Positions 1 through 64,000 of a DNA stretch of 64,000 bases are shown here, piece by piece. The notes beneath the pieces were generated by a model. That model was not told the DNA's origin. It made no database searches and was given only the letters and a program-made list of their open reading frames with translations. The stretch lies in the NCBI RefSeq assembly GCF_055900595.2, contig NZ_CM148325.1; one strand, written 5' to 3'. Position numbers and translations under genes: made by a program. Numbering within the stretch: position 1 is the stretch's first letter; each line of letters starts with the position of its first letter.

Positions 1-790
1 CGTTGGTCAGGGTACGCAGCGACTGCTGGGCGAGCCACTGGTCGCCAAACTCGCCGAGAGACACCATCCTGCCTTCGGCAAAATCAGCGATGAAGTCGGT
101 AGCGATTTTTTGCTGCCACTGCCACGGATGTACCGGCAGCGGCAGCCAGTTGTGATCCAGTCCGTTTTCCTGCCAGACCTGACTGAAGCGTGTAAACTCC
201 TGCGGATCCATTGCGGCAGTCAACAACTGCTGAATATCCAGATCGTTATCGCAGCGCCAGATCATATGTTCACGTTTTACCGCCAGCCAGTGCAGTCTGA
301 AGGTGTTGGTATACTCTGGCGCATATCGTTCCAGCGCCTCTTTGCCCCAGCCACGGCGACCTTTATTAAAAACGAATTTAGGATGACCGCTCAGCAAGCA
401 TTGCAGACGATCGGCATCAAGATTAATCAGGTCACTGGCACTCAGTCCGCGACGGGCCTTCAGCAGTTGCAGGTCGCCCAGTAGCGTGGCATACAAATCC
501 TGCATATGCTCTGCAACAGTGGCATCACTCATTGACAGCACCGGCTTTAGCTGCATCAGCAGCGTCTGCGCCAGTACTGGTTCGTCCGTGCAGCGCAACG
601 TTTGGGCATCAATCCACAGCCAGCCCCAGATACCACGTTCAGCGATGAAGCGCCATTGTGCTCCCGGCAGGTTAATGCAGTAGTGGTCATCGCCCTGAGA
701 TTCCGCGTGGAAAACCTGCTCATACTCCATCTCAGACAACATTTTTGCCACCAGCCGACGGTTAACAAAATCCCAGTCCTTGTGATTCAT
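1..790 (-). CDS. iucC: Aerobactin synthase IucC, N-terminal part (gene runs off the window start)
   Basis: Minus-strand frame open from ATG at 790..788 to the window edge; translation starts MNHKDWDFVNRRL, matching recalled IucC; start overlaps the iucB stop (TAATG); operon order iucA-B-C. Confidence 0.85.
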   Translation of the reverse strand, partial: MNHKDWDFVNRRLVAKMLSEMEYEQVFHAESQGDDHYCINLPGAQWRFIAERGIWGWLWIDAQTLRCTDEPVLAQTLLMQLKPVLSMSDATVAEHMQDLYATLLGDLQLLKARRGLSASDLINLDADRLQCLLSGHPKFVFNKGRRGWGKEALERYAPEYTNTFRLHWLAVKREHMIWRCDNDLDIQQLLTAAMDPQEFTRFSQVWQENGLDHNWLPLPVHPWQWQQKIATDFIADFAEGRMVSLGEFGDQWLAQQSLRTLTN

Positions 791-1737
791 TACAGACCGA
801 CCTCCGTGAAGAAGTGATGACGATCCGCCATCACCATGCGCGAGCGCTTATGTGGGAAGTCGAACTCTTTAATTGTCCGGTATCCCGCAGGCTCAAGATG
901 GCGGAACAGGCGCAGGTTATCGGTGCGTGGCTCCAGTACTGTGCGCTGCGTACGGGGCTCATCCAGCAGCAGGTAATGTGTCAGCCCGCGCAGCCAGCTT
1001 TGCACATAGTGGGCCCCGCGCCATTGCTGTTCACCAACCAGCAGATGCAGGCCACGGTCAAAGGGCTGCCACGAATAGTGACGACCAATGCGGTCTTCCG
1101 CCGCCCAGTAGATTTCGAAATAGCTGAATGGCCGATCGTCGAAGCACCCAATCAGCGGGAATGCATGTTTACCGGTGAGCTGGCGCTCCAGATAGGCGGT
1201 CTGTACCTCCAGTGAGCCACTTTGCTCCCAGAAATACTCAACGCGCGGATCATTCATCCAGCGGGTGAAACGTTCTGCATCAGAAACGGGATCGGCAATG
1301 CGGAAACTCAGCATCCTGCGAATACGTGGATCGTAACGGCGGTAAACCTCACCCTGTGGACGGGGTGGGCGCTGCGGGAAATAAATCTCACGCTCTGCAT
1401 CAAAAACCATTTCACCGGAGGCCCGGTTTGCCGGTGAACTCAACCATAACGGTAACTGCCAGAAGGCAGTACGATGGATAATGTCGCTTTTTACCTGCCC
1501 AAAAAGCGTCAGCGCCTGTGGCTCCTCACGCCATTCGGCCCAGGGGAGAGCCACTGCTGACAGTTGTGGAGCGGCGATAAATATCTGATCCAGCGCATCG
1601 CACAGCCACCCTGTCGGCAGCTCCCCGGGACAGTGCAACACCGCGCTATTGTCCAGTCCCCAGCCAAGATTCAGGGGCTTGTCGAGTTTTTCACAGCGCA
1701 GTCCATATCTGCTGTGAATAATGTTTGCCTCAGACAT
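790..1737 (-). CDS. iucB: N6-hydroxylysine acetyltransferase IucB (315 aa)
   Basis: Track ORF 790..1737; length and sequence match recalled IucB; lies between iucA and iucC. Confidence 0.9.
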   Translation of the reverse strand: MSEANIIHSRYGLRCEKLDKPLNLGWGLDNSAVLHCPGELPTGWLCDALDQIFIAAPQLSAVALPWAEWREEPQALTLFGQVKSDIIHRTAFWQLPLWLSSPANRASGEMVFDAEREIYFPQRPPRPQGEVYRRYDPRIRRMLSFRIADPVSDAERFTRWMNDPRVEYFWEQSGSLEVQTAYLERQLTGKHAFPLIGCFDDRPFSYFEIYWAAEDRIGRHYSWQPFDRGLHLLVGEQQWRGAHYVQSWLRGLTHYLLLDEPRTQRTVLEPRTDNLRLFRHLEPAGYRTIKEFDFPHKRSRMVMADRHHFFTEVGL

Positions 1738-3462
1738 TCAGACCTCCTGAGCCTGCAGCGGGTTAGCGAAATCGAAATAGATCACCGAAGGGTCAACAAT
1801 GGTGTTCTCGTTATGATCGTTCAGATAACAGAAAAAGTTACCTTTTACGTTCCAGTACGGACTTTCCAGCACGTAGTTGAGACAGGTTTTATGAGTCACC
1901 TGATCACGCACTTCAGCCAGCGATGCTCGTACACGAGCCATCAGATTCGATTCGCTGTCCAGCCCGGCAGCCCCCAGCGCAGCGGTCACAGCAAAAGTGG
2001 AGTTAACCAGCAGGTAATAAGGGAAATAGCGCAGCAACTGCTCATGGGTGAAAATATTTTCCGCCTGCGCCTCGCCAATAGAATCGAGCCAGTCTGTCGC
2101 GTGAGGCATAAAAGCGCTGCCCTGACAGTCACGGTAAATAAATCCGACCGGCAGATCCCCAAGCATCTGGACAAGAATATTTTGCTGATGCGCCAGCAGC
2201 ACCAGGCCGTAATCCGCTTCAGCCGTAAACAGCGGCTTTAGCACTTGCTGACAGTATGCATCGACCCATGCATGGGCGGCCTGTTGCACAGTGATACCGA
2301 GGCGATCGCTCAGGCGTTTTACCGCCGAAACCAGCAGCGAATCACCGCCATCAGGTGCGGCCTGAGTCAGGGAGACCAGTACGTTAGTCTGGCTTTTCGG
2401 CTGATCCACCAGCAGATTTTCACGCAGGGCAAACAGACTTTCCTGCATGATGTTGCCGTTAAGATCGCGCAGCCCGGCCCAGCCATCCTCCTGCATTACC
2501 CGGAAAGTCGGGAAGCGGACCTGTAGCATCTGCCAGCCGTCGGTTTGAGCCAGGCGTGCCAGGCGCATCCCACGCTTCACTTCTTTCACGGACAGAGTAC
2601 GGATGGAGTTGGTCAGCCGTACGCTCAGGGAGAACTTGATCATATCGCGGCTGGTGGCACAGTAGAGGGAACGGGAAGAGGTGGTCGGCAGCCACGACGT
2701 GCCGGCCTCACCTAAGTCTTTAATCAGCCCTTTAGCAACAAGTGCCTGGCACCACCCCTGCTGCAAAAGATATTCCCCCTGCCACGGGTGCAACGGGAAC
2801 AGCCATTGGTTGTCACTTAATTCGTTGAGTAACTGAGGCGCATTCTCTGCGGCAAATCGCGTCAGCCGCTGTTGAAGGTTGAGATGCAAACTTTCACCGG
2901 CGATTTGCGTTTTATCCACCGAAAACCACCGCAGTGGGAAGTGGGGTGCCATATCAGGCAGGTAGCGTTCAGCCTCCCGCCGGTTAAACGGTTCATGAGA
3001 CTTAGGCGCAGGGTGGAAAGCGTGTCCTGTCAGCAGCGCCTGCTCAGCCTCGCCAAAATTCAACGCTTTTTCACGCAGAGCGGCCCAGTCATGACGGGCA
3101 TCAATTGCCTGTTGCGTATGGACATGGCTTTCCAGCACGCGCTGGTGGAAAGTTTCGCAGAGGGGAACGGGCAGAAACAGTTGATGGCGTAGCTTATCAA
3201 TAATAAGCCGGGAGAGAGTGGTAAAGTCGACAGGATAACTGCCTGATGCCGTGACCAGACGTGCAGGAAATGCAAAGCGGTGATGCTGGGTTGGGGAGAA
3301 ATAAGCCACTCTGAAATGGAGCGATTTCTGCTCATCCAGCGGGATGAGCAATTCGTCTGGCGGGTATTCTGTCAGTTTCCAGTCTGTGGTTTCACGAATC
3401 AGTGCATTCAGGAAGCACTGCGCAGCCACATCTGTGGCTGGTTTTTCAGAGGGCAGGGTCAT
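1738..3462 (-). CDS. iucA: Aerobactin synthase IucA
   Basis: Track ORF 1738..3525; I place the start at the internal Met (MTLPSEKPATDVAAQCF...) at 3462, which sits just downstream of the Fur box; NRPS-independent siderophore synthetase family by recall. Confidence 0.9.
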   Translation of the reverse strand: MTLPSEKPATDVAAQCFLNALIRETTDWKLTEYPPDELLIPLDEQKSLHFRVAYFSPTQHHRFAFPARLVTASGSYPVDFTTLSRLIIDKLRHQLFLPVPLCETFHQRVLESHVHTQQAIDARHDWAALREKALNFGEAEQALLTGHAFHPAPKSHEPFNRREAERYLPDMAPHFPLRWFSVDKTQIAGESLHLNLQQRLTRFAAENAPQLLNELSDNQWLFPLHPWQGEYLLQQGWCQALVAKGLIKDLGEAGTSWLPTTSSRSLYCATSRDMIKFSLSVRLTNSIRTLSVKEVKRGMRLARLAQTDGWQMLQVRFPTFRVMQEDGWAGLRDLNGNIMQESLFALRENLLVDQPKSQTNVLVSLTQAAPDGGDSLLVSAVKRLSDRLGITVQQAAHAWVDAYCQQVLKPLFTAEADYGLVLLAHQQNILVQMLGDLPVGFIYRDCQGSAFMPHATDWLDSIGEAQAENIFTHEQLLRYFPYYLLVNSTFAVTAALGAAGLDSESNLMARVRASLAEVRDQVTHKTCLNYVLESPYWNVKGNFFCYLNDHNENTIVDPSVIYFDFANPLQAQEV

Positions 3463-3504
3463 AGTCAAACAGCTCCCACACAGCAAAATAATAACAATTA
3501 TGTC

Positions 3505-3523
3505 AATAATGATTCTCATTATC
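3505..3523. promoter_or_regulatory. Fur box in the aerobactin (iuc) promoter
   Basis: Sequence aataatgattctcattatc is the reverse complement of the classical GATAATGAGAATCATTATT iron box, 45 bp upstream of the iucA start; divergent from the MFS gene. Confidence 0.85.
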
Positions 3524-3597
3524 AATAATAAATGTTATTGTCAGATAAATTAATTTTACAAATAAACACAATTAATACATGGAGTTGAAACATTATA

Positions 3598-4791
3598 ATG
3601 TCACCAGGGATCGAAGATACGCCCCAAAAACCACTGTCCTGCTGGCCACTTGCGTTCAGTGCCGGGCTTCTCGGTATCGGACAGAACGGTCTGCTGGTTG
3701 TGCTCCCTGTTCTGGTCATACAGACAAATCTGAGTCTGTCTGTATGGGCTGCCCTGCTGATGCTTGGCTCAATGCTGTTTCTGCCATCGTCCCCGTGCTG
3801 GGGAAAGCAAATTTCCCGTACTGGCAGTAAACCTGTGGTGTTGTGGGCTCTGGGAGGATATGGCATAAGCTTTACCCTGCTAGGGCTGGGAAGCGTGCTG
3901 ATGGCTACCAGCGCCATAACAACAGCGGTGGGACTGGGAATATTAATCATCGCCCGGATCGCCTACGGGCTGACCGTGTCGGCAATGGTGCCAGCCTGTC
4001 AGGTCTGGGCATTGCAGAGAGCTGGAGAAGGGAATCGCATGGCCGCTCTGGCAACCATCAGCTCCGGCCTGAGTTGCGGCAGGCTATTCGGGCCGCTGTG
4101 CGCGGCAGCAATGCTGGCCATTCATCCTCTGGCGCCACTGGGGCTGCTGATGGCAGCCCCAGTGCTGGCGCTGCTGATGCTGCTGCGGTTGCCCGGCACA
4201 CCACCACAGCCCACACCGGAGTGCAAGAGCGTCAGTCTGAAGCGGGATTGTCTGCCTTATCTGCTTTGCGCAATATTACTGGCTGCGGCGGTGAGCATGA
4301 TGCAGCTTGGACTTTCGCCTGCCCTTACTCGCCAGTTCGCCACGGATACCACCGCCATTAGCCAACAGGTGGCCTGGCTGTTGGGTCTGTCCGCAGTAGC
4401 TGCGCTTATCGCGCAGTTCGGGGTACTCCGTCCGCAGCGCCTGACTCCGGTGGCCCTGCTCCTGAGTGCCGGAGTGTTGATGAGTGGTGGTCTGGCTATC
4501 ATGCTCTCCGAACAGCTATGGTTGTTTTACCCGGGCTGTGCAGTGCTGTCATTTGGAGCAGCTCTGGCAACACCCGCTTATCAACTTCTACTGAATGATA
4601 AGCTGGCTGATGGCGCAGGCGCGGGCTGGCTCGCTACCAGTCACACACTTGGCTATGGACTGTGCGCTTTGCTGGTGCCGCTGGTATCGAAAACAGGTGT
4701 CGCAATCGCGCTGATTATGGCAGCATTATTTGCAACTATATTATTTACCATTGTGTCTGTATTTATCTGGCATTACCGTACTATCAAATAA
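3598..4791 (+). CDS. shiF: MFS transporter, ShiF-like (397 aa), divergent from iucA
   Basis: Track ORF; multi-pass hydrophobic protein typical of MFS; position upstream of and divergent from iucA as in SHI-2-type aerobactin islands (recall). Confidence 0.7.
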   Translation: MSPGIEDTPQKPLSCWPLAFSAGLLGIGQNGLLVVLPVLVIQTNLSLSVWAALLMLGSMLFLPSSPCWGKQISRTGSKPVVLWALGGYGISFTLLGLGSVLMATSAITTAVGLGILIIARIAYGLTVSAMVPACQVWALQRAGEGNRMAALATISSGLSCGRLFGPLCAAAMLAIHPLAPLGLLMAAPVLALLMLLRLPGTPPQPTPECKSVSLKRDCLPYLLCAILLAAAVSMMQLGLSPALTRQFATDTTAISQQVAWLLGLSAVAALIAQFGVLRPQRLTPVALLLSAGVLMSGGLAIMLSEQLWLFYPGCAVLSFGAALATPAYQLLLNDKLADGAGAGWLATSHTLGYGLCALLVPLVSKTGVAIALIMAALFATILFTIVSVFIWHYRTIK

Positions 4792-4903
4792 AGATATGAT
4801 CATCACCTTACTGGAGTAAATCAGAGGATATGAGAGAGGACCTGCGTCTGATGAAAACATGTCAGGCAGTGTTCTGGCTTGCTGCCCCCGCCTGGATTTG
4901 CCC

Positions 4904-5809
4904 CTATATTTCCAGACATCTGTTATCACTTAACCCATTACAGGCCCGCTGCCGCAGATATTCCCGTGGCGAGCGATAACCCAACGCACTATGCGGATGC
5001 CATTCGTTATAATGCTCGAACGCCTCTGCAAGGTTCTTTGCTGCCGTTAACCCGTCTGGTTTGGGTATGATACTTATGTAGTCACGCTTTATCGTTTTCA
5101 CGAAGCTCTCTGCTATGCCGTTACTCTCCGGACTCCGCACCGCCGTGTTTTTCGGTTCAAGCCCCAACATCCGGGCAAACTGCCGTGTTTCATTAGCCCG
5201 GTAGCATGAACCATTATCCGTCAGCCACTCTACTGGAGACGCCGGAAGCTCGTTGCCGAAGCGGCGTTCCACCGCTCCCAGCATGACGTCCTGTACTGTT
5301 TCACTGTTGAAGCCGCCCGTAGTGACCGCCCAGTGCAGTGCCTCACGGTCACAGCAGTCCAGCGCGAACGTGACCCGCAGTTTTTCTCCGTTATCACAGC
5401 GGAACTCGAACCCGTCAGAGCACCATCGCTGATTACTTTCTTTCACAGCCACTCTGCCGGTATGTGCCCGTTTCGATGGCGGTACAGCGGTTTTTCGCTC
5501 AAGCAACAGCGCATTCTGGCGCATGATCCGGTAAATACGTTTGGCATTGATCGCAGGCATACCATCAAGTTCTGTTTGTCTGCGAAGCAGCGCCCATACC
5601 CGACGATAACCATATGTGGGTAGCTCTCCGATAACATGGTGTATACGGCGAAGCACATCCGTATCATCCGTGTGACGGCTGCGGCGGCCGTCCTTCCAGT
5701 CATCGGCTCGTCTGAGAATGACGTGCAACTGCGCACGCGACACCCGGAGACAACGGCTGACGAAGCTTACTCCCCATCCCCGGGCAATAAGGGCGCGTGC
5801 GCTATCCAC
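4904..5809 (-). CDS. insD: IS2 InsD (OrfB) transposase
   Basis: Track ORF 301 aa [19 protein letters not shown]..., recalled IS2 OrfB. Confidence 0.9.
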
Positions 5810-6132
5810 TTTTTTGCTCGCCCATATTCAACGGCTTCTTTAAGGAGTTCATTTTCCATCGTTTTTTTGCCGAGCAGACGCTGGAGTTCTTTAATCTGCT
5901 TCATGGCGGCAGCAAGTTCAGAGGCAGGAACGACCTGTTCTCCGGCAGCCACAGCAGTAAGACTTCCCTCCTGGTATTGCTTACGCCAGAGAAATAACTG
6001 GCTGGCTGCCACACCATGTTGCCGGGCAACAAGGGAGACCGTCATTCCCGGTTCAAAGCTCTGCTGAACGATAGCGATCTTTTCCTGTGTAGTACGCCGT
6101 CTGCGTTTCTCCGGCCCTAAGACATCAATCAT
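5767..6132 (-). CDS. insC: IS2 InsC (OrfA)
   Basis: Track ORF 5767..6177 trimmed to Met of [18 protein letters not shown]. Confidence 0.9.
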
Positions 6133-6840
6133 CTGTTCTCCAATGACTAGTCTAAAAACTAGTATTAAGACTATCACTTATTTAAGTGATATTGGTTGTC
6201 TGGAGATTCAGGGGGCCAGTCTAACGGTTTACGTTACGCCCTTAGCTACCTGGCTAAACAGGATCAGAAAGAACACGGTATTATTCTGATGCGTAGCAGA
6301 CTTCCCGAAAAAAGTAACCGCGGCCGACCACGACACAACTGAATTACAGCTGTATTAGAATTAAGTTTCCGTAAGTTGTTGGGAGGTGCTTGAGTTAATA
6401 GGCAGCAGAGGGGGCGCTGTAATCAGTGTAGGGGACCCGAATTTCTGCTGTGGTGCTTCAGTGGTTCGGATACAGGTAACGAATATGGTTCATAAATCTG
6501 ACAGTGATGAATTAGCAGCACTGAGGGAAGACATCACTTGAAGCTTATGGGATTGAATGGCGACGTAAACCGCAGAGTCCTGTGCAGTGCGTTTCCGTAT
6601 TATCCACGGATGAGAAAGTTGCGTTATTTCGTCGGTTGTTTCGTGGGCGTAGTGATGTATGGGGCCTTCGATGGGAAAGTAAAACTAGCGGAAAATAAAA
6701 GTACTCGCCTGCCTACGGACCTTTTTACTCAGGGTATTTTTGTTTTCCATAACGTTGCGTATTAACATGAAGGAGAACGAGGGGGATTAGGTAATCTCTT
6801 TCCATGAAAATACGCAAACGTTCATCACCGAAGTGAAAAA

Positions 6841-7269
6841 TCAGTTTTTGATATTTAAATAATTTTTCAAATCATATTTCAGCAGGACACTACCAGCACC
6901 TAACAGCAGCACATCTTTGATGACAAAACTGTCAACTTTTCCCAGTTGTGGTAACAGACTTAGTGTGACTAAACCTGTAACAATAACGATAATATCTCCC
7001 AGTATGCCAGCAGCAGGCCTGAAGAAGCCGATACTCAGTGCTAGAAAAGTGATAGTTTCTACTATGCCGAGGAAATAGCTCCCCCCATGAACACCAAACA
7101 TAATGTACAGGATATTCAGCCACGTGGGAGAAATCAGGGGCTTGAGGGCCATCACTTCAAAATCAAACCATTTATAGGTCCCGAAGAGCATAAATATTAT
7201 AATAACAGACAGGCGAAGAATAACTATGTCATAATCTGATTTAATGTAAACATTAATAAATTTTTTCAT
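6841..7269 (-). CDS. DUF417-family small membrane protein (YkgB/RclC-like)
   Basis: Track ORF trimmed to MKKFINVYIK with GGAG RBS; several hydrophobic helices; 39 bp downstream of the TetR gene. Confidence 0.65.
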   Translation of the reverse strand: MKKFINVYIKSDYDIVILRLSVIIIFMLFGTYKWFDFEVMALKPLISPTWLNILYIMFGVHGGSYFLGIVETITFLALSIGFFRPAAGILGDIIVIVTGLVTLSLLPQLGKVDSFVIKDVLLLGAGSVLLKYDLKNYLNIKN

Positions 7270-7308
7270 TTCATTCTCCGGGTGGAAAATTATATGCACT
7301 AAAAAGGA

Positions 7309-7869
7309 TTAAGTACGGGTATCAAGCATTTTAATTAAAGCGTTAACGGTTCCTGAATAGATATCATGTGGTGGAAGTCGATTTAACATCAGTGCCCCCT
7401 TTAGTGTAGAACAGACTATAACGGCGAGCTCATCCGGAAGAAGAACTGTTTTGAACTCTCCACTATTCTGCCCGGAGGTGATAATATCTTTAATCATCTG
7501 TATCTCCTGATGTGCCAGTTGACTTACAGCCTCCTGTAATTCAGGAGAAAACTGATGGCTGTCGGATAGCATGGCATAAATACCGCACATTTCCCCTCTT
7601 TCAGCACAACCAGCAAATGCATCAAGATATGTCCTGAGACGTTGTACACCTGAAGAAACATTATGGAGAGTTATATTAAGTCTATCAAATACTTCTGTTT
7701 TGTATTGGCAGTAGGCTATACCAAGATCAGTTTTCCTCGGGAAATGGTGATGAATACTGGCTTTTCTGATACCAATTTCTTTTTCCAGATCTGCGTAACT
7801 GAACCCCAAAAATCCGCGTTGCTGGATCAGAGTATCCGTTATGCGAAGTATATTCTCATAAGTAGACAC
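7309..7869 (-). CDS. TetR-family transcriptional regulator (186 aa)
   Basis: N-terminal HTH signature (...RGFLGFSYADLEKEIGIRKASIHHHF...) typical of TetR; likely operon with the DUF417 gene. Confidence 0.8.
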   Translation of the reverse strand: MSTYENILRITDTLIQQRGFLGFSYADLEKEIGIRKASIHHHFPRKTDLGIAYCQYKTEVFDRLNITLHNVSSGVQRLRTYLDAFAGCAERGEMCGIYAMLSDSHQFSPELQEAVSQLAHQEIQMIKDIITSGQNSGEFKTVLLPDELAVIVCSTLKGALMLNRLPPHDIYSGTVNALIKMLDTRT

Positions 7870-7910
7870 GGCTTTACCTGTTATGTATTAAAGGGACTAT
7901 TATACATATT

Positions 7911-8171
7911 TTAGCGATAGATAATGGCAGTTCCATCAAGTTTATTTTTTCCTCCCAATGAAGTGATTCGGAAATGAGAACCTCCTGCCTGCTCCGCTTT
8001 GTCTTTAAGCGCAGTTGCCACCTCTTCTGGTGTATATAGATTACCAACAGAAATATAGTCTGACGGCATCAAACCAACAACGTCCTGACGATTAATTTCA
8101 TCTGCAGCAGTTGCGTAGCCTGTCAGAATGAGACCAAGGGCGACAATGGTAGTGCAGATAACATAATTCAT
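7911..8171 (-). CDS. DUF1471 (YdgH/BhsA/McbA-like) small secreted stress protein
   Basis: Signal peptide MNYVICTTIVALGLILTGYATAA followed by a roughly 60-aa domain ending ...GTAIIYR, as in the BhsA family (recall). Confidence 0.65.
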   Translation of the reverse strand: MNYVICTTIVALGLILTGYATAADEINRQDVVGLMPSDYISVGNLYTPEEVATALKDKAEQAGGSHFRITSLGGKNKLDGTAIIYR

Positions 8172-8722
8172 GAGCAATTTCTCTTTATGTTTGCGATACT
8201 ACACATGCTACCTTCTGATTGGTAGGCTTGCAAGATGGATTTATTTAAAATAAGAGGGATGATTTGTATCAAATTGTTTTGTATTTTTGTGTTTTGTATC
8301 ACTGAGGTGAAGTTGTAAGATCTGGCCCTCTGCGAGGTTGGCTCTGTCGAAAGGAACAGGTGACGAGAGTTAACATCGTTGCCTTGGCTGCATGGGGGAT
8401 ATGTAGCTACCCCCTGATATTTCCGCCACGGAAGCCAATATGAACAACAATAACAATACGCCTCGTTTCCAGTATGCTTCATGTCGGATATTTTGTAAGC
8501 GCTATGTACTTCCCGGGACGCTTATCTTTTAGCCGTAGCTGGTAGTGCAATAAAAGCCTGGCAGCAATCCAGGCCTCTACGTTCTAAGAATCAACTGTCA
8601 GTGCAGAGGAATGCGCACGACGCTCTCGTTGTTATTGGCTTTTGCCGTCGCACCGTCGTTTTTCACGGTGACAAACAGCGCGTGCGCTTTGCTATCCGTC
8701 TTATATCACTGGTGCTGACAAT

Positions 8723-9469
8723 GTGGATGAGGTCGCCTTTAAAAAAGGACATCGTTATATAACGGTGATCTCCGATCGCGATGGTCGTGCGCTGGCCTTA
8801 ACGGACGATCGTGGCACAGAGAGCCTCGCCGGCTATCTTCGCACGCTTACTGACGGGCAGTTGCTGGCTATCAAAACGCTCTCAATGGACATGAATGCAG
8901 GCTATATAAGAGCAGCGCGTATCCACTTACCCTGTGCGGTTGAGAAAATCGCCTTCGACCGCTTCCATGTAGCAAAGCAACTTGGCGAAGTGGTTGATAA
9001 AACCCGTCAGAATGAACATCCGCACCTCCCTGTTGAAAGTTGGCGTCAGGCAAAGGGGACCCGCTTCCTGTGGCAGTACAGCGATAAATGGATGACCAAA
9101 TCCAGGCAGGAAAAGCTGATATGGCTGCGTGCACAGATGAAGCTGACAAGCCAGTGCTGGGCGCTGAAAGAGCTGGCAAAGGATATCTGGAACAGGCCAT
9201 GGAGTGAGGAAAGACGTAATGACTGGGAGAGATGGCTGGCTCTGGCGGCCAACAGTGACGTTCCTATGATGAAAAACGCCGCGAAAACGATAGGAAAAAG
9301 GCTTTACGGGATCCTGAATGCCATGCGACACCGTGTCTCAAACGGAAACGCGGAGGCGCTTAACAGTAAGATCAGGCTACTGAGGATAAAAGCCAGGGGA
9401 TACCGAAATCGGGAGCGCTTTAAGCTGGGCGTGATGTTCCACTACGGGAAACTGAATATGGCGTTCTGA
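8723..9469 (+). pseudogene. ISL3-family transposase, 3' fragment (N-terminus missing)
   Basis: C-terminal motif ...HRVSNGNAEALNSKIRLLRIKARGYRNRERFKLGVMFHYG typical of ISL3 transposases; no N-terminal region upstream; a second, more degenerate copy of the same region abuts IS629 (about 10100-10153 and 11464-11540). Confidence 0.6.
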
Positions 9470-9652
9470 GCCTTCCCACCATGATCAGGGAAAACCCATG
9501 TATCATCAGGTTATTATGTGAGCTGGTAAATCAGATTTTGCATGGACTGAAATCATGCTGTTATTTAGGGATAAAGAACCGGCTTTTTGTCCCGCCCCCT
9601 CGCCATTAATGAAAAAAAGAATGGAATGCTCCCTCTGAGGAGAAGGGCAGTA

Positions 9653-9750
9653 GAAAAAAGAACCCGCCAGCAAAAATATTGGGGATGAACAGCTTTCGCT
9701 ACTCAGATTGCTGGCGGGTATAGTTCCTCATGAAATAAAAATACTACATA
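9653..9750 (-). ncRNA. Candidate Fur-regulated small RNA (about 95 nt), not RyhB
   Basis: Minus strand: TTGACA, 17-bp spacer containing the Fur box, weak -10 (TAAAAG), then about 95 nt ending in a 10-bp GC-rich inverted repeat (CCCGCCAGCA...TGCTGGCGGG) followed by TTCTTTTTT; no ORF with RBS. Confidence 0.3.
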
Positions 9751-9763
9751 ATCCTTTTAATGC

Positions 9764-9782
9764 AAATGATAATCATTGTCAA
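9764..9782. promoter_or_regulatory. Fur-box-like operator overlapping a TTGACA -35 element
   Basis: aaatgataatcattgtcaa matches the Fur consensus GATAATGATAATCATTATC at 15 of 16 aligned positions; on the minus strand it overlaps TTGACA. Confidence 0.5.
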
Positions 9783-10208
9783 TTGTTTGTGCGTGTTTTC
9801 TTCATACATGATTGGTAGTAAAGGTGATTCAGGCTATCAGTTTTTGCTGATGATCTTTTTATCTATAGAAAACATCAGCCAAGCTGGTTGGTTCAGTAAC
9901 GCTTTCATCTTTGAGCATTTTATAAAAAATTCTTGAATTGTTAAAATAGATTAAAGTCTGGTAACAGCAAAAGTTAAACGAGAAATCAAAAGGAGGTCCC
10001 AAATCTGAAAATGAAGCATCTGCGTGATGATGTTGCAGCGGGACGTCGTCGGCTGTATATCAGAGCAATCTGTCCATCCCTGCGTGAAGCCCCGTTACTT
10101 TATTCGTACCCCTTATAATGGGGTGTTAGCCAGCCAGACCCGGCATGATTACTGTGAACCGCCCCGGGAATCCTGGAGACTAAATTCCCTGAGAAAGAGG
10201 TAAACAGG

Positions 10209-10535
10209 ATGACTAAAAATACACGTTTTTCCCCCGAAGTCCGTCAACGGGCAGTTCGTATGGTTCTGGAAAGTCAGGACGAATATGACTCACAATGGGC
10301 GGCAATTTGTTCCATAGCTCCAAAGATTGGCTGTACGCCAGAGACTCTGCGTGTCTGGGTTCGCCAGCATGAGCGGGATACCGGGGGCGGTGATGGTGGG
10401 CTCACCACCGCTGAACGTCAGCGTCTGAAAGAGCTGGAACGTGAAAATCGTGAACTGCGCCGCAGTAACGATATCCTTCGCCAGGCTTCCGCTTATTTTG
10501 CGAAGGCGGAGTTCGACCGCCTCTGGAAAAAATAA
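10209..10535 (+). CDS. IS629 OrfA (108 aa)
   Basis: [23 protein letters not shown]... matches recalled IS629/IS1203 OrfA. Confidence 0.9.
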
Positions 10536-11335
10536 TGCCACTGCTGGATAAGCTGCGTGAGCAGTACGGGGTCGGACCGGTATGCAGTGAACAGCATATT
10601 GCCCCGTCAACGTATTACCATTGTCAGCAGCAGCGGCATCATCCTGATAAACGCAGTGCCCGTTGTCAGCGCGATGACTGGCTGAAGAGAGAGATACAGC
10701 GCGTATACGATGAAAATCATCAGGTGTACGGTGTGCGTAAAGTCTGGCGTCAGTTGTTACGGGAAGGAATCAGGGTGGCCAGATGTACAGTGGCGCGCCT
10801 CATGGCGGTTATGGGACTTGCCGGTGTTCTCCGGGGTAAAAAGGTCCGCACTACCGTCAGCCGGAAAACCGTTGCTGCAGGTGACCGCGTAAACCGTCAG
10901 TTCGTGGCAGAACGTCCTGACCAGCTGTGGGTGGCTGATTTTACTTACGTCAGCACATGGCAGGGCTTCGTCTATGTGGCGTTCATCATTGATGTGTTTG
11001 CCGGATACATCGTGGGGTGGTGGGTCTCATCGTCTATGGAAACGACATTCGTGCTGGATGCGCTGGAGCAGGCGTTGTGGGCCCGCCGTCCGTCCGGCAC
11101 CATCCATCACAGCGATAAAGGCTCTCAGTATGTGTCACTGGCCTATATGGAGCGATTAAAAGAAGCAAAACTGCTGGCATCAACAGGGAGTACAGGCGAC
11201 TCGTATGACAACGCGATGGCGGAGAGCATCAATGGTCTTTACAAAGCGGAGGTAATACACCGTAAGAGCTGGAAAAACCGTGCAGAAGTGGAACTGGCCA
11301 CACTCACGTGGGTGGACTGGTATAACAATCGATGA
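10535..11335 (+). CDS. IS629 OrfB transposase, shortened by a premature stop (266 aa versus about 296)
   Basis: Ends ...TWVDWYNNR then TGA; the expected C-terminus (LLGRLGHTPPAEAEKAYYASIGN) is readable just after the stop. Confidence 0.8.
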   Translation: MPLLDKLREQYGVGPVCSEQHIAPSTYYHCQQQRHHPDKRSARCQRDDWLKREIQRVYDENHQVYGVRKVWRQLLREGIRVARCTVARLMAVMGLAGVLRGKKVRTTVSRKTVAAGDRVNRQFVAERPDQLWVADFTYVSTWQGFVYVAFIIDVFAGYIVGWWVSSSMETTFVLDALEQALWARRPSGTIHHSDKGSQYVSLAYMERLKEAKLLASTGSTGDSYDNAMAESINGLYKAEVIHRKSWKNRAEVELATLTWVDWYNNR

Positions 11336-11985
11336 TTGCTGGGAAGGCTGGGCCATACTCCTCCGGCAGAAGCAGAAAAAGCTTATTATGCTTCCATCGG
11401 AAACAATGATCTGGCAGCCTGAGTTCACAGATAAAACACTCTCCAGGAAACCCGGGGAGGTTCAGTAATATCTGATCGTAACGGACGGACGCTGGAATTA
11501 ACCGATGACCGCAGCACAGAGAGTAGGGGATGCGGACGGTCAAAGATCGTGGAGTTGGATTTTATAAATCTGTCTCCAGTAGTAGATGAACTGAATACAA
11601 AGTTGCCAGAGAGTGGTCTGTCAGGCAGGGAATCAGAAACCGGATATTATTGACTGGTACATTGTGTCGGGCTGTGTACGTTCTCCCCGGACAGACAGTC
11701 TCAGTTCGTAGAATCTATAAATTACTGCTACTGATGCTGCCGGGGAAAGGTGTAACGAAAAAGCAGCCTCCGTTACCGGACAGCAAGAAGGCTGAATGAA
11801 GTTTATGGCGTTTGTATTTTGTAATGTCTGGCCATGCAGTAAATCCAGACAGGTTTTTATTATCATGTGAAGTATTCTGACATAAAATACTAAATTTCTA
11901 TTTTGTGATGAATGCTGCAAAATTGAATCTGCACTCTGATGTAACTTTTATCTGTTTCAGTGAAGCATGCCCACAGATTGAGTTA

Positions 11986-12219
11986 TTAAGTTGTGGAAGA
12001 ACAGTTCTGCCCCGCCTGCTTCTCTCCTTTCAGAAGCCAGTATGTTGCCATGCCTCGCCTTAATGGAGAGCGCTGAACCACACCTTCTTTTTCCAGTAAT
12101 AACAGGTAATAGCGTGCCTGATAATCCGTTACCGCCAGCGCCTCCGCAATTTCTGCGGTTTTCCCTCCATTATGCCTGTTCAGAAATTCCAGTATTTCAT
12201 TCTTCATATATTCACTCAT
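11986..12219 (-). CDS. papI: Pap fimbrial phase-variation regulator PapI (77 aa)
   Basis: [46 protein letters not shown]... matches recalled PapI; divergent from papB. Confidence 0.85.
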
Positions 12220-12399
12220 CTCACTGTAACAAAGTTTCTTCGAATAATAAAAATCATGCTCTCTGTTATCAACGGAAAGGTATTTTTATTCTCTGTGTTT
12301 GCTTTATTTGTGCAATTTAGTGAATTTGCTTTTTGTTGGCTTTATTTGATGTGTATCACATTTTGTGTGTTATTTTTCTGTGAAAAGAAAGTCCGTAAA

Positions 12400-12530
12400 A
12401 ATGCATTTAGACGATCTTTTATGCTGTAAATTCAATTCACCATGATGTTTTTATCTGAGTGTATTCTTGTTGTTAGAATTTTATTCTGGTTTAATTTTGT
12501 TTTGTGGGTTAAAAGATCGTTTAAATCAAT
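12400..12530. promoter_or_regulatory. pap phase-variation switch with two GATC sites 102 bp apart
   Basis: GATC at 12413-12416 (acgatctttta) and 12515-12518 (aaagatcgttta) in the papI-papB intergenic region; spacing matches the known Dam/Lrp switch. Confidence 0.75.
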
Positions 12531-12623
12531 ATTTACAACATAAAAAACTAAATTTAACTTATTGCGTGAAGAGTATTTCCGGGCCGGAAGCATATATCCA
12601 GGGGCCCGACAGAAGGGGGAAAC

Positions 12624-12937
12624 ATGGCGCATCATGAAGTCATCAGTCGGTCAGGAAATGCGTTTTTGCTGAATATACGCGAGAGCGTGCTGTTGCTCGG
12701 CTCTATGTCTGAAATGCATTTTTTTTACTGATAGGTATTTCTTCTATTCACAGTGACAGGGTCATTCTGGCTATGAAGGACTATCTGGTAGGTGGGCACT
12801 CCCGTAAGGAGGTCTGCGAGAAATACCAGATGAATAATGGGTATTTCAGTACAACACTGGGGAGACTTATACGGCTGAATGCTCTTGCAGCAAGGCTTGC
12901 ACCTTATTATACAGATGAGTCATCGGCATTTGACTAA
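12624..12937 (+). pseudogene. papB: papB, frameshifted in a poly-T tract
   Basis: Starts MAHHEVISRSGNAFLLNIRESVLL...SEMHFF then a stop after the T-run at 12719-12726; the downstream frame still encodes ...VILAMKDYLVGGHSRKEVCEKYQMNNGYFSTTLGRLIRLNALAARLAPYYTDESSAFD; length is 1 nt short of an intact frame. Confidence 0.8.
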
Positions 12938-13144
12938 ATTATGGCATTCCGGAGTTTCTGGAAGATAAAAAAAGAAGCCCTTGTCAGAAAGCAGACAGGT
13001 TATATCAGTATTCTGTCGATAAATAACCTGCCCTGAAAATACGAGAATATTATTTGTATTGATCTGGTTATTAAAGGTAATCGGGTCATTTTAAATTGCC
13101 AGATATCTCTGGTGTGTTCAGTAATGAAAAAGAGGTTGTTATTT

Positions 13145-13686
13145 ATGATTAAGTCGGTTATTGCCGGTGCGGTAGCTATGGCAGTGGTGTCTTTTGGTGT
13201 AAATGCTGCTCTAACTACTCCACAGGGGCAGGGTAGAGTAACCTTTAACGGAACTGTTGTTGATGCTCCATGCAGCATTTCTCAGAAATCAGCTGATCAG
13301 TCTATTGATTTTGGACAGCTTTCAAAAAGCTTCCTTCAAGCAGGAGGCGTATCCAAACCAATGAATTTAGATATTGAATTGGTTAATTGTGATATCACTT
13401 CATTTAAGGGGGGGGAGGAGTCTCGGCAGCAAAAAAAGGGACTGTGAAGCTGGCTTTTAGTGGTCCAAGGGTTTCTGGTCATAATGAGGAGTTAGATACC
13501 AGCGGGGGGACAGGTACTGCGATTGTAGTTCAGGCTGCAGGTAAAAACGTTTCTTTCGATGGCACAGAAGGTGATGCTAATACCCTGAAAGATGGTGATA
13601 ATGTGCTGCATTATACTGCGATTGTTAAGAAGTCGTCAGCCAATAATGCCCAAGTCACTGAGGGTGCTTTTTCTGCAGTCGCAACC
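13145..13686 (+). pseudogene. papA: papA major pilin, frameshifted and truncated near its 3' end by IS1
   Basis: Two track ORFs in different frames (13112..13447, 13444..13713) together read as PapA (MIKSVIAGAVAMAVVSFGVNAA...NVLHYTAIVKKSS...TEGAFSAVA); frame break near 13405-13440; coding sequence runs straight into the IS1 left end at 13687. Confidence 0.8.
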
Positions 13687-13741
13687 GGTGATGCTGCCAA
13701 CTTACTGATTTAGTGTATGATGGTGTTTTTGAGGTGCTCCA

Positions 13742-14017
13742 GTGGCTTCTGTTTCTATCAGCTGTCCCTCCTGTTCAGCTACTGACGGGGTGGTGCGTAA
13801 CGGCAAAAGCACCGCCGGACATCAGCGCTATCTCTGCTCTCACTGCCGTAAAACATGGCAACTGCAGTTCACTTACACCGCTTCTCAACCCGGTACGCAC
13901 CAGAAAATCATTGATATGGCCATGAATGGCGTTGGATGCCGGGCAACAGCCCGCATTATGGGCGTTGGCCTCAACACGATTTTACGTCACTTAAAAAACT
14001 CAGGCCGCAGTCGGTAA
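13742..14017 (+). CDS. insA: IS1 InsA
   Basis: 91 aa [30 protein letters not shown]... Confidence 0.9.
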
Positions 14018-14439
14018 CCTCGCGCATACAGCCGGGCAGTGACGTCATCGTCTGCGCGGAAATGGGCGAACAGTGGGGCTATGTCGGGGCTAAATCGCGC
14101 CAGCGCTGGCTGTTTTACGCGTATGACAGGCTCCGGAAGACGGTTGTTGCGCACGTATTCGGTGAACGCACGATGGCGACGCTGGGGCGTCTTATGAGCC
14201 TGCTGTCACCCTTTGACGTGGTGATATGGATGACGGATGGCTGGCCGCTGTATGAATCCCGCCTGAAGGGAAAGCTGCACGTAATCAGCAAGCGATATAC
14301 GCAGCGAATTGAGCGGCATAACCTGAATCTGAGGCAGCACCTGGCACGGCTGGGACGGAAGTCGCTGTCGTTCTCAAAATCGGTGGAGCTGCATGACAAA
14401 GTCATCGGGCATTATCTGAACATAAAACACTATCAATAA
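13936..14439 (+). CDS. insB: IS1 InsB (made as InsAB' by frameshift)
   Basis: 167-aa track ORF overlapping insA in the -1 frame. Confidence 0.9.
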
Positions 14440-14710
14440 GTTGGAGTCATTACCTACAACGTTTATCGACCTCACACGAACAACGATGGTTTACCGCCTT
14501 GCTTACATGAAGAAAAGTGGAAACAGGTTATTCCGGTGTCCTGATTTTGTGAACCACTACAATAATCCTTTTTCACAGACTTGTCAGCAGCCAGCATTTA
14601 TGTTCTTTTACCTGCGGGAATTTATCCGTCTGCCTGTCGGGACTACTCTGTCATACAGAAATCAGGTAGGAATAAATTGTAGTGGAAAGTCGATGTTTAC
14701 CGGATGACTG

Positions 14711-15262
14711 ATGCGCGCTTGTACACAGACAGTGTGTTTCAGTAATATGGAGAATAATGAAATGAATAACACAGACACATTAGAAAAAATAATCAGACAC
14801 CAAAAAAACAAAGACCCCGCATATCCCTTTCGGGAACATTTGTTGATGCAGCTCTGTATTCGCACAAATAAAAGAATGCAGGATAATATATCTGAATTTC
14901 TGGGGGTGTATGGAATAAATCACTCAGCATATATGGTTCTCACCACATTATTCGCAGCGGAGAACCATTGTCTGTCACCTTCAGAGATAAGCCAGAAACT
15001 TCAGTTTACCAGAACTAATATTACCCGCATTACAGATTTTTTAGAAAAAGCCGGATATGTAAAAAGGACGGATAGCAGGGAGGATCGCCGTGCTAAAAAA
15101 ATCAGTCTGACATCTGAAGGTATGTTTTTTATTCAGAGGCTCACTCTTGCACAAAGCATGTATCTGAAAGAAATCTGGGATTATCTGACCCATGATGAAC
15201 AGGAACTGTTTGAAGTCATTAATAAAAAGTTACTGGCACATTTTTCTGATGCCAGCTCATAA
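14711..15262 (+). CDS. papX: MarR-family regulator PapX/SfaX-like (183 aa by track; start may be the internal MENNEMNN)
   Basis: MarR-type wHTH; sequence ...TDTLEKIIRHQKNKDPAYPFREHLLMQLCIRTNKR... matches recalled PapX; sits where the 3' end of a pap operon would be. Confidence 0.75.
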   Translation: MRACTQTVCFSNMENNEMNNTDTLEKIIRHQKNKDPAYPFREHLLMQLCIRTNKRMQDNISEFLGVYGINHSAYMVLTTLFAAENHCLSPSEISQKLQFTRTNITRITDFLEKAGYVKRTDSREDRRAKKISLTSEGMFFIQRLTLAQSMYLKEIWDYLTHDEQELFEVINKKLLAHFSDASS

Positions 15263-15728
15263 AGTGCGAAATATCTGAGGATGCTGGATAGCTTCAGGCA
15301 AGAGAATAATGATTCTTGCAGATGTGTTTTTCCGGATACAAAAACAAAAGTAAAAAATTGCAGCGCCAGGCCACCTTTCAAAGCAGGGAGGCCTGTACCG
15401 CGTCGAAAATTTCAGCCAGTTAATGTAATTGTCTGAACCAGGCACTTCGCCCGGGCAGGAGAAGGAGCGTGGTTGCGGTCATCCTGTATACTGAAGTCGT
15501 TATGAAGGAATAATACAAATAATTGCCCGTTTTCTCTGTACGATAGAGGCAGGTGTGTATGATTGCATTACTATGTTTTTGTGATATAAAAAACTAAATG
15601 GTGAGATATGCATTTTAAAATATAACAAAAATCACCATGAAATAAGAATAATTATCCACGGAGAACATAAACTGCAGACTGTTACAATGCATGCTGTTCA
15701 TCTTGACAATGTCGGTAATGACTCCAAC

Positions 15729-16232
15729 TTATTGATAGTGTTTTATGTTCAGATAATGCCCGATGACTTTGTCATGCAGCTCCACCGATTTTGAGAACGA
15801 CAGCGACTTCCGTCCCAGCCGTGCCAGGTGCTGCCTCAGATTCAGGTTATGCCGCTCAATTCGCTGCGTATATCGCTTGCTGATTACGTGCAGCTTTCCC
15901 TTCAGGCGGGATTCATACAGCGGCCAGCCATCCGTCATCCATATCACCACGTCAAAGGGTGACAGCAGGCTCATAAGACGCCCCAGCGTCGCCATCGTGC
16001 GTTCACCGAATACGTGCGCAACAACCGTCTTCCGGAGCCTGTCATACGCGTAAAACAGCCAGCGCTGGCGCGATTTAGCCCCGACATAGCCCCACTGTTC
16101 GCCCATTTCCGCGCAGACGATGACGTCACTGCCCGGCTGTATGCGCGAGGTTACCGACTGCGGCCTGAGTTTTTTAAGTGACGTAAAATCGTGTTGAGGC
16201 CAACGCCCATAATGCGGGCTGTTGCCCGGCAT
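15729..16232 (-). CDS. insB: IS1 InsB (copy B)
   Basis: Identical to copy A InsB. Confidence 0.9.
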
Positions 16233-16426
16233 CCAACGCCATTCATGGCCATATCAATGATTTTCTGGTGCGTACCGGGTTGAGAAGCGGTGTAAGTGAA
16301 CTGCAGTTGCCATGTTTTACGGCAGTGAGAGCAGAGATAGCGCTGATGTCCGGCGGTGCTTTTGCCGTTACGCACCACCCCGTCAGTAGCTGAACAGGAG
16401 GGACAGCTGATAGAAACAGAAGCCAC
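16151..16426 (-). CDS. insA: IS1 InsA (copy B)
   Basis: Identical to copy A InsA. Confidence 0.9.
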
Positions 16427-16955
16427 TGGAGCACCTCAAAAACACCATCATACACTAAATCAGTAAGTTGGCAGCATCACCCAATCTGCTGACAGACGAA
16501 GATAATGAACCCGTTATGGTTTTTAACGGAGAGAGGAATGTACTGGCAGACAGTCTGAAACCACAGCCTCTGATTCTTCCGGTCAAGGGAAAATAAGCGT
16601 AATGTTCATCACCAGATTATGTACGATGAGTTTTCCACTGTTTATAGCAATTATCTTGCTAATAACCAGACAGGAGTAACCAGACCAACCGAAAACACCG
16701 GGAAGGTGATTACCCGCTGGCAGAGGAAATCCGGTTTTTTTTGATGTCAGCCATAACGTGTTTGACAATAAAGCATCATGAAAGGGTGTTAATGAGTCCA
16801 TGGGATAATTCATAAAAATAATTTACTGTGTTATCCTTTTCAAAAGAAATATTCAGAAGATAACCCCTGGCTGACAACCAGGGGAAGGGGGCATTAACAG
16901 TGTTATTATTGGTGAATAAATTATTACTTGTGTGCAGGATACACTAATGCAATAT

Positions 16956-18029
16956 CTACTGATACTGTATGCCAGTATGTTTCATGCCTGCCGCTGAAAA
17001 CGGCAATATCCAGGGCCAGATATATTCACCATTCATATTTCTGCATTTCTGTACAATTTTCTCAGAAAGCGTCTCATCAATTCTTTCACGCAACTTCTCC
17101 TGCTGTCTTAAAATACTTTCGCATATTTCGAAATCATCTTCCTGCATCAGCATTTCGGCGCATTTAATGATTTCTGCCCGTTCATGCAGCACAGAGGAAT
17201 GATTATAGAGCCAGTTTACAAACAGCAATGCTTCCGGATATTGCCCCCATAACGGGTGGTATGTGGCATAATAATCTTCGGCAGTATCCGGACCGCCTGA
17301 AAAGTTATGCCATACAGCAAGTGGAAATGGATGCAGATTTCCGCACAGTATTTCTGCGATGTAAGTATTTGCCGCAAAGCCGCGACGAAATGCAGTTGCA
17401 GCTTTTACCAGTTCCCCATTAAGAAAATGCAGAAGGCCGAGTTCATACCAGTAAGGTGAAAATTCATCTGCATGTTCCTGCAGTATATGGCGTGCCTGTT
17501 CATGAGCGCCAGTGCGTAACAGTTCCGGTCCCAGTAGCCAGCGTGCACCATGATTATCTTCGGGATTGTAATCCAGTATTTTTTCAATGAGCATGATGGC
17601 ATCCTGATGACGCTGTAAATGTGCATTTGCCAGGATTGCCGCATAGAGGGCACGAAGAAAAGGTCGGTTGTCAGGATGTATCCAGATGATTCTGCCACTG
17701 AAACCTTCAGGGATAAGACGATTGCCAATTGCCAGCCCTTTAAGGGCAGCATTCAGCGCCTTACGCGGGGCATTCTGCTCCAGAAATACGTATGCCAAGT
17801 GAGCGTGTACATCAATAAAGTCATTCTCCTGTCGGGCAAGGCGCCTGAGTTTGTTGATGTAACTTGTTTCGCTGATTTCATCCGCATCGTATGCATCAAT
17901 CAGTTCTTCAAACTCATCCAGCAACGAGCCAAACCAGGTTTCCGGAAATATGAAACAGCCCTGGTTATCGTTCACTTCAAAGCGTAATTTGCCAGTCATA
18001 TTCTGAACCTGTAAAAAAGGATGGACCAT
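16956..18029 (-). CDS. Hypothetical protein with TPR-like helical repeats (357 aa by track; alternative start at 17999)
   Basis: Long ORF with repeated amphipathic helix pairs (...ALNAALKGLAIGNRL..., ...LRALYAAILANAHLQRHQDAIMLIEKILDYNPED...); I do not recognise the family. Confidence 0.6.
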   Translation of the reverse strand: MVHPFLQVQNMTGKLRFEVNDNQGCFIFPETWFGSLLDEFEELIDAYDADEISETSYINKLRRLARQENDFIDVHAHLAYVFLEQNAPRKALNAALKGLAIGNRLIPEGFSGRIIWIHPDNRPFLRALYAAILANAHLQRHQDAIMLIEKILDYNPEDNHGARWLLGPELLRTGAHEQARHILQEHADEFSPYWYELGLLHFLNGELVKAATAFRRGFAANTYIAEILCGNLHPFPLAVWHNFSGGPDTAEDYYATYHPLWGQYPEALLFVNWLYNHSSVLHERAEIIKCAEMLMQEDDFEICESILRQQEKLRERIDETLSEKIVQKCRNMNGEYIWPWILPFSAAGMKHTGIQYQ

Positions 18030-18254
18030 AACCTGCAGGCTATAAAAATTGTGATGCCTGGCATCGGTGTCCTTTTATTGTCCGGGATTAACGTTGCCCA
18101 TGATAATACAGTGAATTCTGTTCTGTGGTAAGACGTTGAGTTATTGAATGAGAACCTCAGCCTGGCTGATGGTTCCGCCGGCATAAAAAAGAAATTGATT
18201 GAGGCGGGTGCTCTTCCCCTTAAGAGGAAGAGCATGTGTGTAAATGGCGTTCAG

Positions 18255-19520
18255 TCACCTTTTCAGTGGATTGTTAACTTTTGCATATTCAAACGGACTG
18301 ATACACTCCTCCCTGTTTGCATCCAGAAAATCTGCCCACCATTGCAGCATAAGCCGACGTTCTTCCAGATGTTCTGCTTTATGAATATACGCGGCACGTA
18401 CTCCGTTGCGCTCCTGATGACTCATCTGACGTTCAACCGCATCTCTTGACCATAAGCCGGATTCAATCAATGCACTGCACGCCATCGCCCGGAATCCATG
18501 GCCACAGACTTCCTTGGTTGTGTCATACCCCATCACTCTGAGGGCCTTATTTACGGTATTTTCACTGATTGGTTTACGTGGGTCGTGTGCTCCCGTAAAG
18601 ATCAGACCATTTTCACCTGCCCATGTCTGAAGTTCTGCCAGTATGGCTACAGCCTGTTGGCTGAGTGGCACAAGATGTGGTGTTCGCATCTTGGAGCCCC
18701 GGTATGAAAATTTTACGCCTGGCAGAGGTTCGCGTTCGGCTGGAATAGTCCACATGGCATTGTCAATATCAATTTCAGACCAGCGGGCATATCTGAGTTC
18801 ACTGGAACGAATAAAAACCAGTAAATTCAGCATAACTGCCAGTCGGGTGACAGGCTGGCCTTTATAACCGTCAATACGCGACAGAAGTTCAGGCAGGCGT
18901 GAAAGATCCAGAGCAGGGCGATGCTGGCGTTTTACCGTGGTCAATGCACCAGCCATATCCAGAGCCGGGTTATATCTGATGATGCCAGACTGTACGGCAT
19001 AACGCATTACAGCAGATATTCTTTGCTGCAGACGACTGGCGATTTCATAAATTTGTTTAACTTCTGCAGCACGAACAGGGATAAGCAGATCCGGGGTACT
19101 GAGTGTTGTGATATCCCGGTTGCCGATAAAGGGGAAAACGTGAGTCTCGAGGCTTTTGAGTACTTTATCGCTGTGTGATTGTGCCCATTGTTTATTACTG
19201 GCATGCCAGCGTCGTGCAATATGTTCAAAAGAGAGCTGTAAATCAGGGACTACTTTTTTAGCTCTTTTCTGTTCGCAAGGGTCAACCCCCTCCGAAATCA
19301 GTTTTCGGGCCTCATCCCGTTTTGTACGAGCTTCGGAGAGAGAAACTTCCGGATACACACCAAGTGCCAGGGTTTTCTCCTTACCCAGAATACGATAACG
19401 GAGACGCCAGTAACGGGAACCATTAGGATGTACCAGCAGGAACATGCCAGCCCCGTCAGTGAGTTTATAAGCCTTGTCAGTGGGCTTTGCAGCCCGGATT
19501 TTTGCGTCAGTCAGTGCCAT
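18255..19520 (-). CDS. P4-family tyrosine integrase (421 aa)
   Basis: N-terminus MALTDAKIRAAKPTDKAYKLTDGAGMFLLVHPNGSRYWRLRYRILGKEK typical of P4/CP4-type integrases; C-terminal catalytic region present. Confidence 0.9.
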   Translation of the reverse strand: MALTDAKIRAAKPTDKAYKLTDGAGMFLLVHPNGSRYWRLRYRILGKEKTLALGVYPEVSLSEARTKRDEARKLISEGVDPCEQKRAKKVVPDLQLSFEHIARRWHASNKQWAQSHSDKVLKSLETHVFPFIGNRDITTLSTPDLLIPVRAAEVKQIYEIASRLQQRISAVMRYAVQSGIIRYNPALDMAGALTTVKRQHRPALDLSRLPELLSRIDGYKGQPVTRLAVMLNLLVFIRSSELRYARWSEIDIDNAMWTIPAEREPLPGVKFSYRGSKMRTPHLVPLSQQAVAILAELQTWAGENGLIFTGAHDPRKPISENTVNKALRVMGYDTTKEVCGHGFRAMACSALIESGLWSRDAVERQMSHQERNGVRAAYIHKAEHLEERRLMLQWWADFLDANREECISPFEYAKVNNPLKR

Positions 19521-19680
19521 AGTTCAGCCTTCTGAATGCGTTAAAGAGGGTACAAATTCTGTCGAACTGGGGTATACCCGCAATTATACCCACACAATGG
19601 GGTTGATGTGGGGGGAATCTGGTTGAGTTCGGTAGAATTGATTTGGAGGCAGAACGCTTAAATTGTGGCGTTCTGAAACG

Positions 19681-19708
19681 AAAAACGGACCTCCGTGGAG
19701 GTCCGTTT
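19681..19708. terminator. Strong hairpin terminator between the tRNA-Phe remnant and the integrase
   Basis: aaaaacggacctcc gtgg aggtccgttt: 11-12 bp perfect stem with T-runs on both sides. Confidence 0.6.
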
Positions 19709-19717
19709 ATATGAATT

Positions 19718-19736
19718 TGGTGCCCGGACTCGGAAT
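19718..19736 (-). repeat. 19-bp copy of the tRNA-Phe 3' end (attachment-site core repeat); no full tRNA
   Basis: Minus strand reads ATTCCGAGTCCGGGCACCA, identical to the 3' end of tRNA-Phe (pheV/pheU, recalled); upstream sequence does not continue as tRNA. Confidence 0.6.
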
Positions 19737-19983
19737 GAAACTGGTTATATAACCAATTGTTTTGTATCGACTGTTTTGTCTTTGTTCTTTTTGGGGCCAC
19801 CAATGAGGCCCCCATGTGCAATTCGAATTCTTTTGACGCTATAATCCCTCTTTTTTGTGCTTTGTTGTAATCATTTTGTCTGGTTCGATATGCTGAATCG
19901 CGGAATCGAAGTAACAACAAAATACAGAGATTTATAAAATACCTGGCTACCTGTGTTAGGGAGCGTTAACGCACAGATTTTGT

Positions 19984-20310
19984 TTATGGCTGCCAGAAAT
20001 GATCTGATGGTTTGTCGTCTGGCTCTGCAAGTACCCTGTTGATATCCCGGGAACCATGAACGATACGTTCGATACGAACTTCAGTATCCAGTACCCTGAA
20101 CAGCAGAAGGTAACGACCATACGAACAACCTCTGATCCCTGCCCCTAACTCGGGTCTTTCTCTGTAGAGTACTGGCGATTCGGCTATCAACAGACATTGT
20201 TGGTAAAGCTCTTCGGTAAAACTGATTGCACGGACAGGATTATCCTGAGCGATCCAGTCACCTATAGCTTCAAGATCGTGTTCTGCTAATGGTGAAACAG
20301 TCAGTTTCAT
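19984..20310 (-). CDS. ParE/RelE-superfamily toxin (108 aa)
   Basis: Small basic protein immediately downstream of, and overlapping by 4 bp, a ParD-like antitoxin gene; ParE-like sequence by recall. Confidence 0.75.
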   Translation of the reverse strand: MKLTVSPLAEHDLEAIGDWIAQDNPVRAISFTEELYQQCLLIAESPVLYRERPELGAGIRGCSYGRYLLLFRVLDTEVRIERIVHGSRDINRVLAEPDDKPSDHFWQP

Positions 20311-20570
20311 ATTGGCTGTTCACCTTCTGCCATCTTTTTGTATTTGTGCGTCAGTCGCCCGAATACCTCTTCAGCACTTTTACTTTCACCGCTGTTGATG
20401 CCTGCGGTAACGGCGCTCTGGAGTGATTCAAGCTTTATCTGCTGTTCCCGTTCTTCCAGAGCACGAAGTCCGGCACGAATGACTTCACTTGTATTGTTAT
20501 ACCGACCACTTTCTATTTGTTCGCGGATAAACGTTTCAAAGTAAGGACTGAGGGATACACTGGTAGGCAT
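20307..20570 (-). CDS. ParD-family antitoxin (87 aa, RHH fold)
   Basis: MPTSVSLSPYFETFIREQIESGRYNNTSEVIRAGLRALEEREQQ is a typical ParD N-terminus. Confidence 0.75.
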   Translation of the reverse strand: MPTSVSLSPYFETFIREQIESGRYNNTSEVIRAGLRALEEREQQIKLESLQSAVTAGINSGESKSAEEVFGRLTHKYKKMAEGEQPI

Positions 20571-20641
20571 GGTGATTTTCTCGCCGATTGATTACTATCA
20601 ATTAATAATAGTTAATATTCGCGAATTGTAAAATACCTCTT

Positions 20642-21508
20642 TTATGCCTTGCGGCTTTTGTTCACTGTGCTTGCCAGGGCTTCCGGGTAGTGTCTGACAA
20701 TAATATCATTAAGCCTGTCAACCAGTTCTGGTTTCCTGAACGTGATGTGCGCGGAGCCCTTCTTAAAGTATCTGATGCTGAACATCTCATCTTCATAGTC
20801 CTCTTTACCCTGAACAGACCGGATGTGCTCATTCAGATGAATGGTGATGTTTTCCCGGTTGTCGGGGATCGGTTTGCCGCTGAACAGATACAGCATTCTT
20901 TCCAGGTCGGCAAGTCGATCTGCCTGTTGCCCGGTGATAAGATGAAACCCCCACCGGTCCCACCTCACCAGGTTGTTGACGATAATTTTACTGCCAAATT
21001 TACAGGGTGAATTGTTTTCGTAATTCCAGCTCAGTCCCCTGAAAACATTGATCACCCCACGCTCAAACACTTCATCTTTGTTCTGGTGCAGTTGTTCAAA
21101 TGTGCTCAGAATGTTCGCTTCACTGATTTCCGGAAAATTATCGTATTCCAGTGACCGGTACCATGTATCACGGGCCTGCGCATCCATTAATGACAGCATC
21201 CCGGAACGTTGCATCAGGTCACGCCAGATTTCGCGATCGAGATTGCGGGTGATGGCTTTCATTGCTGTTTCCGGTTTATCCATGAGCCAGCATCCGCAGC
21301 GAAAATCCTGTTTCATCGCCCAGTCCCGTGCGCTTTTACCACCAATGCTTTTTGTCAGTACTGAGATTTCAGTCAGTTGCCGGATAAGCGTTTCGGTTTG
21401 TTGCAGTGCTGCATTCCGTACCGTCACAACGTGTCGGATACTGGTGGAGCAGATAACGTCCGTATTCCCGGTGACCACTTCCGGATGGGAGATTGTGATG
21501 TTTGACAT
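20642..21508 (-). CDS. Hypothetical protein, 288 aa (possibly DUF4942-type, common at the ends of CP4-like islands)
   Basis: Track ORF with coding-like composition; family assignment from memory only. Confidence 0.6.
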   Translation of the reverse strand: MSNITISHPEVVTGNTDVICSTSIRHVVTVRNAALQQTETLIRQLTEISVLTKSIGGKSARDWAMKQDFRCGCWLMDKPETAMKAITRNLDREIWRDLMQRSGMLSLMDAQARDTWYRSLEYDNFPEISEANILSTFEQLHQNKDEVFERGVINVFRGLSWNYENNSPCKFGSKIIVNNLVRWDRWGFHLITGQQADRLADLERMLYLFSGKPIPDNRENITIHLNEHIRSVQGKEDYEDEMFSIRYFKKGSAHITFRKPELVDRLNDIIVRHYPEALASTVNKSRKA

Positions 21509-21592
21509 TATCGGTTTCCCTTTTGGTTTATAAACGAAAACGCCAGCCGTATTCAGGCTGGCGTCAGTGGAATGAAGTCTGGTGAGTAAGGC

Positions 21593-21790
21593 TCACCGGT
21601 TCTGTTGCAGAAGCTGCAGTTGGCGCAGGGTATGGATATCCTCCCTCGCCTGTTCAATGCAGGGCAGCAGTGCTGCCGAATCCGTTTTATCCTCATCGTT
21701 GTCAAAGATAATTCCCGATTCGCAGTCGATATTGTCCTGCAGCCACGCAATCAGAATATCCAGTGCTGTTTCCGTGGTTAATGATTTCAT
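21593..21790 (-). CDS. YeeW-like small protein
   Basis: MKSLTTETALDILIAWLQDNIDCESGIIFDNDEDK... resembles YeeW/YpjJ-type proteins that follow cbtA-type toxin genes (recall). Confidence 0.55.
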   Translation of the reverse strand: MKSLTTETALDILIAWLQDNIDCESGIIFDNDEDKTDSAALLPCIEQAREDIHTLRQLQLLQQNR

Positions 21791-21801
21791 GTTGTTCCTG
21801 G

Positions 21802-22290
21802 TTACCAGTTGAAAGTGGGTAAACCCGGCAGGCATTCAGCGCTGGCATCCAGATGAATGAGACTGACGCCATAACGTCGGGTAAGTGTGACAACCAGACA
21901 ACGGAACGTTTTTGACAGGCCCAGGCGCTTAAGCCGCAGAACCGGGTATGACCACGCATCGGTACGTAACAGATAGCCGCTACCTGTGAAATGAATCCAT
22001 TCTGATTCACCAACGTCACTGGTCTGATGCGACAGCGAGTACAGCCAGGCGTTATCCTTTTCCGTGATATGTGCGGTACTGCAGCGTATGCCGGCAAGGG
22101 TTGCAAACGGTGGTAGTGTGCAGGTTGACTGTTGGTCGGATTCCTCCACCACGCGGAGTGAATAACCGTTTTCAGCGACCTTGTTAATCAGTTCAGTGAG
22201 ATTAACACCATCGACGTCAACGACAATTTGCCCCATGTTCAGTGCCTGCACATTAATTCTGTCGGCTTCCAGCATCAGGGAAAGTTTCAT
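21802..22290 (-). CDS. Hypothetical protein, 162 aa, start overlapping the cbtA-like stop
   Basis: Track ORF; 4-bp overlap with the upstream toxin gene suggests translational coupling; family not recognised. Confidence 0.45.
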
Positions 22291-22661
22291 CGTTTCTCCG
22301 GATGCTTACCCAGGGTAATGTTATTTACCGTTCTGTAATTGTCGCGGGTCATCAGGCCGGTCGCCCGGCGAGCCCGGAGGATATCAATACTGTTTATTAA
22401 CTGAGAGCGGGGACAAGTGCTGAATCCCGGCTGGTCGGTACGCACCAGCGCGTATTTTTCCACGAGAAAATTCACCGCATCACACAGTGAAATGCCAGCT
22501 TCAATATGCTGCTCAATCACACGTTCATCGGCGAACGGTGTGTCATTCAGTGTAAGGCCGTAATGCTGGCCCAGTAGTCGGGAGAGCAGAGTCTGCCAGA
22601 TGGTGACGGGAGACGGGCAGCTCGATGCCTCCCGTACGTGTGTATCGGGTAATGTTTTCAT
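22287..22661 (-). CDS. CbtA/YeeV/YkfI/YpjF-family type IV toxin (124 aa)
   Basis: ...[45 protein letters not shown]...[10 protein letters not shown] matches the recalled family. Confidence 0.85.
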
Positions 22662-22750
22662 ACTGAAGGTTTTCCTGATATGCAGAGATGAAAAATGGAA
22701 AAGTGGCGTGGTGAAAGCACCAGGCCGGAGCAGAAGGTTATTCCGGTGGT

Positions 22751-23119
22751 TTACTTTTTCGTTTCGGGCGTCGGATAAACAGCCAGATAAACGTAACCAC
22801 AGGAGCCGAGGGTGTCGGCTTCGCAGGTCAGCCCTTTCGCATACAGCGTGACGGTATGCTGATGTCGGGGATTCAGTTCACCGCTGGTGAGCATGAGTTC
22901 CAGTTGTTTCATCAGCAGCGGAAAGGCCTGGTCCAGATGGTATGCATCTGCGTCGCTGAAGCGGCCTCTGATACCGGCGCGGTCGGCAAGGTAATGCAGG
23001 CGGTTACCCTCCTGCACCAGACGGGCGCCAAAACAGGGCCTCACTGTGCAGGGAAGCCCCCACCAGGGGCGGTCGTGATTGTCGTCGGGATGAGTTATCC
23101 CGGAGAGTGTGTCTGACAC
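22751..23119 (-). CDS. CbeA/YeeU/YfjZ-family antitoxin (122 aa)
   Basis: [80 protein letters not shown] matches recalled YeeU. Confidence 0.85.
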
Positions 23120-23159
23120 GATAAAATCCTCTCTGAAAAGTGGTTAAGAATGGTTTAAC

Positions 23160-23801
23160 GATGACAGGTCAGCCGGTGCGCTGACCGGTTTCGGTGAAGA
23201 TGTATGCATTGATGAGAATGGCCTCATCCACAGCGGCGTCTGAGGTCATCTGGTCGTACTCGTTTTCCAGTTGACGGTACAGCCAGAAGGCCAGGTCGCG
23301 CAGGGCTTCGCTGACAGCGGCTTCCGCATCGGCTGTCATAGCCTGACCAGTCGGACTGTTCCGGGTAACAGTGATAACGGATGGCAGTAACGTCCCCGGT
23401 GGTGGATTTCAGCCTGCAGTTGCCAGAAGTTACGTTTCTGCACCGCCTGCAGGGCATCCGCGATACGATGAAGCTCACGGTTCTGCGGGGCATACTCCCG
23501 GACTCTCCTGGTTGTTGCTGACTGCCAGTGCCAGCGTCCTTCAAAACAGGCTCCGTCCCTGGCTGCAGAATCCGCTGAACCAGATGCACGGCTCTTCCAT
23601 AAACCTGCCGTTGCTGAGACGGATAACACGCTGGCAGAGGTCAATTCCGAAAATGCCACAGACCTCCCTGACGTCCTCATACACGTTTTCATACCAGTTG
23701 CTGTCAGCATGATGCTGACGGTACCCGTCGCGGGCTTTTTCCCGTGCCGGGCAGGAAAGTTCATCCAGCGTATACACTGTGATGGTGATAATTCTGCTCA
23801 T
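23160..23801 (-). pseudogene. Frameshifted gene between yeeT-like and cbeA-like genes (product unknown)
   Basis: Three overlapping track ORFs in three frames (23541..23801, 23336..23764, 23224..23589) plus a readable C-terminal peptide (...AVSEALRDLAFWLYRQLENEYDQMTSDAAVDEAILINAY...) point to one roughly 210-aa gene broken by frameshifts. Confidence 0.45.
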
Positions 23802-23815
23802 CAGAATGCCCTGAC

Positions 23816-24037
23816 TCAGTTCAGGGTGACGCTCATCAGCCGGACATACGGGCCAAAACTGTCCTTACGACGTTCTGCAAACACAGCCAGCACACCGGGA
23901 ATATCCTGCACTTCACGACCGGTATACGTTTCAGTGCTGCCGTGCCAGCGGTATTTGCCGGTACAGAACGGAAAAAGACGGGATGCAGGATGCTGTTGGT
24001 GAATACGCATGGCTTCACCACGGGTGATGATTTTCAT
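23816..24037 (-). CDS. YeeT-like protein, 73 aa (DUF-type, CP4-44 family)
   Basis: MKIITRGEAMRIHQQHP.SRLFPFCTGKYRWHGS.E.YTGREVQDIPGVLAVFAERRKDSFGPYVRLMSVTLN matches recalled YeeT. Confidence 0.8.
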   Translation of the reverse strand: MKIITRGEAMRIHQQHPASRLFPFCTGKYRWHGSTETYTGREVQDIPGVLAVFAERRKDSFGPYVRLMSVTLN

Positions 24038-24105
24038 AATGGGATACCTCTGAAGACAGAAGATAAAAGTGAAAACAGGTGTGATGTGGTTGTGACGGTG
24101 ACGGG

Positions 24106-24582
24106 TTAAAGCAGACCGTGTTCGGCAAAGGAGAATACCTGGCTGCCACCGACTATCAGATGGTCCGGCACCCGGATATCCACCAGGGCCAGCGCCTGAA
24201 CCAGACGTTCCGTAATAAGCCGGTCTGCCTTACTGGGAGTGACTTCACCGGACGGGTGGTTGTGTGCCAGTATCACGGCGGCGGCATTGTGGTACAGGGC
24301 GCGTTTAATCACTTCCCGGGGATGGACTTCCGTGCGGTTGATGGTGCCGGTGAAGAGGGTTTCACCGGCAATCAGCTGATTCTGGTTGTTCAGATACAGC
24401 ACCCGGAACTCTTCACGCTCCAGTCCCGCCATGTTCAGAATCAGCCATTCCCGTGCCGCATGCGTGGAGGTGAAGGCCACGCCGGGTTCATGAAGATGAC
24501 GGTCCAGGGTTTTCAGGGCCCGCTGAATGAGGCTGCGCTCACCGGGTGTCATCTCTCCGGGCAGAAAGGAAAGTTGTTGCAT
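24106..24582 (-). CDS. RadC-like JAB-domain protein (YeeS/YfjY/YkfG family)
   Basis: Track ORF trimmed to MQQLSFLPGEM...; HNHPSG JAMM motif present. Confidence 0.85.
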   Translation of the reverse strand: MQQLSFLPGEMTPGERSLIQRALKTLDRHLHEPGVAFTSTHAAREWLILNMAGLEREEFRVLYLNNQNQLIAGETLFTGTINRTEVHPREVIKRALYHNAAAVILAHNHPSGEVTPSKADRLITERLVQALALVDIRVPDHLIVGGSQVFSFAEHGLL

Positions 24583-24597
24583 TGTGCTTCTCTCCAT

Positions 24598-25083
24598 TCA
24601 GTCGATGATGCGCATAATGGCGCTGCATTCCGGATGCTGCAGGGCATAATCCCGCAGCCGGTAATAATGGACCGTCATGGCATAACACTCCGTACGACAG
24701 GCATGATGACTGTACGTCATCAGACAGGCAGCAATGCCGGCGGCTTCCGGGCTCATTTCAGCGCGGTTACCGTTCATGGCATTGAACAGTACCCATGTTT
24801 CGTCATCATCGTCATCCGGTTCGGGTGCCATAAATGCCCCGCCGTTGTTCAGGGTGTACAGATTCCAGATACCACCGCAGTAGTCTTCGCACAGACGGTC
24901 CATCCAGCCGAAGACACGGGGCTCCAGGGTCACCCACTGTGGAATGAGGCCAAAGTGCTGCGGCCAGAAGCTGATGCGCTGTTCATCAGGGACTATGGTG
25001 GCAACCAGCTGAGACTGGTTATTCCCTGATGCAGTAGTTACGGAAACAGAAGGTGTGGTGAAATTATGCGAAGAGGTTGTCAT
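24598..25083 (-). CDS. Anti-restriction protein (YfjX/KlcA/ArdB-like), 161 aa
   Basis: Acidic stretch PEPDDDDDETW and overall similarity to recalled YfjX/YafX-type proteins. Confidence 0.75.
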   Translation of the reverse strand: MTTSSHNFTTPSVSVTTASGNNQSQLVATIVPDEQRISFWPQHFGLIPQWVTLEPRVFGWMDRLCEDYCGGIWNLYTLNNGGAFMAPEPDDDDDETWVLFNAMNGNRAEMSPEAAGIAACLMTYSHHACRTECYAMTVHYYRLRDYALQHPECSAIMRIID

Positions 25084-25173
25084 GAGATTATTCCTTATAA
25101 AAAGTAAATGAATGGAAGACGTCCCGGGGACAGGGACAGACGTGAGCCGGACTGTACTTTCAGGGAAACGGCA

Positions 25174-25992
25174 TCAGCGCAGGCTCTCCAGCAACGTTTC
25201 CGCCATCACCCATAACGCGCGATTGAGCTTAATGTCGGTGTCAATGCTGTGAATGGCCCGGGTATGGATACGTTTTCCTTTTGCACTGCGACCGGAAATC
25301 CCGCCTTTCAGCATATTCTCCTGGATGGTCTGATAAGCACTCCACAGGTCCTTACCGTAATCCTCCCGGCGTCGTGGCGTCAGAATGTCGGCGGTGGTGA
25401 CGAGGTGATGTTCGTCACCATAACGGTAAGTCAGTGCCGCCTGTGCCAGCGCCTGGCGTGCCGGTGGCGGCAGGACCAGCGACTGCATGGCATCACGCTT
25501 TTCCTCAATCCGGTCAAAAACGCCCACCACTTCGTAAGCCCCTTCAATAACTTTCTCCACCACGTCTCCCCGGTGTGGAACACGCACTTCCCCCAGAGAC
25601 TGACCACAGACGCAGCCGTTCTGGCAGACGAACCTGAAGTAACCCGGCAGCATCTGGTAGCTGGAGGTACCGTCATGGGAGTTCAGCAGGATGATTTCAG
25701 GGACATGTTGTCCGTTTATCTCTCCGTCACGGCGCAGACGCAGCATGTGTTTGGTATACCCCCGGCGGCCCGGGTCACGTACGCGGGTCTGGCAGGCAAA
25801 GAAGGGCTGAAAGCCTTCCCGCTGCAGGCTTTCCAGCACGGTGATGGTGGGGATCCAGGTATAGTTCTCGCTTCTGGATGTGTGCTTATCTTCCCCGAAT
25901 ACGCTGGGGACGACCTGCATCAGTTCTTCGCGAGTTAAGGGGCGGTCACGGCGTATCTGGTTCGCATAACCAAAACGACTGGCTAATCGCAT
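25174..25992 (-). CDS. DUF932-family protein (YfjQ/YafZ-like), 272 aa
   Basis: Size, position between the GTPase/regulator genes and the anti-restriction gene, and recalled similarity to YfjQ. Confidence 0.7.
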   Translation of the reverse strand: MRLASRFGYANQIRRDRPLTREELMQVVPSVFGEDKHTSRSENYTWIPTITVLESLQREGFQPFFACQTRVRDPGRRGYTKHMLRLRRDGEINGQHVPEIILLNSHDGTSSYQMLPGYFRFVCQNGCVCGQSLGEVRVPHRGDVVEKVIEGAYEVVGVFDRIEEKRDAMQSLVLPPPARQALAQAALTYRYGDEHHLVTTADILTPRRREDYGKDLWSAYQTIQENMLKGGISGRSAKGKRIHTRAIHSIDTDIKLNRALWVMAETLLESLR

Positions 25993-26082
25993 GATTTGCT
26001 CCTTATGAATGAGTTAGCGATATAAATGAAAAAGCCGCGCCTCCCGGAGAAGACGCGGCCTGATGGATGAAATGAATGAGGT

Positions 26083-26316
26083 TTATTGTCTGGGAAGCCC
26101 TTCACTGGCGAGCCACGCATTAAGTTGTTTGCCGGCATCGTATTCAAAATTCCAGCACCGCCAGCGCAACTGACCTTCAGCATTGTGGATAACCAGCCGG
26201 AAATGCGTTCCCTGGTCATTTTCGATAAACACATTGCGATAAGCTGTTGTGATGGCAACCGCCTGCTCTCGAGAGAAAGGGCCTTCGGGCAATAAAACAG
26301 GGTGACAGTCCGACAT
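26083..26316 (-). CDS. Small hypothetical protein (77 aa)
   Basis: Track ORF in a gene-dense, co-directional stretch; family not recognised. Confidence 0.45.
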
Positions 26317-26321
26317 ACCGG

Positions 26322-26999
26322 CTATTTTCCGATAAATTCAACGCTGGCACCGGTGGCATTACCGTCAGCACCAACCGTGACGGTCACTTTGTCGTACGCA
26401 CGGTCTTCAGGATTGAACACTTCAAACTCAACCTTATTGCCTTTTACTTCGTAAGAGCCAAAATCAGCGGTTTCTGTTGTTTCCTCGTCATATTCCCGGG
26501 CGTATGCCTGCCGGGCAGCCTGCAGGACGGAATCTTTATTAATAGTGGTCGTCTGTTTCGGGGAAAAACCGGCAAGTGATGTGACAAATTTCGGACAGAC
26601 CTTCAGCATATCACCGCGGGTGAATTCCATTCGTACACCAAATGCCTGTAAAACGGACACATCACGCTCTGCTATGGAGTGAACGGCTTTTTTGACCATT
26701 TCCGGCGCCTGTCCGATTTCCACCTCAACAGCCCTGAATCCCGTCTGCTGATTACACATTTGTGATGTGGGGATCAGGTTACCGTTAATACTGATACGGC
26801 TGCCCAGGAGCGTCTGTACGCCATTCGGGCATCCCTGCATCAGGCCGGTAATACCAATCGTGCCATTTTTCAGCATTACCAGCGCCTGACCATCTTCCGT
26901 CATGGTCTGACACCAGCCGTTTTTGACAGCCCAGTTGCCGGCGGAGGCGGAGAATGATGCCACAGTGAACAGCAGGGGAAAAAGAGCTCTGGTATTCAT
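26322..26999 (-). CDS. Hypothetical secreted protein with signal peptide (225 aa)
   Basis: Track ORF trimmed to [25 protein letters not shown] with GAGGT RBS. Confidence 0.6.
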
Positions 27000-27146
27000 G
27001 ACTGACCTCTGAAATGAACGTATGGTGTTATTGATAATGATGGAAGGTATGCAGTGACTGTTCAGGGAATGACGTAGCCGTATATTTAGTTTTCTGTTCA
27101 ACATATTGTCTCCATACCTGTCGGGACGGCTTTGGCAGGCCGGCGA

Positions 27147-27827
27147 TCACAGGTTAAAGGTGTTGATAAGTTTATGGATGAAAGAGAAATGTGGCAGGGC
27201 GGAGATAAAACGCTCTTCAGCGACCAGACTGTGGATGTGGCCTCTCCGTTCAAACCGTTCTGATGTCAGGCTGACTGATTTGATATCTGCCAGAGGAAAG
27301 ACCTGCAGTTTTCCCTTCTGTAACGCGATCAGATACCAGCTACCGCTGTAATAAATGAGCCGGCAGGGCTCCAGTGACGGATACCATCGCTCAGCCATCA
27401 GAGAGATGTGGATACACTGTCTTATTGCCAGGATGAGTTGCGAGAAACACTCGGGGAACGTTGCAGTGATATCCGGCGCCGGTAGCCAGATAAGGCAGGG
27501 AGAGGGCTCCTGGTTGTCGGTAAGACAGGTTATCAGTCGTCCGTTCCGGAGCGGAAGTATCCGTGCGATCCCCGTATTCTGTATAAAAGAAAGCATTTCA
27601 GGGATCGCACCTGGGCTGCTCTGTCGTCTGAGGCTGTACCTGCCATTTCTGTACTCTAAATCCAGGTGAACCAGACGCTGATGAAAATCGCGCTGTAAAG
27701 TACGTTCTGTAACGCCAAATTCATCTGACAGTGTTTTTAGTGACAGAGATTCTCCGGCCATCAGTCGGCTGATAATGAGTGATAAGCGAACCGCCAGGCG
27801 ATCATGCCGGGAACGATTATCAGACAT
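27147..27827 (-). CDS. YfjR-like HTH transcriptional regulator (226 aa)
   Basis: N-terminal HTH (...SLKTLSDEFGVTERTLQRDF...) plus C-terminal WYL-like domain; position as in CP4-57 (recall). Confidence 0.7.
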   Translation of the reverse strand: MSDNRSRHDRLAVRLSLIISRLMAGESLSLKTLSDEFGVTERTLQRDFHQRLVHLDLEYRNGRYSLRRQSSPGAIPEMLSFIQNTGIARILPLRNGRLITCLTDNQEPSPCLIWLPAPDITATFPECFSQLILAIRQCIHISLMAERWYPSLEPCRLIYYSGSWYLIALQKGKLQVFPLADIKSVSLTSERFERRGHIHSLVAEERFISALPHFSFIHKLINTFNL

Positions 27828-28029
27828 AGATGTGCACTCCGTAAGAAAACATCTTTTATTTCATAATGTTATTATGCATCATGATGTTGAAAGGATGTGT
27901 CGCATCCGAATAATCAGGAATAAAATGCAGCAGAAAAAATATTCCTTTAATTATCTGATTTTTAAGCAGGGTTTCATAAAAAGAAGAATGCTTGTTAATC
28001 CAGCGACACATCCTGTCGGCGTGAGTGTG

Positions 28030-28914
28030 TCAGAACAGACGATCCCACAGTGTGACCAGCAGGTGGATAATGCGGTCCCGGGCTTTACGCAGAAGCTGTA
28101 ACATCCAGGCCGGAAAGCTGAACCGGGCAACGGCGTCGTCAAAGCTTTTCCCGATGGTTTCACCAAAAGTCTGTTGTGCGTGTTTCCGGGCCTGTTCAGA
28201 GCGGTTTTCCCCCCGGATATGTGAATAAACTGCGCTGGTTGCCTGTGGTGGCAGTGCGTGGATCATCAGCGACACAAACGCCGGAAGGTTCCAGCCGACA
28301 GATGCGGCAACGGAGAGTACCGGAAATGATGACGGGAACAGGGTGGCCACCCGGGCTGTTACTGTCGCCAGTGAGAGTTCCTGCTGACGGGACGGGCATT
28401 TTTCTGTGTCGTTCCATTCTTCAGCAGGAAACACGCGATCGGCATGGCTGAGAATAAACAGAAAGCGCGAGGGATCTGCGCCCTCATTCAGTAAAAACTG
28501 ATGCATGGCAATATCGGCAGCATACGCACGTTCATCAGCCCGCAGGATCCAGATAATCAGATCCAGTTCCGGTAGCAGCTGACGATAAAGTGTCCGGTAT
28601 TCCTGATCATGCTGCGGTGTTTCACCAATGCCGGGCAGATCGACCAGCGTCATTCTGCGTTCACCGAGCTGCAGAGTAAGACGATGAGCCTGGCGGGTGC
28701 AGCCGTTCAGGGGATGCGTGGCGCAGATACGGGACTGAAAAATGGCATTACACAGACTGCTTTTGCCGGTACCGGATTTACCCATAATGCCAATCACGGG
28801 CTCGTAATGAATAACATCGTGGAGATGTTCAAGGATTTTCTGGCGAATTTCTTCAGGAAGAAACGTCAGATATGATTTTACTTGTGCAGAGAGGGAAGAA
28901 TGGCTGAATGACAT
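28030..28914 (-). CDS. YfjP/YeeP/YkfA-family GTPase (294 aa)
   Basis: P-loop GIMGKSGTGKSSL and DLPG switch motif; recalled CP4-island GTPase family. Confidence 0.85.
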   Translation of the reverse strand: MSFSHSSLSAQVKSYLTFLPEEIRQKILEHLHDVIHYEPVIGIMGKSGTGKSSLCNAIFQSRICATHPLNGCTRQAHRLTLQLGERRMTLVDLPGIGETPQHDQEYRTLYRQLLPELDLIIWILRADERAYAADIAMHQFLLNEGADPSRFLFILSHADRVFPAEEWNDTEKCPSRQQELSLATVTARVATLFPSSFPVLSVAASVGWNLPAFVSLMIHALPPQATSAVYSHIRGENRSEQARKHAQQTFGETIGKSFDDAVARFSFPAWMLQLLRKARDRIIHLLVTLWDRLF

Positions 28915-29027
28915 ACCGGTATCCTGTTGATTTCACTGAACCGGATCACAGTAATCCGGTTTATCATTCAGGTAATATGGGCGTATAATTATTTCCATTT
29001 TTAATGGAATATATTCGGAGGTAATAA

Positions 29028-29987
29028 ATGACAGGATTATCTGAGCAGGCAAAAGAACTTCATATGATGATGGGGCGGAGAAAACCGCCGAAGATACAGG
29101 CTGTTCTTAACACCCGATACTGGAAAAACACAGAAAAAACGATAAAAAGAACTGTAGGTATGAATATTCATACGCTCAGTCAGTGGTGTGGAGAACAATA
29201 TGAGAAGATGTTTATTTCAAAAGTGGCAGAAGTCTATATGCTCCACCATACGGCAGCAATATTGAGGCGTAAAGGAGTTTATGTGGATGTTTTTAAGATT
29301 CCCTCAAAAATAATGAACCCGCCTGAAGCGAGAGCCAATTGTACTGGTTGCCCTTCTTCTCAGAATGTCTCTCATTTTTTTGCTGATTCTGAGCCTAACA
29401 TCATAAATTTTTCTGAAAGTATAAGAATAAATTATTCATATACTCTAGTTCCAGCCTATATAAGGAAAAAAGTCTCATCTCTGATGGGGGATTCAGAACT
29501 TCGTTATGTGTATTCATTTCCCGGTAGTTTATATTCTTATCTTCTTGAGAAACATCCATTGTCAGAAGTTAAAAAACTGATGGAGGATTTGCCTTCAACG
29601 GAAGATGAAAACTTCAGGAGGAGTGAAACAGGTAGCCAGTATTTGAAGGGGATTCTCGGTGTAAAAACAAGAGTATCTGAACTTTTTATAAGGCAGTTTT
29701 CTTTGCCGTTTAGATTTCTCCACACTAAAGAATATGTAAGAGACGTCATATTTAAGCCTGTAGAAAATGATATGTCGTTAAGTGAAGAACTGGCCCATGT
29801 GTTATTTTTTACATTATTGCATTCGGATATAATGTCCAGGTTTAGTTTAAGAGAATTATTCTTCAGAATAGAAAGTGGACGTGATAATAATAAGAAAAGG
29901 GATCTTATACGCGAATATGTAAGCGATGTAACAAAAGAATATTCGTTATGTATACCTGGCATAGTCAGTCGGCACGATAAAAAATAG
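29028..29987 (+). CDS. Orphan hypothetical protein (319 aa), AT-rich
   Basis: Strong RBS ggaggtaataaATG; divergent from the GTPase gene; GC clearly lower than neighbours; no recognisable motif. Confidence 0.6.
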   Translation: MTGLSEQAKELHMMMGRRKPPKIQAVLNTRYWKNTEKTIKRTVGMNIHTLSQWCGEQYEKMFISKVAEVYMLHHTAAILRRKGVYVDVFKIPSKIMNPPEARANCTGCPSSQNVSHFFADSEPNIINFSESIRINYSYTLVPAYIRKKVSSLMGDSELRYVYSFPGSLYSYLLEKHPLSEVKKLMEDLPSTEDENFRRSETGSQYLKGILGVKTRVSELFIRQFSLPFRFLHTKEYVRDVIFKPVENDMSLSEELAHVLFFTLLHSDIMSRFSLRELFFRIESGRDNNKKRDLIREYVSDVTKEYSLCIPGIVSRHDKK

Positions 29988-30043
29988 TCAGTATCATCCC
30001 GTGCATATGATGTATGGTCGGGATGAAATGGTGAACGTGGTGG

Positions 30044-30847
30044 TTATTGTATCGCCCAGTATGCCCTGGTAATGAGTTCCTTTATGATTTCTGACTTACT
30101 TTTGTTTTCTTTCTGCGCGATAAAAAGAAGTTGCTGATACTGAAAATCCTTAAGACGAATATTTACCTGTTTATCTGTTCCTGAACTGACTGACATCTGT
30201 TGGTTATTCCGGGAGTGAATTCGCGCACGCGCTCGGCTCTTTCTTTTATAAAACGCTGCATTCATCTTTCTGAGTAACATGTTCTTTATCTCAATATCGT
30301 CGGCAGGGTTGTTTTCAATAAGACAGGTATCGAAAAAAGCATTAATGAGAAGCTTTCGTTCAGTATTATTCTGAGGCTGAATGTGTTGCAGGCCGCTCAG
30401 GGAAAATAATCGTTTTTTCTTAATGTAATTCCATGACCATTCTGTGTCATCAGTTCCCTCCCGAAAGTGTCGTGGAACGTGGATATTATCAAAGGTGAAT
30501 GCCCATTCATTTTCCATACGATAACAGAACTGAGCTATCTGATTTATATTAAAACGGGAGCGCATGAAGGATATCCAGTCACGTAATACCTTTTTCCTTT
30601 TTTCATGGGTGTCAGGGTATGAGGGAAAATGGTATTCACGATAGGGTATTGATTCGGGCGCAGAACCGCGCTGAAAAATCCCCATCTTCTTATAACTGGC
30701 TTTACTGATATAAAGCCATACCCAGAACACGACTCTTTTATTATTCAACCACCCGGTGCCACCCCGTTTTGCTGTGGTTGTTGTACCAGGAAAAATGACA
30801 AGAAATATTTCTGGTTTTATTAAATCGGAAATGCCATCTGCGCTCAT
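30044..30847 (-). CDS. Orphan hypothetical protein (267 aa) with C-terminal ribbon-helix-helix-like segment
   Basis: RBS ggaggtacaaacATG; AT-rich; C-terminus ...VNIRLKDFQYQQLLFIAQKENKSKSEIIKELITRAY resembles an RHH DNA-binding fold; convergent with the 319-aa gene. Confidence 0.6.
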   Translation of the reverse strand: MSADGISDLIKPEIFLVIFPGTTTTAKRGGTGWLNNKRVVFWVWLYISKASYKKMGIFQRGSAPESIPYREYHFPSYPDTHEKRKKVLRDWISFMRSRFNINQIAQFCYRMENEWAFTFDNIHVPRHFREGTDDTEWSWNYIKKKRLFSLSGLQHIQPQNNTERKLLINAFFDTCLIENNPADDIEIKNMLLRKMNAAFYKRKSRARARIHSRNNQQMSVSSGTDKQVNIRLKDFQYQQLLFIAQKENKSKSEIIKELITRAYWAIQ

Positions 30848-31889
30848 GTTTGTACCTCCATTAAATTATTAAATACTGACATTTTTATGATATGTCAGTC
30901 AATTAGTTTTGTGATATGCCCATGTCGTCTTAGAAGAACAATGACGAGTCTGTATTATGGGGGATTAAATACATGCCCTAAGATTGTAACATATAAAGTC
31001 ATGGAACTGGTCTTTATGGTGTATTATTGTTACATGTAGTTAACATTATGGGTTATGTTATGCCCTTCCTGTATGTCCGGAGGATGTTGCTGTTCTGTGT
31101 GTGTCAGCGAGTGGGAAGACTGGCAGGAAGACGGTATTGAGCAGGATAAAAGTATGCGATGTCTGAGCAAAGAAAAGTGTGTACGATGGGCGTCATTATC
31201 AGGATGTCGGGTAACCACGGAAGGTTATTCAAAAAGGAAATGATGGATTACAGATGCGCAATATCGGCGCGGTTTTTTGGCGCGATTTTGTTGATTTTTA
31301 TATATCAGCACCATCTGTGACGTTGTCACATGGTGATAATTTCCTGATGTGTGTCCTTTATAACTGACAATATTTCAATGAAGTATGAGAATAAACGGTA
31401 ATATGCAGGTGTCAGAAGAAATGTTTACGATGGCCATCTCTTGTCATTATTGACGGAAATCTGCCTGATGTTCATCTCTTTTATCCGACGGTCAGATTTA
31501 CAGGGAGGGGATTCGCCTGAAAGATATCAGGTAATGCAGCTACCATGATAAAAACAGGTATCACTTCCTTTCGGGAAAAATAAATGTCCCGGTCTTCTGC
31601 ATGAGAATGTTTGTCAGACAGAAATGTCGTCTGAATCAGTTTTTTATCGCTGCCTGTTCGTTCGGTAAAGAACAGGATTATCGCTTGTCTGACTTACCTG
31701 AATGAATATGCCAGAATGATGTTATACTCCCGTTGTGTTGTGGAAATTTTTCAGGTGAAAAACATCCCGACAGGGAAAATAATTCCAGAGTAAATTTGCT
31801 CCGTTTTCAGAACAAAAATCCCCATGCTGACCGTGAAAAACTGAAACCAACATTCAGTCTGTATGAGTGTCTGAGAATGTTGCTAATGT

Positions 31890-32100
31890 CGGTATGATAC
31901 TATATACACGTATTTTACTAAGTATTATATACACCTATTTCATTAAGTATTTTTACTAAGCATTTCAATAAGTGTTATATACGTATTTTCTACTAAGTGT
32001 TTTACCAGACATACACGTATTTTCATAAACACTTCTACAAGTGTTTTCATTAAGTATTGCTATACACATTGCTTTGTCTGATACACATCCAGTTTAGTAA
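31890..32100. repeat. Iteron-like array of imperfect direct repeats (about 22-25 bp period) in AT-rich non-coding DNA
   Basis: Recurring units containing atacacgtatttt, tactaagt(g)tt and cattaagtat at 31903, 31929, 31981, 32010, 32037, 32061 and 32082. Confidence 0.55.
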
Positions 32101-32943
32101 ATTTGTTAGTCCTGTTTTTACGATAGCTAAAATCAGTTAACGTCACTACAAAACTTTCTGTCCTGTTTAAGCAGTCAATGTGCTATTCGATTTTACTGAT
32201 GTTACATTTAACCTTTTCTTAGTTTTTGTGTTTTTAGTCGTTAACCTGAGACAAGTGTCTTTATGTAAAAATGCAAATCCGGCTGAGATAACCTGGCGTG
32301 ATTTACTGTGTGCTTACGATGATTTTGTTAAATGGTTTTATGGATGATTTTGTAACGATGAGATTGATGAGATGATTAACTGGTCCTGGTGTTTTTTCTC
32401 AGTGCAAGGTGATTATCTTCATCATAAGGCTCTTTTCAGAAAAGCGTGATGATTGGTTCTGGTGTTTTGATTCAGATGAGGTTTACGTTATCGATGGTTA
32501 ATCGTTTTTATGGTGCGTAGTGAAAAGTAACGTTTTCAGTATAAGAAAATCGATTCTGATGTTGGTGGTTTTTGTTCTTGGGGTGGGGTGTCTGTAAACA
32601 GGTTTTAAACGCGCTATTCGGCTCTGTGATTGAGTTTTGTGGTTAAGCTGTAGGTTTTGGTATTGTTGTTGATTCACAGCAGCAGAAAGCGTTCTGATTG
32701 CGTTTTTGGTGTTTTGTTTGCACGTTCTGTTGATCCGTTTCCCTTCGGGCTTTGTAGTTTTTAAAAACCATTTATGCCGTTGTTGTGTGTTTTACCCTGC
32801 GTGTAGGTTTATCTTTTCTTCGTGGGGGATTCATTCTGTTTTAATCAGGAGCCATTGGCGTTGCTCAATGGCGGGATGCCGTAAAGTTTTACCGCGGTGA
32901 TTAATGATGTGAAGTCAATCCAAATCAACGGAGATCTCTCATC

Positions 32944-33675
32944 ATGAATCAACCAATACACAATGCTTACTGGTTATCCCGTTTTGACAGCCTTCTCGAC
33001 AGTGCCCTGGTGCAGCACCGTGCCGTCTCGTTAATTCGGGTGGATTTACGTTTTCCTGAGTATATGCCTGCCACTATTATGGATACCGATTTAGATTCAG
33101 CAGTGATTTCTCGTTTTTTCGAATCCCTGAAAGCAAAAATTCAGGCTTACCAGCGGAAAAAACGACGTGCCAACAAGCGTGTGCATGCAACCACTCTGCG
33201 TTATTTCTGGTGTCGGGAGTTTGGCAAGGAAAAAGGCAGGAAACATTATCACGTGATATTACTGCTCAACAAAGATACCTGGTGCTCGCCAGGGGATTTC
33301 ACCGTTCCTTCTTCGCTGGCGACGCTGATCAAGCTGGCATGGTGTAGCGCTCTGCATCTTGAGCCCTGGCAGGGTAATGGACTGGTTCATTTTTCCAGGC
33401 GGGCGCCTTTCCGTAAACCGACATCATCTGATGCTCGCCCTTCTTCCGATGATACGCCTTTGTCGGGTGGATGTTCTGATACCCGGAAAGCTTCTGACAA
33501 AAAATCTGGTGGATCCGCTGTGCTCTGGGTCAAGCGTGGTGATGTGGAAGCGATGCAGAAAGCCATGGAGAGAGCCTGTTATCTCGTGAAGTATGAGACG
33601 AAGCAGCATGACGGTTCTGGTCAACGTAATTATGGTTGCAGTCGTGGGCCGGGGCGTTTACTGGATGGCAGGTGA
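32944..33675 (+). CDS. Rep-like HUH protein (inovirus Gp2 / YfjJ-YagK family), 243 aa
   Basis: HUH-type motif KHYHVILLLN; family recalled from CP4-type islands; conserved leader immediately upstream. Confidence 0.65.
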   Translation: MNQPIHNAYWLSRFDSLLDSALVQHRAVSLIRVDLRFPEYMPATIMDTDLDSAVISRFFESLKAKIQAYQRKKRRANKRVHATTLRYFWCREFGKEKGRKHYHVILLLNKDTWCSPGDFTVPSSLATLIKLAWCSALHLEPWQGNGLVHFSRRAPFRKPTSSDARPSSDDTPLSGGCSDTRKASDKKSGGSAVLWVKRGDVEAMQKAMERACYLVKYETKQHDGSGQRNYGCSRGPGRLLDGR

Positions 33676-34106
33676 GCCCTGTAAAACGGCATCCGGTGCC
33701 TGAGCATACGTCACGTAATTAACTGTCTTGACCAACAAAATTATGGAGTAACCTGATGGCAGGATTCATTACATTTCTTTGTTCTTTCTGAGTATCGCAT
33801 TCAGGATGGTCAGCAGTTTGCGCATACAGGCTACCAGCACCGCCGTAGTCATTACGCCGATGCCTTTAATGTTGCTCAGGTGCTCAGCTGGTTCTTTAAA
33901 ATGGTTCCGGATGTGGGTGTTCATCTTCCAGCGCTTTGATGATATTAATGTTTTTTTTGCTTTGCGGGTGAGCCGGGTACAACCTGTTTTGCTCAGTAAC
34001 TGGCATTGCGATCAACTGGTGTCTGCAAACGACTATGGCATTAAGAACCTGACGTTCTGCATCCGGCAAAGTCCGGATAAAGCGGTCTCGTTCCGGATGG
34101 TAATTA

Positions 34107-34262
<156 letters not shown>

Positions 34263-34442
34263 TCAACACAAAGGCCATATCGTGCTGCCTCAGTTCAGCG
34301 ATGATGAAATCAACGCCGTCAGCACCACTGGCAACAGAAAACCGTTCAATAGTGTTGCTGGCGGTAATATCCAGCGTTGTTTTGGACACATCGGTATCAA
34401 CACAAAGTGGATTTGGCAGACTCATTATTGCCCATTCTTGCT

Positions 34443-34485
<43 letters not shown>

Positions 34486-34858
34486 TGGCTCAGCGTATGC
34501 GCCATTTGCTTACATATGGGCTTAAACCCTAAGGGGCACCAGGCTGCATACGCTTTGCCAAATCTGTTCGCTGCTCATGATAACGAAGAACCAGGATACA
34601 AGGTGGAAGATCCTCAACGCTCAGGGGCGCAATGTTCCCTGTGTTTCATGCCCCCATCGTTTGTTGCTGTGGTGCCAGACTTCTGAGGCACCTCCATGTC
34701 GTTTTGCTTTTGTCAGCATCATAAATGCGTCGGGACTGGTGAATGGATACAAGTCATTTTATTATCGACGTCAGCGAACATACTCACTATGTCGGTATAT
34801 TTCTGAACTGAACAGTAAGTTTTGCGTTGATTACAGTATGCGAAGGAGGTCCATTACA

Positions 34859-36463
34859 ATGAATCCCGATTATGTGCAATCCTTGCAGACATCCCACCAC
34901 TTCCCAGCTGATTTAACCTACAGATTATTTCCTAGTGAGCTTGCGTATCTCATTGACGACTTATATGAAAGTACCCAACTTCCGTTGGAGCTCATTTTTA
35001 ATACTGTACTGGCAACGCTCTCACTCTCCTGTCAGTCATTGGTTGACGTTGTTCATCCTCACACCAACATGCCGGAACCCTGCTCACTTTATCTGTTGGC
35101 AATCGCAGAGCCAGGCGCGGGAAAAACAACGATAAACAGACTGGTGATGAACCCCTGTTACGAATTTGCCGATCGACTCATTCAACAATACGAAGAGAGA
35201 AACAAAGATTATAAGACTGAACTACAGATCTGGAATACCCGGCAGAAAGCGCTTGCTGCCAATTTAAGAAAGGTTGTTAACCGGGGGTATCCGGGGGAAC
35301 AGGAAGAAGAGGCGCTGCGTAATCACGAAAGAAATAAACCGACACGTCCGGTTCGACCGAATTTTATCTATGAAGATGTTTCGCTTAAAGCGCTTGTGGA
35401 AGGGCTCAATGAACATCCTGAGGCAGGGGTTATTTCTGATGAGGCGGTCACTTTTTTCAGAAGCTATCTGAAAAATTATCCGGGCCTGTTGAATAAAGCA
35501 TGGAGTGGGCAACCGTTTGATTTTGGACGGGCTGACGAGAAATACCATATCGCGCCACGTCTGACATTTTCGTTAATGTCTCAGCCGGATGTCTTTACGA
35601 ATTATATAAATAAAAATGACGTACTGGCGTGGGGAAGCGGATTTCTTTCCCGGTTTCTGTTCAGTCAGGTTGTAAGTTCTTCCTGGATACGTGATTATAC
35701 GAGAGGTGAGTTCAGAACAATATCAACCCTGGAGAACTTTCATAAAAAGATTAACGGATTCCTGTTAAACCACAACATTAATTTCCCCGGCATGAGCACC
35801 GAAAGGAAGACATTAAAACTTGCGAAGAAAGCGTTGGGGGAGTGGCAGGAAAACCAGATTAAGATTGAAAGAAAAGCGCTTGCAGGCGGGGAGTGGGAAC
35901 ACATCAGAGATATTGTTCTGAAAGCAGGCTCTAATATACTGAGGATAGCTGGAATATTCACCTGCTATTGCTATAAAGATGCTGAGGAAATTGAATCAAT
36001 TACGCTTTTTAAAGCTATGCATCTCATGGACTGGTATCTGGAGGAGGCGAGCACAATATTTTATCCCATGTCTGCACGATGCCAGTTTGAACAGGATGCC
36101 TGTGAACTGTATGCATGGATTATGACCCGAATAAGGCAGAATAATTGGCGTGCTATCAGGAAAACAGACATTGAAAGATATGGTCCCAATCGACTGAGAA
36201 GAGCAGAAAAACTTACACCTGTACTCAATCAGTTAATCTGTCAGGGGTATTTATGTATCATCAGAATGCGATCGCATCAGGCACTTTATGTTTCTGTTTA
36301 TTGTAACAATGGTTACCTCCTTCCTTTAGGCGCAATGTATTACGAACAGTTTGATATTGTTCTACCCGAGAATATTCATAAAGCGAAAGCATATCACGTT
36401 AATATTCCACCGGAATTAATTCCGTCATTTGCGTCACCTTTTTCAGAGTATAGCTTATTTTGA
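34859..36463 (+). CDS. DUF3987-type P-loop protein (YfjI-like, primase-associated family), about 534 aa
   Basis: Track ORF 34577..36463 trimmed to MNPDYV with strong RBS aaggaggt; Walker A-like AEPGAGKTT. Confidence 0.65.
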   Translation: MNPDYVQSLQTSHHFPADLTYRLFPSELAYLIDDLYESTQLPLELIFNTVLATLSLSCQSLVDVVHPHTNMPEPCSLYLLAIAEPGAGKTTINRLVMNPCYEFADRLIQQYEERNKDYKTELQIWNTRQKALAANLRKVVNRGYPGEQEEEALRNHERNKPTRPVRPNFIYEDVSLKALVEGLNEHPEAGVISDEAVTFFRSYLKNYPGLLNKAWSGQPFDFGRADEKYHIAPRLTFSLMSQPDVFTNYINKNDVLAWGSGFLSRFLFSQVVSSSWIRDYTRGEFRTISTLENFHKKINGFLLNHNINFPGMSTERKTLKLAKKALGEWQENQIKIERKALAGGEWEHIRDIVLKAGSNILRIAGIFTCYCYKDAEEIESITLFKAMHLMDWYLEEASTIFYPMSARCQFEQDACELYAWIMTRIRQNNWRAIRKTDIERYGPNRLRRAEKLTPVLNQLICQGYLCIIRMRSHQALYVSVYCNNGYLLPLGAMYYEQFDIVLPENIHKAKAYHVNIPPELIPSFASPFSEYSLF

Positions 36464-38027
36464 AATAACCTTACACAGATAAAACAAAATCAACCAACCT
36501 TCATTCGGAGGTTGGTGATAAGGCGTTTTGCATATCCTGCACCTATGCAAATGTTCACCAATTATGGGGGGTGAATGAGAATTTCTCTGAAAAAACCGCT
36601 ACGGTAGCAACAGTAGCAGCACATGCACCACATCTGTGATTTAATTTTGTTTTCATAATGACCTGCTGTCAGAGCTGGTTGAATACAGGAGTGTGCGCAC
36701 TGGTGGAAGCATGGCTTTCGTTTTTTTATTGATCGAAAGTGAATCGAAAGATTATTTTTAACATAGATTAAAGCTAATCATTAACCATATTGTGTGAGTT
36801 TTCATATATAACTTCGTTTGATTTTTGTCGTGATGAGTGCAGGTGTATATGATAATGTTGGTCTCTGCCTGAATAACGAATGGTTATCACTGTTACTGAA
36901 AAGAGATGCTGTTCAAGTTTGCATTTCAATAGGAGAGTGAAGAAAAATGATTTGATATTTTTTTCTGTAAGATAATGGTTTGTCATGTTCGTATTCAGAA
37001 CGGATGATTTCTTATTTTTACTCATCAAACATGGATAATTTTAATTTAGGTTTATTACTATAATTAGTATCTACCCCTTTATTTATCATCCATCTCTGCC
37101 CTTCATTTTCCCTCTCTGTCTTTACACATTCCATTACTCTTATTCTCATCCAGTTATATTCACTCCCTTCCTTGTCTAATCTGCATTGTCACCATTATCA
37201 TGGTATCCACCTTCTCCATTCCTCAATCATAACTACTGTAACTCATATGATACTCAGATAAGTTATTCTCTACTACGCTATTGCTGATATCCATCTGTTC
37301 CTGTTTTCAGTAAAATAATAATTTATTTTAATTTTATCTATCATGAGCTGTATTTGCTTAACAATGATTGTTTATCTGATATGTTTTAACCATTCCGGTA
37401 AATATCAATACTTCTGTCATCACTGATTAACTGAATGTTTACTCTTTGATAAGGTGTCCATGATTTCGTCATGTTTAACAGTGCAGGATAAACAATGAAA
37501 TTAACAGAGTGAATTCCTGATTATGTTTTTTTCGGGTTGTATTGTTTAAGATGCAGGGTAAAAATCATGCCAGTGGTATTTTTTACTCTGGTAATGTGTG
37601 CGGTTAACGTTCATGTCCTTAAGAACAGATTGGATGAGGGCGTATAAGTTTATTGTGTTGGCCTTGTATACGTTTTTTTTAGAACCACTGAGAGCAAGTT
37701 TGTAGTTTATGATGTTATTGGTCGTAATATGTTTCTTGAACTTCTGGTCGTGGGTTTTTATCGCGTGTTTTGCAGTATTTTGTGATGTTTATTGATTCTG
37801 TATTTTATTCGCTCCTCGTTTATCTCATCTCTTTAGCTAATACCATCAGATAATCCATTTATTTCTGCACAACGCTACGTGTCGTTAATAACCGACGTAT
37901 CCATTCTGTTACAGCATGCCTGATAAATACCGTCTGTAAGTTATTACCGTTTTAGATCTGATTATGAGCGAAAGCATTAATTCGTTTACAGCACTTAAAA
38001 CGTCATTAACTTTCAGGAGTCATCAGC

Positions 38028-38594
38028 ATGCCTAAATCTTACACACCAAACTGGTTTTTTACCGCTTTACTTGACAATCACATCAATCAAATGATGGCAC
38101 GCTATTCCTGCCTGCGGGCCTTACGCATGGATTTCTTCTACAGGAAAGATACGCCTGATTTCTTACAACCTGATCATCGCTGGCTTGAATTGCAGTTGCG
38201 TATGCTGCTGGAGCAGGTGGAACAATTTGAAAATATCGTTGGCTTCTTCTGGGTGATTGAATGGACGGCTGATCATGGTTTTCATGCGCATGCGGTTTTC
38301 TGGATCGATCGTCAGAGGGTTAAAAAAATATATCCCTTTGCGGAGCGGATTACGGAATGCTGGCGGTCTATTACGCATAACAGTGGTTCGGCACACCGCT
38401 GTACATATCAGCCGCATTATACATACAACATCAACATTCCTGTGCGCCACAACGATCCTGAAAGCATCGATAATATTCGCGGTGCCCTGCATTATCTGGC
38501 GAAAGAAGAACAAAAAGACGGGCTGTGTGCCTACGGCTGCAATGAAGTTCCTGAACGTCCTGCTGCAGGGCGTCCTCGTAAGCCTCACTTCTGA
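38028..38594 (+). CDS. Rep-like HUH protein (inovirus Gp2 / YfjJ family), 188 aa
   Basis: HUH-type motif HGFHAHAVFWID; same GT-rich leader architecture upstream as the 32944 gene. Confidence 0.6.
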   Translation: MPKSYTPNWFFTALLDNHINQMMARYSCLRALRMDFFYRKDTPDFLQPDHRWLELQLRMLLEQVEQFENIVGFFWVIEWTADHGFHAHAVFWIDRQRVKKIYPFAERITECWRSITHNSGSAHRCTYQPHYTYNINIPVRHNDPESIDNIRGALHYLAKEEQKDGLCAYGCNEVPERPAAGRPRKPHF

Positions 38595-38708
38595 AGCTTA
38601 AGGCCTGAGCCTCCGCTCCTGGAAACACTCCGTCGGTAAAACCTTACCGCCTTGATTAATGATGTGAACTGAAGTCAACGGAGATCATTCACCCTGAACC
38701 TGCATCCG

Positions 38709-39416
38709 GTGTTCTGTCCCTTATCTTCCCGTTCTGCTTCAGTTCTTCACTTATTCCATCAATCTCATCCGCAAGCCATAACACGTCAGCTCATTCACGG
38801 GCAGGACGCATTGTGGGCTGCGCATAACGGAACATATCTTATGAATGCTATTCCTTATTTCGACTATAGCCTGGCACCCTTCTGGCCATCTTATCAGAAC
38901 AAAGTCATCGGCGTCCTTGAGCGTGCGCTGCGTGAGCAGTCCGGCTCACGGATACGGCGGATCCTGCTTCGTCTGCCGTGGGAACATGACAACGCCTTCA
39001 ACAGCAGACAGACCTGGTTTGGTATGGATTTTATCGAAACCGTCAGTGCGCTGATGAATGCGAAACCCGGACGCGACCTTTGCTGGCTCCTGACCCGTCA
39101 TCCGGAAAAGCCGGAATACCACGTGGTGCTGTGCGTCAGACAGGAGTATTTCGACGGCCCCGAACTGGACCGGCTGATTCTGGATGCCTGGAGCAACGTA
39201 CTGGGCTTCGCGTCACCGGGGGAAGCGGCACCGTACCAGAAACAGATAACCCGGGATGTGGTGCTGGACAGTCGTTCACCGGACTGCGAAGACATCCTCA
39301 AAGATTTGATCTGGGCGTTCAGTGATTTCGCCCGCGATCGTCGTGGTGTGTGCGATCCGGAAGCCCGTTGCCTCGCCGGTAATCCCGGCTATCCCGGATC
39401 TGCAGGACCGTTCTGA
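38709..39416 (+). CDS. Hypothetical island protein (235 aa by track; true start uncertain)
   Basis: Track ORF upstream of alpA; the conserved leader motif precedes it but no ATG follows at the expected distance. Confidence 0.4.
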   Translation: MFCPLSSRSASVLHLFHQSHPQAITRQLIHGQDALWAAHNGTYLMNAIPYFDYSLAPFWPSYQNKVIGVLERALREQSGSRIRRILLRLPWEHDNAFNSRQTWFGMDFIETVSALMNAKPGRDLCWLLTRHPEKPEYHVVLCVRQEYFDGPELDRLILDAWSNVLGFASPGEAAPYQKQITRDVVLDSRSPDCEDILKDLIWAFSDFARDRRGVCDPEARCLAGNPGYPGSAGPF

Positions 39417-39484
39417 GAATACGGCTCAGCACCTTTCCCCGCATTCGCACAACCTTCATAAATCTCACAGAGGATATTCTGACC

Positions 39485-39721
39485 ATGTTGACCTCAATGA
39501 CAGGCCACGACTGCGTGTTGCTGCGTGCCGACGATCCCCTGATCGACATGAACTACATCACCAGTTTCACCGGTATGACAGATAAATGGTTTTACAAGCT
39601 GATCAGTGAAGGCCATTTCCCGAAACCCATCAAGCTGGGCCGCAGCAGCCGCTGGTACAAAAGTGAAGTGGAGCAGTGGATGCAGCAGCGAATTGAGGAA
39701 TCACGAGGAGCAGCAGCATGA
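39485..39721 (+). CDS. AlpA-family phage regulatory/excisionase-like protein
   Basis: ...MNYITSFTGMTDKWFYKLISEGHFPKPIKLGRSSRWYKSEVEQWMQQR fits the AlpA wHTH family; start may be the internal Met at 39548. Confidence 0.7.
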   Translation: MLTSMTGHDCVLLRADDPLIDMNYITSFTGMTDKWFYKLISEGHFPKPIKLGRSSRWYKSEVEQWMQQRIEESRGAAA

Positions 39722-39912
39722 AACGTGTTGCAATGTCGGCGCTGGTATTGCGGAAATCAGCCCTGTCCCTGGTGCTGGCGACATTACCGTTCATCTTCCT
39801 GCTGACCCTCTCCGGTCAGCCAGCAGATTGTAGCTCTTTCCTGACTGATTCGTCATTCCATTCACATTGTTTATAACTGGCATTACACCGGTGTTGATGC
39901 GCACCTTCCCGT

Positions 39913-40512
39913 GTGTCTGCACCGGCTGAACAAAATTCAACAGGGTTTGAAAAGGAACATTTCGTGCAAATAACCGAAGCATTAATTTCAGAGCCGGGAG
40001 ACATCCGGCGTTTTATTCAGCAGGCGGTGGACCACTGGCCGCATTTGCTGGCATTTTACTTCACACTCCATTCGGCAGAAGGAAATATCAACGGGCAACA
40101 GATTCATGCATTCTGTACTTCCTTTTACCGACAGGTGCACGAACGTATTACTGAGCGTAATCACACGGCCAGTCCATCATCGCCGGTGGTGTTACGCTGG
40201 TTGCGGGAACAACATGGAGGAGCAACAATTCGATGCCTGTTGCTGCTCAGCCAGACGAGTATTTGTCACCCGCGAGCCAGTGTCACAGTTGATGAACAAT
40301 GTTCGCAAATGGTGGATTTATTGCAACAGACATGGCGGGTGATAAGTGCTGACGGACAATGCCGGGTGGAAAGGTGTTTTCAGGCTGCCCGGGGTGATAC
40401 ATCCGGCCAGTATATTGCGTTAAAAACAGTTGCATTGTCTCTGGGGTTACCGGTTGTGACCGGTATTACCCATCGCCCGGTACAGCGCTGTACATTGATT
40501 ACAGCTCAGTGA
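39913..40512 (+). CDS. Hypothetical protein (199 aa)
   Basis: Track ORF downstream of alpA; family not recognised. Confidence 0.45.
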   Translation: MSAPAEQNSTGFEKEHFVQITEALISEPGDIRRFIQQAVDHWPHLLAFYFTLHSAEGNINGQQIHAFCTSFYRQVHERITERNHTASPSSPVVLRWLREQHGGATIRCLLLLSQTSICHPRASVTVDEQCSQMVDLLQQTWRVISADGQCRVERCFQAARGDTSGQYIALKTVALSLGLPVVTGITHRPVQRCTLITAQ

Positions 40513-40529
40513 ACAGCGCTGTTGTGCAG

Positions 40530-40832
40530 TCAACGAGGTTTTCTGTCTTTTCGTCGGTCATTCAGCATCATTAAACGGGTCTCTGCCTCTTTCTGTTCCT
40601 GTGGTGTCACTTCCCCGCACGGCTGACCGTTCAGGTTGTAACGGGCGCCACCTGCTATTAACGCACGGTAATAGCGCGGAGACTGCACATAAGACGCCAC
40701 TGCTGCATGTAATGTACCAGCGCCAAACGCCAGTTCTCGGATGGCGATATCCTGTATCAGGTCGTCAGGTATCCCCACTTTAAGTGGTTTTGTTTTTTTC
40801 CCGGTTGAATGACTCAGGCCAGAGTTCCACAA
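40530..40832 (-). CDS. Hypothetical protein (100 aa), possibly part of a frameshifted gene with ORF 40847..41041
   Basis: Two adjacent minus-strand ORFs in different frames. Confidence 0.35.
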   Translation of the reverse strand: MWNSGLSHSTGKKTKPLKVGIPDDLIQDIAIRELAFGAGTLHAAVASYVQSPRYYRALIAGGARYNLNGQPCGEVTPQEQKEAETRLMMLNDRRKDRKPR

Positions 40833-41633
40833 GACGAATAATGCGCTTACGGTTTTTGCTCTGGCGTTTTGTCATGTCGCCACGGTGTTTTATCAGCAGG
40901 TTTCTGTTTATCGTTCAACTGTGGTATCTGGTCACCGGCCTTCATTTTGTATGCTGTGTCCGTTTTATTCTGCAGCGGCGTTGCCGGTGATTTACTGAAA
41001 ATACCCTGCGGTTTACGGTTAATGGTCAGAGTTACCATCAATTTTGTTACCTCGCGCTGTCAATGGAAGTAGTACCTCATCCGATATCTGAAAATGTTTT
41101 CCGGTGGATGTTACAGCGAATTTCATGTAAGACATGTTGTTGTCGGTATTGTTCAGTACTGTGCGTTGTGAGCGTATTCGTTATCAGACAGAGGGGCAGG
41201 GAACAAACGTCAGAGGTTAAGGATATCCGGGAACAAATGGCGTAAACGGACATCTCAGTGCCTGAGAAACAGTACAGGTCAGGCCATCATGGCCTGCAAA
41301 CAGAGCCCTGGCGACCCCGTGGCCGAAAACGAAACAATAACCCGCGCGCAGTGCGAGGAATCCGGATGTGAAGCAATCAGCAGGTAATATTAATGGCAGG
41401 ACCAGCAGGTTCTTTAAACAAACGAACATGCTGTAATTGATATTTTGCTTATTGTATTTTCTTTTTAGTTATTAAATTAATTTATTTACGAAAAATTTTC
41501 TGCAGATACAGGATGGGAATTCAGGGTGTCATCACGCCTTATGATGACACCCTTCCCCTGGTTGTGGAAAACCGAAGGATATATCAGGTTCAGCAACAAA
41601 ATCAGTGAGCTGAAAGATACCAGTCCCCCAGCT

Positions 41634-42653
41634 TCAGCAGCTTTCACGTAAACATAAACAGGGCTCAATGAATATCTGATTGCTCCAGTTACCTTCTTTA
41701 ATTCGTTCCAGCAAAACATTTCCTGCTTCCAGACCAATTTTCCTGTGAGGAACGGCCATTGTTGTTAATGATGGTTGGCAAACTTTGCTGACGTCACTGT
41801 CACCAAATCCTACTACGGCGAGCTCGTCTGGAACTTTGATCCGTCTTCGTTGACATTCATAGAGAACACCGCAGGCTAACTCATCTGACACACATACCAG
41901 GGCATCCAGTTCCGGCCATGCGAGCAAAAATTCCGGTAGTTGTGATGCTCCGGTGGAAAAAACAGGTGGCAGAGCAGCGTTAATAACACGGTTGGGAGAC
42001 ATATGATGGCGTAACATAGCTTTATACCATCCCTGTAAATGCTGCTGAAAGATCCACTGTTCCTGGTTAGCGCATAGCAAACCGATATTCTGATAACCAC
42101 GTTGTACCAGCATATCCGTCAGCTCGAACATTGCTGCAACATTATCAATACCAATGTTGATATCTATCGGATCAGTACGAATGGCACCGATTTCTATAAC
42201 AGGAATCGAGGCATTTTTGAGCAAGTGACGCACGGTACTATTATGCTCAACACTAAGCAAAATTGCTGCAGCGATATTAGAAGCCAGCAGGGTTTCCAGC
42301 AGTTTTTCTTCTTGTTCCAGACGATGGCGTGACTCAGCCAGGATTATTTGATACCCCGCTGGTTGTAGCACATGTTGCAGCCCGGCAAACATTTCCGTGC
42401 ATCCCGCTTCAGCCAGGTTTGGCACGACCATTGCGATCGTGTGTGAAGATGCCGATGCCAGTGCGCTTGCAGTGAGGTTGGGCATATACCCTAATTCATT
42501 AACTGCGGCTTCAATCTTCTCCCTCAATTTATCTGAAACTTGTTCGGGAGTGCGTAACGCTCTGGATACAGTCATTGTGCCAACTCCCGCGAGTTGCGCG
42601 ACATCAGCAATAGTGACTTTACCTGTACTACGACGTTTTCGGGTTATTGCCAT
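41634..42653 (-). CDS. LacI-family transcriptional repressor (339 aa)
   Basis: N-terminal HTH (VTIADVAQLAGVGTMTVSRALR) plus periplasmic-binding-protein-like sugar-binding domain; divergent from the PTS operon. Confidence 0.85.
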   Translation of the reverse strand: MAITRKRRSTGKVTIADVAQLAGVGTMTVSRALRTPEQVSDKLREKIEAAVNELGYMPNLTASALASASSHTIAMVVPNLAEAGCTEMFAGLQHVLQPAGYQIILAESRHRLEQEEKLLETLLASNIAAAILLSVEHNSTVRHLLKNASIPVIEIGAIRTDPIDINIGIDNVAAMFELTDMLVQRGYQNIGLLCANQEQWIFQQHLQGWYKAMLRHHMSPNRVINAALPPVFSTGASQLPEFLLAWPELDALVCVSDELACGVLYECQRRRIKVPDELAVVGFGDSDVSKVCQPSLTTMAVPHRKIGLEAGNVLLERIKEGNWSNQIFIEPCLCLRESC

Positions 42654-42904
42654 ACAAAATCCTGCTCAGCGACTACATATGGAGATCTTTTATTACTTAT
42701 CATCAACGGCTTCCTGCACTGCCAGTAGCAGAGTATACCTCTTAATATCTGCCATAAGTCTGGATTTAATCAGTGAAATCTATTTTGATAGCGCTATCAC
42801 AAATTCGAACAATACCTCCTGATAGCGCTATCTTTGTGATATTGATCGCAGATATACCGTCGTTACTTGAATACATTCTGGTCATATAAATAAGAAATTA
42901 GGGG

Positions 42905-43354
42905 GTGGGAGTGCTTAATATCTGGCTTTCTGATTCAACAATCGCATTACGAAAGAATGCCGCAACCTGGCAGCAGGCATTAGATATCTGTGCCAGACCG
43001 TTACTGGATGCAGAGATAATTACGACGGATTATCTCAGTGCGATAAAGACACAACATGAAAAACTGGGGCCTTATTATGTCCTGGCACCCGGGCTGGCCA
43101 TGCCGCATGCCCGACCAGAAGAAGGGGCAAAAGGATTAGGTTTATCATTATTAAAACTTGAAGAAGGTGTCAGTTTTCATACAGAGGAATTTGATCCTGT
43201 AGATGTTATCATTTTACTTGCCGCACCAGACAAACACAGTCATATCGAAATGATATCTGCACTGGCTGAGTTATTCTCCAGCGAAAAAGATTTACATGAA
43301 TTGCATCAGGCTCGCAATGTGGAGGAAATAAAAAAGATAATTTCACGGTTCTGA
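42905..43354 (+). CDS. PTS EIIA component (ascorbate/L-Asc family, PTS_EIIA_2)
   Basis: ...GPYYVLAPGLAMPHARPEEG... resembles UlaC/SgaA-type EIIA; first gene of a five-gene operon. Confidence 0.8.
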   Translation: MGVLNIWLSDSTIALRKNAATWQQALDICARPLLDAEIITTDYLSAIKTQHEKLGPYYVLAPGLAMPHARPEEGAKGLGLSLLKLEEGVSFHTEEFDPVDVIILLAAPDKHSHIEMISALAELFSSEKDLHELHQARNVEEIKKIISRF

Positions 43355-43432
43355 TTACATTATAAATTCAGTCTTTTCACAACATTGCGCCGTTGCGTGA
43401 TGGGACTTCTTCAACTTAAAATGGTGAATATA

Positions 43433-43705
43433 ATGAAAATTATGGCTATTTGTGGCTCAGGGCTTGGTAGTAGTTTTATGGTCGAAATGAATATTAAAAA
43501 AGTTCTGAAAAAAATGGATATAGAGGCGGAAGTGGAACATTCCGATCTCTCATCAGCAACGCCAGGGGCTGCCGATTTATTTGTGATGGCCAAAGATATT
43601 GCTGCCAGTGCCAGCGTACCGGAAAGTCAGTTGGTGGTTATCAACAACATCATTGATATTAATGAACTCGAAACGCAACTGCGTAACTGGTTAGCAAAAC
43701 AATAA
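43433..43705 (+). CDS. PTS EIIB component (UlaB/SgaB-like)
   Basis: MKIMAICGSGLGSS with the active-site Cys motif; start chosen inside track ORF 43385..43705. Confidence 0.8.
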   Translation: MKIMAICGSGLGSSFMVEMNIKKVLKKMDIEAEVEHSDLSSATPGAADLFVMAKDIAASASVPESQLVVINNIIDINELETQLRNWLAKQ

Positions 43706-43721
43706 CCTTAATTGAAGCGAG

Positions 43722-45116
43722 GTGGATATGTTTATCCTTGAAACGCTGAATTTTGTTGTTGATATACTTAAAGTGCCCGCGATACTGGTCGGCTTGATTG
43801 CCTTAATTGGTCTGGTTGCCCAGAAAAAATCTTTTTCAGATGTTGTTAAAGGTACAATTAAAACTATTCTCGGCTTTATTGTACTGGGCGGTGGTGCCAC
43901 TGTTTTGGTTGGTTCGTTAAATCCTCTTGGGAGTATGTTTGAACATGCCTTTAATATTCAGGGCATCATTCCGAATAATGAGGCTATTGTTTCTATTGCG
44001 CTGGAAAAATATGGCGCATCGACGGCCCTTATTATGGCATTTGGTATGGTGGCGAATATTATTGTTGCCCGCTTTACCCGCCTTAAATATATCTTCCTGA
44101 CCGGACACCACACATTTTACATGGCCTGCATGATTGGTGTGATTCTGACAGTGGCTGGTTTTGAAGGTATATCACTGGTCTTTACCGGTTCTCTTATTCT
44201 GGGACTTGTGATGGCATTTTTCCCGGCATTAGCACAACGCTATATGAAGCGTATTACGGGGAATGATGACATTGCTTTTGGTCACTTTGGCACTCTGGGA
44301 TATGTACTTTCTGGCTGGATTGGCAGCGTGTGCGGTAAAGGTTCCCGCTCCACCGAAGAGATGAATTTGCCCAAAAATCTGAGCTTCCTGCGCGACAGTT
44401 CCATCTCTATTTCTCTTACGATGATGGTGATTTATCTGATCATGGCGATCAGTGCTGGTCGTGAGTTCGTTGAAAGCCAGTTCAGTGGTGGTCAAAACTA
44501 CCTTGTCTACGCCATCATAATGGCCATCACCTTCGCTGCTGGTGTATTTATTATTCTGCAAGGCGTGCGTTTAATCCTTGCTGAAATAGTTCCGGCATTT
44601 ACCGGGTTTTCAGAAAAGCTGGTGCCGAATGCCCGTCCGGCCCTCGATTGCCCGGTTGTGTATCCGTATGCGCCAAACGCAGTGTTAGTTGGTTTCTTGT
44701 TTAGCTTTTTTGGCGGTCTGGTAGGGCTATTTTTGTTGGGACAGATGAAACTGGTGTTGATTCTTCCGGGTGTCGTTCCTCACTTTTTTACCGGGGCGGC
44801 TGCTGGCGTATTTGGTAACGCTACGGGGGGACGTCGTGGCGCAATGATTGGTGCTTTTGCGAATGGCTTATTGATTACCTTCCTGCCAGTACTGTTATTG
44901 CCGGTTCTTGGGGCGATAGGCTTTGCTAATACGACCTTTTCCGATGCAGATTTTGGTGCTGTCGGCATCGTCCTCGGAAACCTGGCACGTTATCTCTCAC
45001 CTTTTGCCATCACCGGACTTGTAGTAGCGCTATTTGTGCTGCTGGTTGCCTGGAACATTTTCGCCAGTAACAAAATCGCTGCCAAAGCGCAGAAGAAGAG
45101 TGGAGCCAAATCATGA
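43722..45116 (+). CDS. PTS EIIC permease (UlaA/SgaT-like), 464 aa
   Basis: Large polytopic membrane protein directly after EIIB. Confidence 0.85.
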   Translation: MDMFILETLNFVVDILKVPAILVGLIALIGLVAQKKSFSDVVKGTIKTILGFIVLGGGATVLVGSLNPLGSMFEHAFNIQGIIPNNEAIVSIALEKYGASTALIMAFGMVANIIVARFTRLKYIFLTGHHTFYMACMIGVILTVAGFEGISLVFTGSLILGLVMAFFPALAQRYMKRITGNDDIAFGHFGTLGYVLSGWIGSVCGKGSRSTEEMNLPKNLSFLRDSSISISLTMMVIYLIMAISAGREFVESQFSGGQNYLVYAIIMAITFAAGVFIILQGVRLILAEIVPAFTGFSEKLVPNARPALDCPVVYPYAPNAVLVGFLFSFFGGLVGLFLLGQMKLVLILPGVVPHFFTGAAAGVFGNATGGRRGAMIGAFANGLLITFLPVLLLPVLGAIGFANTTFSDADFGAVGIVLGNLARYLSPFAITGLVVALFVLLVAWNIFASNKIAAKAQKKSGAKS

Positions 45117-45943
45117 ATGTTAAAGAATTGACTCAATTTGCACGGGATATACGTATCCAGACGCTTAAATCATTAACTCATCTCGGCTTCGGTCATTATG
45201 GTGGCAGCATGTCGGTTGTGGAAACGCTGGCAGTGCTTTATGGCGCTGTAATGAAAATTGATCCTGCTGCTCCCGACTGGCCTGAGCGTGACTATTTTAT
45301 CCTGTCCAAAGGACATGCCGGACCTGCTCTCTACAGTACTCTGGCGCTGAAAGGCTACTTTCCACTGGAAGAATTAAGCACCTTAAATCAGAACGGAACC
45401 CGCTTACCAAGTCATCCGGATCGGCTAAAAACGTGTGGTGTTGATAGCACCACAGGATCGCTGGGGCAGGGGATATCCATTGCCGGAGGGATGGCGCTGT
45501 CGCATAAACTGGCGGGGCGCAAGAATCGGGTTTTTTGTATTGTCGGCGATGGCGAACTTAATGAAGGCCAATGTTGGGAAGCTTTCCAGTTTATCGCGCA
45601 TCATCGTTTGAATAACCTCACTGTGTTTGTGGACTGGAACAAACAGCAGCTTGATGGTCAACTGGATGAAATTATTAATCCATTTGATTTGGAAGGAAAA
45701 TTCCGGGCTTTCGGTTTTGATGTCGTGACAGTGAAGGGCGATGATATTGAGGGCTTGTTGAATGTAGTTAAACCTGTCCTGCCAGCTGAGGCCAGACCGA
45801 GAGTGGTCATTCTCGATAGCATTAAAGGGCAGGGGGTGCCGTGTCTCGAGCAACTCAGTAATTCTCATCACTTACGCCTCACAGAAGAGATGAAGGGGAC
45901 GCTAAACGAAACAATTCGCCAACTGGAGGCTATGCATGATTAA
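45113..45943 (+). CDS. Transketolase, N-terminal subunit (split tkt)
   Basis: Thiamine-diphosphate-binding signature (...GHYGGSMS..., ...GDGELNEGQCWEA...); overlaps neighbours by 4 and 8 bp. Confidence 0.85.
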   Translation: MNVKELTQFARDIRIQTLKSLTHLGFGHYGGSMSVVETLAVLYGAVMKIDPAAPDWPERDYFILSKGHAGPALYSTLALKGYFPLEELSTLNQNGTRLPSHPDRLKTCGVDSTTGSLGQGISIAGGMALSHKLAGRKNRVFCIVGDGELNEGQCWEAFQFIAHHRLNNLTVFVDWNKQQLDGQLDEIINPFDLEGKFRAFGFDVVTVKGDDIEGLLNVVKPVLPAEARPRVVILDSIKGQGVPCLEQLSNSHHLRLTEEMKGTLNETIRQLEAMHD

Positions 45944-46889
45944 TCTCGCACCGGCAGGACAAAAAGACAGCATTGAAATGCGCAAAGTTTATGCAGATTT
46001 TATCGCGCAACAGAGTAAAAACGTCAGTTCTGTCATTGCTCTTGAGGCTGATTTAATGAGTTCCATGGCAATGGACAGCGTGGCGCAGGATTATCCAGAT
46101 CACGTCATTAATTGCGGCATTATGGAAGCCAATGTTATCGGCACAGCTGCAGGGCTGGCCTTAACCGGGCGCAAGCCATTCGTGCATACCTTTACCGCAT
46201 TTGCCAGTCGTCGCTGTTTTGATCAACTCTTTATGTCGCTTGATTACCAGGGCGCTAACGTCAAAGTTATAGCTTCTGATGCGGGTGTTGCTGCTTGCCA
46301 CAATGGCGGAACACATATGTCATTTGAAGATATGGGAATTGTGCGCGGGCTGGCGCATTCGGTGGTGATGGAGATGACAGATGCCGTAATGTTCAGCGAT
46401 ATCTTGCGTCAACTCGTTGCACTGGAAGGATTTTATTGGATTCGTACCATTCGGAAGCAAGCAGCGAGTATTTACGCACCAGGTACAACCTTTACAATTG
46501 GCAAAGGGCAGGTATTACGTGAAGGTACGGATGTCACCTTAATTGCTAATGGCATTATGGTGGTGGAAGCCCTGGAGGCCGCACGTCAACTTGAGCTGGC
46601 TGGGGTAAGTGTAGCGGTGATTGATATGTTTACGCTCAAACCCGTTGATCGGATGTTAATTAAAAATTATGCCGAAAAAACAGGACGGATCGTAACATGT
46701 GAAAACCATAGTATTCATAATGGATTAGGTTCAGCAGTTGCTGAAGTGCTTGTAGAAACTTGTCCTGTGCCCATGCGTCGGGTGGGGGTTAAAGAGCGGT
46801 ATGGCCAGGTTGGAACTCAGGACTTTTTACAGAGAGAGTACGGGTTAACCGCGCAAGATATTGTGGCGGCAGCCAGAGAGCTATTGTAA
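45936..46889 (+). CDS. Transketolase, C-terminal subunit (split tkt)
   Basis: Pyrimidine-binding and C-terminal transketolase domains; last gene of the operon. Confidence 0.85.
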   Translation: MINLAPAGQKDSIEMRKVYADFIAQQSKNVSSVIALEADLMSSMAMDSVAQDYPDHVINCGIMEANVIGTAAGLALTGRKPFVHTFTAFASRRCFDQLFMSLDYQGANVKVIASDAGVAACHNGGTHMSFEDMGIVRGLAHSVVMEMTDAVMFSDILRQLVALEGFYWIRTIRKQAASIYAPGTTFTIGKGQVLREGTDVTLIANGIMVVEALEAARQLELAGVSVAVIDMFTLKPVDRMLIKNYAEKTGRIVTCENHSIHNGLGSAVAEVLVETCPVPMRRVGVKERYGQVGTQDFLQREYGLTAQDIVAAARELL

Positions 46890-47151
46890 TTCATGGAGTT
46901 TGTTTACCATTCTGTTTTTCTTAAAAGTGAGTGTCTGTGCGGTCACTAAACTCGGTAATAAAGCAGTTCATTGCAGGATAAGAAGCGTTTGGTTGTGTCG
47001 TTTTACCGTAAGAACCGACCGCCGTATGTAGCCATTAAGCCAGTATTGGTAACGTAGGTGCCCACCTTTTCAAACTGGTGGACGCCTGTTATGGAGCAAA
47101 AACATTATCCGCAGAACCCCGCAGATCATTTTCAAATGAGTTAAACTTCAA

Positions 47152-47337
47152 ATGGTTAAACTGGTTTTGCAACCAGGAGCCTCTGTTGCCCGTATTGCCC
47201 GGGAACACGATATCAATGATAACCTCCTGTTCAAATGGCTCAGACTCTGGCAGAACGTAAGGTACAGGGAGATGAAAAAGGCAATAGCAGAACTGAGTGA
47301 CAGTGAAACCATTCTGGCGTACAGGGTTGGATGGTGA
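47152..47337 (+). pseudogene. IS66-family TnpA-like fragment
   Basis: VKLVLQPGASVARIAREHDINDNLLFKWLR parallels the TnpA at 51132 (VEQSLQPGACVAQIARENGINDNLLFNWR); short and isolated. Confidence 0.45.
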
Positions 47338-47343
47338 AACTGA

Positions 47344-47377
47344 TAAAAAAACCCCTCTGAAAATTCTGTCAGAGGGG
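47344..47377 (-). terminator. Orphan Rho-independent terminator (minus strand)
   Basis: cccctctga / tcagagggg stem with 8-nt loop followed by seven T on the minus strand; no intact gene upstream. Confidence 0.6.
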
Positions 47378-48033
47378 TGTAGTCAATAAGGGTGTCATAT
47401 TCAACATGAAGATGTCTTCTGGGAATGTTTACATAGCAAATGCTTTCACTCCGGTAATTAATTTCCGTGATTAACTGCTTTCGATCAATAAAGGAATTGC
47501 AAAAGTGTGATCTTGCTCACGACATTGTGGATGATAATATGCCTGATGTCTGAATCCGGAAACAGTGCTCTGGCGGGTTTCATGTGAAGTTGACGGATAA
47601 AAAATCCTCACGACCAGACAGACGTGCGGTTTACGAAATTCGTAACAAGAGGCTTTTCTACGGATCACGTGGTGCGTGCCACGTGAAATTTTTGTAGCGC
47701 AAAATGTGCAATGTGTAAATACAAGGAAGGAAAAAGTTAAATTGGTGGAAGTCCATGCCTGCCACATGTACGTCTGCATTCCTCGTTTTGAACAGAATTC
47801 TCACCAGACATCGTGAATTTCTCATTCAATCTGCAAAATGGCATCTGAATCGATCGCAGTTTGGCATTCGAATCGATCATGATTTGGCATCCATCTCCGA
47901 TCACAGTTTGGCATCACAATCGATCACGATTTGGCATGCTTCCGATCATTGATTGGCATCCTGCCAGTCACTCCGGGAATTCACTCTTTTCACCACAGTC
48001 TCCATTGCCGTGTTTAAACCAGTGGAGACGTCA

Positions 48034-49599
48034 ATGTCCAGAAAGCGAAAATCCAGGAGCACTATGGAAACCTGTTTTAAGATCCTTCAGCTCAAGTTCG
48101 ACAAGAAGCTGACTAACCGTTGTATCGGACTGACGTTACACATCAGCGCCTCAACCGTTTTTGAGGTTATTGCCCGCTTCAAAGCCTCTTCTCTGCCATG
48201 GCCATTACCTGCTGATATATCCCATGACACGCTGGAGAAACTCATTTTTCCGCCCAAAGACACCTTTGCATCAGAGCTTGTAATGCCTGACATGTTGTAC
48301 TTCGATACGGAAATGAGAAAACCAGGTGTGACGCGGCAACTGCTGTGGATGGAATACAAGGCACAGGCAGGTGACAAAGCGATGGGATACTCGCACTTCT
48401 GCCTTTGCTACCGGGAGTGGAAAAAAACGCGACGTCTCTCCATGCGCCAGGAGCATCGTGCCGGCGAAAAGCTTTTTATCGACTTCTGTGGTCCTACTGT
48501 TCCTGTTATTAATCCGGACACCGGTGAGATACGCCGCGTGGCAATCTTCGTGGCCGTAATGGGGGCGTCCAAGTATACCTACGTTGAAGCGTGCGAAGGT
48601 CAGGACATGATGTCATGGTTAAATGCCCACAGCCGTTGCCTGACCTTCCTGGGCGGCGTACCGAAGCTGCTCATCCCCGATAACCTCAGAAGCGCAGTGA
48701 AAAAGACCGATCGCTATGAGCCTGTCATCAACGACAGTTATCAGGCACTGGCTGAGCACTATGGCACGGTTATCATCCCGGCCCGACCACGCAAACCTAA
48801 AGATAAACCAAAAGCAGAAAACGGCGTCCTCATCGTCGAACGATGGCTTCTTGCCCGCATCCGTAATGAAACCTTCCACACGCTCAGGGCGCTGAATGCG
48901 CGCCTTTGGGAGTTACTGACAGACATGAATAACCGGCCAATGAAGGGGTACGGCAATCAAACCCGTGCAGAACGCTTCCGCATACTGGATGCGCCAGCTC
49001 TCTCTCCGCTGCCTCTGACACCTTATGAATACACGGAATACAAAGCCGTGAAGGTTGGCCCTGACTACCACGTTGAATATGCCCGTCACTGGTACTCCGT
49101 TCCACACGAACTGGTCGGTCAGCGTCTGTCACTGAAAGCGGGGCAGTCGGTGGTACAGCTCTGGCACAAGGGGCAGTGTGTGGCACAACATCCGCGCAGC
49201 ACACATGAATATAAACACACAACCAATCCGCTTCACATGCCAGAGCGCCACCGGCAGCACGGGACATGGACACCGGAACGCCTTATCGGGCAGGGAAAAC
49301 GTACGGGCCCGTCCACAGGCCGGGTGGTTGAATCCATGCTGAAGGCAAAACCCCATCCGGAACTGGCTTATCGTGCAGTTCTGGGGCTGCTGGCACTTCA
49401 GAAAAAATACGGCCCGGAACGGCTGGAAAAGGCCTGTTACGTTGCCCTGCACTATAATGCCCCGGACAGACGCTTTATCGACAATCTGCTGCGTCACCAT
49501 CGGGAGAACCTGGAGCTTCCGTTATCCCGCCAGGGCGAACAACATCCGGCATATGCTTCAGAGCATGAAAACCTGTGTGGTCCGGGCTACTACCACTGA
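48034..49599 (+). CDS. istA: IS21-family transposase IstA
   Basis: Track ORF trimmed to MSRKRKS with GGAG RBS; HTH plus DDE-type integrase core. Confidence 0.85.
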   Translation: MSRKRKSRSTMETCFKILQLKFDKKLTNRCIGLTLHISASTVFEVIARFKASSLPWPLPADISHDTLEKLIFPPKDTFASELVMPDMLYFDTEMRKPGVTRQLLWMEYKAQAGDKAMGYSHFCLCYREWKKTRRLSMRQEHRAGEKLFIDFCGPTVPVINPDTGEIRRVAIFVAVMGASKYTYVEACEGQDMMSWLNAHSRCLTFLGGVPKLLIPDNLRSAVKKTDRYEPVINDSYQALAEHYGTVIIPARPRKPKDKPKAENGVLIVERWLLARIRNETFHTLRALNARLWELLTDMNNRPMKGYGNQTRAERFRILDAPALSPLPLTPYEYTEYKAVKVGPDYHVEYARHWYSVPHELVGQRLSLKAGQSVVQLWHKGQCVAQHPRSTHEYKHTTNPLHMPERHRQHGTWTPERLIGQGKRTGPSTGRVVESMLKAKPHPELAYRAVLGLLALQKKYGPERLEKACYVALHYNAPDRRFIDNLLRHHRENLELPLSRQGEQHPAYASEHENLCGPGYYH

Positions 49600-49615
49600 C
49601 AGAAGGAACAACAGT

Positions 49616-50371
49616 ATGAGTGATAACCTGTTAAACAAACTGACCCAACTGAAACTCCCGGCGATGGCCGGGAGCCTGATACGGCAGCGGGAAACGCCTC
49701 AGACCTACGACGAGCTGTCGTTCGAGGAAAGGCTGACGCTGCTGGTTGATGACGAGCTTCTGAGCAGGGAAAACATCCGTGTGGCACGGTTGAGAAAAAA
49801 TGCCGGCCTGAAATACCAGGCAACACCGGAAGGGCTGCGCTATCCGGCCTCAAGAGGTCTGCGGGCTGAACAGATGAGGGAACTGCTGAACGGCCACTAC
49901 ATAACCCACAGGAAAAACCTGCTGATAACCGGTCCGACAGGATGTGGCAAGAGCTGGATAGCCAATGCGCTGGGCGAACAGGCATGTCGACAGAAACACA
50001 GCGTCCGGTACTGTAGAACCGGGCGATTACTGGAACAACTGGCTCAGGGACGTGTTGATGGCAGCTGGCTGAAGTATCTGAAACAGTTGCAAAAAATACA
50101 GGTTCTAATCCTGGACGATCTGGGGCTGGAGTCGTTAAGTAACGCCCAGTGTAATGACCTTCTGGAGCTCATAGAGGATCGTTACGGACAAAGCAGCACG
50201 ATAGTGGTAAGCCAGTTCCCGGTAGATAAATGGCATGGTCTGATGGAGAAGCCAACAACAGCAGATGCCATCCCGGACAGACTGGTACATAACTCACACA
50301 GACTAGTCCTTCAGGGAGAGTCCCTGAGGAAAAATCCCTCGATAGTGGAAAGCATCGAAAAAACGAGTTAA
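49616..50371 (+). CDS. istB: IS21-family helper ATPase IstB
   Basis: Walker A GPTGCGKSW; start MSDNLLNKL inside track ORF 49373..50371. Confidence 0.9.
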   Translation: MSDNLLNKLTQLKLPAMAGSLIRQRETPQTYDELSFEERLTLLVDDELLSRENIRVARLRKNAGLKYQATPEGLRYPASRGLRAEQMRELLNGHYITHRKNLLITGPTGCGKSWIANALGEQACRQKHSVRYCRTGRLLEQLAQGRVDGSWLKYLKQLQKIQVLILDDLGLESLSNAQCNDLLELIEDRYGQSSTIVVSQFPVDKWHGLMEKPTTADAIPDRLVHNSHRLVLQGESLRKNPSIVESIEKTS

Positions 50372-50879
50372 AAAGCGGTAGAAAAAGTTAAGTTCCCGGT
50401 TGATCGAATGGATGCGAATAGCTGATCGGACTTCGATGCCAATCCGTGATCGAATAGAGCGGAATACGCACTTTAACAACACAAAACATCATTTTTTGAA
50501 ACAATATTCACGGAACTTCTTATCCCTTCACTTCCCGTTTTATATGGGCAGCACCGTCTGTCTTTCCTATTGATGCGATTCGTATAATTTATTTTACCCA
50601 TGAGAAACTCACATTTAAATTTATGAGATGTCATATATGAAGAATAAGGAAATGCCCGGATAGGTGGATTGTGGAAAAGTTACTGGCAATAACTTAACTA
50701 CAATAACCGGCACGTTTTCAACGCTGGCGCAGGCAAGTGCGGACAAAACGGGATTCTTTATCACGGGTAAAACTTGTGCATCTGTGACGGTATTAATCCT
50801 GTTCATCAGTAAGCGCCTCATCTGAACCGTCTGGTCTGTTTCCTCCGGCTCCACAAAAATAATGTCCATCATTTTTAAT

Positions 50880-51085
50880 GGACACTATCGTATGGAATAC
50901 CGGACCTGGATCACCGAAGCTTTACGTCTTCACTTTGAAGAACATTTACCACGGATTGTGGCCGGACGTCGCCTGGGCGTACCAAAATCAACAGTTTGTG
51001 GTATGTTCGTGCGCTTCCGCAAAGCTGGCCTTTCATGGCCTCTGCCCGCAGGTATGTCGGAGCGGGAACTTGATGCCCGTCTTTA
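50880..51085 (+). pseudogene. N-terminal fragment of a second IS21-family IstA, truncated by the IS66 insertion
   Basis: N-terminal 90 aa of track ORF 50862..51539 (HTH then LSWPLPAGMSERELDARLYG) parallels the IstA N-terminus at 48034 (LPWPLPADISHDTLEKLIFP) before switching into IS66 TnpA. Confidence 0.5.
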
Positions 51086-51131
51086 CGGGAGTGCCTCCAC
51101 AGTACCTGTCGTACTTACTGAAAACACCGTT

Positions 51132-51539
51132 ATGTCCGAAGTCCCGGTGGTAAAAAAACGTCCCCGGCGGCCTAATTTTCCTTATGAGTTTAAAATCGCC
51201 TTAGTGGAGCAGTCACTGCAGCCCGGAGCCTGTGTGGCGCAGATCGCCCGTGAAAACGGAATCAACGATAACCTGCTCTTCAACTGGCGCCATCAATACC
51301 GGAAAGGTGGCCTGCTGCCTTCCGGAAAAAATATGCCTGCACTGCTTCCCGTGACGTTAACGCCGGAGCCGGATAATAAAATCCCGGCTCCGGCACAGGA
51401 ACCAGAGCAGATAAATACACCGTCCGACAGTCTGTGCTGTGAGCTGGTTCTGCCGGCCGGAACTCTCAGGCTGAAAGGTGAACTGACACCGGCCTTATTA
51501 CAGACACTTATCCGCGAAATGAAAGTGAGCAGCCACTGA
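51132..51539 (+). CDS. tnpA: IS66 TnpA (Orf1)
   Basis: MSEVPVVKKRPRRPNFPYEFKIALVEQSLQPGACVAQIARENGINDNLLFNWR... Confidence 0.85.
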   Translation: MSEVPVVKKRPRRPNFPYEFKIALVEQSLQPGACVAQIARENGINDNLLFNWRHQYRKGGLLPSGKNMPALLPVTLTPEPDNKIPAPAQEPEQINTPSDSLCCELVLPAGTLRLKGELTPALLQTLIREMKVSSH

Positions 51540-51886
51540 TGATATCTCTCCCTGCAGGTTCGCGTATCTGGCTGGTTGCCGGTATCACCGACATGCGAAA
51601 TGGCTTTAACGGCCTGGCCTCAAAAGTTCAGAACGTCCTGAAGGATGACCCGTTCTCCGGACACCTGTTCATCTTCCGCGGACGCCGGGGTGACCAGATA
51701 AAAGTGTTGTGGGCTGACAGTGACGGACTGTGCCTCTTCACCAAACGCCTGGAGCGGGGCCGCTTCGTCTGGCCGGTCACCCGTGACGGCAAGGTGCACC
51801 TTACTCCGGCCCAGTTATCCATGCTTCTTGAGGGCATCGACTGGAAACATCCAAAACGAACGGAACGCGCTGGAATCCGCATATAA
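51539..51886 (+). CDS. tnpB: IS66 TnpB (Orf2)
   Basis: 115 aa MISLPAGSRIWLVAGITDMRNGFNGLASKVQ...; start overlaps the tnpA stop (ATGA). Confidence 0.9.
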   Translation: MISLPAGSRIWLVAGITDMRNGFNGLASKVQNVLKDDPFSGHLFIFRGRRGDQIKVLWADSDGLCLFTKRLERGRFVWPVTRDGKVHLTPAQLSMLLEGIDWKHPKRTERAGIRI

Positions 51887-51905
51887 CCCGTTGTAAAGTG
51901 AGGAT

Positions 51906-53477
51906 ATGGACACCTCACTTGCTCATGAGAACGCCCGCCTGCGGGCACTGTTGCAGGCGCAACAGGACACCATCCGCCAGATGGCCGAATACAATTGCCT
52001 GCTCTCACAGCGGGTGGCGGCTTATGCTTCTGAAATCAACCGGCTGAAGGCGCTGGTTGCAAAACTGCAGCGCATGCAGTTCGGTAAAAGCTCAGAAAAA
52101 CTTCGCGCAAAAACCGAACGACAGATACAGGAAGCACAGGAGCGAATCAGCGCACTTCAGGAAGAAATGGCGGAAACACTGGGTGAGCAATATGACCCGG
52201 CACTGCCATCTTCCCTGCGCCAGTCTTCAGCCCGTAAACCGTTACCGGCTGCACTTCCCCGTGAATCCCGGGTTATCCGGCCGGAAGAGGAATGCTGCCC
52301 GGCTTGTGGTGGCGAACTCAGTTCTCTGGGATGTGATGTGTCAGAGCAACTGGAGCTTATCAGCAGCGCCTTTAAGGTTATCGAAACACAACGTCCGAAA
52401 CTGGCCTGTTGCCGGTGCGACCATATCGTGCAGGCACCAGTACCTTCAAAACCCATTGCACGCAGTTATGCCGGAGCGGGGCTTCTGGCTCATATCGTCA
52501 CCGGGAAGTATGCAGACCATCTGCCGTTATACCGCCAGTCAGAAATATACCGTCGTCAGGGCGTGGAACTGAGCCGCGCCACGCTGGGGCGCTGGACCAG
52601 TGCCGTTGCTGAACTGCTGGAGCCGCTGTATGACGTGCTGCGCCAGTATGTGCTGATGCCCGGTAAAGTCCATGCGGATGATATCCCCGTTCCGGTCCAG
52701 GAGCCGGGCAGTGGTAAAACAAGAACTGCCCGGCTGTGGGTTTACGTCCGTGATGACCGTAACGCCGGTTCACAGATGCCCCCGGCGGTCTGGTTCGCGT
52801 ACAGCCCGGACCGGAAAGGTATCCATCCACAGAATCACCTGGCCGGTTACAGCGGTGTGCTTCAGGCCGATGCTTACGGTGGTTACCGGGCGTTATACGA
52901 ATCCGGCAGAATAACGGAAGCCGCGTGTATGGCCCATGCCCGGAGAAAAATCCACGATGTGCATGCAAGAGCGCCTACCGATATCACCACGGAAGCCCTG
53001 CAGCGTATCGGTGAACTGTATGCAATCGAGGCAGAGGTCCGGGGATGTTCAGCAGAACAGCGTCTGGCGGCAAGAAAAGCCAGAGCTGTGCCACTGATGC
53101 AGTCACTGTACGACTGGATACAGACTCAGATGAAAACACTGTCGCGTCACTCAGATACGGCAAAAGCGTTCGCATACCTGCTGAAACAGTGGGATGCACT
53201 GAACGTGTACTGCAGTAATGGCTGGGTGGAAATCGACAACAACATCGCAGAGAACGCCTTACGGGGAGTGGCCGTAGGCCGGAAAAACTGGATGTTCGCG
53301 GGTTCCGACAGCGGTGGTGAACATGCGGCGGTGTTGTACTCGCTGATCGGCACATGCCGTCTGAACAATGTGGAGCCAGAAAAGTGGCTGCGTTACGTCA
53401 TTGAACATATCCAGGACTGGTCGGCAAACCGGGTACGCGATCTGTTGCCCTGGAAAGTTGATCTGAGCTCTCAGTAA
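51906..53477 (+). CDS. tnpC: IS66 TnpC transposase (523 aa)
   Basis: Leucine-zipper-like N-terminus, CxxC zinc motif and DDE core typical of IS66 TnpC. Confidence 0.9.
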
Positions 53478-53615
53478 ATATCAATACGGTTCTGACGAGC
53501 CGCTTACTATTCAGCAATGATGCTATTTTTTTTGAAGTAGATCACATTATCTGTGTTTCCCTTCCAGATTTATTTAGATAGTCTGATTTCTCGGTTTTAA
53601 TAAAAGGGGGAAGTA

Positions 53616-64000: not shown

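Follow-up and report, generated by a model that had tools for sequence, protein, structure and literature searches.

A short DNA box of the form TGTYGG-TAWTAT, running in the same direction as the gene, accompanies the genes of Gp2-like HUH proteins across the Gammaproteobacteria wherever alpA and yfjI lie. As judged from residue conservation, the metal-binding histidines and the catalytic tyrosine of this large family of HUH-only proteins of about 200 aa are under strong purifying selection. In this study, one such locus was investigated in a 64,000-nucleotide stretch (the window) of contig NZ_CM148325.1, assembly GCF_055900595.2, where the box is followed by an array of direct repeats and, further on, by the Gp2-like gene (Table 1). 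We tentatively favor the view that the box and the repeat array form the cis-acting DNA site of the adjoining HUH enzyme. To judge from its sequence, the array may be the place where copying or transfer of the island starts, or it may be only the promoter/operator of the gene.

Table 1. Features of the locus, with positions in the 64-kb window
Feature	Position	Strand	Description or basis
WYL regulator and YfjP-like GTPase	27147..28914	-	first genes of the backbone operon, divergent from the Gp2 side
WYL regulator gene	27147-27827		
Sharp left edge of the conserved module (AAAATAATTCCAGAGTAAAT)	31773..31795	.	BLAST and alignment of 10 elements
Predicted terminator-like hairpin at the module edge	31795..31816	-	consensus scan: 9-pair stem, then T-run
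Conserved box TGTCGG-TATGA-TACTAT	31887..31903	+	candidate HUH nick/recognition site and/or extended -10 promoter (TGaTACTAT)
Direct-repeat array	31905..32062	+	7-8 copies of TTTYAYTAAGYRTT interleaved with TACACGTA, spacing 12-13 or 24-25 bp
Starts of TTTYAYTAAGYRTT copies	31912, 31937, 31950, 31962, 31987, 32020 (degenerate), 32033 (weak), 32044	+	
Starts of TACAC(G)TA, interleaved with TTTYAYTAAGYRTT copies	31905, 31930, 31980, 32012, 32063, 32082		
Array-closing invariant block ACACATCCAGTTTAGTAAA	32083..32101	+	identical in 10/10 E. coli elements
G+T-rich, C-poor non-coding leader	32102..32867	+	conserved blocks, e.g. 32453-32520, 32593-32612, 32633-32712
Nearly invariant RBS and start-codon segment	32868..32985	+	column identity 0.93-1.0
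YagK/YfjJ ('inovirus Gp2 family') HUH-only protein, 243 aa	32944..33675	+	Pfam match
IS110-family transposase remnant	33720..34430	-	annotation of near-identical E. coli loci; downstream alignment
YfjI-family DUF3987 protein (helicase/primase-like)	34859..36463	+	PF13148 9e-74; PHROG DNA helicase 3.7e-42
Second YagK/YfjJ paralogue, H-A-H and YLAK kept	38028..38594	+	alignment; homologue annotation
Degenerate YagK/YfjJ-like paralogue, first HUH His and Tyr both lost	38709..39416	+	alignment
AlpA-family excisionase-type regulator, 78 aa	39485..39721	+	PF05930 2.6e-10; PHROG 'excisionase and transcriptional regulator'

The box, the repeat array and the leader

The box family has the consensus TGTYGG-WWTRG-TAWTAT and is invariant among the E. 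coli-type elements. When co-oriented matches 100-600 bp upstream of Gp2-like genes were counted, the box was present in 28 of the 52 distant loci, with 30 matches against 2.1 expected, all on the strand of the gene; in these loci it lies 127-537 bp from the ATG. Its position directly upstream of the Gp2-like gene is kept whether alpA is found upstream (loci L024, L027, L037 and L041) or downstream. In K-12, a box-like sequence occurs 90 bp upstream of yfjJ, in the gap between yfjI and yfjJ, and no box was found upstream of intA, which AlpA is known to activate. Within the box, a TAnnnT hexamer is held at a fixed offset from TGTYGG and is often preceded by TGn; examples of TGn with TAWTAT among the loci are TGGTAATAT, TGATACTAT and TGGTATAGT. 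No conserved -35 element goes with the box, and no paper giving the box sequence was found in the searchable literature.

With reference to the repeats, the earlier note had claimed at least six copies with a 22-25 bp period between 31890 and 32100, in DNA devoid of coding potential. The repeats are indeed present where that note placed them, and no ORF of at least 40 aa lies within the array. The period differs: the basic repeat unit is the motif TTTYAYTAAGYRTT of about 14 nt, every copy of which is on the + strand, and its start positions together with those of TACAC(G)TA give a period of 12-13 bp with a 25-bp super-period. TRF called 31901-31982 with a period of 25, 3.3 copies, 77% matches and a score of 85, and a repeat search gave five copies at 25-bp spacing along with sub-families. 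A position matrix of the array copies detected no other site of at least 15 bits on either strand of the window, though this is partly circular, the matrix having been made from the scored copies themselves. Free of this circularity is the count of 10-mer pairs with at most one mismatch, which reached 70 in the 200-bp region against 4.1 +/- 3.3 in dinucleotide shuffles (maximum 18). The DNA here is AT-rich (27-32% GC).

Among 51 distinct homologues, three to seven repeat copies were observed, the first always 25-26 nt past TGTCGG. The repeat number in relatives changes by gain or loss of whole units, and a core of units is kept in all 51 variants with a column identity of 0.84-0.95. Upstream of distant Gp2-like genes, tandem arrays are about eightfold enriched (20 against 2.4 expected) when TRF is restricted to non-coding DNA. 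A plain 9-mer repeat count was discarded as an enrichment test, since AT-rich noise kept it from separating upstream regions from controls. Many box-bearing loci, such as the Klebsiella plasmid copy, have no array, and the arrays of Providencia and Proteus precede the box by about 240 bp instead of coming after it. Used as an exact pattern, the closing block ACACATCCAGTTTAGTAAA recovered 103 stretches from metagenome contigs.

Box, array and leader belong to a non-coding module of 1.17 kb, which about 35% of the complete genomes of E. coli contain in its entirety; the identity among E. coli-type elements is 72-96%. Its left edge is abrupt, as nearly all of the BLAST matches listed begin at query positions 22-27 (H36 from position 1) and homology in the alignment of 10 elements begins at the same edge, to the left of which three unrelated sequence contexts occur in different E. 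coli elements. The description of a GT-rich leader with a Rep-like gene some 850 bp on also held: the leader (32100-32940, about 840 nt) consists of T 40%, G 24%, A 22% and C 14%. This skew was rejected as a family trait because distant leaders are neutral or C-rich. Hidden small genes on the + strand were rejected as well, since indels of lengths not divisible by three disrupt their ORFs, and so were minus-strand open frames, of which at least two are open at once, an artefact of the CA-rich strand. Homology of the leader with the second long gap (36463-38028) was dismissed, the matches being at chance level only.

Regarding structure, Rfam gave no match in 30800-33000 even at E <= 1, and RNAalifold on 26 non-redundant homologues, both strands, returned weak energies and inconsistent z-scores; no conserved RNA structure was found in the leader. 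The exception is a predicted hairpin in which AUGAUGUGA pairs with UCUCAUCAU and covers the GGAG and the AUG, with a minimum free energy of -35.8 kcal/mol and z = -3.3 against shuffles. As DNA, the region folds no better than shuffles (31840-31960, z = -0.06; leader segments, z = +0.79 and -1.31), and neither a conserved nick-presenting hairpin nor a single-strand-origin-like fold was found in these folds.

The Gp2-like HUH protein and its island

RefSeq names the homologues of this protein 'inovirus Gp2 family protein'. It displays motif I (IRVDLRFP), the HUH motif (HYHVILLLN) and the tyrosine motif (YLVKYETK), with a low-complexity insert at about residues 151-192, so that the HUH motif HYHVILL reported earlier is confirmed. 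It matches PF11726 (YagK_YfjJ_C) at 1.6e-36 over residues 24-233 and PF23343 (REP_ORF2-G2P) at 3e-7, its PHROG matches are replication-initiator families, and it shows the characteristic alpha/beta fold of HUH nucleases; a sequence search against solved structures gave nothing at E <= 1. Weak tblastn matches to Microviridae VP4 were noticed. The family comprises about 1,414 clusters at 50% identity, its proteins being about 200 aa long with a nuclease domain only. Among 143 family representatives, the HUH motif H101-Y-H103 (H101 100%, H103 99%) and the YxxK motif Y213-L-V-K216 (Y213 98%, K216 98%) are conserved, and a second tyrosine is not. Repeats lost in relatives, or missing catalytic residues, had been named in advance as grounds for giving up the origin proposal; neither was encountered, as the repeats are conserved in relatives and these four residues at 98-100%.

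As far as we found, YagK/YfjJ proteins are annotated and functionally uncharacterised: searches of the accessible literature gave neither a study of what YagK/YfjJ/Gp2-like island proteins do nor a report of binding, nicking or replication. The idea that the Gp2-like gene alone makes up the replicon of some plasmid or phage was rejected, since its plasmid matches are copies of this island backbone carried by large plasmids. The only notable 'phage' match of the gene is an unverified 4.5-kb contig.

The surrounding backbone is of the CP4-57/PAI type, harboring the GTPase, WYL, DUF932, antirestriction, RadC and CbtA/CbeA genes along with AlpA, YfjI and YfjJ-type genes, a synteny based on annotated near-identical E. 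coli loci, K-12 CP4-57 and the Providencia, Limnobaculum and Klebsiella versions. The intergenic space from which the GTPase-WYL-antirestriction operon and the genes running from Gp2 to AlpA diverge contains the box, and this divergent layout is repeated in Providencia and Limnobaculum chromosomes and in a Klebsiella plasmid. A DUF3987 protein and AlpA had been said to follow the Rep-like gene. Both genes are there, but not next to it: the IS110 remnant, which cuts off the terminator hairpin that comes after Gp2 in other elements, stands between Gp2 and the DUF3987 gene, and AlpA comes 5.8 kb further, after two more YagK/YfjJ paralogues. From the sequence and the annotated length of its homologues, the DUF3987 gene likely starts with the ATG at 34859, after GAAGGAGG. 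Related islands also hold a ProQ/FinO gene, frameshifted in the homologues examined.

Possible roles of the site and rival explanations

By analogy, the layout fits the design of an HUH rolling-circle origin or oriT, with a nick site and binding repeats; in the E. coli lineage, three to eight direct repeats follow the box at a fixed 25-26 nt. AlpA and an integrase would excise the island first. The Gp2-like protein would then use its nuclease/origin-binding domain to bind the direct repeats, as is known for parvovirus NS1, AAV Rep, geminivirus Rep and pMV158 RepB with their tandem repeats, and would nick the + strand within or beside the box (TGTCGG/TATGATACTAT). The 3'-OH may prime rolling-circle copying of the excised circle, with the site as double-strand origin, or the site may act like an oriT, the nicked strand being passed to the transfer or packaging machinery of a helper. 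Help would come from host helicases and from the DUF3987 helicase/primase-like protein. The same site would drive transcription of the gene through the long C-poor leader, at the end of which lies the hairpin over the start codon, and the bound protein would probably limit its own synthesis.

The more specific proposal, namely that the box, with its repeat array in the E. coli lineage, is nicked by a hitherto unrecognised HUH-only initiator/relaxase family of about 200 aa, serving rolling-circle replication or single-strand transfer of CP4-57/PAI-type elements after excision triggered by AlpA, is less likely than not. Against an origin stand the absence of a nick-site hairpin, the array that is missing or upstream of the box in some loci, and the TAnnnT hexamer with TGn, which a plain promoter would explain; many such islands are also thought to be immobile remnants. 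A hairpin is not required by all HUH origins. In related satellites with AlpA and a DUF3987 primase (PICMI), rolling-circle replication follows AlpA-dependent excision (PMC10803314).

Comparison with the HUH systems gives partial likenesses. Rolling-circle plasmids (pMV158 RepB nic/bind, pC194/pUB110) have comparable double-strand origins, but at this site neither a hairpin presenting the candidate nick nor a single-strand origin was found, and whereas those plasmids are small, here the gene sits about 1 kb from the candidate site in an integrated island of the 50-kb class. In the parvovirus NS1 and AAV Rep origins, the nick site adjoins ACCA or GCTC repeats in tandem, but parvoviral proteins contain an SF3 helicase; the Gp2-like protein is nuclease-only, shares no sequence similarity with them and belongs to another replicon biology. 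The initiators of ssDNA phages (Inovirus gpII/Pf3-type G2P; Microviridae gpA/VP4) are alike by PF23343, PHROG and the VP4 matches, and YLVKYETK resembles YVAKYVNK of phiX174 gpA; however, the second tyrosine is not conserved, phage structural genes are absent and the origin is not demonstrably related. ICEBs1 (NicK/oriT), PICI, P4 and PICMI share the integrase-type island backbone, AlpA and a DUF3987 primase/helicase-like gene, but none of the genes identified in the present island is of the capsid, packaging or relaxase type, and their replication protein is not a Gp2-like HUH protein. In transducible Pseudomonas islands, Gp2-like genes are among the core genes.

The likeness of the box to an extended -10 promoter makes promoter/operator control nearly as likely as the origin reading. 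It is a serious, if still tentative, possibility that the site serves transcriptional control only, the box being the extended -10 of a Gp2(-AlpA) unit, the repeats operators, and the HUH substrate lying elsewhere. As the most conserved element, the box that the earlier note had missed, is promoter-like, the array could consist of operators and not of an origin, bound by the AlpA/Xis-like protein, by the divergent operon's WYL regulator, or by Gp2 as autorepressor. The TAWTAT at a fixed offset from TGTYGG, with TGn before the hexamer in many loci, argues for this, as does the box always lying upstream of the gene in the same orientation within the divergent intergenic region, and the invariant hairpin over the SD and AUG implies a leader that is transcribed and regulated. 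Xis-/Cox-type proteins are known to bind direct repeats in tandem, and arrays beside promoters are typical of lambda Xis, P2 Cox and AlpA-type proteins; lambda Xis X1-X1.5-X2, P2 Cox and P4 Vis have direct repeats spaced by about one turn over a promoter and a small winged-helix binder of the AlpA/Xis type, a type that the island also encodes. In contrast to such arrays, box and array here track the Gp2-like gene and not alpA, and no att site or integrase gene is nearby. The box keeps its place with that gene even in an apparent alpA-yfjI-yfjJ operon and in loci where AlpA could not be detected close by. Moreover, TGTYGG is strictly conserved where sigma-70 promoters are unconstrained, the -35 is not conserved, and a catalytically conserved HUH enzyme needs a cis site, for which no other conserved candidate was seen. 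The AlpA binding element of P. aeruginosa (GGGACG between -35 and -10) is alike in position only (G-rich element, -10, long leader) and differs in sequence from the box; it was rejected as a model because that AlpA is a larger, 21Q-like protein (DNA contacts to H142), judged unrelated to the 78-aa PF05930 AlpA. It is important to note that the promoter/operator and origin readings are mutually compatible.

Other explanations fare less well. That the repeats are slippage-prone AT-rich DNA without function, in an H-NS-silenced acquired spacer and kept by recent kinship, would suit the unstable copy number, the base composition and the 72-96% identity of the E. coli-type elements, but we consider it unlikely, as core units persist in all 51 variants at a fixed spacing to the box, and both arrays and box turn up again before genes from other orders and classes whose products share only 30-40% identity. 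Still less probable is an action at the RNA level, in which seven to eight UUUYAYUAAGYRUU copies at the 5' end of a leader of about 1 kb would bind an RNA-binding protein, for example a ProQ/FinO-family island protein or Hfq, controlling leader stability or read-through. All copies are indeed on the sense strand just 3' of the promoter-like box, related islands hold the ProQ/FinO gene, and the C-poor, G-rich leader, the opposite of a Rho loading site, is what may be expected of a long untranslated RNA that escapes Rho. Yet neither a conserved RNA structure nor an Rfam family was found, the family as a whole does not share the GT skew, a frameshift interrupts the ProQ/FinO gene in the homologues examined, and the Providencia and Proteus arrays, being upstream of the box, would not be transcribed from it.

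A plasmid-type theta origin, whose initiator would fill iterons, melt an AT-rich element with DnaA and load DnaB, is extremely improbable and, on sequence features, largely refuted. The locus shares with the theta iteron plasmids (pSC101, R6K, P1, RK2) AT-rich DNA and direct repeats of variable number beside an initiator-like gene, but the initiator is an HUH nuclease with no RepA-type winged helix, not of the RepA/Rep_3/pi type, the units of about 14 nt at 12-13/25 bp are without the helical phasing of 22-bp iterons, and 29724-32638 holds no DnaA box at up to one mismatch. The iteron origin put forward in the earlier note is supported in part, by the conserved repeats, the catalytic residues and the enrichment of arrays; as a theta origin it fails on the period, the lack of DnaA boxes and the type of protein. 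The comparison with P4-like elements that the note suggested gave no iteron cluster: five exact copies of TGTTCACC, the P4 type-I iteron (ori/crr, bound by the alpha primase-helicase), are scattered over the 64-kb window (one at 36552), and a P4-type origin was rejected.

Meaning for CP4-57/PAI-type islands

E. coli very commonly harbors islands of the CP4-57/pheV-PAI kind, with cargo for capsule, adhesins, iron uptake, toxin-antitoxin systems and defence, and to our knowledge their movement and persistence after excision are poorly understood. What this study adds is the 1.17-kb E. coli module, the unit-wise variation of its repeats, the widely conserved box and the catalytically conserved HUH family. 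If the box is a nick site, this would concern elements in about one third of E. coli genomes and a protein family that extends beyond the Gammaproteobacteria, and if the site is an origin, the replication or transfer origin of CP4-57/PAI-type islands would be revealed. Should the box be only a promoter/operator, it would still be a widely conserved regulatory switch of the Gp2-AlpA module.

The Gp2-like protein and its island

As an E. coli-type genomic island, the window belongs to the CP4-57 / pheV-PAI class. A nucleotide search with 31769-34000 gave matches of about 95% in many E. coli chromosomes, and the gene content of the window is that of the annotated homologues. These carry CbtA/CbeA, RadC, antirestriction, DUF932, WYL regulator and YfjP-like GTPase genes on one strand; the opposite strand has, past the GTPase side, genes for an 'inovirus Gp2 family protein', YfjI, more YagK/YfjJ and an AlpA-type regulator, with an IS110 remnant between the first two. 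No tRNA genes were detected in the 64-kb window. In the ancestral layout, the GTPase-WYL-antirestriction operon and the Gp2-to-AlpA genes diverge from a shared intergenic region. The IS110-family transposase remnant stands in place of the terminator hairpin found 3' of the Gp2 gene in other elements (AAGGGCGT...ACGCCCTT, then a T-run), so that the Gp2 unit of the window is truncated on this side.

The Gp2 product matches PF11726 (1.6e-36), the HUH domain family PF23343 (3e-7) and PHROG replication-initiation families. The best structural matches of its AlphaFold2 model (pLDDT 79) are the nuclease/origin-binding domains of parvovirus NS1 and AAV Rep, followed by other HUH enzymes. A profile search placed about 1,414 clusters, mostly of 190-250 aa, in the YagK/YfjJ family, and H101, H103, Y213 and K216 are conserved at 98-100% in the 143 clusters compared. 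The HUH identity proposed in the earlier note is thus upheld, and the small size and conserved catalytic residues mark the family as one of nuclease-domain-only HUH enzymes under selection for their predicted catalysis. By alignment, one of three further paralogues in the window keeps the HUH/Tyr motifs. The E. coli-type protein also carries a Ser/Asp/Pro-rich insert of about 41 aa (residues ~151-192; modelled pLDDT <50), which distant homologues lack. OR844780.1, a 4.5-kb record named 'Escherichia phage ECO111 5-P', encodes a Gp2-like protein of 42% identity; this is probably host island DNA rather than phage, since the record is flagged unverified, low coverage and unannotated.

Features of the island around the Gp2 gene and of other repeats and RNAs in the window
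Feature	Coordinates	Strand	Remark
Rfam matches	9870-9992, 10490-10606, 11657-11835, 59647-59710		above gathering score
Left gap	30847-31773		~920 bp, from hypothetical gene 30044-30847 (-) to left edge of module
Conserved module	~31773 to Gp2 ATG		1.17 kb, non-coding
Box	31887-31903	+	directly ahead of array
Array	31905-32062	+	TRF period 25 at 31901-31982; TTTYAYTAAGYRTT copies at 31912-32059
Leader	32102 to Gp2 gene		
RefSeq short 'hypothetical proteins'	32590-32770	-	some genomes, e.g. L002 20714-20887
Gp2 gene	32944-33675	+	243 aa
Ser/Asp/Pro-rich insert	33394-33519		
IS110 remnant	33720-34430	-	
Second TGTCGGTATAT	34790-34800		
yfjI	34859-36463	+	DUF3987
Second gap	36463-38028		~1.56 kb, yfjI to second YagK/YfjJ paralogue
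Paralogue	38028-38594		motifs kept
Paralogue ORF	38709-39416		motifs lost
alpA	39485-39721	+	
Paralogue ORF	39913-40512		motifs lost
23-bp array	47839-47960		~four copies
548-aa ORF	47953-49599		

The repeat array and the non-coding module

The direct repeats described earlier upstream of the gene were recovered by TRF and by a repeat search, which gave five copies at 25-bp spacing, and the region holds no ORF of at least 40 aa, in agreement with the lack of coding potential remarked on then. The unit is a motif of about 14 nt, TTTYAYTAAGYRTT, present in 7-8 copies that alternate with TACAC(G)TA. Counting near-identical 10-mer pairs in the array region gave 70, where dinucleotide shuffles gave 4.1 +/- 3.3. 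Among 51 distinct module versions drawn from genomes and metagenomes, the array has 3-7 motif copies spaced 12, 13, 24 or 25 bp apart, spans 104-225 bp and varies by whole units with a core of units kept; identity stays at 0.84-1.0 in these core units, in the flanking blocks and in several blocks of the leader.

The whole module occurs in 1,877 of 5,426 complete E. coli genomes, mostly at 72-93% identity and in a median of two copies per genome. Its left edge is sharp in the element alignment, with three unrelated contexts beyond; the left gap is wholly unlike between elements, contains ORFs of 62 aa at most and shows a strong G-over-C skew (+0.4) at 31000-31300. The 840 nt between array and gene are 40% T, 24% G and 14% C, a skew confined to the E. 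coli lineage. Poor in C and rich in G, the leader would be a bad target for Rho, which would suit a long untranslated transcript. The homologues revealed neither a conserved RNA structure nor a conserved reading frame in it, there was no Rfam match, and its single-stranded DNA fold is not unusual. The stretch from ~90 nt before the Gp2 gene to 46 nt inside it is invariant, with a predicted hairpin that buries the Shine-Dalgarno and AUG (-35.8 kcal/mol, z = -3.3).

The minus-strand gene calls within the leader look like artefacts, as at least two frames are open together on a CA-rich strand with few stop codons. At about window 32481, some E. coli elements (L004 4660-5990, L005 4647-5977) have a 531-bp minus-strand gene inserted in the leader's most conserved block, with the Gp2 gene still downstream. 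The second gap, AT-rich and non-coding, is pyrimidine-rich at 37000-37300 (GC skew ~-0.6) and then G+T-rich at 37500-37800; it has no tandem array, box or real homology to the first leader, and E. coli homologues have an equal-sized gap (L001 16722-18319).

Elsewhere in the window, the 23-bp array (TGGCATC..GATCGATCAC) lies directly upstream of the 548-aa ORF, whose N-terminus, by eye, we take to resemble an IS21-family transposase; if so, the array probably represents the end of an IS21-type element with its multiple terminal repeats. The Rfam matches are the STnc490 Hfq-binding RNA, two ALIL pseudoknots, which are frameshift signals of IS3-family elements, and the AS-pc02 antisense RNA.

A box shared by distant loci

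We compared the box, TGTCGG-TATGA-TACTAT, across 52 loci encoding Gp2-like proteins only 27-45% identical, where its consensus is TGTYGG-WWTRG-TAWTAT. It stands 100-600 bp upstream of the gene, on the gene's strand, in 28 of the 52. There were 30 box matches, where the remainder of these loci would predict 2.1, and 20 tandem arrays in non-coding DNA upstream of distant genes against 2.4 expected (eight-fold), statistics which overstate independence because several loci are mutually related. The distant arrays have other sequences and periods of 11-13, 17, 21-25 and 36 bp, several sharing an AGTATT-like core. Box-bearing taxa include Kosakonia, Tatumella, Rosenbergiella, Limnobaculum, Budvicia, Providencia, Proteus, Morganella, Serratia, Advenella, Hydrogenovibrio and Thiomicrorhabdus. 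The box lies directly upstream of the Gp2-like gene with alpA either before or after. In K-12, a box-like sequence occurs 90 bp ahead of yfjJ, within the alpA-yfjI-yfjJ row, and intA has no box.

In Limnobaculum (L027/L182, 3034-3204), 4.4 copies of a 36-bp unit directly follow the box and precede the Gp2-like gene, and each unit contains an inverted repeat of 12 bp without mismatch, TTAGTATTAATA-A-TATTAATACTAA. To our eye TAGTATTAA and TAATATTAA there look similar to the nonamers TAGTATTAC/TAATATTAC at which circular Rep-encoding single-stranded DNA viruses are nicked, which may be chance in AT-rich DNA. In the window, yfjI probably starts with the ATG at 34859, after GAAGGAGG; the second TGTCGGTATAT precedes this ATG by 69 bp and stands at another distance from a -10-like hexamer than the main box does.

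Candidate origin and promoter functions

HUH enzymes need a specific DNA site, normally beside their gene, and the HUH origins of pMV158, parvoviruses and geminiviruses combine a short conserved sequence with direct repeats at a fixed distance. The layout of the island's box and fixed-distance repeats fits this design, and structural neighbours of the Gp2-like model are found among these systems. On these grounds we tentatively favour box and array as a candidate site at which the Gp2-like protein would bind and nick. The nick would allow the excised island to be copied by rolling circle, or to be handed over in the manner of an oriT, with the DUF3987 helicase/primase-like protein and host factors assisting. 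Rolling-circle replication is reported for related satellites that carry AlpA and DUF3987 (PMC10803314). The replication origin suggested in the earlier note is partly supported, as regards the HUH protein and the conserved repeats. It fails as a theta-type iteron origin, for which the phasing and initiator fold are wrong and no DnaA box was found within 29724-32638 at up to one mismatch. A P4-type origin was ruled out.

The main rival, a purely regulatory role as promoter/operator, is only slightly less probable. Within the box, a TAnnnT hexamer keeps a constant offset and in many cases has TGn before it, as in an extended -10 promoter, and Xis/Cox/AlpA-type regulators typically have direct-repeat arrays at promoters. 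Regulation is compatible with an origin by analogy with geminiviruses, where Rep-binding iterons lie within the Rep promoter. The Pseudomonas AlpA binding element is like the box in position only, and Pseudomonas AlpA, a larger, 21Q-like protein, was judged unrelated to the island AlpA.

Our literature search found no functional study of YagK/YfjJ/Gp2-like proteins or of the box; transducible Pseudomonas islands have been described with Gp2-like genes in their core. An HUH initiator with cis repeats is a known design, here met in a very common island class, and the hypothesis of an origin is now sharply testable.

Follow-up and report, generated by a model that had tools for sequence, protein, structure and literature searches.

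FinO-domain proteins encoded by mobile elements are narrowly dedicated regulators of their own element: the target of FinO is FinP/traJ, that of FopA and PcnR is plasmid replication control, and FinO-domain genes often erode after chromosomal integration (PMC9977716). We describe an E. coli locus of this kind in a stretch of DNA of 64,000 nucleotides (contig NZ_CM148325.1 of RefSeq assembly GCF_055900595.2; hereafter the window), which annotation and profile searches identify as a composite E. coli island. We consider it probable (about 0.8) that the interval 39913..41041 belongs to a CP4-57/YfjI-YfjJ-type E. coli genomic island and makes up the distal end of its conserved backbone, where an intact gene of the UCP030791 family and a FinO-domain pseudogene are arranged convergently. 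A sequence-only reading of the same DNA had assigned no recognisable family to the one plus-strand and two minus-strand open reading frames (ORFs) found there; however, the minus strand encodes a ProQ/FinO protein (PF04352) and the plus strand a UCP030791 protein (PF27752). The score of the ProQ/FinO match, the numbers of public contigs that carry the exact products and the 334 homologues returned by a homologue search for the plus-strand protein together indicate that all three ORFs are real conserved coding sequence and not chance.

Backbone of the island and its distal boundary

From left to right the island carries genes for a YeeP-like GTPase, a Gp2 protein, a YfjI/DUF3987 protein, a YagK/YfjJ protein and a hypothetical protein, followed by those for AlpA, a small ORF (orf52) and the UCP030791 protein. 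The row formed by the last three converges on the FinO-like gene, beyond which a LacI regulator with PTS and transketolase genes is found. The features at this end of the island are as follows.

39485..39721, plus strand: alpA, an AlpA/excisionase-type HTH regulator of 78 aa (PF05930 Phage_AlpA, E 2e-10)
39718..39876, plus strand: orf52, a small hydrophobic ORF of 52 aa whose start overlaps the alpA stop codon (ATGA)
39964..40512, plus strand: UCP030791-family (PF27752) gene, intact, 182 aa (homologues of 549 nt; GTG start with upstream AAGGA)
40513..40529, between the strands: spacer of 17 nt separating the convergent stop codons, containing the palindrome AACAGCGCTGTT
40530..41038, minus strand: probable ProQ/FinO-family pseudogene with two frameshifts, its span equal to the 509-nt RefSeq pseudogene annotation
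41042..41428, minus strand: conserved and non-coding, upstream of the FinO-like gene; the conserved backbone ends at its distal edge (TTCGTTTGTTTAAAG...)

Homologues of alpA in E. coli are annotated as helix-turn-helix or AlpA family regulators. The exact product of orf52 occurs on at least 1000 public contigs and is annotated as a 159-nt gene for a hypothetical protein in the related island L006; searches of the Pfam, PHROGs and PADLOC profiles returned no family match for it. Together with the UCP030791 gene, alpA and orf52 probably form one transcription unit with alpA at its head. A terminator scan predicted no intrinsic terminator in the spacer 40513..40529.

Upstream of the FinO-like gene, homology with other islands runs on for about 385 nt and then breaks off abruptly near 41428, past which the islands carry different cargo (dndBC in L006, IS1 in L005, ECs1377/microcin genes in L007). 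Because the cargo beyond this point is variable and the homology before it conserved, the earlier remark that the region lies at the boundary of a phage-like module and a metabolic operon was right: the backbone meets its LacI/PTS/transketolase cargo here. The sequence-only reading had named a lack of conservation in related elements as what would refute it; the genes do prove to be conserved there. The window is itself a mosaic, being about 100% identical to strains N61 and M21170 from about 40400 rightwards and only 87-95% identical in the segment 38600..40400.

None of the six backbone proteins was matched by PADLOC, so they do not represent a recognised defence system. An Rfam scan of 36400..42000 gave zero matches, and a known antisense or sRNA partner was not found. 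The conserved 385 nt before the FinO-like gene were considered as a possible sRNA or leader, but this was rejected: the folds of single sequences do not agree with one another, and the alifold consensus, for which there were too few distinct sequences, is weak (-16.3). Also rejected was a terminator-like hairpin on the plus strand (40775..40787), the T-tail of which is the frameshift run; its stem is not conserved in relatives and it is therefore regarded as chance. The adjoining transketolase/PTS operon is not the published tkt1 island, which lies between metE and ysgA and differs in gene content (PMC3349570).

A frameshifted ProQ/FinO-family gene on the minus strand

The ORF list confirmed the three ORFs exactly at the coordinates that had been given for them, with the two on the minus strand (40530..40832, 100 aa; 40847..41041, 64 aa; both with a TTG start) in different frames. 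The suspicion that these two represent a frameshifted gene was borne out, since the profile match, the RefSeq annotation and the alignment with relatives make them parts of one ProQ/FinO gene. What did not stand is the count of two frames: a 31-aa piece in a further frame lies between the two listed ORFs, and there are thus two frameshifts and three frame segments.

40847..41038, minus strand: frame A, a basic N-terminal extension of 63 aa (MVTLTINRKPQ...); the listed 64-aa ORF begins at a TTG one codon upstream
40874..40877, minus strand: lesion 1, loss of one AT unit from CATATG near 40875, shifting frame A to B (intact relatives GACATATGAC, window GACATGAC)
40780..40875, minus strand: frame B, a 31-aa segment (MTKRQSKNRKRIIRLVELWPESFNREKNKTT, ending at a stop codon) with the first FinO-domain helix, from three-frame translation
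40793..40799, minus strand: lesion 2, expansion of A6 to A7 (T7 on the plus strand), shifting frame B to C, from alignment with relatives
40530..40832, minus strand: frame C, the 100-aa ORF with the remainder of the FinO domain and the conserved pocket Tyr and Arg in it (PF04352, 62.3 bits)

The 100-aa piece matches PF04352 (ProQ/FinO) with 62.3 bits and E 4.9e-17 over profile positions 23-107 (cut-off 27), and also matches the NCBIfam ProQ and FinO models. When frame B is joined to it by dropping one A, the ProQ match extends to positions 6-114 and the score goes up. The FinO-like protein matches the FinO model NF010317 (6.9e-12) and scores 51 bits with the NCBIfam ProQ equivalog, far under the cut-off of 127. 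RefSeq gives the homologous 509-nt locus the label 'ProQ/FINO family protein, frameshifted' in all of the close relatives that were examined. We also compared the fully repaired protein (169 aa) with solved FinO-domain structures, among which it matched the ProQ NTD (5nb9, E 1.5e-10), NMB1681 (3mw6, E 3.4e-9), RocC (7rgu, E 7.3e-8) and FinO (1dvo, E 1.1e-6). In the alignment to 5nb9 and 7rgu, 'PRYY' pairs with 'WRYL' and 'GGARYNL' with 'GATRVDL', and a Tyr and an Arg are conserved, which we take to be the RNA 3'-end pocket equivalent to ProQ Y70/R80.

Intact FinO-like relatives are 158-180 aa long and comprise a basic tail and a FinO domain. The lesions were located by aligning the window with intact homologues of other E. 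coli islands, namely L007 (167 aa, WP_000258197.1), L008 (158 aa) and L009 (170 aa): the window has lost 2 nt at one site and gained 1 nt at the other, so that the reading frame through the ProQ/FinO domain is interrupted by two frameshifts relative to these homologues; in tblastn and tblastx comparisons with near and distant relatives the frame jumps exactly at both lesions (40874/40875 for lesion 1). Both lesions are of the typical slipped-strand kind. Lesion 1 separates the 63-aa basic tail from the FinO core, and frame B begins at an internal ATG that is the start of a 114-aa ORF in relatives with the N-terminal lesion only. Such relatives include L005, with the same AT loss, and L006, with an independent 5-nt insertion, both of which keep the 114-aa ORF from the internal ATG. 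ORFs of 114 aa are annotated in L005, L006, L015 and L016, and the 114-aa core P0085 is found on 408 contigs. At lesion 2 the run is A6 in the in-frame allele and A5CC, A6 or A4TCC in divergent relatives; the tract reads GGGAAAAACC, GGGAAAAAAC or GTGAAAATCC in relatives and GGGAAAAAAAC in the window. L005 looks recombinant, combining a window-like N-terminal part with an L006-L008-like core, and for this reason dN/dS as a measure of selection on the core after lesion 1 is confounded.

FinO-like matches in complete E. coli genomes fall at 1,512 places, all of them chromosomal and none on a plasmid, and the island gene is a multi-copy accessory with up to 8 places per genome. The core of the family is under purifying selection (pairwise dN/dS 0.10-0.34). 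Distant relatives (55-62% identity) are found in modules with the order DUF4222 - DUF927 or D5/Pox_D5 primase-helicase - SSB - ProQ - PerC, one of these relatives being present in 4,005 index blocks. The intact 165-aa homologue P0110 comes from a primase-SSB module. Such modules fit a role tied to element replication, and the ancestry of the FinO-like gene points to the replication module of a satellite-like element. Among phages, the FinO-like protein matched only function-unknown groups in PHROGs, and tblastn against 50,697 phage records gave only 8 matches, all to remote FinO-domain proteins (26-42% identity). A literature search found no paper on island-borne FinO proteins.

The A6 and A7 alleles

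Among 5,426 complete E. coli genomes, the exact A7 allele, searched as a 91-mer, occurs in 347, which come from many hosts; it is therefore heritable and not a sequencing error. The exact A6 allele (a 90-mer) occurs in two of the 5,426. BEN2908 and AR_0085 are examples of strains with the A7 allele. The A6 allele (L015/L016) shares the LacI-PTS context of the window copy, and its annotated product is a ProQ/FinO protein of 114 aa, P0022, which is found on 19 public contigs. Of the exact products of the window copy, the 100-aa fragment is present on 63 public contigs and the 63-aa fragment on at least 1000. Apart from the run itself, the A7 and A6 alleles do not differ (dN = dS = 0), which, given the purifying selection on the family, suggests that the inactivation seen here is recent. 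The frameshift at the A-run is confined to one shallow lineage and is not conserved across divergent lineages, and the divergent relatives are in frame, which argues for an inherited pseudogene and against programmed frameshifting. The FinO-like gene of the window is most likely an inherited pseudogene, the protein of which is most likely not made, or made at most in trace amounts by slippage at A7.

The A7 run could alternatively be a functional recoding or slippage site: transcription that drops one A, or +1 ribosomal slippage on AAA AAA A, would bring back the 114-aa FinO core in a fixed, small amount. Or A6 and A7 could be the states of a phase-variable switch. We regard either possibility as quite improbable. 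A homopolymeric run lies exactly at the shift, deletion of a single A recreates a natural allele (P0022, L015, L016), NZ_CP033635.1 carries both A6 and A7 copies, and the A7 allele is stable and frequent (347 genomes); but the divergent relatives with A5CC, A6 or A4TCC are in frame, so that the shift is unconserved, unlike programmed sites, the ratio of 347 to 2 argues against frequent switching, the gene contains a second, unrelated frameshift, and no stimulatory element was identified. In addition, seven adenines are short for efficient transcriptional slippage, for which A-runs of nine or more are typical. A biologically designed low-level rescue by A7 slippage is unlikely. It is very unlikely, too, that the pieces function separately, as a truncated FinO domain of 100 aa translated from the TTG and/or as an independent basic peptide of 63 aa. 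Many public annotations do list both products as proteins, the Tyr/Arg pocket is retained in the 100-aa piece, and one study describes the minimal FinO-domain protein NMB1681 as functional alone (PMC7272453). However, the 100-aa ORF is without profile positions 1-22, that is, the first domain helix, for which frame B codes; the TTG with which this ORF starts falls within sequence that is out of frame, no ribosome-binding site being evident, and PGAP handles the locus as one pseudogene. Two independent N-terminal lesions (the AT loss and the 5-nt insertion of L006) spare the widespread 114-aa core, so the core alone could be functional, and if it is, the A7 allele could represent the loss of a still-useful gene, or a leaky one, rather than plain decay.

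The plus-strand gene and the UCP030791 family

The plus-strand ORF as listed (39913..40512, 199 aa) has a GTG start and extends 51 nt further upstream in the same frame as the gene given above. Its coordinates were confirmed but its length of 199 aa was not: RefSeq homologues are 549 nt long, the alignment of family members begins at the residue of GTG 39964, and an AAGGA motif lies 7-8 nt before this codon with nothing comparable before 39913, which makes a product of 182 aa the most likely one. The true start of the coding sequence is most probably GTG 39964 and not 39913.

PF27752 is precomputed on all 120 listed homologues (78-93% identity), and the 182-aa protein shares a 90%-identity cluster with P0125, a PF27752 carrier; it belongs to UCP030791 (PF27752) by way of these listed homologues and the representative of its own cluster. 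The protein itself had no match in the profile libraries of Pfam (a copy without PF27752), NCBIfam, PHROGs or PADLOC. PGAP names its homologues 'UCP030791 family putative phage-derived protein', 'YagK/YfjJ domain-containing protein', 'inovirus-type Gp2 protein' or 'hypothetical protein'. The family is small and enterobacterial, with 56 clusters at 50% identity among 1.84 billion representatives, and a full-text literature search for 'UCP030791' found no paper. AlpA is encoded upstream of UCP030791 even in relatives at 29-37% identity, where no FinO gene adjoins. Distant relatives of the one gene or the other have not kept UCP030791 and ProQ adjacent, so that the two do not have to act jointly, and the comparison suggests that they are neighbours and not an obligate pair.

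Profile comparisons were made with a 22-sequence alignment of UCP030791 members (A1) and with the following paralogue in the window.

32944..33675: canonical Gp2/YagK_YfjJ_C paralogue, 243 aa (PF11726, 127.7 bits; REP_ORF2-G2P, 35.2 bits)

PF11726 (YagK_YfjJ_C) was matched weakly by six of the 22 A1 members (best E 7e-4, below the gathering threshold); the gathering score was reached by none of the 22, and the window's own 182-aa protein did not match this profile. In hhalign, A1 aligned with the Gp2-family paralogue at 89.8% probability (E 1.8e-6, 80 columns), and the UCP030791 profile gave no signal with the paralogue candidates at 38028..38594 and 38844..39416 (0.5% and 1.5% probability, respectively). 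The HUH motif is not retained: the HYH of the paralogue pairs with T-I-R in UCP030791, and the family consensus at this site is x-x-R, with both His absent. An AlphaFold (AF2) model of UCP030791 is confident (pLDDT 87.5, pTM 0.84). Its named matches in a BFVD structure search were mostly microvirus/parvovirus Rep proteins and one 'Inovirus Gp2', all weak, and a Foldseek search against the PDB returned nothing significant. UCP030791 is predicted to have a Rep/Gp2-like alpha/beta fold, and it has lost the HUH metal-binding motif. We conclude that UCP030791 is a remote, HUH-less relative of the YagK/YfjJ/inovirus-Gp2 Rep-like group, and it probably binds nucleic acid without being catalytic and serves the island as an accessory or regulatory protein.

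The remote homology to YagK/YfjJ/Gp2, the Rep-type proteins among the structural neighbours and a mostly conserved Tyr in the last helix ('QY..L') might suggest that UCP030791 works as a rolling-circle nuclease of the Rep type and, like inovirus gpII, nicks an origin on the island; this is highly improbable, because the HUH motif is replaced (HYH by T-I-R, with x-x-R in the consensus), the last-helix Tyr is F or H in some members, and no member among the 22 reaches the gathering threshold of PF11726. The sequence-only reading had also proposed a comparison with small regulators of the P4 Ash/Icd type, and the presence of alpA and a DUF3987/YfjI protein in the neighbourhood, together with the P4-alpha-like D5/Pox_D5 primases that adjoin some distant FinO-like relatives, could be taken to mean that the two genes are regulators of P4-type immunity or helper exploitation. 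That proposal is effectively refuted: tblastn of the 182-aa protein against 50,697 phage records, satellites included, gave no match, the FinO-like protein matches only remote FinO-domain proteins of phages, and both genes have clear family assignments outside P4.

Discussion

Both genes belong to catalogued families that are common in E. coli genomic islands and are already annotated as such, RefSeq marking the minus-strand gene as frameshifted in hundreds of E. coli genomes, and in this respect the finding is ordinary. It nevertheless corrects the description of the region, which is not family-less: the minus-strand ORFs become one probable pseudogene with two defined lesions, and the start of the plus-strand gene moves to 39964. 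It also provides two leads, namely a widespread chromosomal, island-specific branch of FinO-domain proteins, with distant members in primase-SSB replication modules, and UCP030791, a Rep-like family that has no HUH motif and is tightly linked to alpA. Either lead could open the regulation of very common E. coli islands to study.

As to the history of the FinO-like gene, the AT loss near 40875 probably came first and cut the basic N-terminal tail off the FinO core, and the expansion of A6 to A7 (40793..40799) came later, breaking the 114-aa core ORF. By analogy with FinO, FopA, PcnR and RocC, the most likely ligand of intact relatives is the 3'-terminal hairpin of an RNA that the element encodes, and its binding may repress an element function, e.g., replication; such intact relatives are probably element-specific RNA chaperones. 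The window copy would then illustrate the erosion of FinO-domain genes after chromosomal integration. A bolder proposal is that island FinO-domain proteins, a large family in E. coli, are dedicated RNA chaperones that act through an RNA of the element to control the replication or excision of satellite/PICI-like and CP4-type islands, with a functional 114-aa core and A6/A7 as a slippage-prone switch that tunes or silences it; taken as a whole, we consider this distinctly unlikely.

Comparison with known systems

Within PF27752 (PIRSF UCP030791), the 182-aa protein has equal length and the conserved motifs VDHYPRL, PSPPTLLRWLWE and RMLLL; it shows no distinguishing feature and is an ordinary member, 92-93% identical to common variants. 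It is remotely homologous to the YagK/YfjJ and inovirus Gp2 proteins (PF11726) and is found in a like island neighbourhood, but it is without HUH and shorter (182 vs 243 aa).

The FinO-like protein resembles FinO of F-like plasmids, FopA of pCol1B9 and PcnR in being small, in combining a basic N-terminal extension with a FinO domain and in being encoded by a mobile element. However, these three are plasmid-borne, whereas the 1,512 matches in complete E. coli genomes are all chromosomal; the Rfam scan and folding found no FinP/Inc-like antisense RNA partner nearby, and the window copy is broken by two frameshifts. Among solved structures, its best matches are E. coli ProQ and Neisseria NMB1681, with which it shares the conserved Tyr and Arg, and the 114-aa core ORF is about the same size as NMB1681. 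Unlike ProQ, the FinO-like protein has neither a linker nor a Tudor-like C-terminal domain, and in contrast to proQ of the core genome, its gene is an accessory, multi-copy gene of islands.

Genes and mosaic structure of the island

Several Gp2/YagK/YfjJ-like genes lie on the island. Recognisability falls from the canonical member through the weak member and UCP030791 to the 190-aa neighbour. They are listed here together with a small ORF that follows alpA and an insertion-sequence pair.

Features to the left and right of the FinO-like gene
32944..33675 (+), canonical Gp2/YagK/YfjJ member, 243 aa, 127.7 bits
38028..38594 (+), weak Gp2/YagK/YfjJ member, 188 aa, 21.5 bits, H-A-H kept
38844..39416 (+), 190-aa neighbour gene, no detectable relation to Gp2/YagK/YfjJ (hhalign 1.5%)
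39718..39876 (+), 52-aa hydrophobic ORF, its ATG overlapping the alpA stop codon (ATGA)
39964..40512 (+), UCP030791, lacking the His-hydrophobic-His (HUH) motif
47953..50371 (+), IS21-like pair, after the transketolase genes

The exact product of the 52-aa ORF is encoded on at least 1000 public contigs, and some E. coli genomes annotate it as a hypothetical protein. No family match was found for it; a small membrane protein co-translated with AlpA is one possibility. The IS21-like pair consists of a transposase (rve and Mu-transposase C-terminal domains) and an IstB ATPase, and is missing from otherwise matching E. coli loci, which have only a short transposase remnant there.

The UCP030791 gene has a mosaic breakpoint in its 3' part: the sequence to the right of the breakpoint (40400..42000) shares about 100% identity with strains N61 and M21170, whereas the sequence to the left (38600..40400) shares only 87-95%, which implies recombination between island copies.

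The FinO-like gene and its surroundings

Two further features lie at the FinO-like pseudogene.

Further features at the FinO-like gene
40775..40799 (+), terminator-like hairpin CCACTTTAAGTGG followed by TTTTGTTTTTTT, antisense to the gene
41042..41428 (-), conserved non-coding sequence of about 385 nt, upstream of the gene

The T-tail of the hairpin is the T7 run of the gene's frameshift site; because the stem is not kept in relatives, the resemblance to a terminator is probably due to chance. The upstream region ends at a sharp boundary (TTCGTTTGTTTAAAGAACC...) that is common to islands with wholly different cargo, and the most divergent relative (L009) keeps its first ~50 nt. A search of this region against Rfam gave no match, and RNA folding yielded no consistent structure. 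The region may serve as a promoter or mark a recombination junction.

Another lineage, represented by locus L006 (E. coli NDM3), carries at 2600..2700 a 5-nt insertion (CCTGCTCTGCTG) that arose independently and breaks the FinO-like gene in its N-terminal part; the 114-aa core ORF is again spared, and the protein cluster matching this core (P0085) occurs on 408 contigs. That the N-terminal tail has been lost more than once, and the core kept each time, may be significant.

FinO-like relatives with 55-62% identity were found at loci L017-L023 in E. coli, Citrobacter braakii and Salmonella enterica subsp. salamae, in a conserved module: DUF4222, then a primase-helicase (DUF927 or D5/Pox_D5), SSB, ProQ/FinO, and PerC or an unknown gene. 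One of these FinO-like variants (P0110) is present in 4,005 index blocks. Its make-up suggests the replication module of a satellite or PICI-like element that is very common, with the FinO-domain protein as part of the module.

What the first reader, a model, noticed from the sequence alone, without database searches (positions are those of the whole stretch)
41634..46889. Accessory carbohydrate module: LacI-type repressor, ascorbate-family PTS IIA-IIB-IIC and a split transketolase
Five tightly overlapping genes form an operon divergent from a LacI-family regulator, located inside mobile DNA between phage-like genes and an IS21 element. A PTS coupled to its own transketolase suggests uptake of a sugar or sugar-acid funnelled into the pentose phosphate pathway; the substrate is unknown.
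Basis: partly seen in the sequence, partly recalled or inferred. Interest (0 to 1): 0.35.

Follow-up and report, generated by a model that had tools for sequence, protein, structure and literature searches.

The report
Island-borne copy of pagR–PTS–tktC locus
This is a real, intact six-gene sugar-uptake unit (a repressor, a three-part phosphotransferase transporter and a two-piece transketolase) that most enterobacteria carry in their core chromosome (Salmonella calls it pagR/tktC). Typical E. coli lack it, and about 2% of strains have it on a pathogenicity island, so it is ordinary and largely known, although its sugar is still unidentified.

Summary
Six intact genes lie at 41634-46889: a LacI-type regulator divergent from PTS IIA-IIB-IIC and a split transketolase.

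- **Not a ula duplicate.** Identity to UlaA/B/C is 29/27/40%. There are no UlaG/D/E/F genes. Six of the 11 ascorbate-contacting UlaA residues are replaced, and the replacements do not vary among orthologues.
- **Orthologue of Salmonella STM2340-2345.** This is the locus encoding TktC, a reported functional transketolase, and PagR, a LacI-type regulator. The same six genes occur in the same order, at the same site next to pta-ackA, in about 80 sampled Enterobacterales species, including Escherichia albertii.
- **E. coli distribution.** No complete E. coli genome has the module at that native site. 132 of 5,426 carry an almost identical copy on a PAI I5155-type island, where one paper has already mentioned it.
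- **Constraint.** All six genes are under strong purifying selection (dN/dS 0.02-0.10).
- **Regulatory region.** Two operators (TGATAGCGCTATC) and a CRP-like site are conserved across genera.

The likely function is inducible, catabolite-controlled uptake of a non-ascorbate carbohydrate that is fed into the pentose phosphate pathway. The substrate remains unknown. Interest is low.

The parts
41634..42653 (-). LacI/GalR-family transcriptional regulator (339 aa), orthologue of Salmonella STM2345 (PagR)
   Evidence: Pfam LacI HTH plus Peripla_BP_1/3. The best NCBIfam matches are GntR/IdnR-type regulators, all below their cut-offs. 88% aa identity to the Salmonella orthologue. dN/dS is 0.04 against E. 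albertii.
41608..41633 (-). Terminator-like hairpin with a T-run immediately after the regulator's stop codon
   Evidence: Consensus scan: 10-bp stem with 4 GC pairs. The pattern match is the only evidence.
42784..42801 (.). Operator O1, TTTGATAGCGCTATCACA (CG-centred palindrome)
   Evidence: The 12-mer GATAGCGCTATC occurs only twice in the 64 kb window against 0.14 expected. It is present in 75 of 75 orthologous loci while the flanks diverge.
42819..42836 (.). Operator O2, CTGATAGCGCTATCTTTG, 34 bp from O1
   Evidence: Second copy of the palindrome. Present in 74 of 75 loci with a fixed spacing of 34-36 bp.
42835..42850 (.). CRP-like site TGTGATATTGATCGCA, abutting O2
   Evidence: Matches TGTGA-N6-TCACA at 9 of 10 half-site positions. 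A site with at least 8 of 10 matches lies at the same offset from O2 in 77 of 79 loci, with a variable spacer. Function is inferred.
42872..42877 (+). Candidate -10 hexamer (TACATT) within a conserved block; predicted start near 42884 places the CRP site at about -41.5
   Evidence: Conserved block tTG.aTAaAGTtTg in the alignment of 82 regulatory regions. This is an inference. The generic promoter scan was not above chance.
42911..43354 (+). PTS enzyme IIA (147 aa; alternative GTG start at 42905), phospho-acceptor His66
   Evidence: PF00359 at 118.6 bits. 40% identity to UlaC, with the APGLAMPH(A/G)RPEEG motif conserved.
43433..43705 (+). PTS enzyme IIB (90 aa), phospho-acceptor Cys7
   Evidence: PF02302. 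27% identity to UlaB, with the CG-G-GSS motif conserved.
43728..45116 (+). PTS enzyme IIC permease of the L-ascorbate (UlaA/SgaT) family (462 aa; alternative start 43722)
   Evidence: PF03611 at 510 bits and NF009549 at 989 bits, above its cut-off of 890. 29% identity to UlaA. Hinge and phosphotransfer residues are conserved, but 6 of 11 ascorbate contacts are replaced. 92-97% identity to Salmonella and E. albertii orthologues.
45113..45943 (+). Split transketolase, N-terminal (ThDP diphosphate-binding) subunit, 276 aa; orthologue of one subunit of Salmonella TktC
   Evidence: PF00456. The best PDB match is the N-terminal chain of the split transketolase 6YAK, E = 3e-64. Equivalents of His26/66/100/261, Asp155 and Asn185 are conserved.
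45936..46889 (+). Split transketolase, C-terminal (pyrimidine-binding plus C-terminal domain) subunit, 317 aa
   Evidence: PF02779 plus PF02780. The best PDB match is 6YAJ, E = 1e-70. R16, S43, E64, H127 and R170 are conserved, while the TktA His461 equivalent is Asp115 and the Asp469 equivalent is Asn123.

Best explanation
This is a horizontally relocated copy of an old enterobacterial catabolic locus, the orthologue of Salmonella STM2340-STM2345 (pagR, PTS IIA/IIB/IIC, tktC).

**Proposed mechanism**
1. Without inducer, the LacI-type repressor binds two CG-centred palindromic operators. These lie 34 bp apart, just upstream of and abutting a CRP site, and binding keeps the five-gene operon off.
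2. With inducer present and glucose absent, cAMP-CRP activates transcription.
3. Phosphoryl groups pass from PEP through EI and HPr to IIA (His66), then to IIB (Cys7).
4. The IIC permease is a UlaA-type elevator transporter whose binding pocket differs from that of the ascorbate permease. It takes up and phosphorylates a carbohydrate that is not L-ascorbate.
5. The co-transcribed two-subunit ThDP transketolase connects the product, or its pentose phosphate derivative, to the non-oxidative pentose phosphate pathway.

**Shown here**
- gene content and orthology
- conserved synteny
- conservation of the operators and the CRP-like site
- intact phosphorelay and catalytic residues
- purifying selection
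- divergence of the permease pocket from UlaA

**Taken from the literature, for the Salmonella orthologue only**
- TktC is a functional transketolase.
- STM2345/PagR is a regulator.

**Inferred**
- that the regulator represses
- the identity of the inducer and of the substrate
- whether the transketolase acts directly on the PTS product
For: **Families.**

**Orthology to the Salmonella locus.**
- Collinear over 5,246 bp at 75.8% nucleotide identity; proteins are 73-94% identical.
- The same six genes, in the same order, between a yfcD-like NUDIX gene and pta-ackA in about 80 species-representative Enterobacterales genomes.
- Homology to the native Escherichia loci spans exactly 41630-46890.

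**E. coli distribution.**
- 132 of 5,426 genomes carry a copy at 99.9-100% identity, all chromosomal.
- None has the module at the native site.

**Constraint.** dN/dS is 0.02-0.10 for all six genes.

**Regulation.**
- O1 is present in 75 of 75 loci and O2 in 74 of 75, at 34-36 bp spacing.
- A CRP-like site is present at a fixed offset in 77 of 79 loci.

**PTS.**
- The phospho-acceptor residues are conserved.
- In UlaA numbering, hinge Gly58 and Gly286, Arg288, His135, His194 and Asp314 are conserved.
- Also in UlaA numbering, T86N, Y87E, I136H, Q139Y, Q195F and M410T are replaced, with no variation across 13 orthologues. The ascorbate contacts come from PMC6048161 and the mapping.

**Transketolase.** Cofactor and catalytic residues are conserved.

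**Literature.**
- TktC is described as Salmonella's third transketolase (Shaw 2018, as cited in PMC12651746 and PMC8360588).
- STM2345 is PagR (PMC12413039, PMC12351708).
- An analogous co-regulated ascorbate-family PTS plus split transketolase exists in S. pneumoniae (PMC8540371).
- The E. coli copy is noted in PAI I5155 (PMC4232414).
Against: - No substrate, inducer or expression data exist for the E. coli copy, and I found none for the PTS in any species.
- The module has no isomerase, dehydrogenase or lactonase. The PTS product must therefore already be a pentose phosphate pathway intermediate, or be processed by enzymes encoded elsewhere, or be an unusual direct transketolase substrate.
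- In Salmonella the regulator is reported as an activator of SPI-2 genes and tktC as RpoS-dependent. Neither fits a simple substrate-specific repressor model.
- Gilliamella keeps the regulator and PTS without the transketolase, so the coupling is not obligatory.
- The predicted promoter is weak, and the generic promoter scan was at chance level.
- The primary Salmonella papers (Shaw 2018, Jiang 2020) could not be read here.
Confidence: 0.7

Rival explanations
1. It is a redundant second L-ascorbate PTS. It imports ascorbate, which the core UlaG/D/E/F enzymes convert to xylulose-5-P, and the extra transketolase only adds capacity.
For: - The IIC belongs to the UlaA family, and NCBIfam names it 'PTS ascorbate transporter subunit IIC'.
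- His135, His194, Asp314, Phe362 and Arg288 are conserved.
- Xylulose-5-P, the end product of the ula pathway, is a transketolase substrate (established biochemistry).
Against: - Identity to UlaA/B/C is only 29/27/40%.
- Six of 11 ascorbate-contacting residues are replaced, including the H-bonding Thr86, Tyr87, Gln139 and Gln195. PMC6048161 reports that mutating these active-site residues to Ala or Ser cripples or abolishes binding. The replacements do not vary across genera.
- A Glu now sits in the pocket, which is unfavourable for an anionic ligand (inference).
- The regulator is LacI-type, not the DeoR-type UlaR.
- Salmonella and others keep the two systems as distinct loci.
Confidence: 0.08
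2. The transketolase is essentially a back-up or stress isozyme of the general pentose phosphate pathway, and the regulator has a wider, virulence-related regulon as reported for PagR. The PTS would be incidental or act as a sensor, and the module would matter on the island for fitness or virulence regulation rather than for using a specific sugar.
For: - In Salmonella, TktC contributes to general transketolase capacity and tktC is reported to be RpoS-regulated (PMC12651746, citing Shaw 2018).
- STM2345/PagR is reported to be induced by low Pi and low Mg and to upregulate SPI-2 (PMC12413039, PMC12351708).
- The Asp/Asn transketolase type also occurs in housekeeping-like contexts without a PTS.
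- In E. coli the module sits among virulence genes: ireA, fec, pgt and adhesins.
Against: - The six genes stay together in the same order, with conserved operators and a CRP-like site, across about 80 species. That is typical of a dedicated catabolic operon.
- The permease is the most conserved gene (dN/dS 0.02-0.03), so it is not incidental.
- The same PTS-transketolase pairing recurs in pneumococcus, co-regulated at about 215-fold (PMC8540371).
- The operator occurs nowhere else in the 64 kb window.
- E. coli has no SPI-2.
Confidence: 0.15
3. It is a decaying passenger: DNA carried along on a mosaic island with no selected function in E. coli.
For: - About 234 genomes retain only the last 179 bp of the transketolase gene. 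In the one such genome examined (L006) the relic lies next to an IS1.
- The island is riddled with IS elements.
- Only 2.4% of genomes carry the module.
Against: - All six ORFs are intact and 99.9-100% identical in 132 genomes from varied hosts.
- dN/dS is 0.02-0.10 against native loci.
- The regulatory sites and catalytic residues are intact.
Confidence: 0.05

Closest known systems
Salmonella enterica STM2340-STM2345 locus (tktC split transketolase, SgaT/UlaA-type PTS IIC/IIB/IIA, LacI-type regulator PagR)
   Same: The same six genes in the same order and orientation. The loci are collinear over 5.2 kb at 76% nucleotide identity, with proteins 73-94% identical. The two operators and the CRP-like site are the same.
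   Different: In Salmonella and most Enterobacterales the locus is chromosomal, between yfcD and yfcC/pta. In E. coli it sits on a PAI I5155-type island flanked by IS elements, and the native site is empty. E. coli also lacks SPI-2, the reported PagR target.
E. coli UlaABC-UlaR-UlaGDEF L-ascorbate system
   Same: The same PTS family (EIIC-GAT fold, IIB and IIA types). The elevator hinge glycines, Arg288 and the phospho-acceptor residues are conserved.
   Different: Identity is 27-40%. The gene order is IIA-IIB-IIC rather than IIC-IIB-IIA. The regulator is LacI-type rather than DeoR-type. There is no lactonase, decarboxylase or epimerase. Six of 11 ascorbate contacts are replaced.
Streptococcus pneumoniae SP_2127-SP_2131 (split transketolase, ascorbate-family IIC and IIB, BglG-type regulator)
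   Same: The same functional pairing of an ascorbate-family PTS with a two-subunit transketolase, co-regulated as a unit (PMC8540371).
   Different: It has a different regulator type (a PRD/BglG antiterminator or activator rather than a LacI repressor), is from a different phylum, and I did not compare its sequences here.
Split transketolase of Carboxydothermus hydrogenoformans (PDB 6YAK/6YAJ)
   Same: It is the best structural relative of both subunits (E = 3e-64 and 1e-70) and has the same two-chain architecture.
   Different: 6YAJ carries the canonical His...Asp pair where this enzyme has Asp115...Asn123.
tkt1 genomic island of APEC O1 / B2 ExPEC
   Same: Both are ExPEC-associated islands that carry a transketolase-like gene next to a PTS component (PMC3349570).
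   Different: tkt1 is a single full-length transketolase homologue (68% identical to Vibrio TktA) beside a glucose-type IIBC, between metE and ysgA. It has no split enzyme, no UlaA-type PTS and no LacI regulator. The loci are unrelated.

Membership tests
L-ascorbate (UlaA/SgaT) family PTS, TC 4.A.7 | IIC permease with the EIIC-GAT fold, plus separate IIB and IIA of the matching types | tested here: met
   PF03611 at 510 bits, PF02302 and PF00359. The only PDB matches are UlaA 4RP8/5ZOV.
L-ascorbate (UlaA/SgaT) family PTS, TC 4.A.7 | Phosphorelay residues (IIA His, IIB Cys) and elevator hinge/phosphotransfer residues (Gly58, Gly286, Arg288) | tested here: met
   IIA His66 and IIB Cys7. G56, G279 and R281.
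L-ascorbate-specific orthologue (UlaABC proper) | Conservation of the 11 ascorbate-contacting residues of ecUlaA | tested here: not met
   Four are identical and one is conservative. Six are replaced (T86N, Y87E, I136H, Q139Y, Q195F, M410T), and the replacements do not vary among orthologues (contact residues from PMC6048161).
L-ascorbate-specific orthologue (UlaABC proper) | Linked UlaG lactonase and UlaD/E/F, with the DeoR-type UlaR regulator | tested here: not met
   None of these lies in or beside the module.
Salmonella STM2340-2345 (pagR-PTS-tktC) orthologous locus | Same gene set, order and orientation, with high protein identity | tested here: met
   Collinear over 5,246 bp. LacI 88%, IIA 73%, IIB 94%, IIC 94%, TktN 89%, TktC 86%.
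Salmonella STM2340-2345 (pagR-PTS-tktC) orthologous locus | Shared cis-regulatory sites | tested here: met
   O1 and O2. The CRP-like site is in the Salmonella sequence and at a fixed offset in 77 of 79 loci.
Salmonella STM2340-2345 (pagR-PTS-tktC) orthologous locus | Chromosomal position between yfcD and yfcC/pta-ackA | tested here: not met
   In E. coli the module lies in a PAI among IS elements. The native site is empty in all 5,426 genomes.
Salmonella STM2340-2345 (pagR-PTS-tktC) orthologous locus | Transketolase activity of the two-subunit enzyme; regulator responsive to low Pi and low Mg | not testable with these tools
   Reported for Salmonella only (Shaw 2018 and Jiang 2020, read only through the citing papers PMC12651746, PMC12413039 and PMC12351708).
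ThDP-dependent transketolase (split type) | N-terminal PP domain on one chain and Pyr plus C-terminal domains on the other; ThDP/Mg2+ ligands; catalytic His residues and the cofactor-activating Glu | tested here: met
   Pfam. 6YAK/6YAJ are the best matches. Equivalents of His26/66/100/261/473, Asp155, Asn185 and Glu411 are conserved.
ThDP-dependent transketolase (split type) | Canonical substrate-contact pair His461/Asp469 (E. coli TktA numbering) | tested here: not met
   These positions are Asp115 and Asn123 here. The signature is shared by 54 of 150 family representatives, against 52 with the canonical pair. R16, S43 and R170, the other phosphate ligands, are kept.
LacI/GalR repressor family | N-terminal LacI HTH plus a type-I periplasmic-binding-protein effector domain; CG-centred palindromic operator near its own operon | tested here: met
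   Pfam. Two palindromes TGATAGCGCTATC(A) are conserved in 74-75 of 75 loci.
LacI/GalR repressor family | Known effector (GntR/IdnR equivalog) | tested here: not met
   The best NCBIfam scores are 270 (cut-off 400) for Pseudomonas-type GntR and 225 (cut-off 500) for IdnR. The protein is related to the sugar-acid-responsive subgroup but is not an equivalog.
APEC/ExPEC tkt1 island | Full-length tkt1 with a glucose-type IIBC between metE and ysgA | tested here: not met
   The architecture and context described in PMC3349570 differ entirely from this module.

The most novel reading that the evidence does not exclude
The permease imports a still-unidentified, non-ascorbate compound. The Asp115/Asn123-type split transketolase acts directly on its phosphorylated form. 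Together they would make a minimal two-step pathway (phosphorylate on entry, then transfer a ketol unit) that needs no other dedicated enzyme. Such a pathway would be conserved across Enterobacterales and paralleled in streptococci, and E. coli would have regained it on a virulence island. The paired His-to-Asp and Asp-to-Asn swap would then mark a transketolase subfamily with altered substrate recognition.
Probability: 0.22. Interest if true: 0.5.

Novelty: already known. Interest (0 to 1): 0.22.

Why it matters
**Practical value**
- The E. coli 'accessory' module should be annotated as the pagR-PTS-tktC locus, not as an ascorbate transporter and not as the ExPEC tkt1 island.
- What is known about TktC and PagR in Salmonella can now be transferred to the E. 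coli copy.
- The predicted operators and CRP site make regulator experiments straightforward.

**Evolution**
The case shows a locus that is core in related genera, absent from the native site in all sampled E. coli, and present on a pathogenicity island in about 2% of strains, many from poultry and extraintestinal infections.

**Open question**
The unresolved point is which compound this widely conserved PTS imports. It is a modest, long-standing annotation gap rather than a surprise.

Tried and rejected
- **Primary papers.** Shaw et al. 2018 (DOI and PMC6065166) is not held, and Jiang et al. 2020 is not in the library. I used citing papers instead.
- **Literature on the locus tags.** A search for STM2340-2345 gave only three incidental papers. 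One of them revealed the PagR name.
- **Misaligned protein alignments.** The three-sequence MAFFT alignment and the concatenated alignment misplaced the Pyr-domain residues. They wrongly gave Arg358 to Ser, His461 to Ser and Arg520 to R158. HMMER alignments to 6YAJ and human TKT corrected the register.
- **Asp115/Asn123 as a marker of an exotic substrate.** I rejected this as diagnostic. The signature is in 54 of 150 family representatives, and one Asp/Asn representative examined lies beside ribosomal-protein genes with no PTS. Salmonella TktC is also reported to be active.
- **Contexts of the closest non-enterobacterial relatives.** The contigs were too short or uninformative. L010 is followed by a Tex-like gene, L014 is only 1.4 kb, and L011 is a different dehydrogenase/aldolase cluster.
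- **Gilliamella.** It has no enzyme in place of the transketolase, only an unrelated GNAT gene.
- **Generic promoter and terminator scans.** Both were at chance level: 13 promoter-like sites against 10.5 expected. The TTGATA-17-AACAAT site inside O1 is therefore not relied on.
- **RNA features.** Rfam gave no match in 40500-47600, and there is no tRNA in the window.
- **Recent transfer from Salmonella.** Rejected. Nucleotide identity is only 76%, and the nearest relatives are E. albertii and a cryptic Escherichia at 85-86%.
- **Identity with the tkt1 island.** Rejected.

Full report
**1. Observation**

- a 339-aa ORF on the minus strand (41634-42653)
- five plus-strand ORFs, starting after an intergenic gap of about 250 bp and ending at 46889

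Pfam assigns them as follows, all far above the curated cut-offs:

| Gene | Pfam assignment |
|---|---|
| Regulator | LacI HTH plus periplasmic-binding-protein fold |
| IIA | PTS_EIIA_2 |
| IIB | PTS_IIB |
| IIC | EIIC-GAT (510 bits) |
| TktN | Transketolase_N |
| TktC | Transket_pyr plus Transketolase_C |

NCBIfam agrees. It places the permease in an 'ascorbate IIC' equivalog (989 bits, cut-off 890). The regulator scores below every named equivalog, closest to the GntR/IdnR sugar-acid group.

RefSeq annotates the same genes on identical DNA, with starts at 42911 (IIA) and 43728 (IIC).

Only IIC/TktN (4 bp) and TktN/TktC (8 bp) overlap. IIA-IIB are 78 bp apart and IIB-IIC 22 bp apart.

The flanks are as follows:
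- Upstream are integrative-element genes (YagK/YfjJ-like, AlpA, ProQ/FinO-like).
- Downstream are an IS3 remnant, IS21, IS66, a SPATE autotransporter and a YadA-like adhesin.

**2. It is not a duplicate of the core ula system**

I compared the module with K-12 UlaA/B/C (locus L002).
- Identities are 29%, 27% and 40%.
- The gene order is reversed.
- The regulator is LacI-type rather than DeoR-type.
- There is no UlaG/D/E/F.

PMC6048161 lists the ascorbate-contacting residues of E. coli UlaA. I mapped them with HMMER and MAFFT.

| UlaA residue class | Residues | State in this permease |
|---|---|---|
| Hinge and phosphotransfer | Gly58, Gly286, Arg288 | conserved |
| Ascorbate contacts, kept | His135, His194, Asp314, Phe362 | conserved |
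| Ascorbate contact, conservative | Ile358 | Val |
| Ascorbate contacts, replaced | Thr86, Tyr87, Ile136, Gln139, Gln195, Met410 | Asn, Glu, His, Tyr, Phe, Thr |

Five of the six replacements are identical in all 13 orthologues examined, from E. coli to Gilliamella. Position 410 is Thr in 11 and Ala in 2.

The transport machinery is therefore UlaA-like, but the binding pocket is different and conserved.

**3. What it is**

A protein search with the permease found a 92%-identical Salmonella protein that represents a 3,426-member cluster. Its genomic context is the same six-gene unit between a NUDIX gene (yfcD-like) and a DcuC-like gene, pta and ackA. That is the STM2337-STM2345 neighbourhood.

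The E. coli and Salmonella units are collinear over 5,246 bp at 75.8% nucleotide identity.

| Protein | Identity to Salmonella |
|---|---|
| LacI regulator | 88% |
| IIA | 73% |
| IIB | 94% |
| IIC | 94% |
| TktN | 89% |
| TktC | 86% |

Serratia fonticola and another enterobacterium show the same unit at the same site.

A scan of one genome per species found relatives in 244 genomes. The best 80 are Enterobacterales: Escherichia albertii, a cryptic Escherichia, Citrobacter, Klebsiella, Raoultella, Enterobacter, Kosakonia, Cedecea, Serratia, Rahnella, Hafnia, Ewingella, Erwinia, Mixta and Gilliamella. One further record is labelled Chryseobacterium and looks mislabelled. In nearly all of them the six genes are in the same order at the same site.

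The literature adds three points:
- STM2340/2341 is TktC, Salmonella's third transketolase (Shaw 2018, as cited in PMC12651746 and PMC8360588).
- STM2345 is PagR, reported to be induced by low phosphate and low magnesium and to upregulate SPI-2 (PMC12413039, PMC12351708, PMC7873081).
- The E. coli copy has been noted in one sentence as part of the 94-kb PAI I5155 of APEC IMT5155 (PMC4232414).

It is unrelated to the tkt1 island of APEC O1 (PMC3349570).

**4. The situation in E. coli**

- The module is present at 99.9-100% identity in 132 of 5,426 complete genomes. All copies are chromosomal, from poultry, human, pig, dog and water isolates.
- It lies in PAI I5155-type islands with ireA, fec, pgtABCP and a YadA-like adhesin.
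- About 234 further genomes keep only the last 179 bp of the final gene. In the one example examined this relic lies beside an IS1, a deletion scar.
- No genome carries the module at the native yfcD-yfcC site. None of the 5,426 covers at least 80% of the E. albertii locus.
- Homology between the island copy and the native Escherichia loci runs exactly from 41630 to 46890. That is the six genes and nothing else.
- The nearest species-level relatives are E. albertii (85.9% nt) and a cryptic Escherichia (85.1%). Other genera are at about 77%.
- dN/dS is 0.02-0.10 for all six genes. dS is higher for the transketolase genes (about 1.1-1.2) than for the regulator and PTS genes (0.5-0.9), which hints at a mosaic history.

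So the module is a maintained, functional unit that reached an E. coli island from an Escherichia-like lineage. It is not a recent import from Salmonella.

**5. Regulation (inferred from conservation)**

The intergenic region holds two copies of GATAGCGCTATC, at 42787 and 42821. These are the only two in the 64 kb window, against 0.14 expected.
- O1 (TTTGATAGCGCTATCACA) is present in 75 of 75 orthologous loci.
- O2 is present in 74 of 75, always 34-36 bp away, while the surrounding DNA diverges.

Abutting O2 is TGTGATATTGATCGCA (42835-42850). It matches the CRP consensus half-sites at 9 of 10 positions. A site with at least 8 of 10 matches sits at the same offset in 77 of 79 loci, with a freely varying spacer.

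A conserved block about 20 nt further on contains a -10-like hexamer (TACATT, 42872-42877). A start near 42884 would put the CRP site at about -41.5, which is class-II geometry.

The generic promoter scan was not above chance, so this promoter assignment is an inference.

The picture is that of a catabolite-controlled operon under a specific repressor.

**6. The enzymes**

The PTS phospho-acceptors are intact: IIA His66 and IIB Cys7.

Both transketolase subunits match the solved split transketolase of C. hydrogenoformans best (6YAK and 6YAJ, E = 3e-64 and 1e-70). The conserved positions, in TktA numbering, are:
- cofactor and catalytic residues: His26, His66, His100, His261, His473, Asp155, Asn185, Glu411
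- phosphate ligands: Arg358 (R16 here), Ser385 (S43) and Arg520 (R170)

Two substrate contacts differ: His461 is Asp115 and Asp469 is Asn123.

Among 150 family representatives, 54 carry Asp/Asn, including all of the closest ones, and 52 carry His/Asp. I do not treat the swap as proof of a new substrate, for two reasons:
- One Asp/Asn representative examined lies beside ribosomal-protein genes with no PTS.
- Salmonella TktC is reported to be active.

**7. Coupling of the PTS and the transketolase**

- The pairing is conserved across Enterobacterales.
- It recurs in S. pneumoniae, where SP_2127-2130 rise together by about 215-fold (PMC8540371).
- Gilliamella keeps the regulator and PTS without the transketolase.

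The coupling is therefore frequent and probably functional, but it is not obligatory.

**8. Verdict**

It is, however, an already annotated and partly characterised kind of locus.

New from this analysis:
- the exact orthology to the Salmonella locus and the empty native site in E. coli
- the operator and CRP architecture
- the permease pocket differences that argue against ascorbate
- the transketolase subfamily signature

The substrate remains unknown and cannot be derived with these tools.

Noticed in passing
window 46711-46889; L006 6001-6179: About 234 complete E. coli genomes retain only the last 179 bp of the transketolase C-subunit gene (98-99% identity). In the one example examined (L006) it lies directly beside an IS1 and near sul2, aph(3'')-Ib, aph(6)-Id and tet(A). 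This looks like a deletion scar of the module in related islands.
   Followed up: partly
window 50862-57731: An IS66 element and a 1,371-aa SPATE-type serine-protease autotransporter (Peptidase_S6 plus autotransporter beta-domain) lie downstream. This segment is 99.9% identical to part of a 156-kb poultry E. coli plasmid. No complete E. coli genome reproduces the window's arrangement over 47000-64000.
   Followed up: partly
window 60064-61498: A YadA-like trimeric autotransporter adhesin fragment is followed by a sigma-factor-like HTH gene. The same pair follows the module directly in IMT5155 and 14EC020. In the window, IS21, IS66 and the SPATE gene are inserted between the module and this pair.
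   Followed up: partly
L007 12234-18457 (E. coli 14EC020 island): In some E. coli the same island also carries pgtABCP (phosphoglycerate transport) and fecABCDE. Like the PTS-transketolase module, pgt is native to Salmonella and absent from K-12. The island therefore collects metabolic loci that are core in sister genera.
   Followed up: no
proteins P0002, P0003 (Salmonella, 737 aa): Some Salmonella records have the IIC permease fused in frame to the transketolase N-subunit, probably through loss of the stop codon at the 4-bp gene overlap.
   Followed up: no
L095 6908-11095 (Gilliamella sp.): The bee-gut symbiont Gilliamella has the regulator, operator O1 and IIA/IIB/IIC (IIC 79% identical) but no transketolase. 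An unrelated GNAT acetyltransferase gene follows the permease.
   Followed up: yes
L051 (record titled Chryseobacterium sp. 18061): A contig labelled Chryseobacterium carries a typical enterobacterial yfcE-yfcD-module-pta-ackA locus with 90-95% protein identities. This is most likely contamination or a mislabelled assembly.
   Followed up: no
window 45113-46889 compared with 41634-45116: Synonymous divergence from E. albertii is about twice as high for the two transketolase genes (dS 1.1-1.2) as for the regulator and PTS genes (dS 0.55-0.73). This suggests a recombinant, mosaic origin for the island copy.
   Followed up: partly
L004/L005 7682-8154 (Serratia fonticola): The regulator-IIA intergenic region is expanded to 473 bp in S. 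fonticola and contains a called 112-aa ORF with no Pfam match. The two operators are retained downstream of it.
   Followed up: no
TktC subunit residues 115-128 (window about 46278-46319): Split transketolase C-subunits fall into two equally large classes. One has S/T-D-x-G...N-G-G-T-H-M and the other has the canonical T-H-x-G...D-G-A-S/T-H-Q. The His-to-Asp and Asp-to-Asn changes are perfectly coupled within these two classes (54 and 52 of the 150 representatives), and I found no description of this in the papers read.
   Followed up: partly
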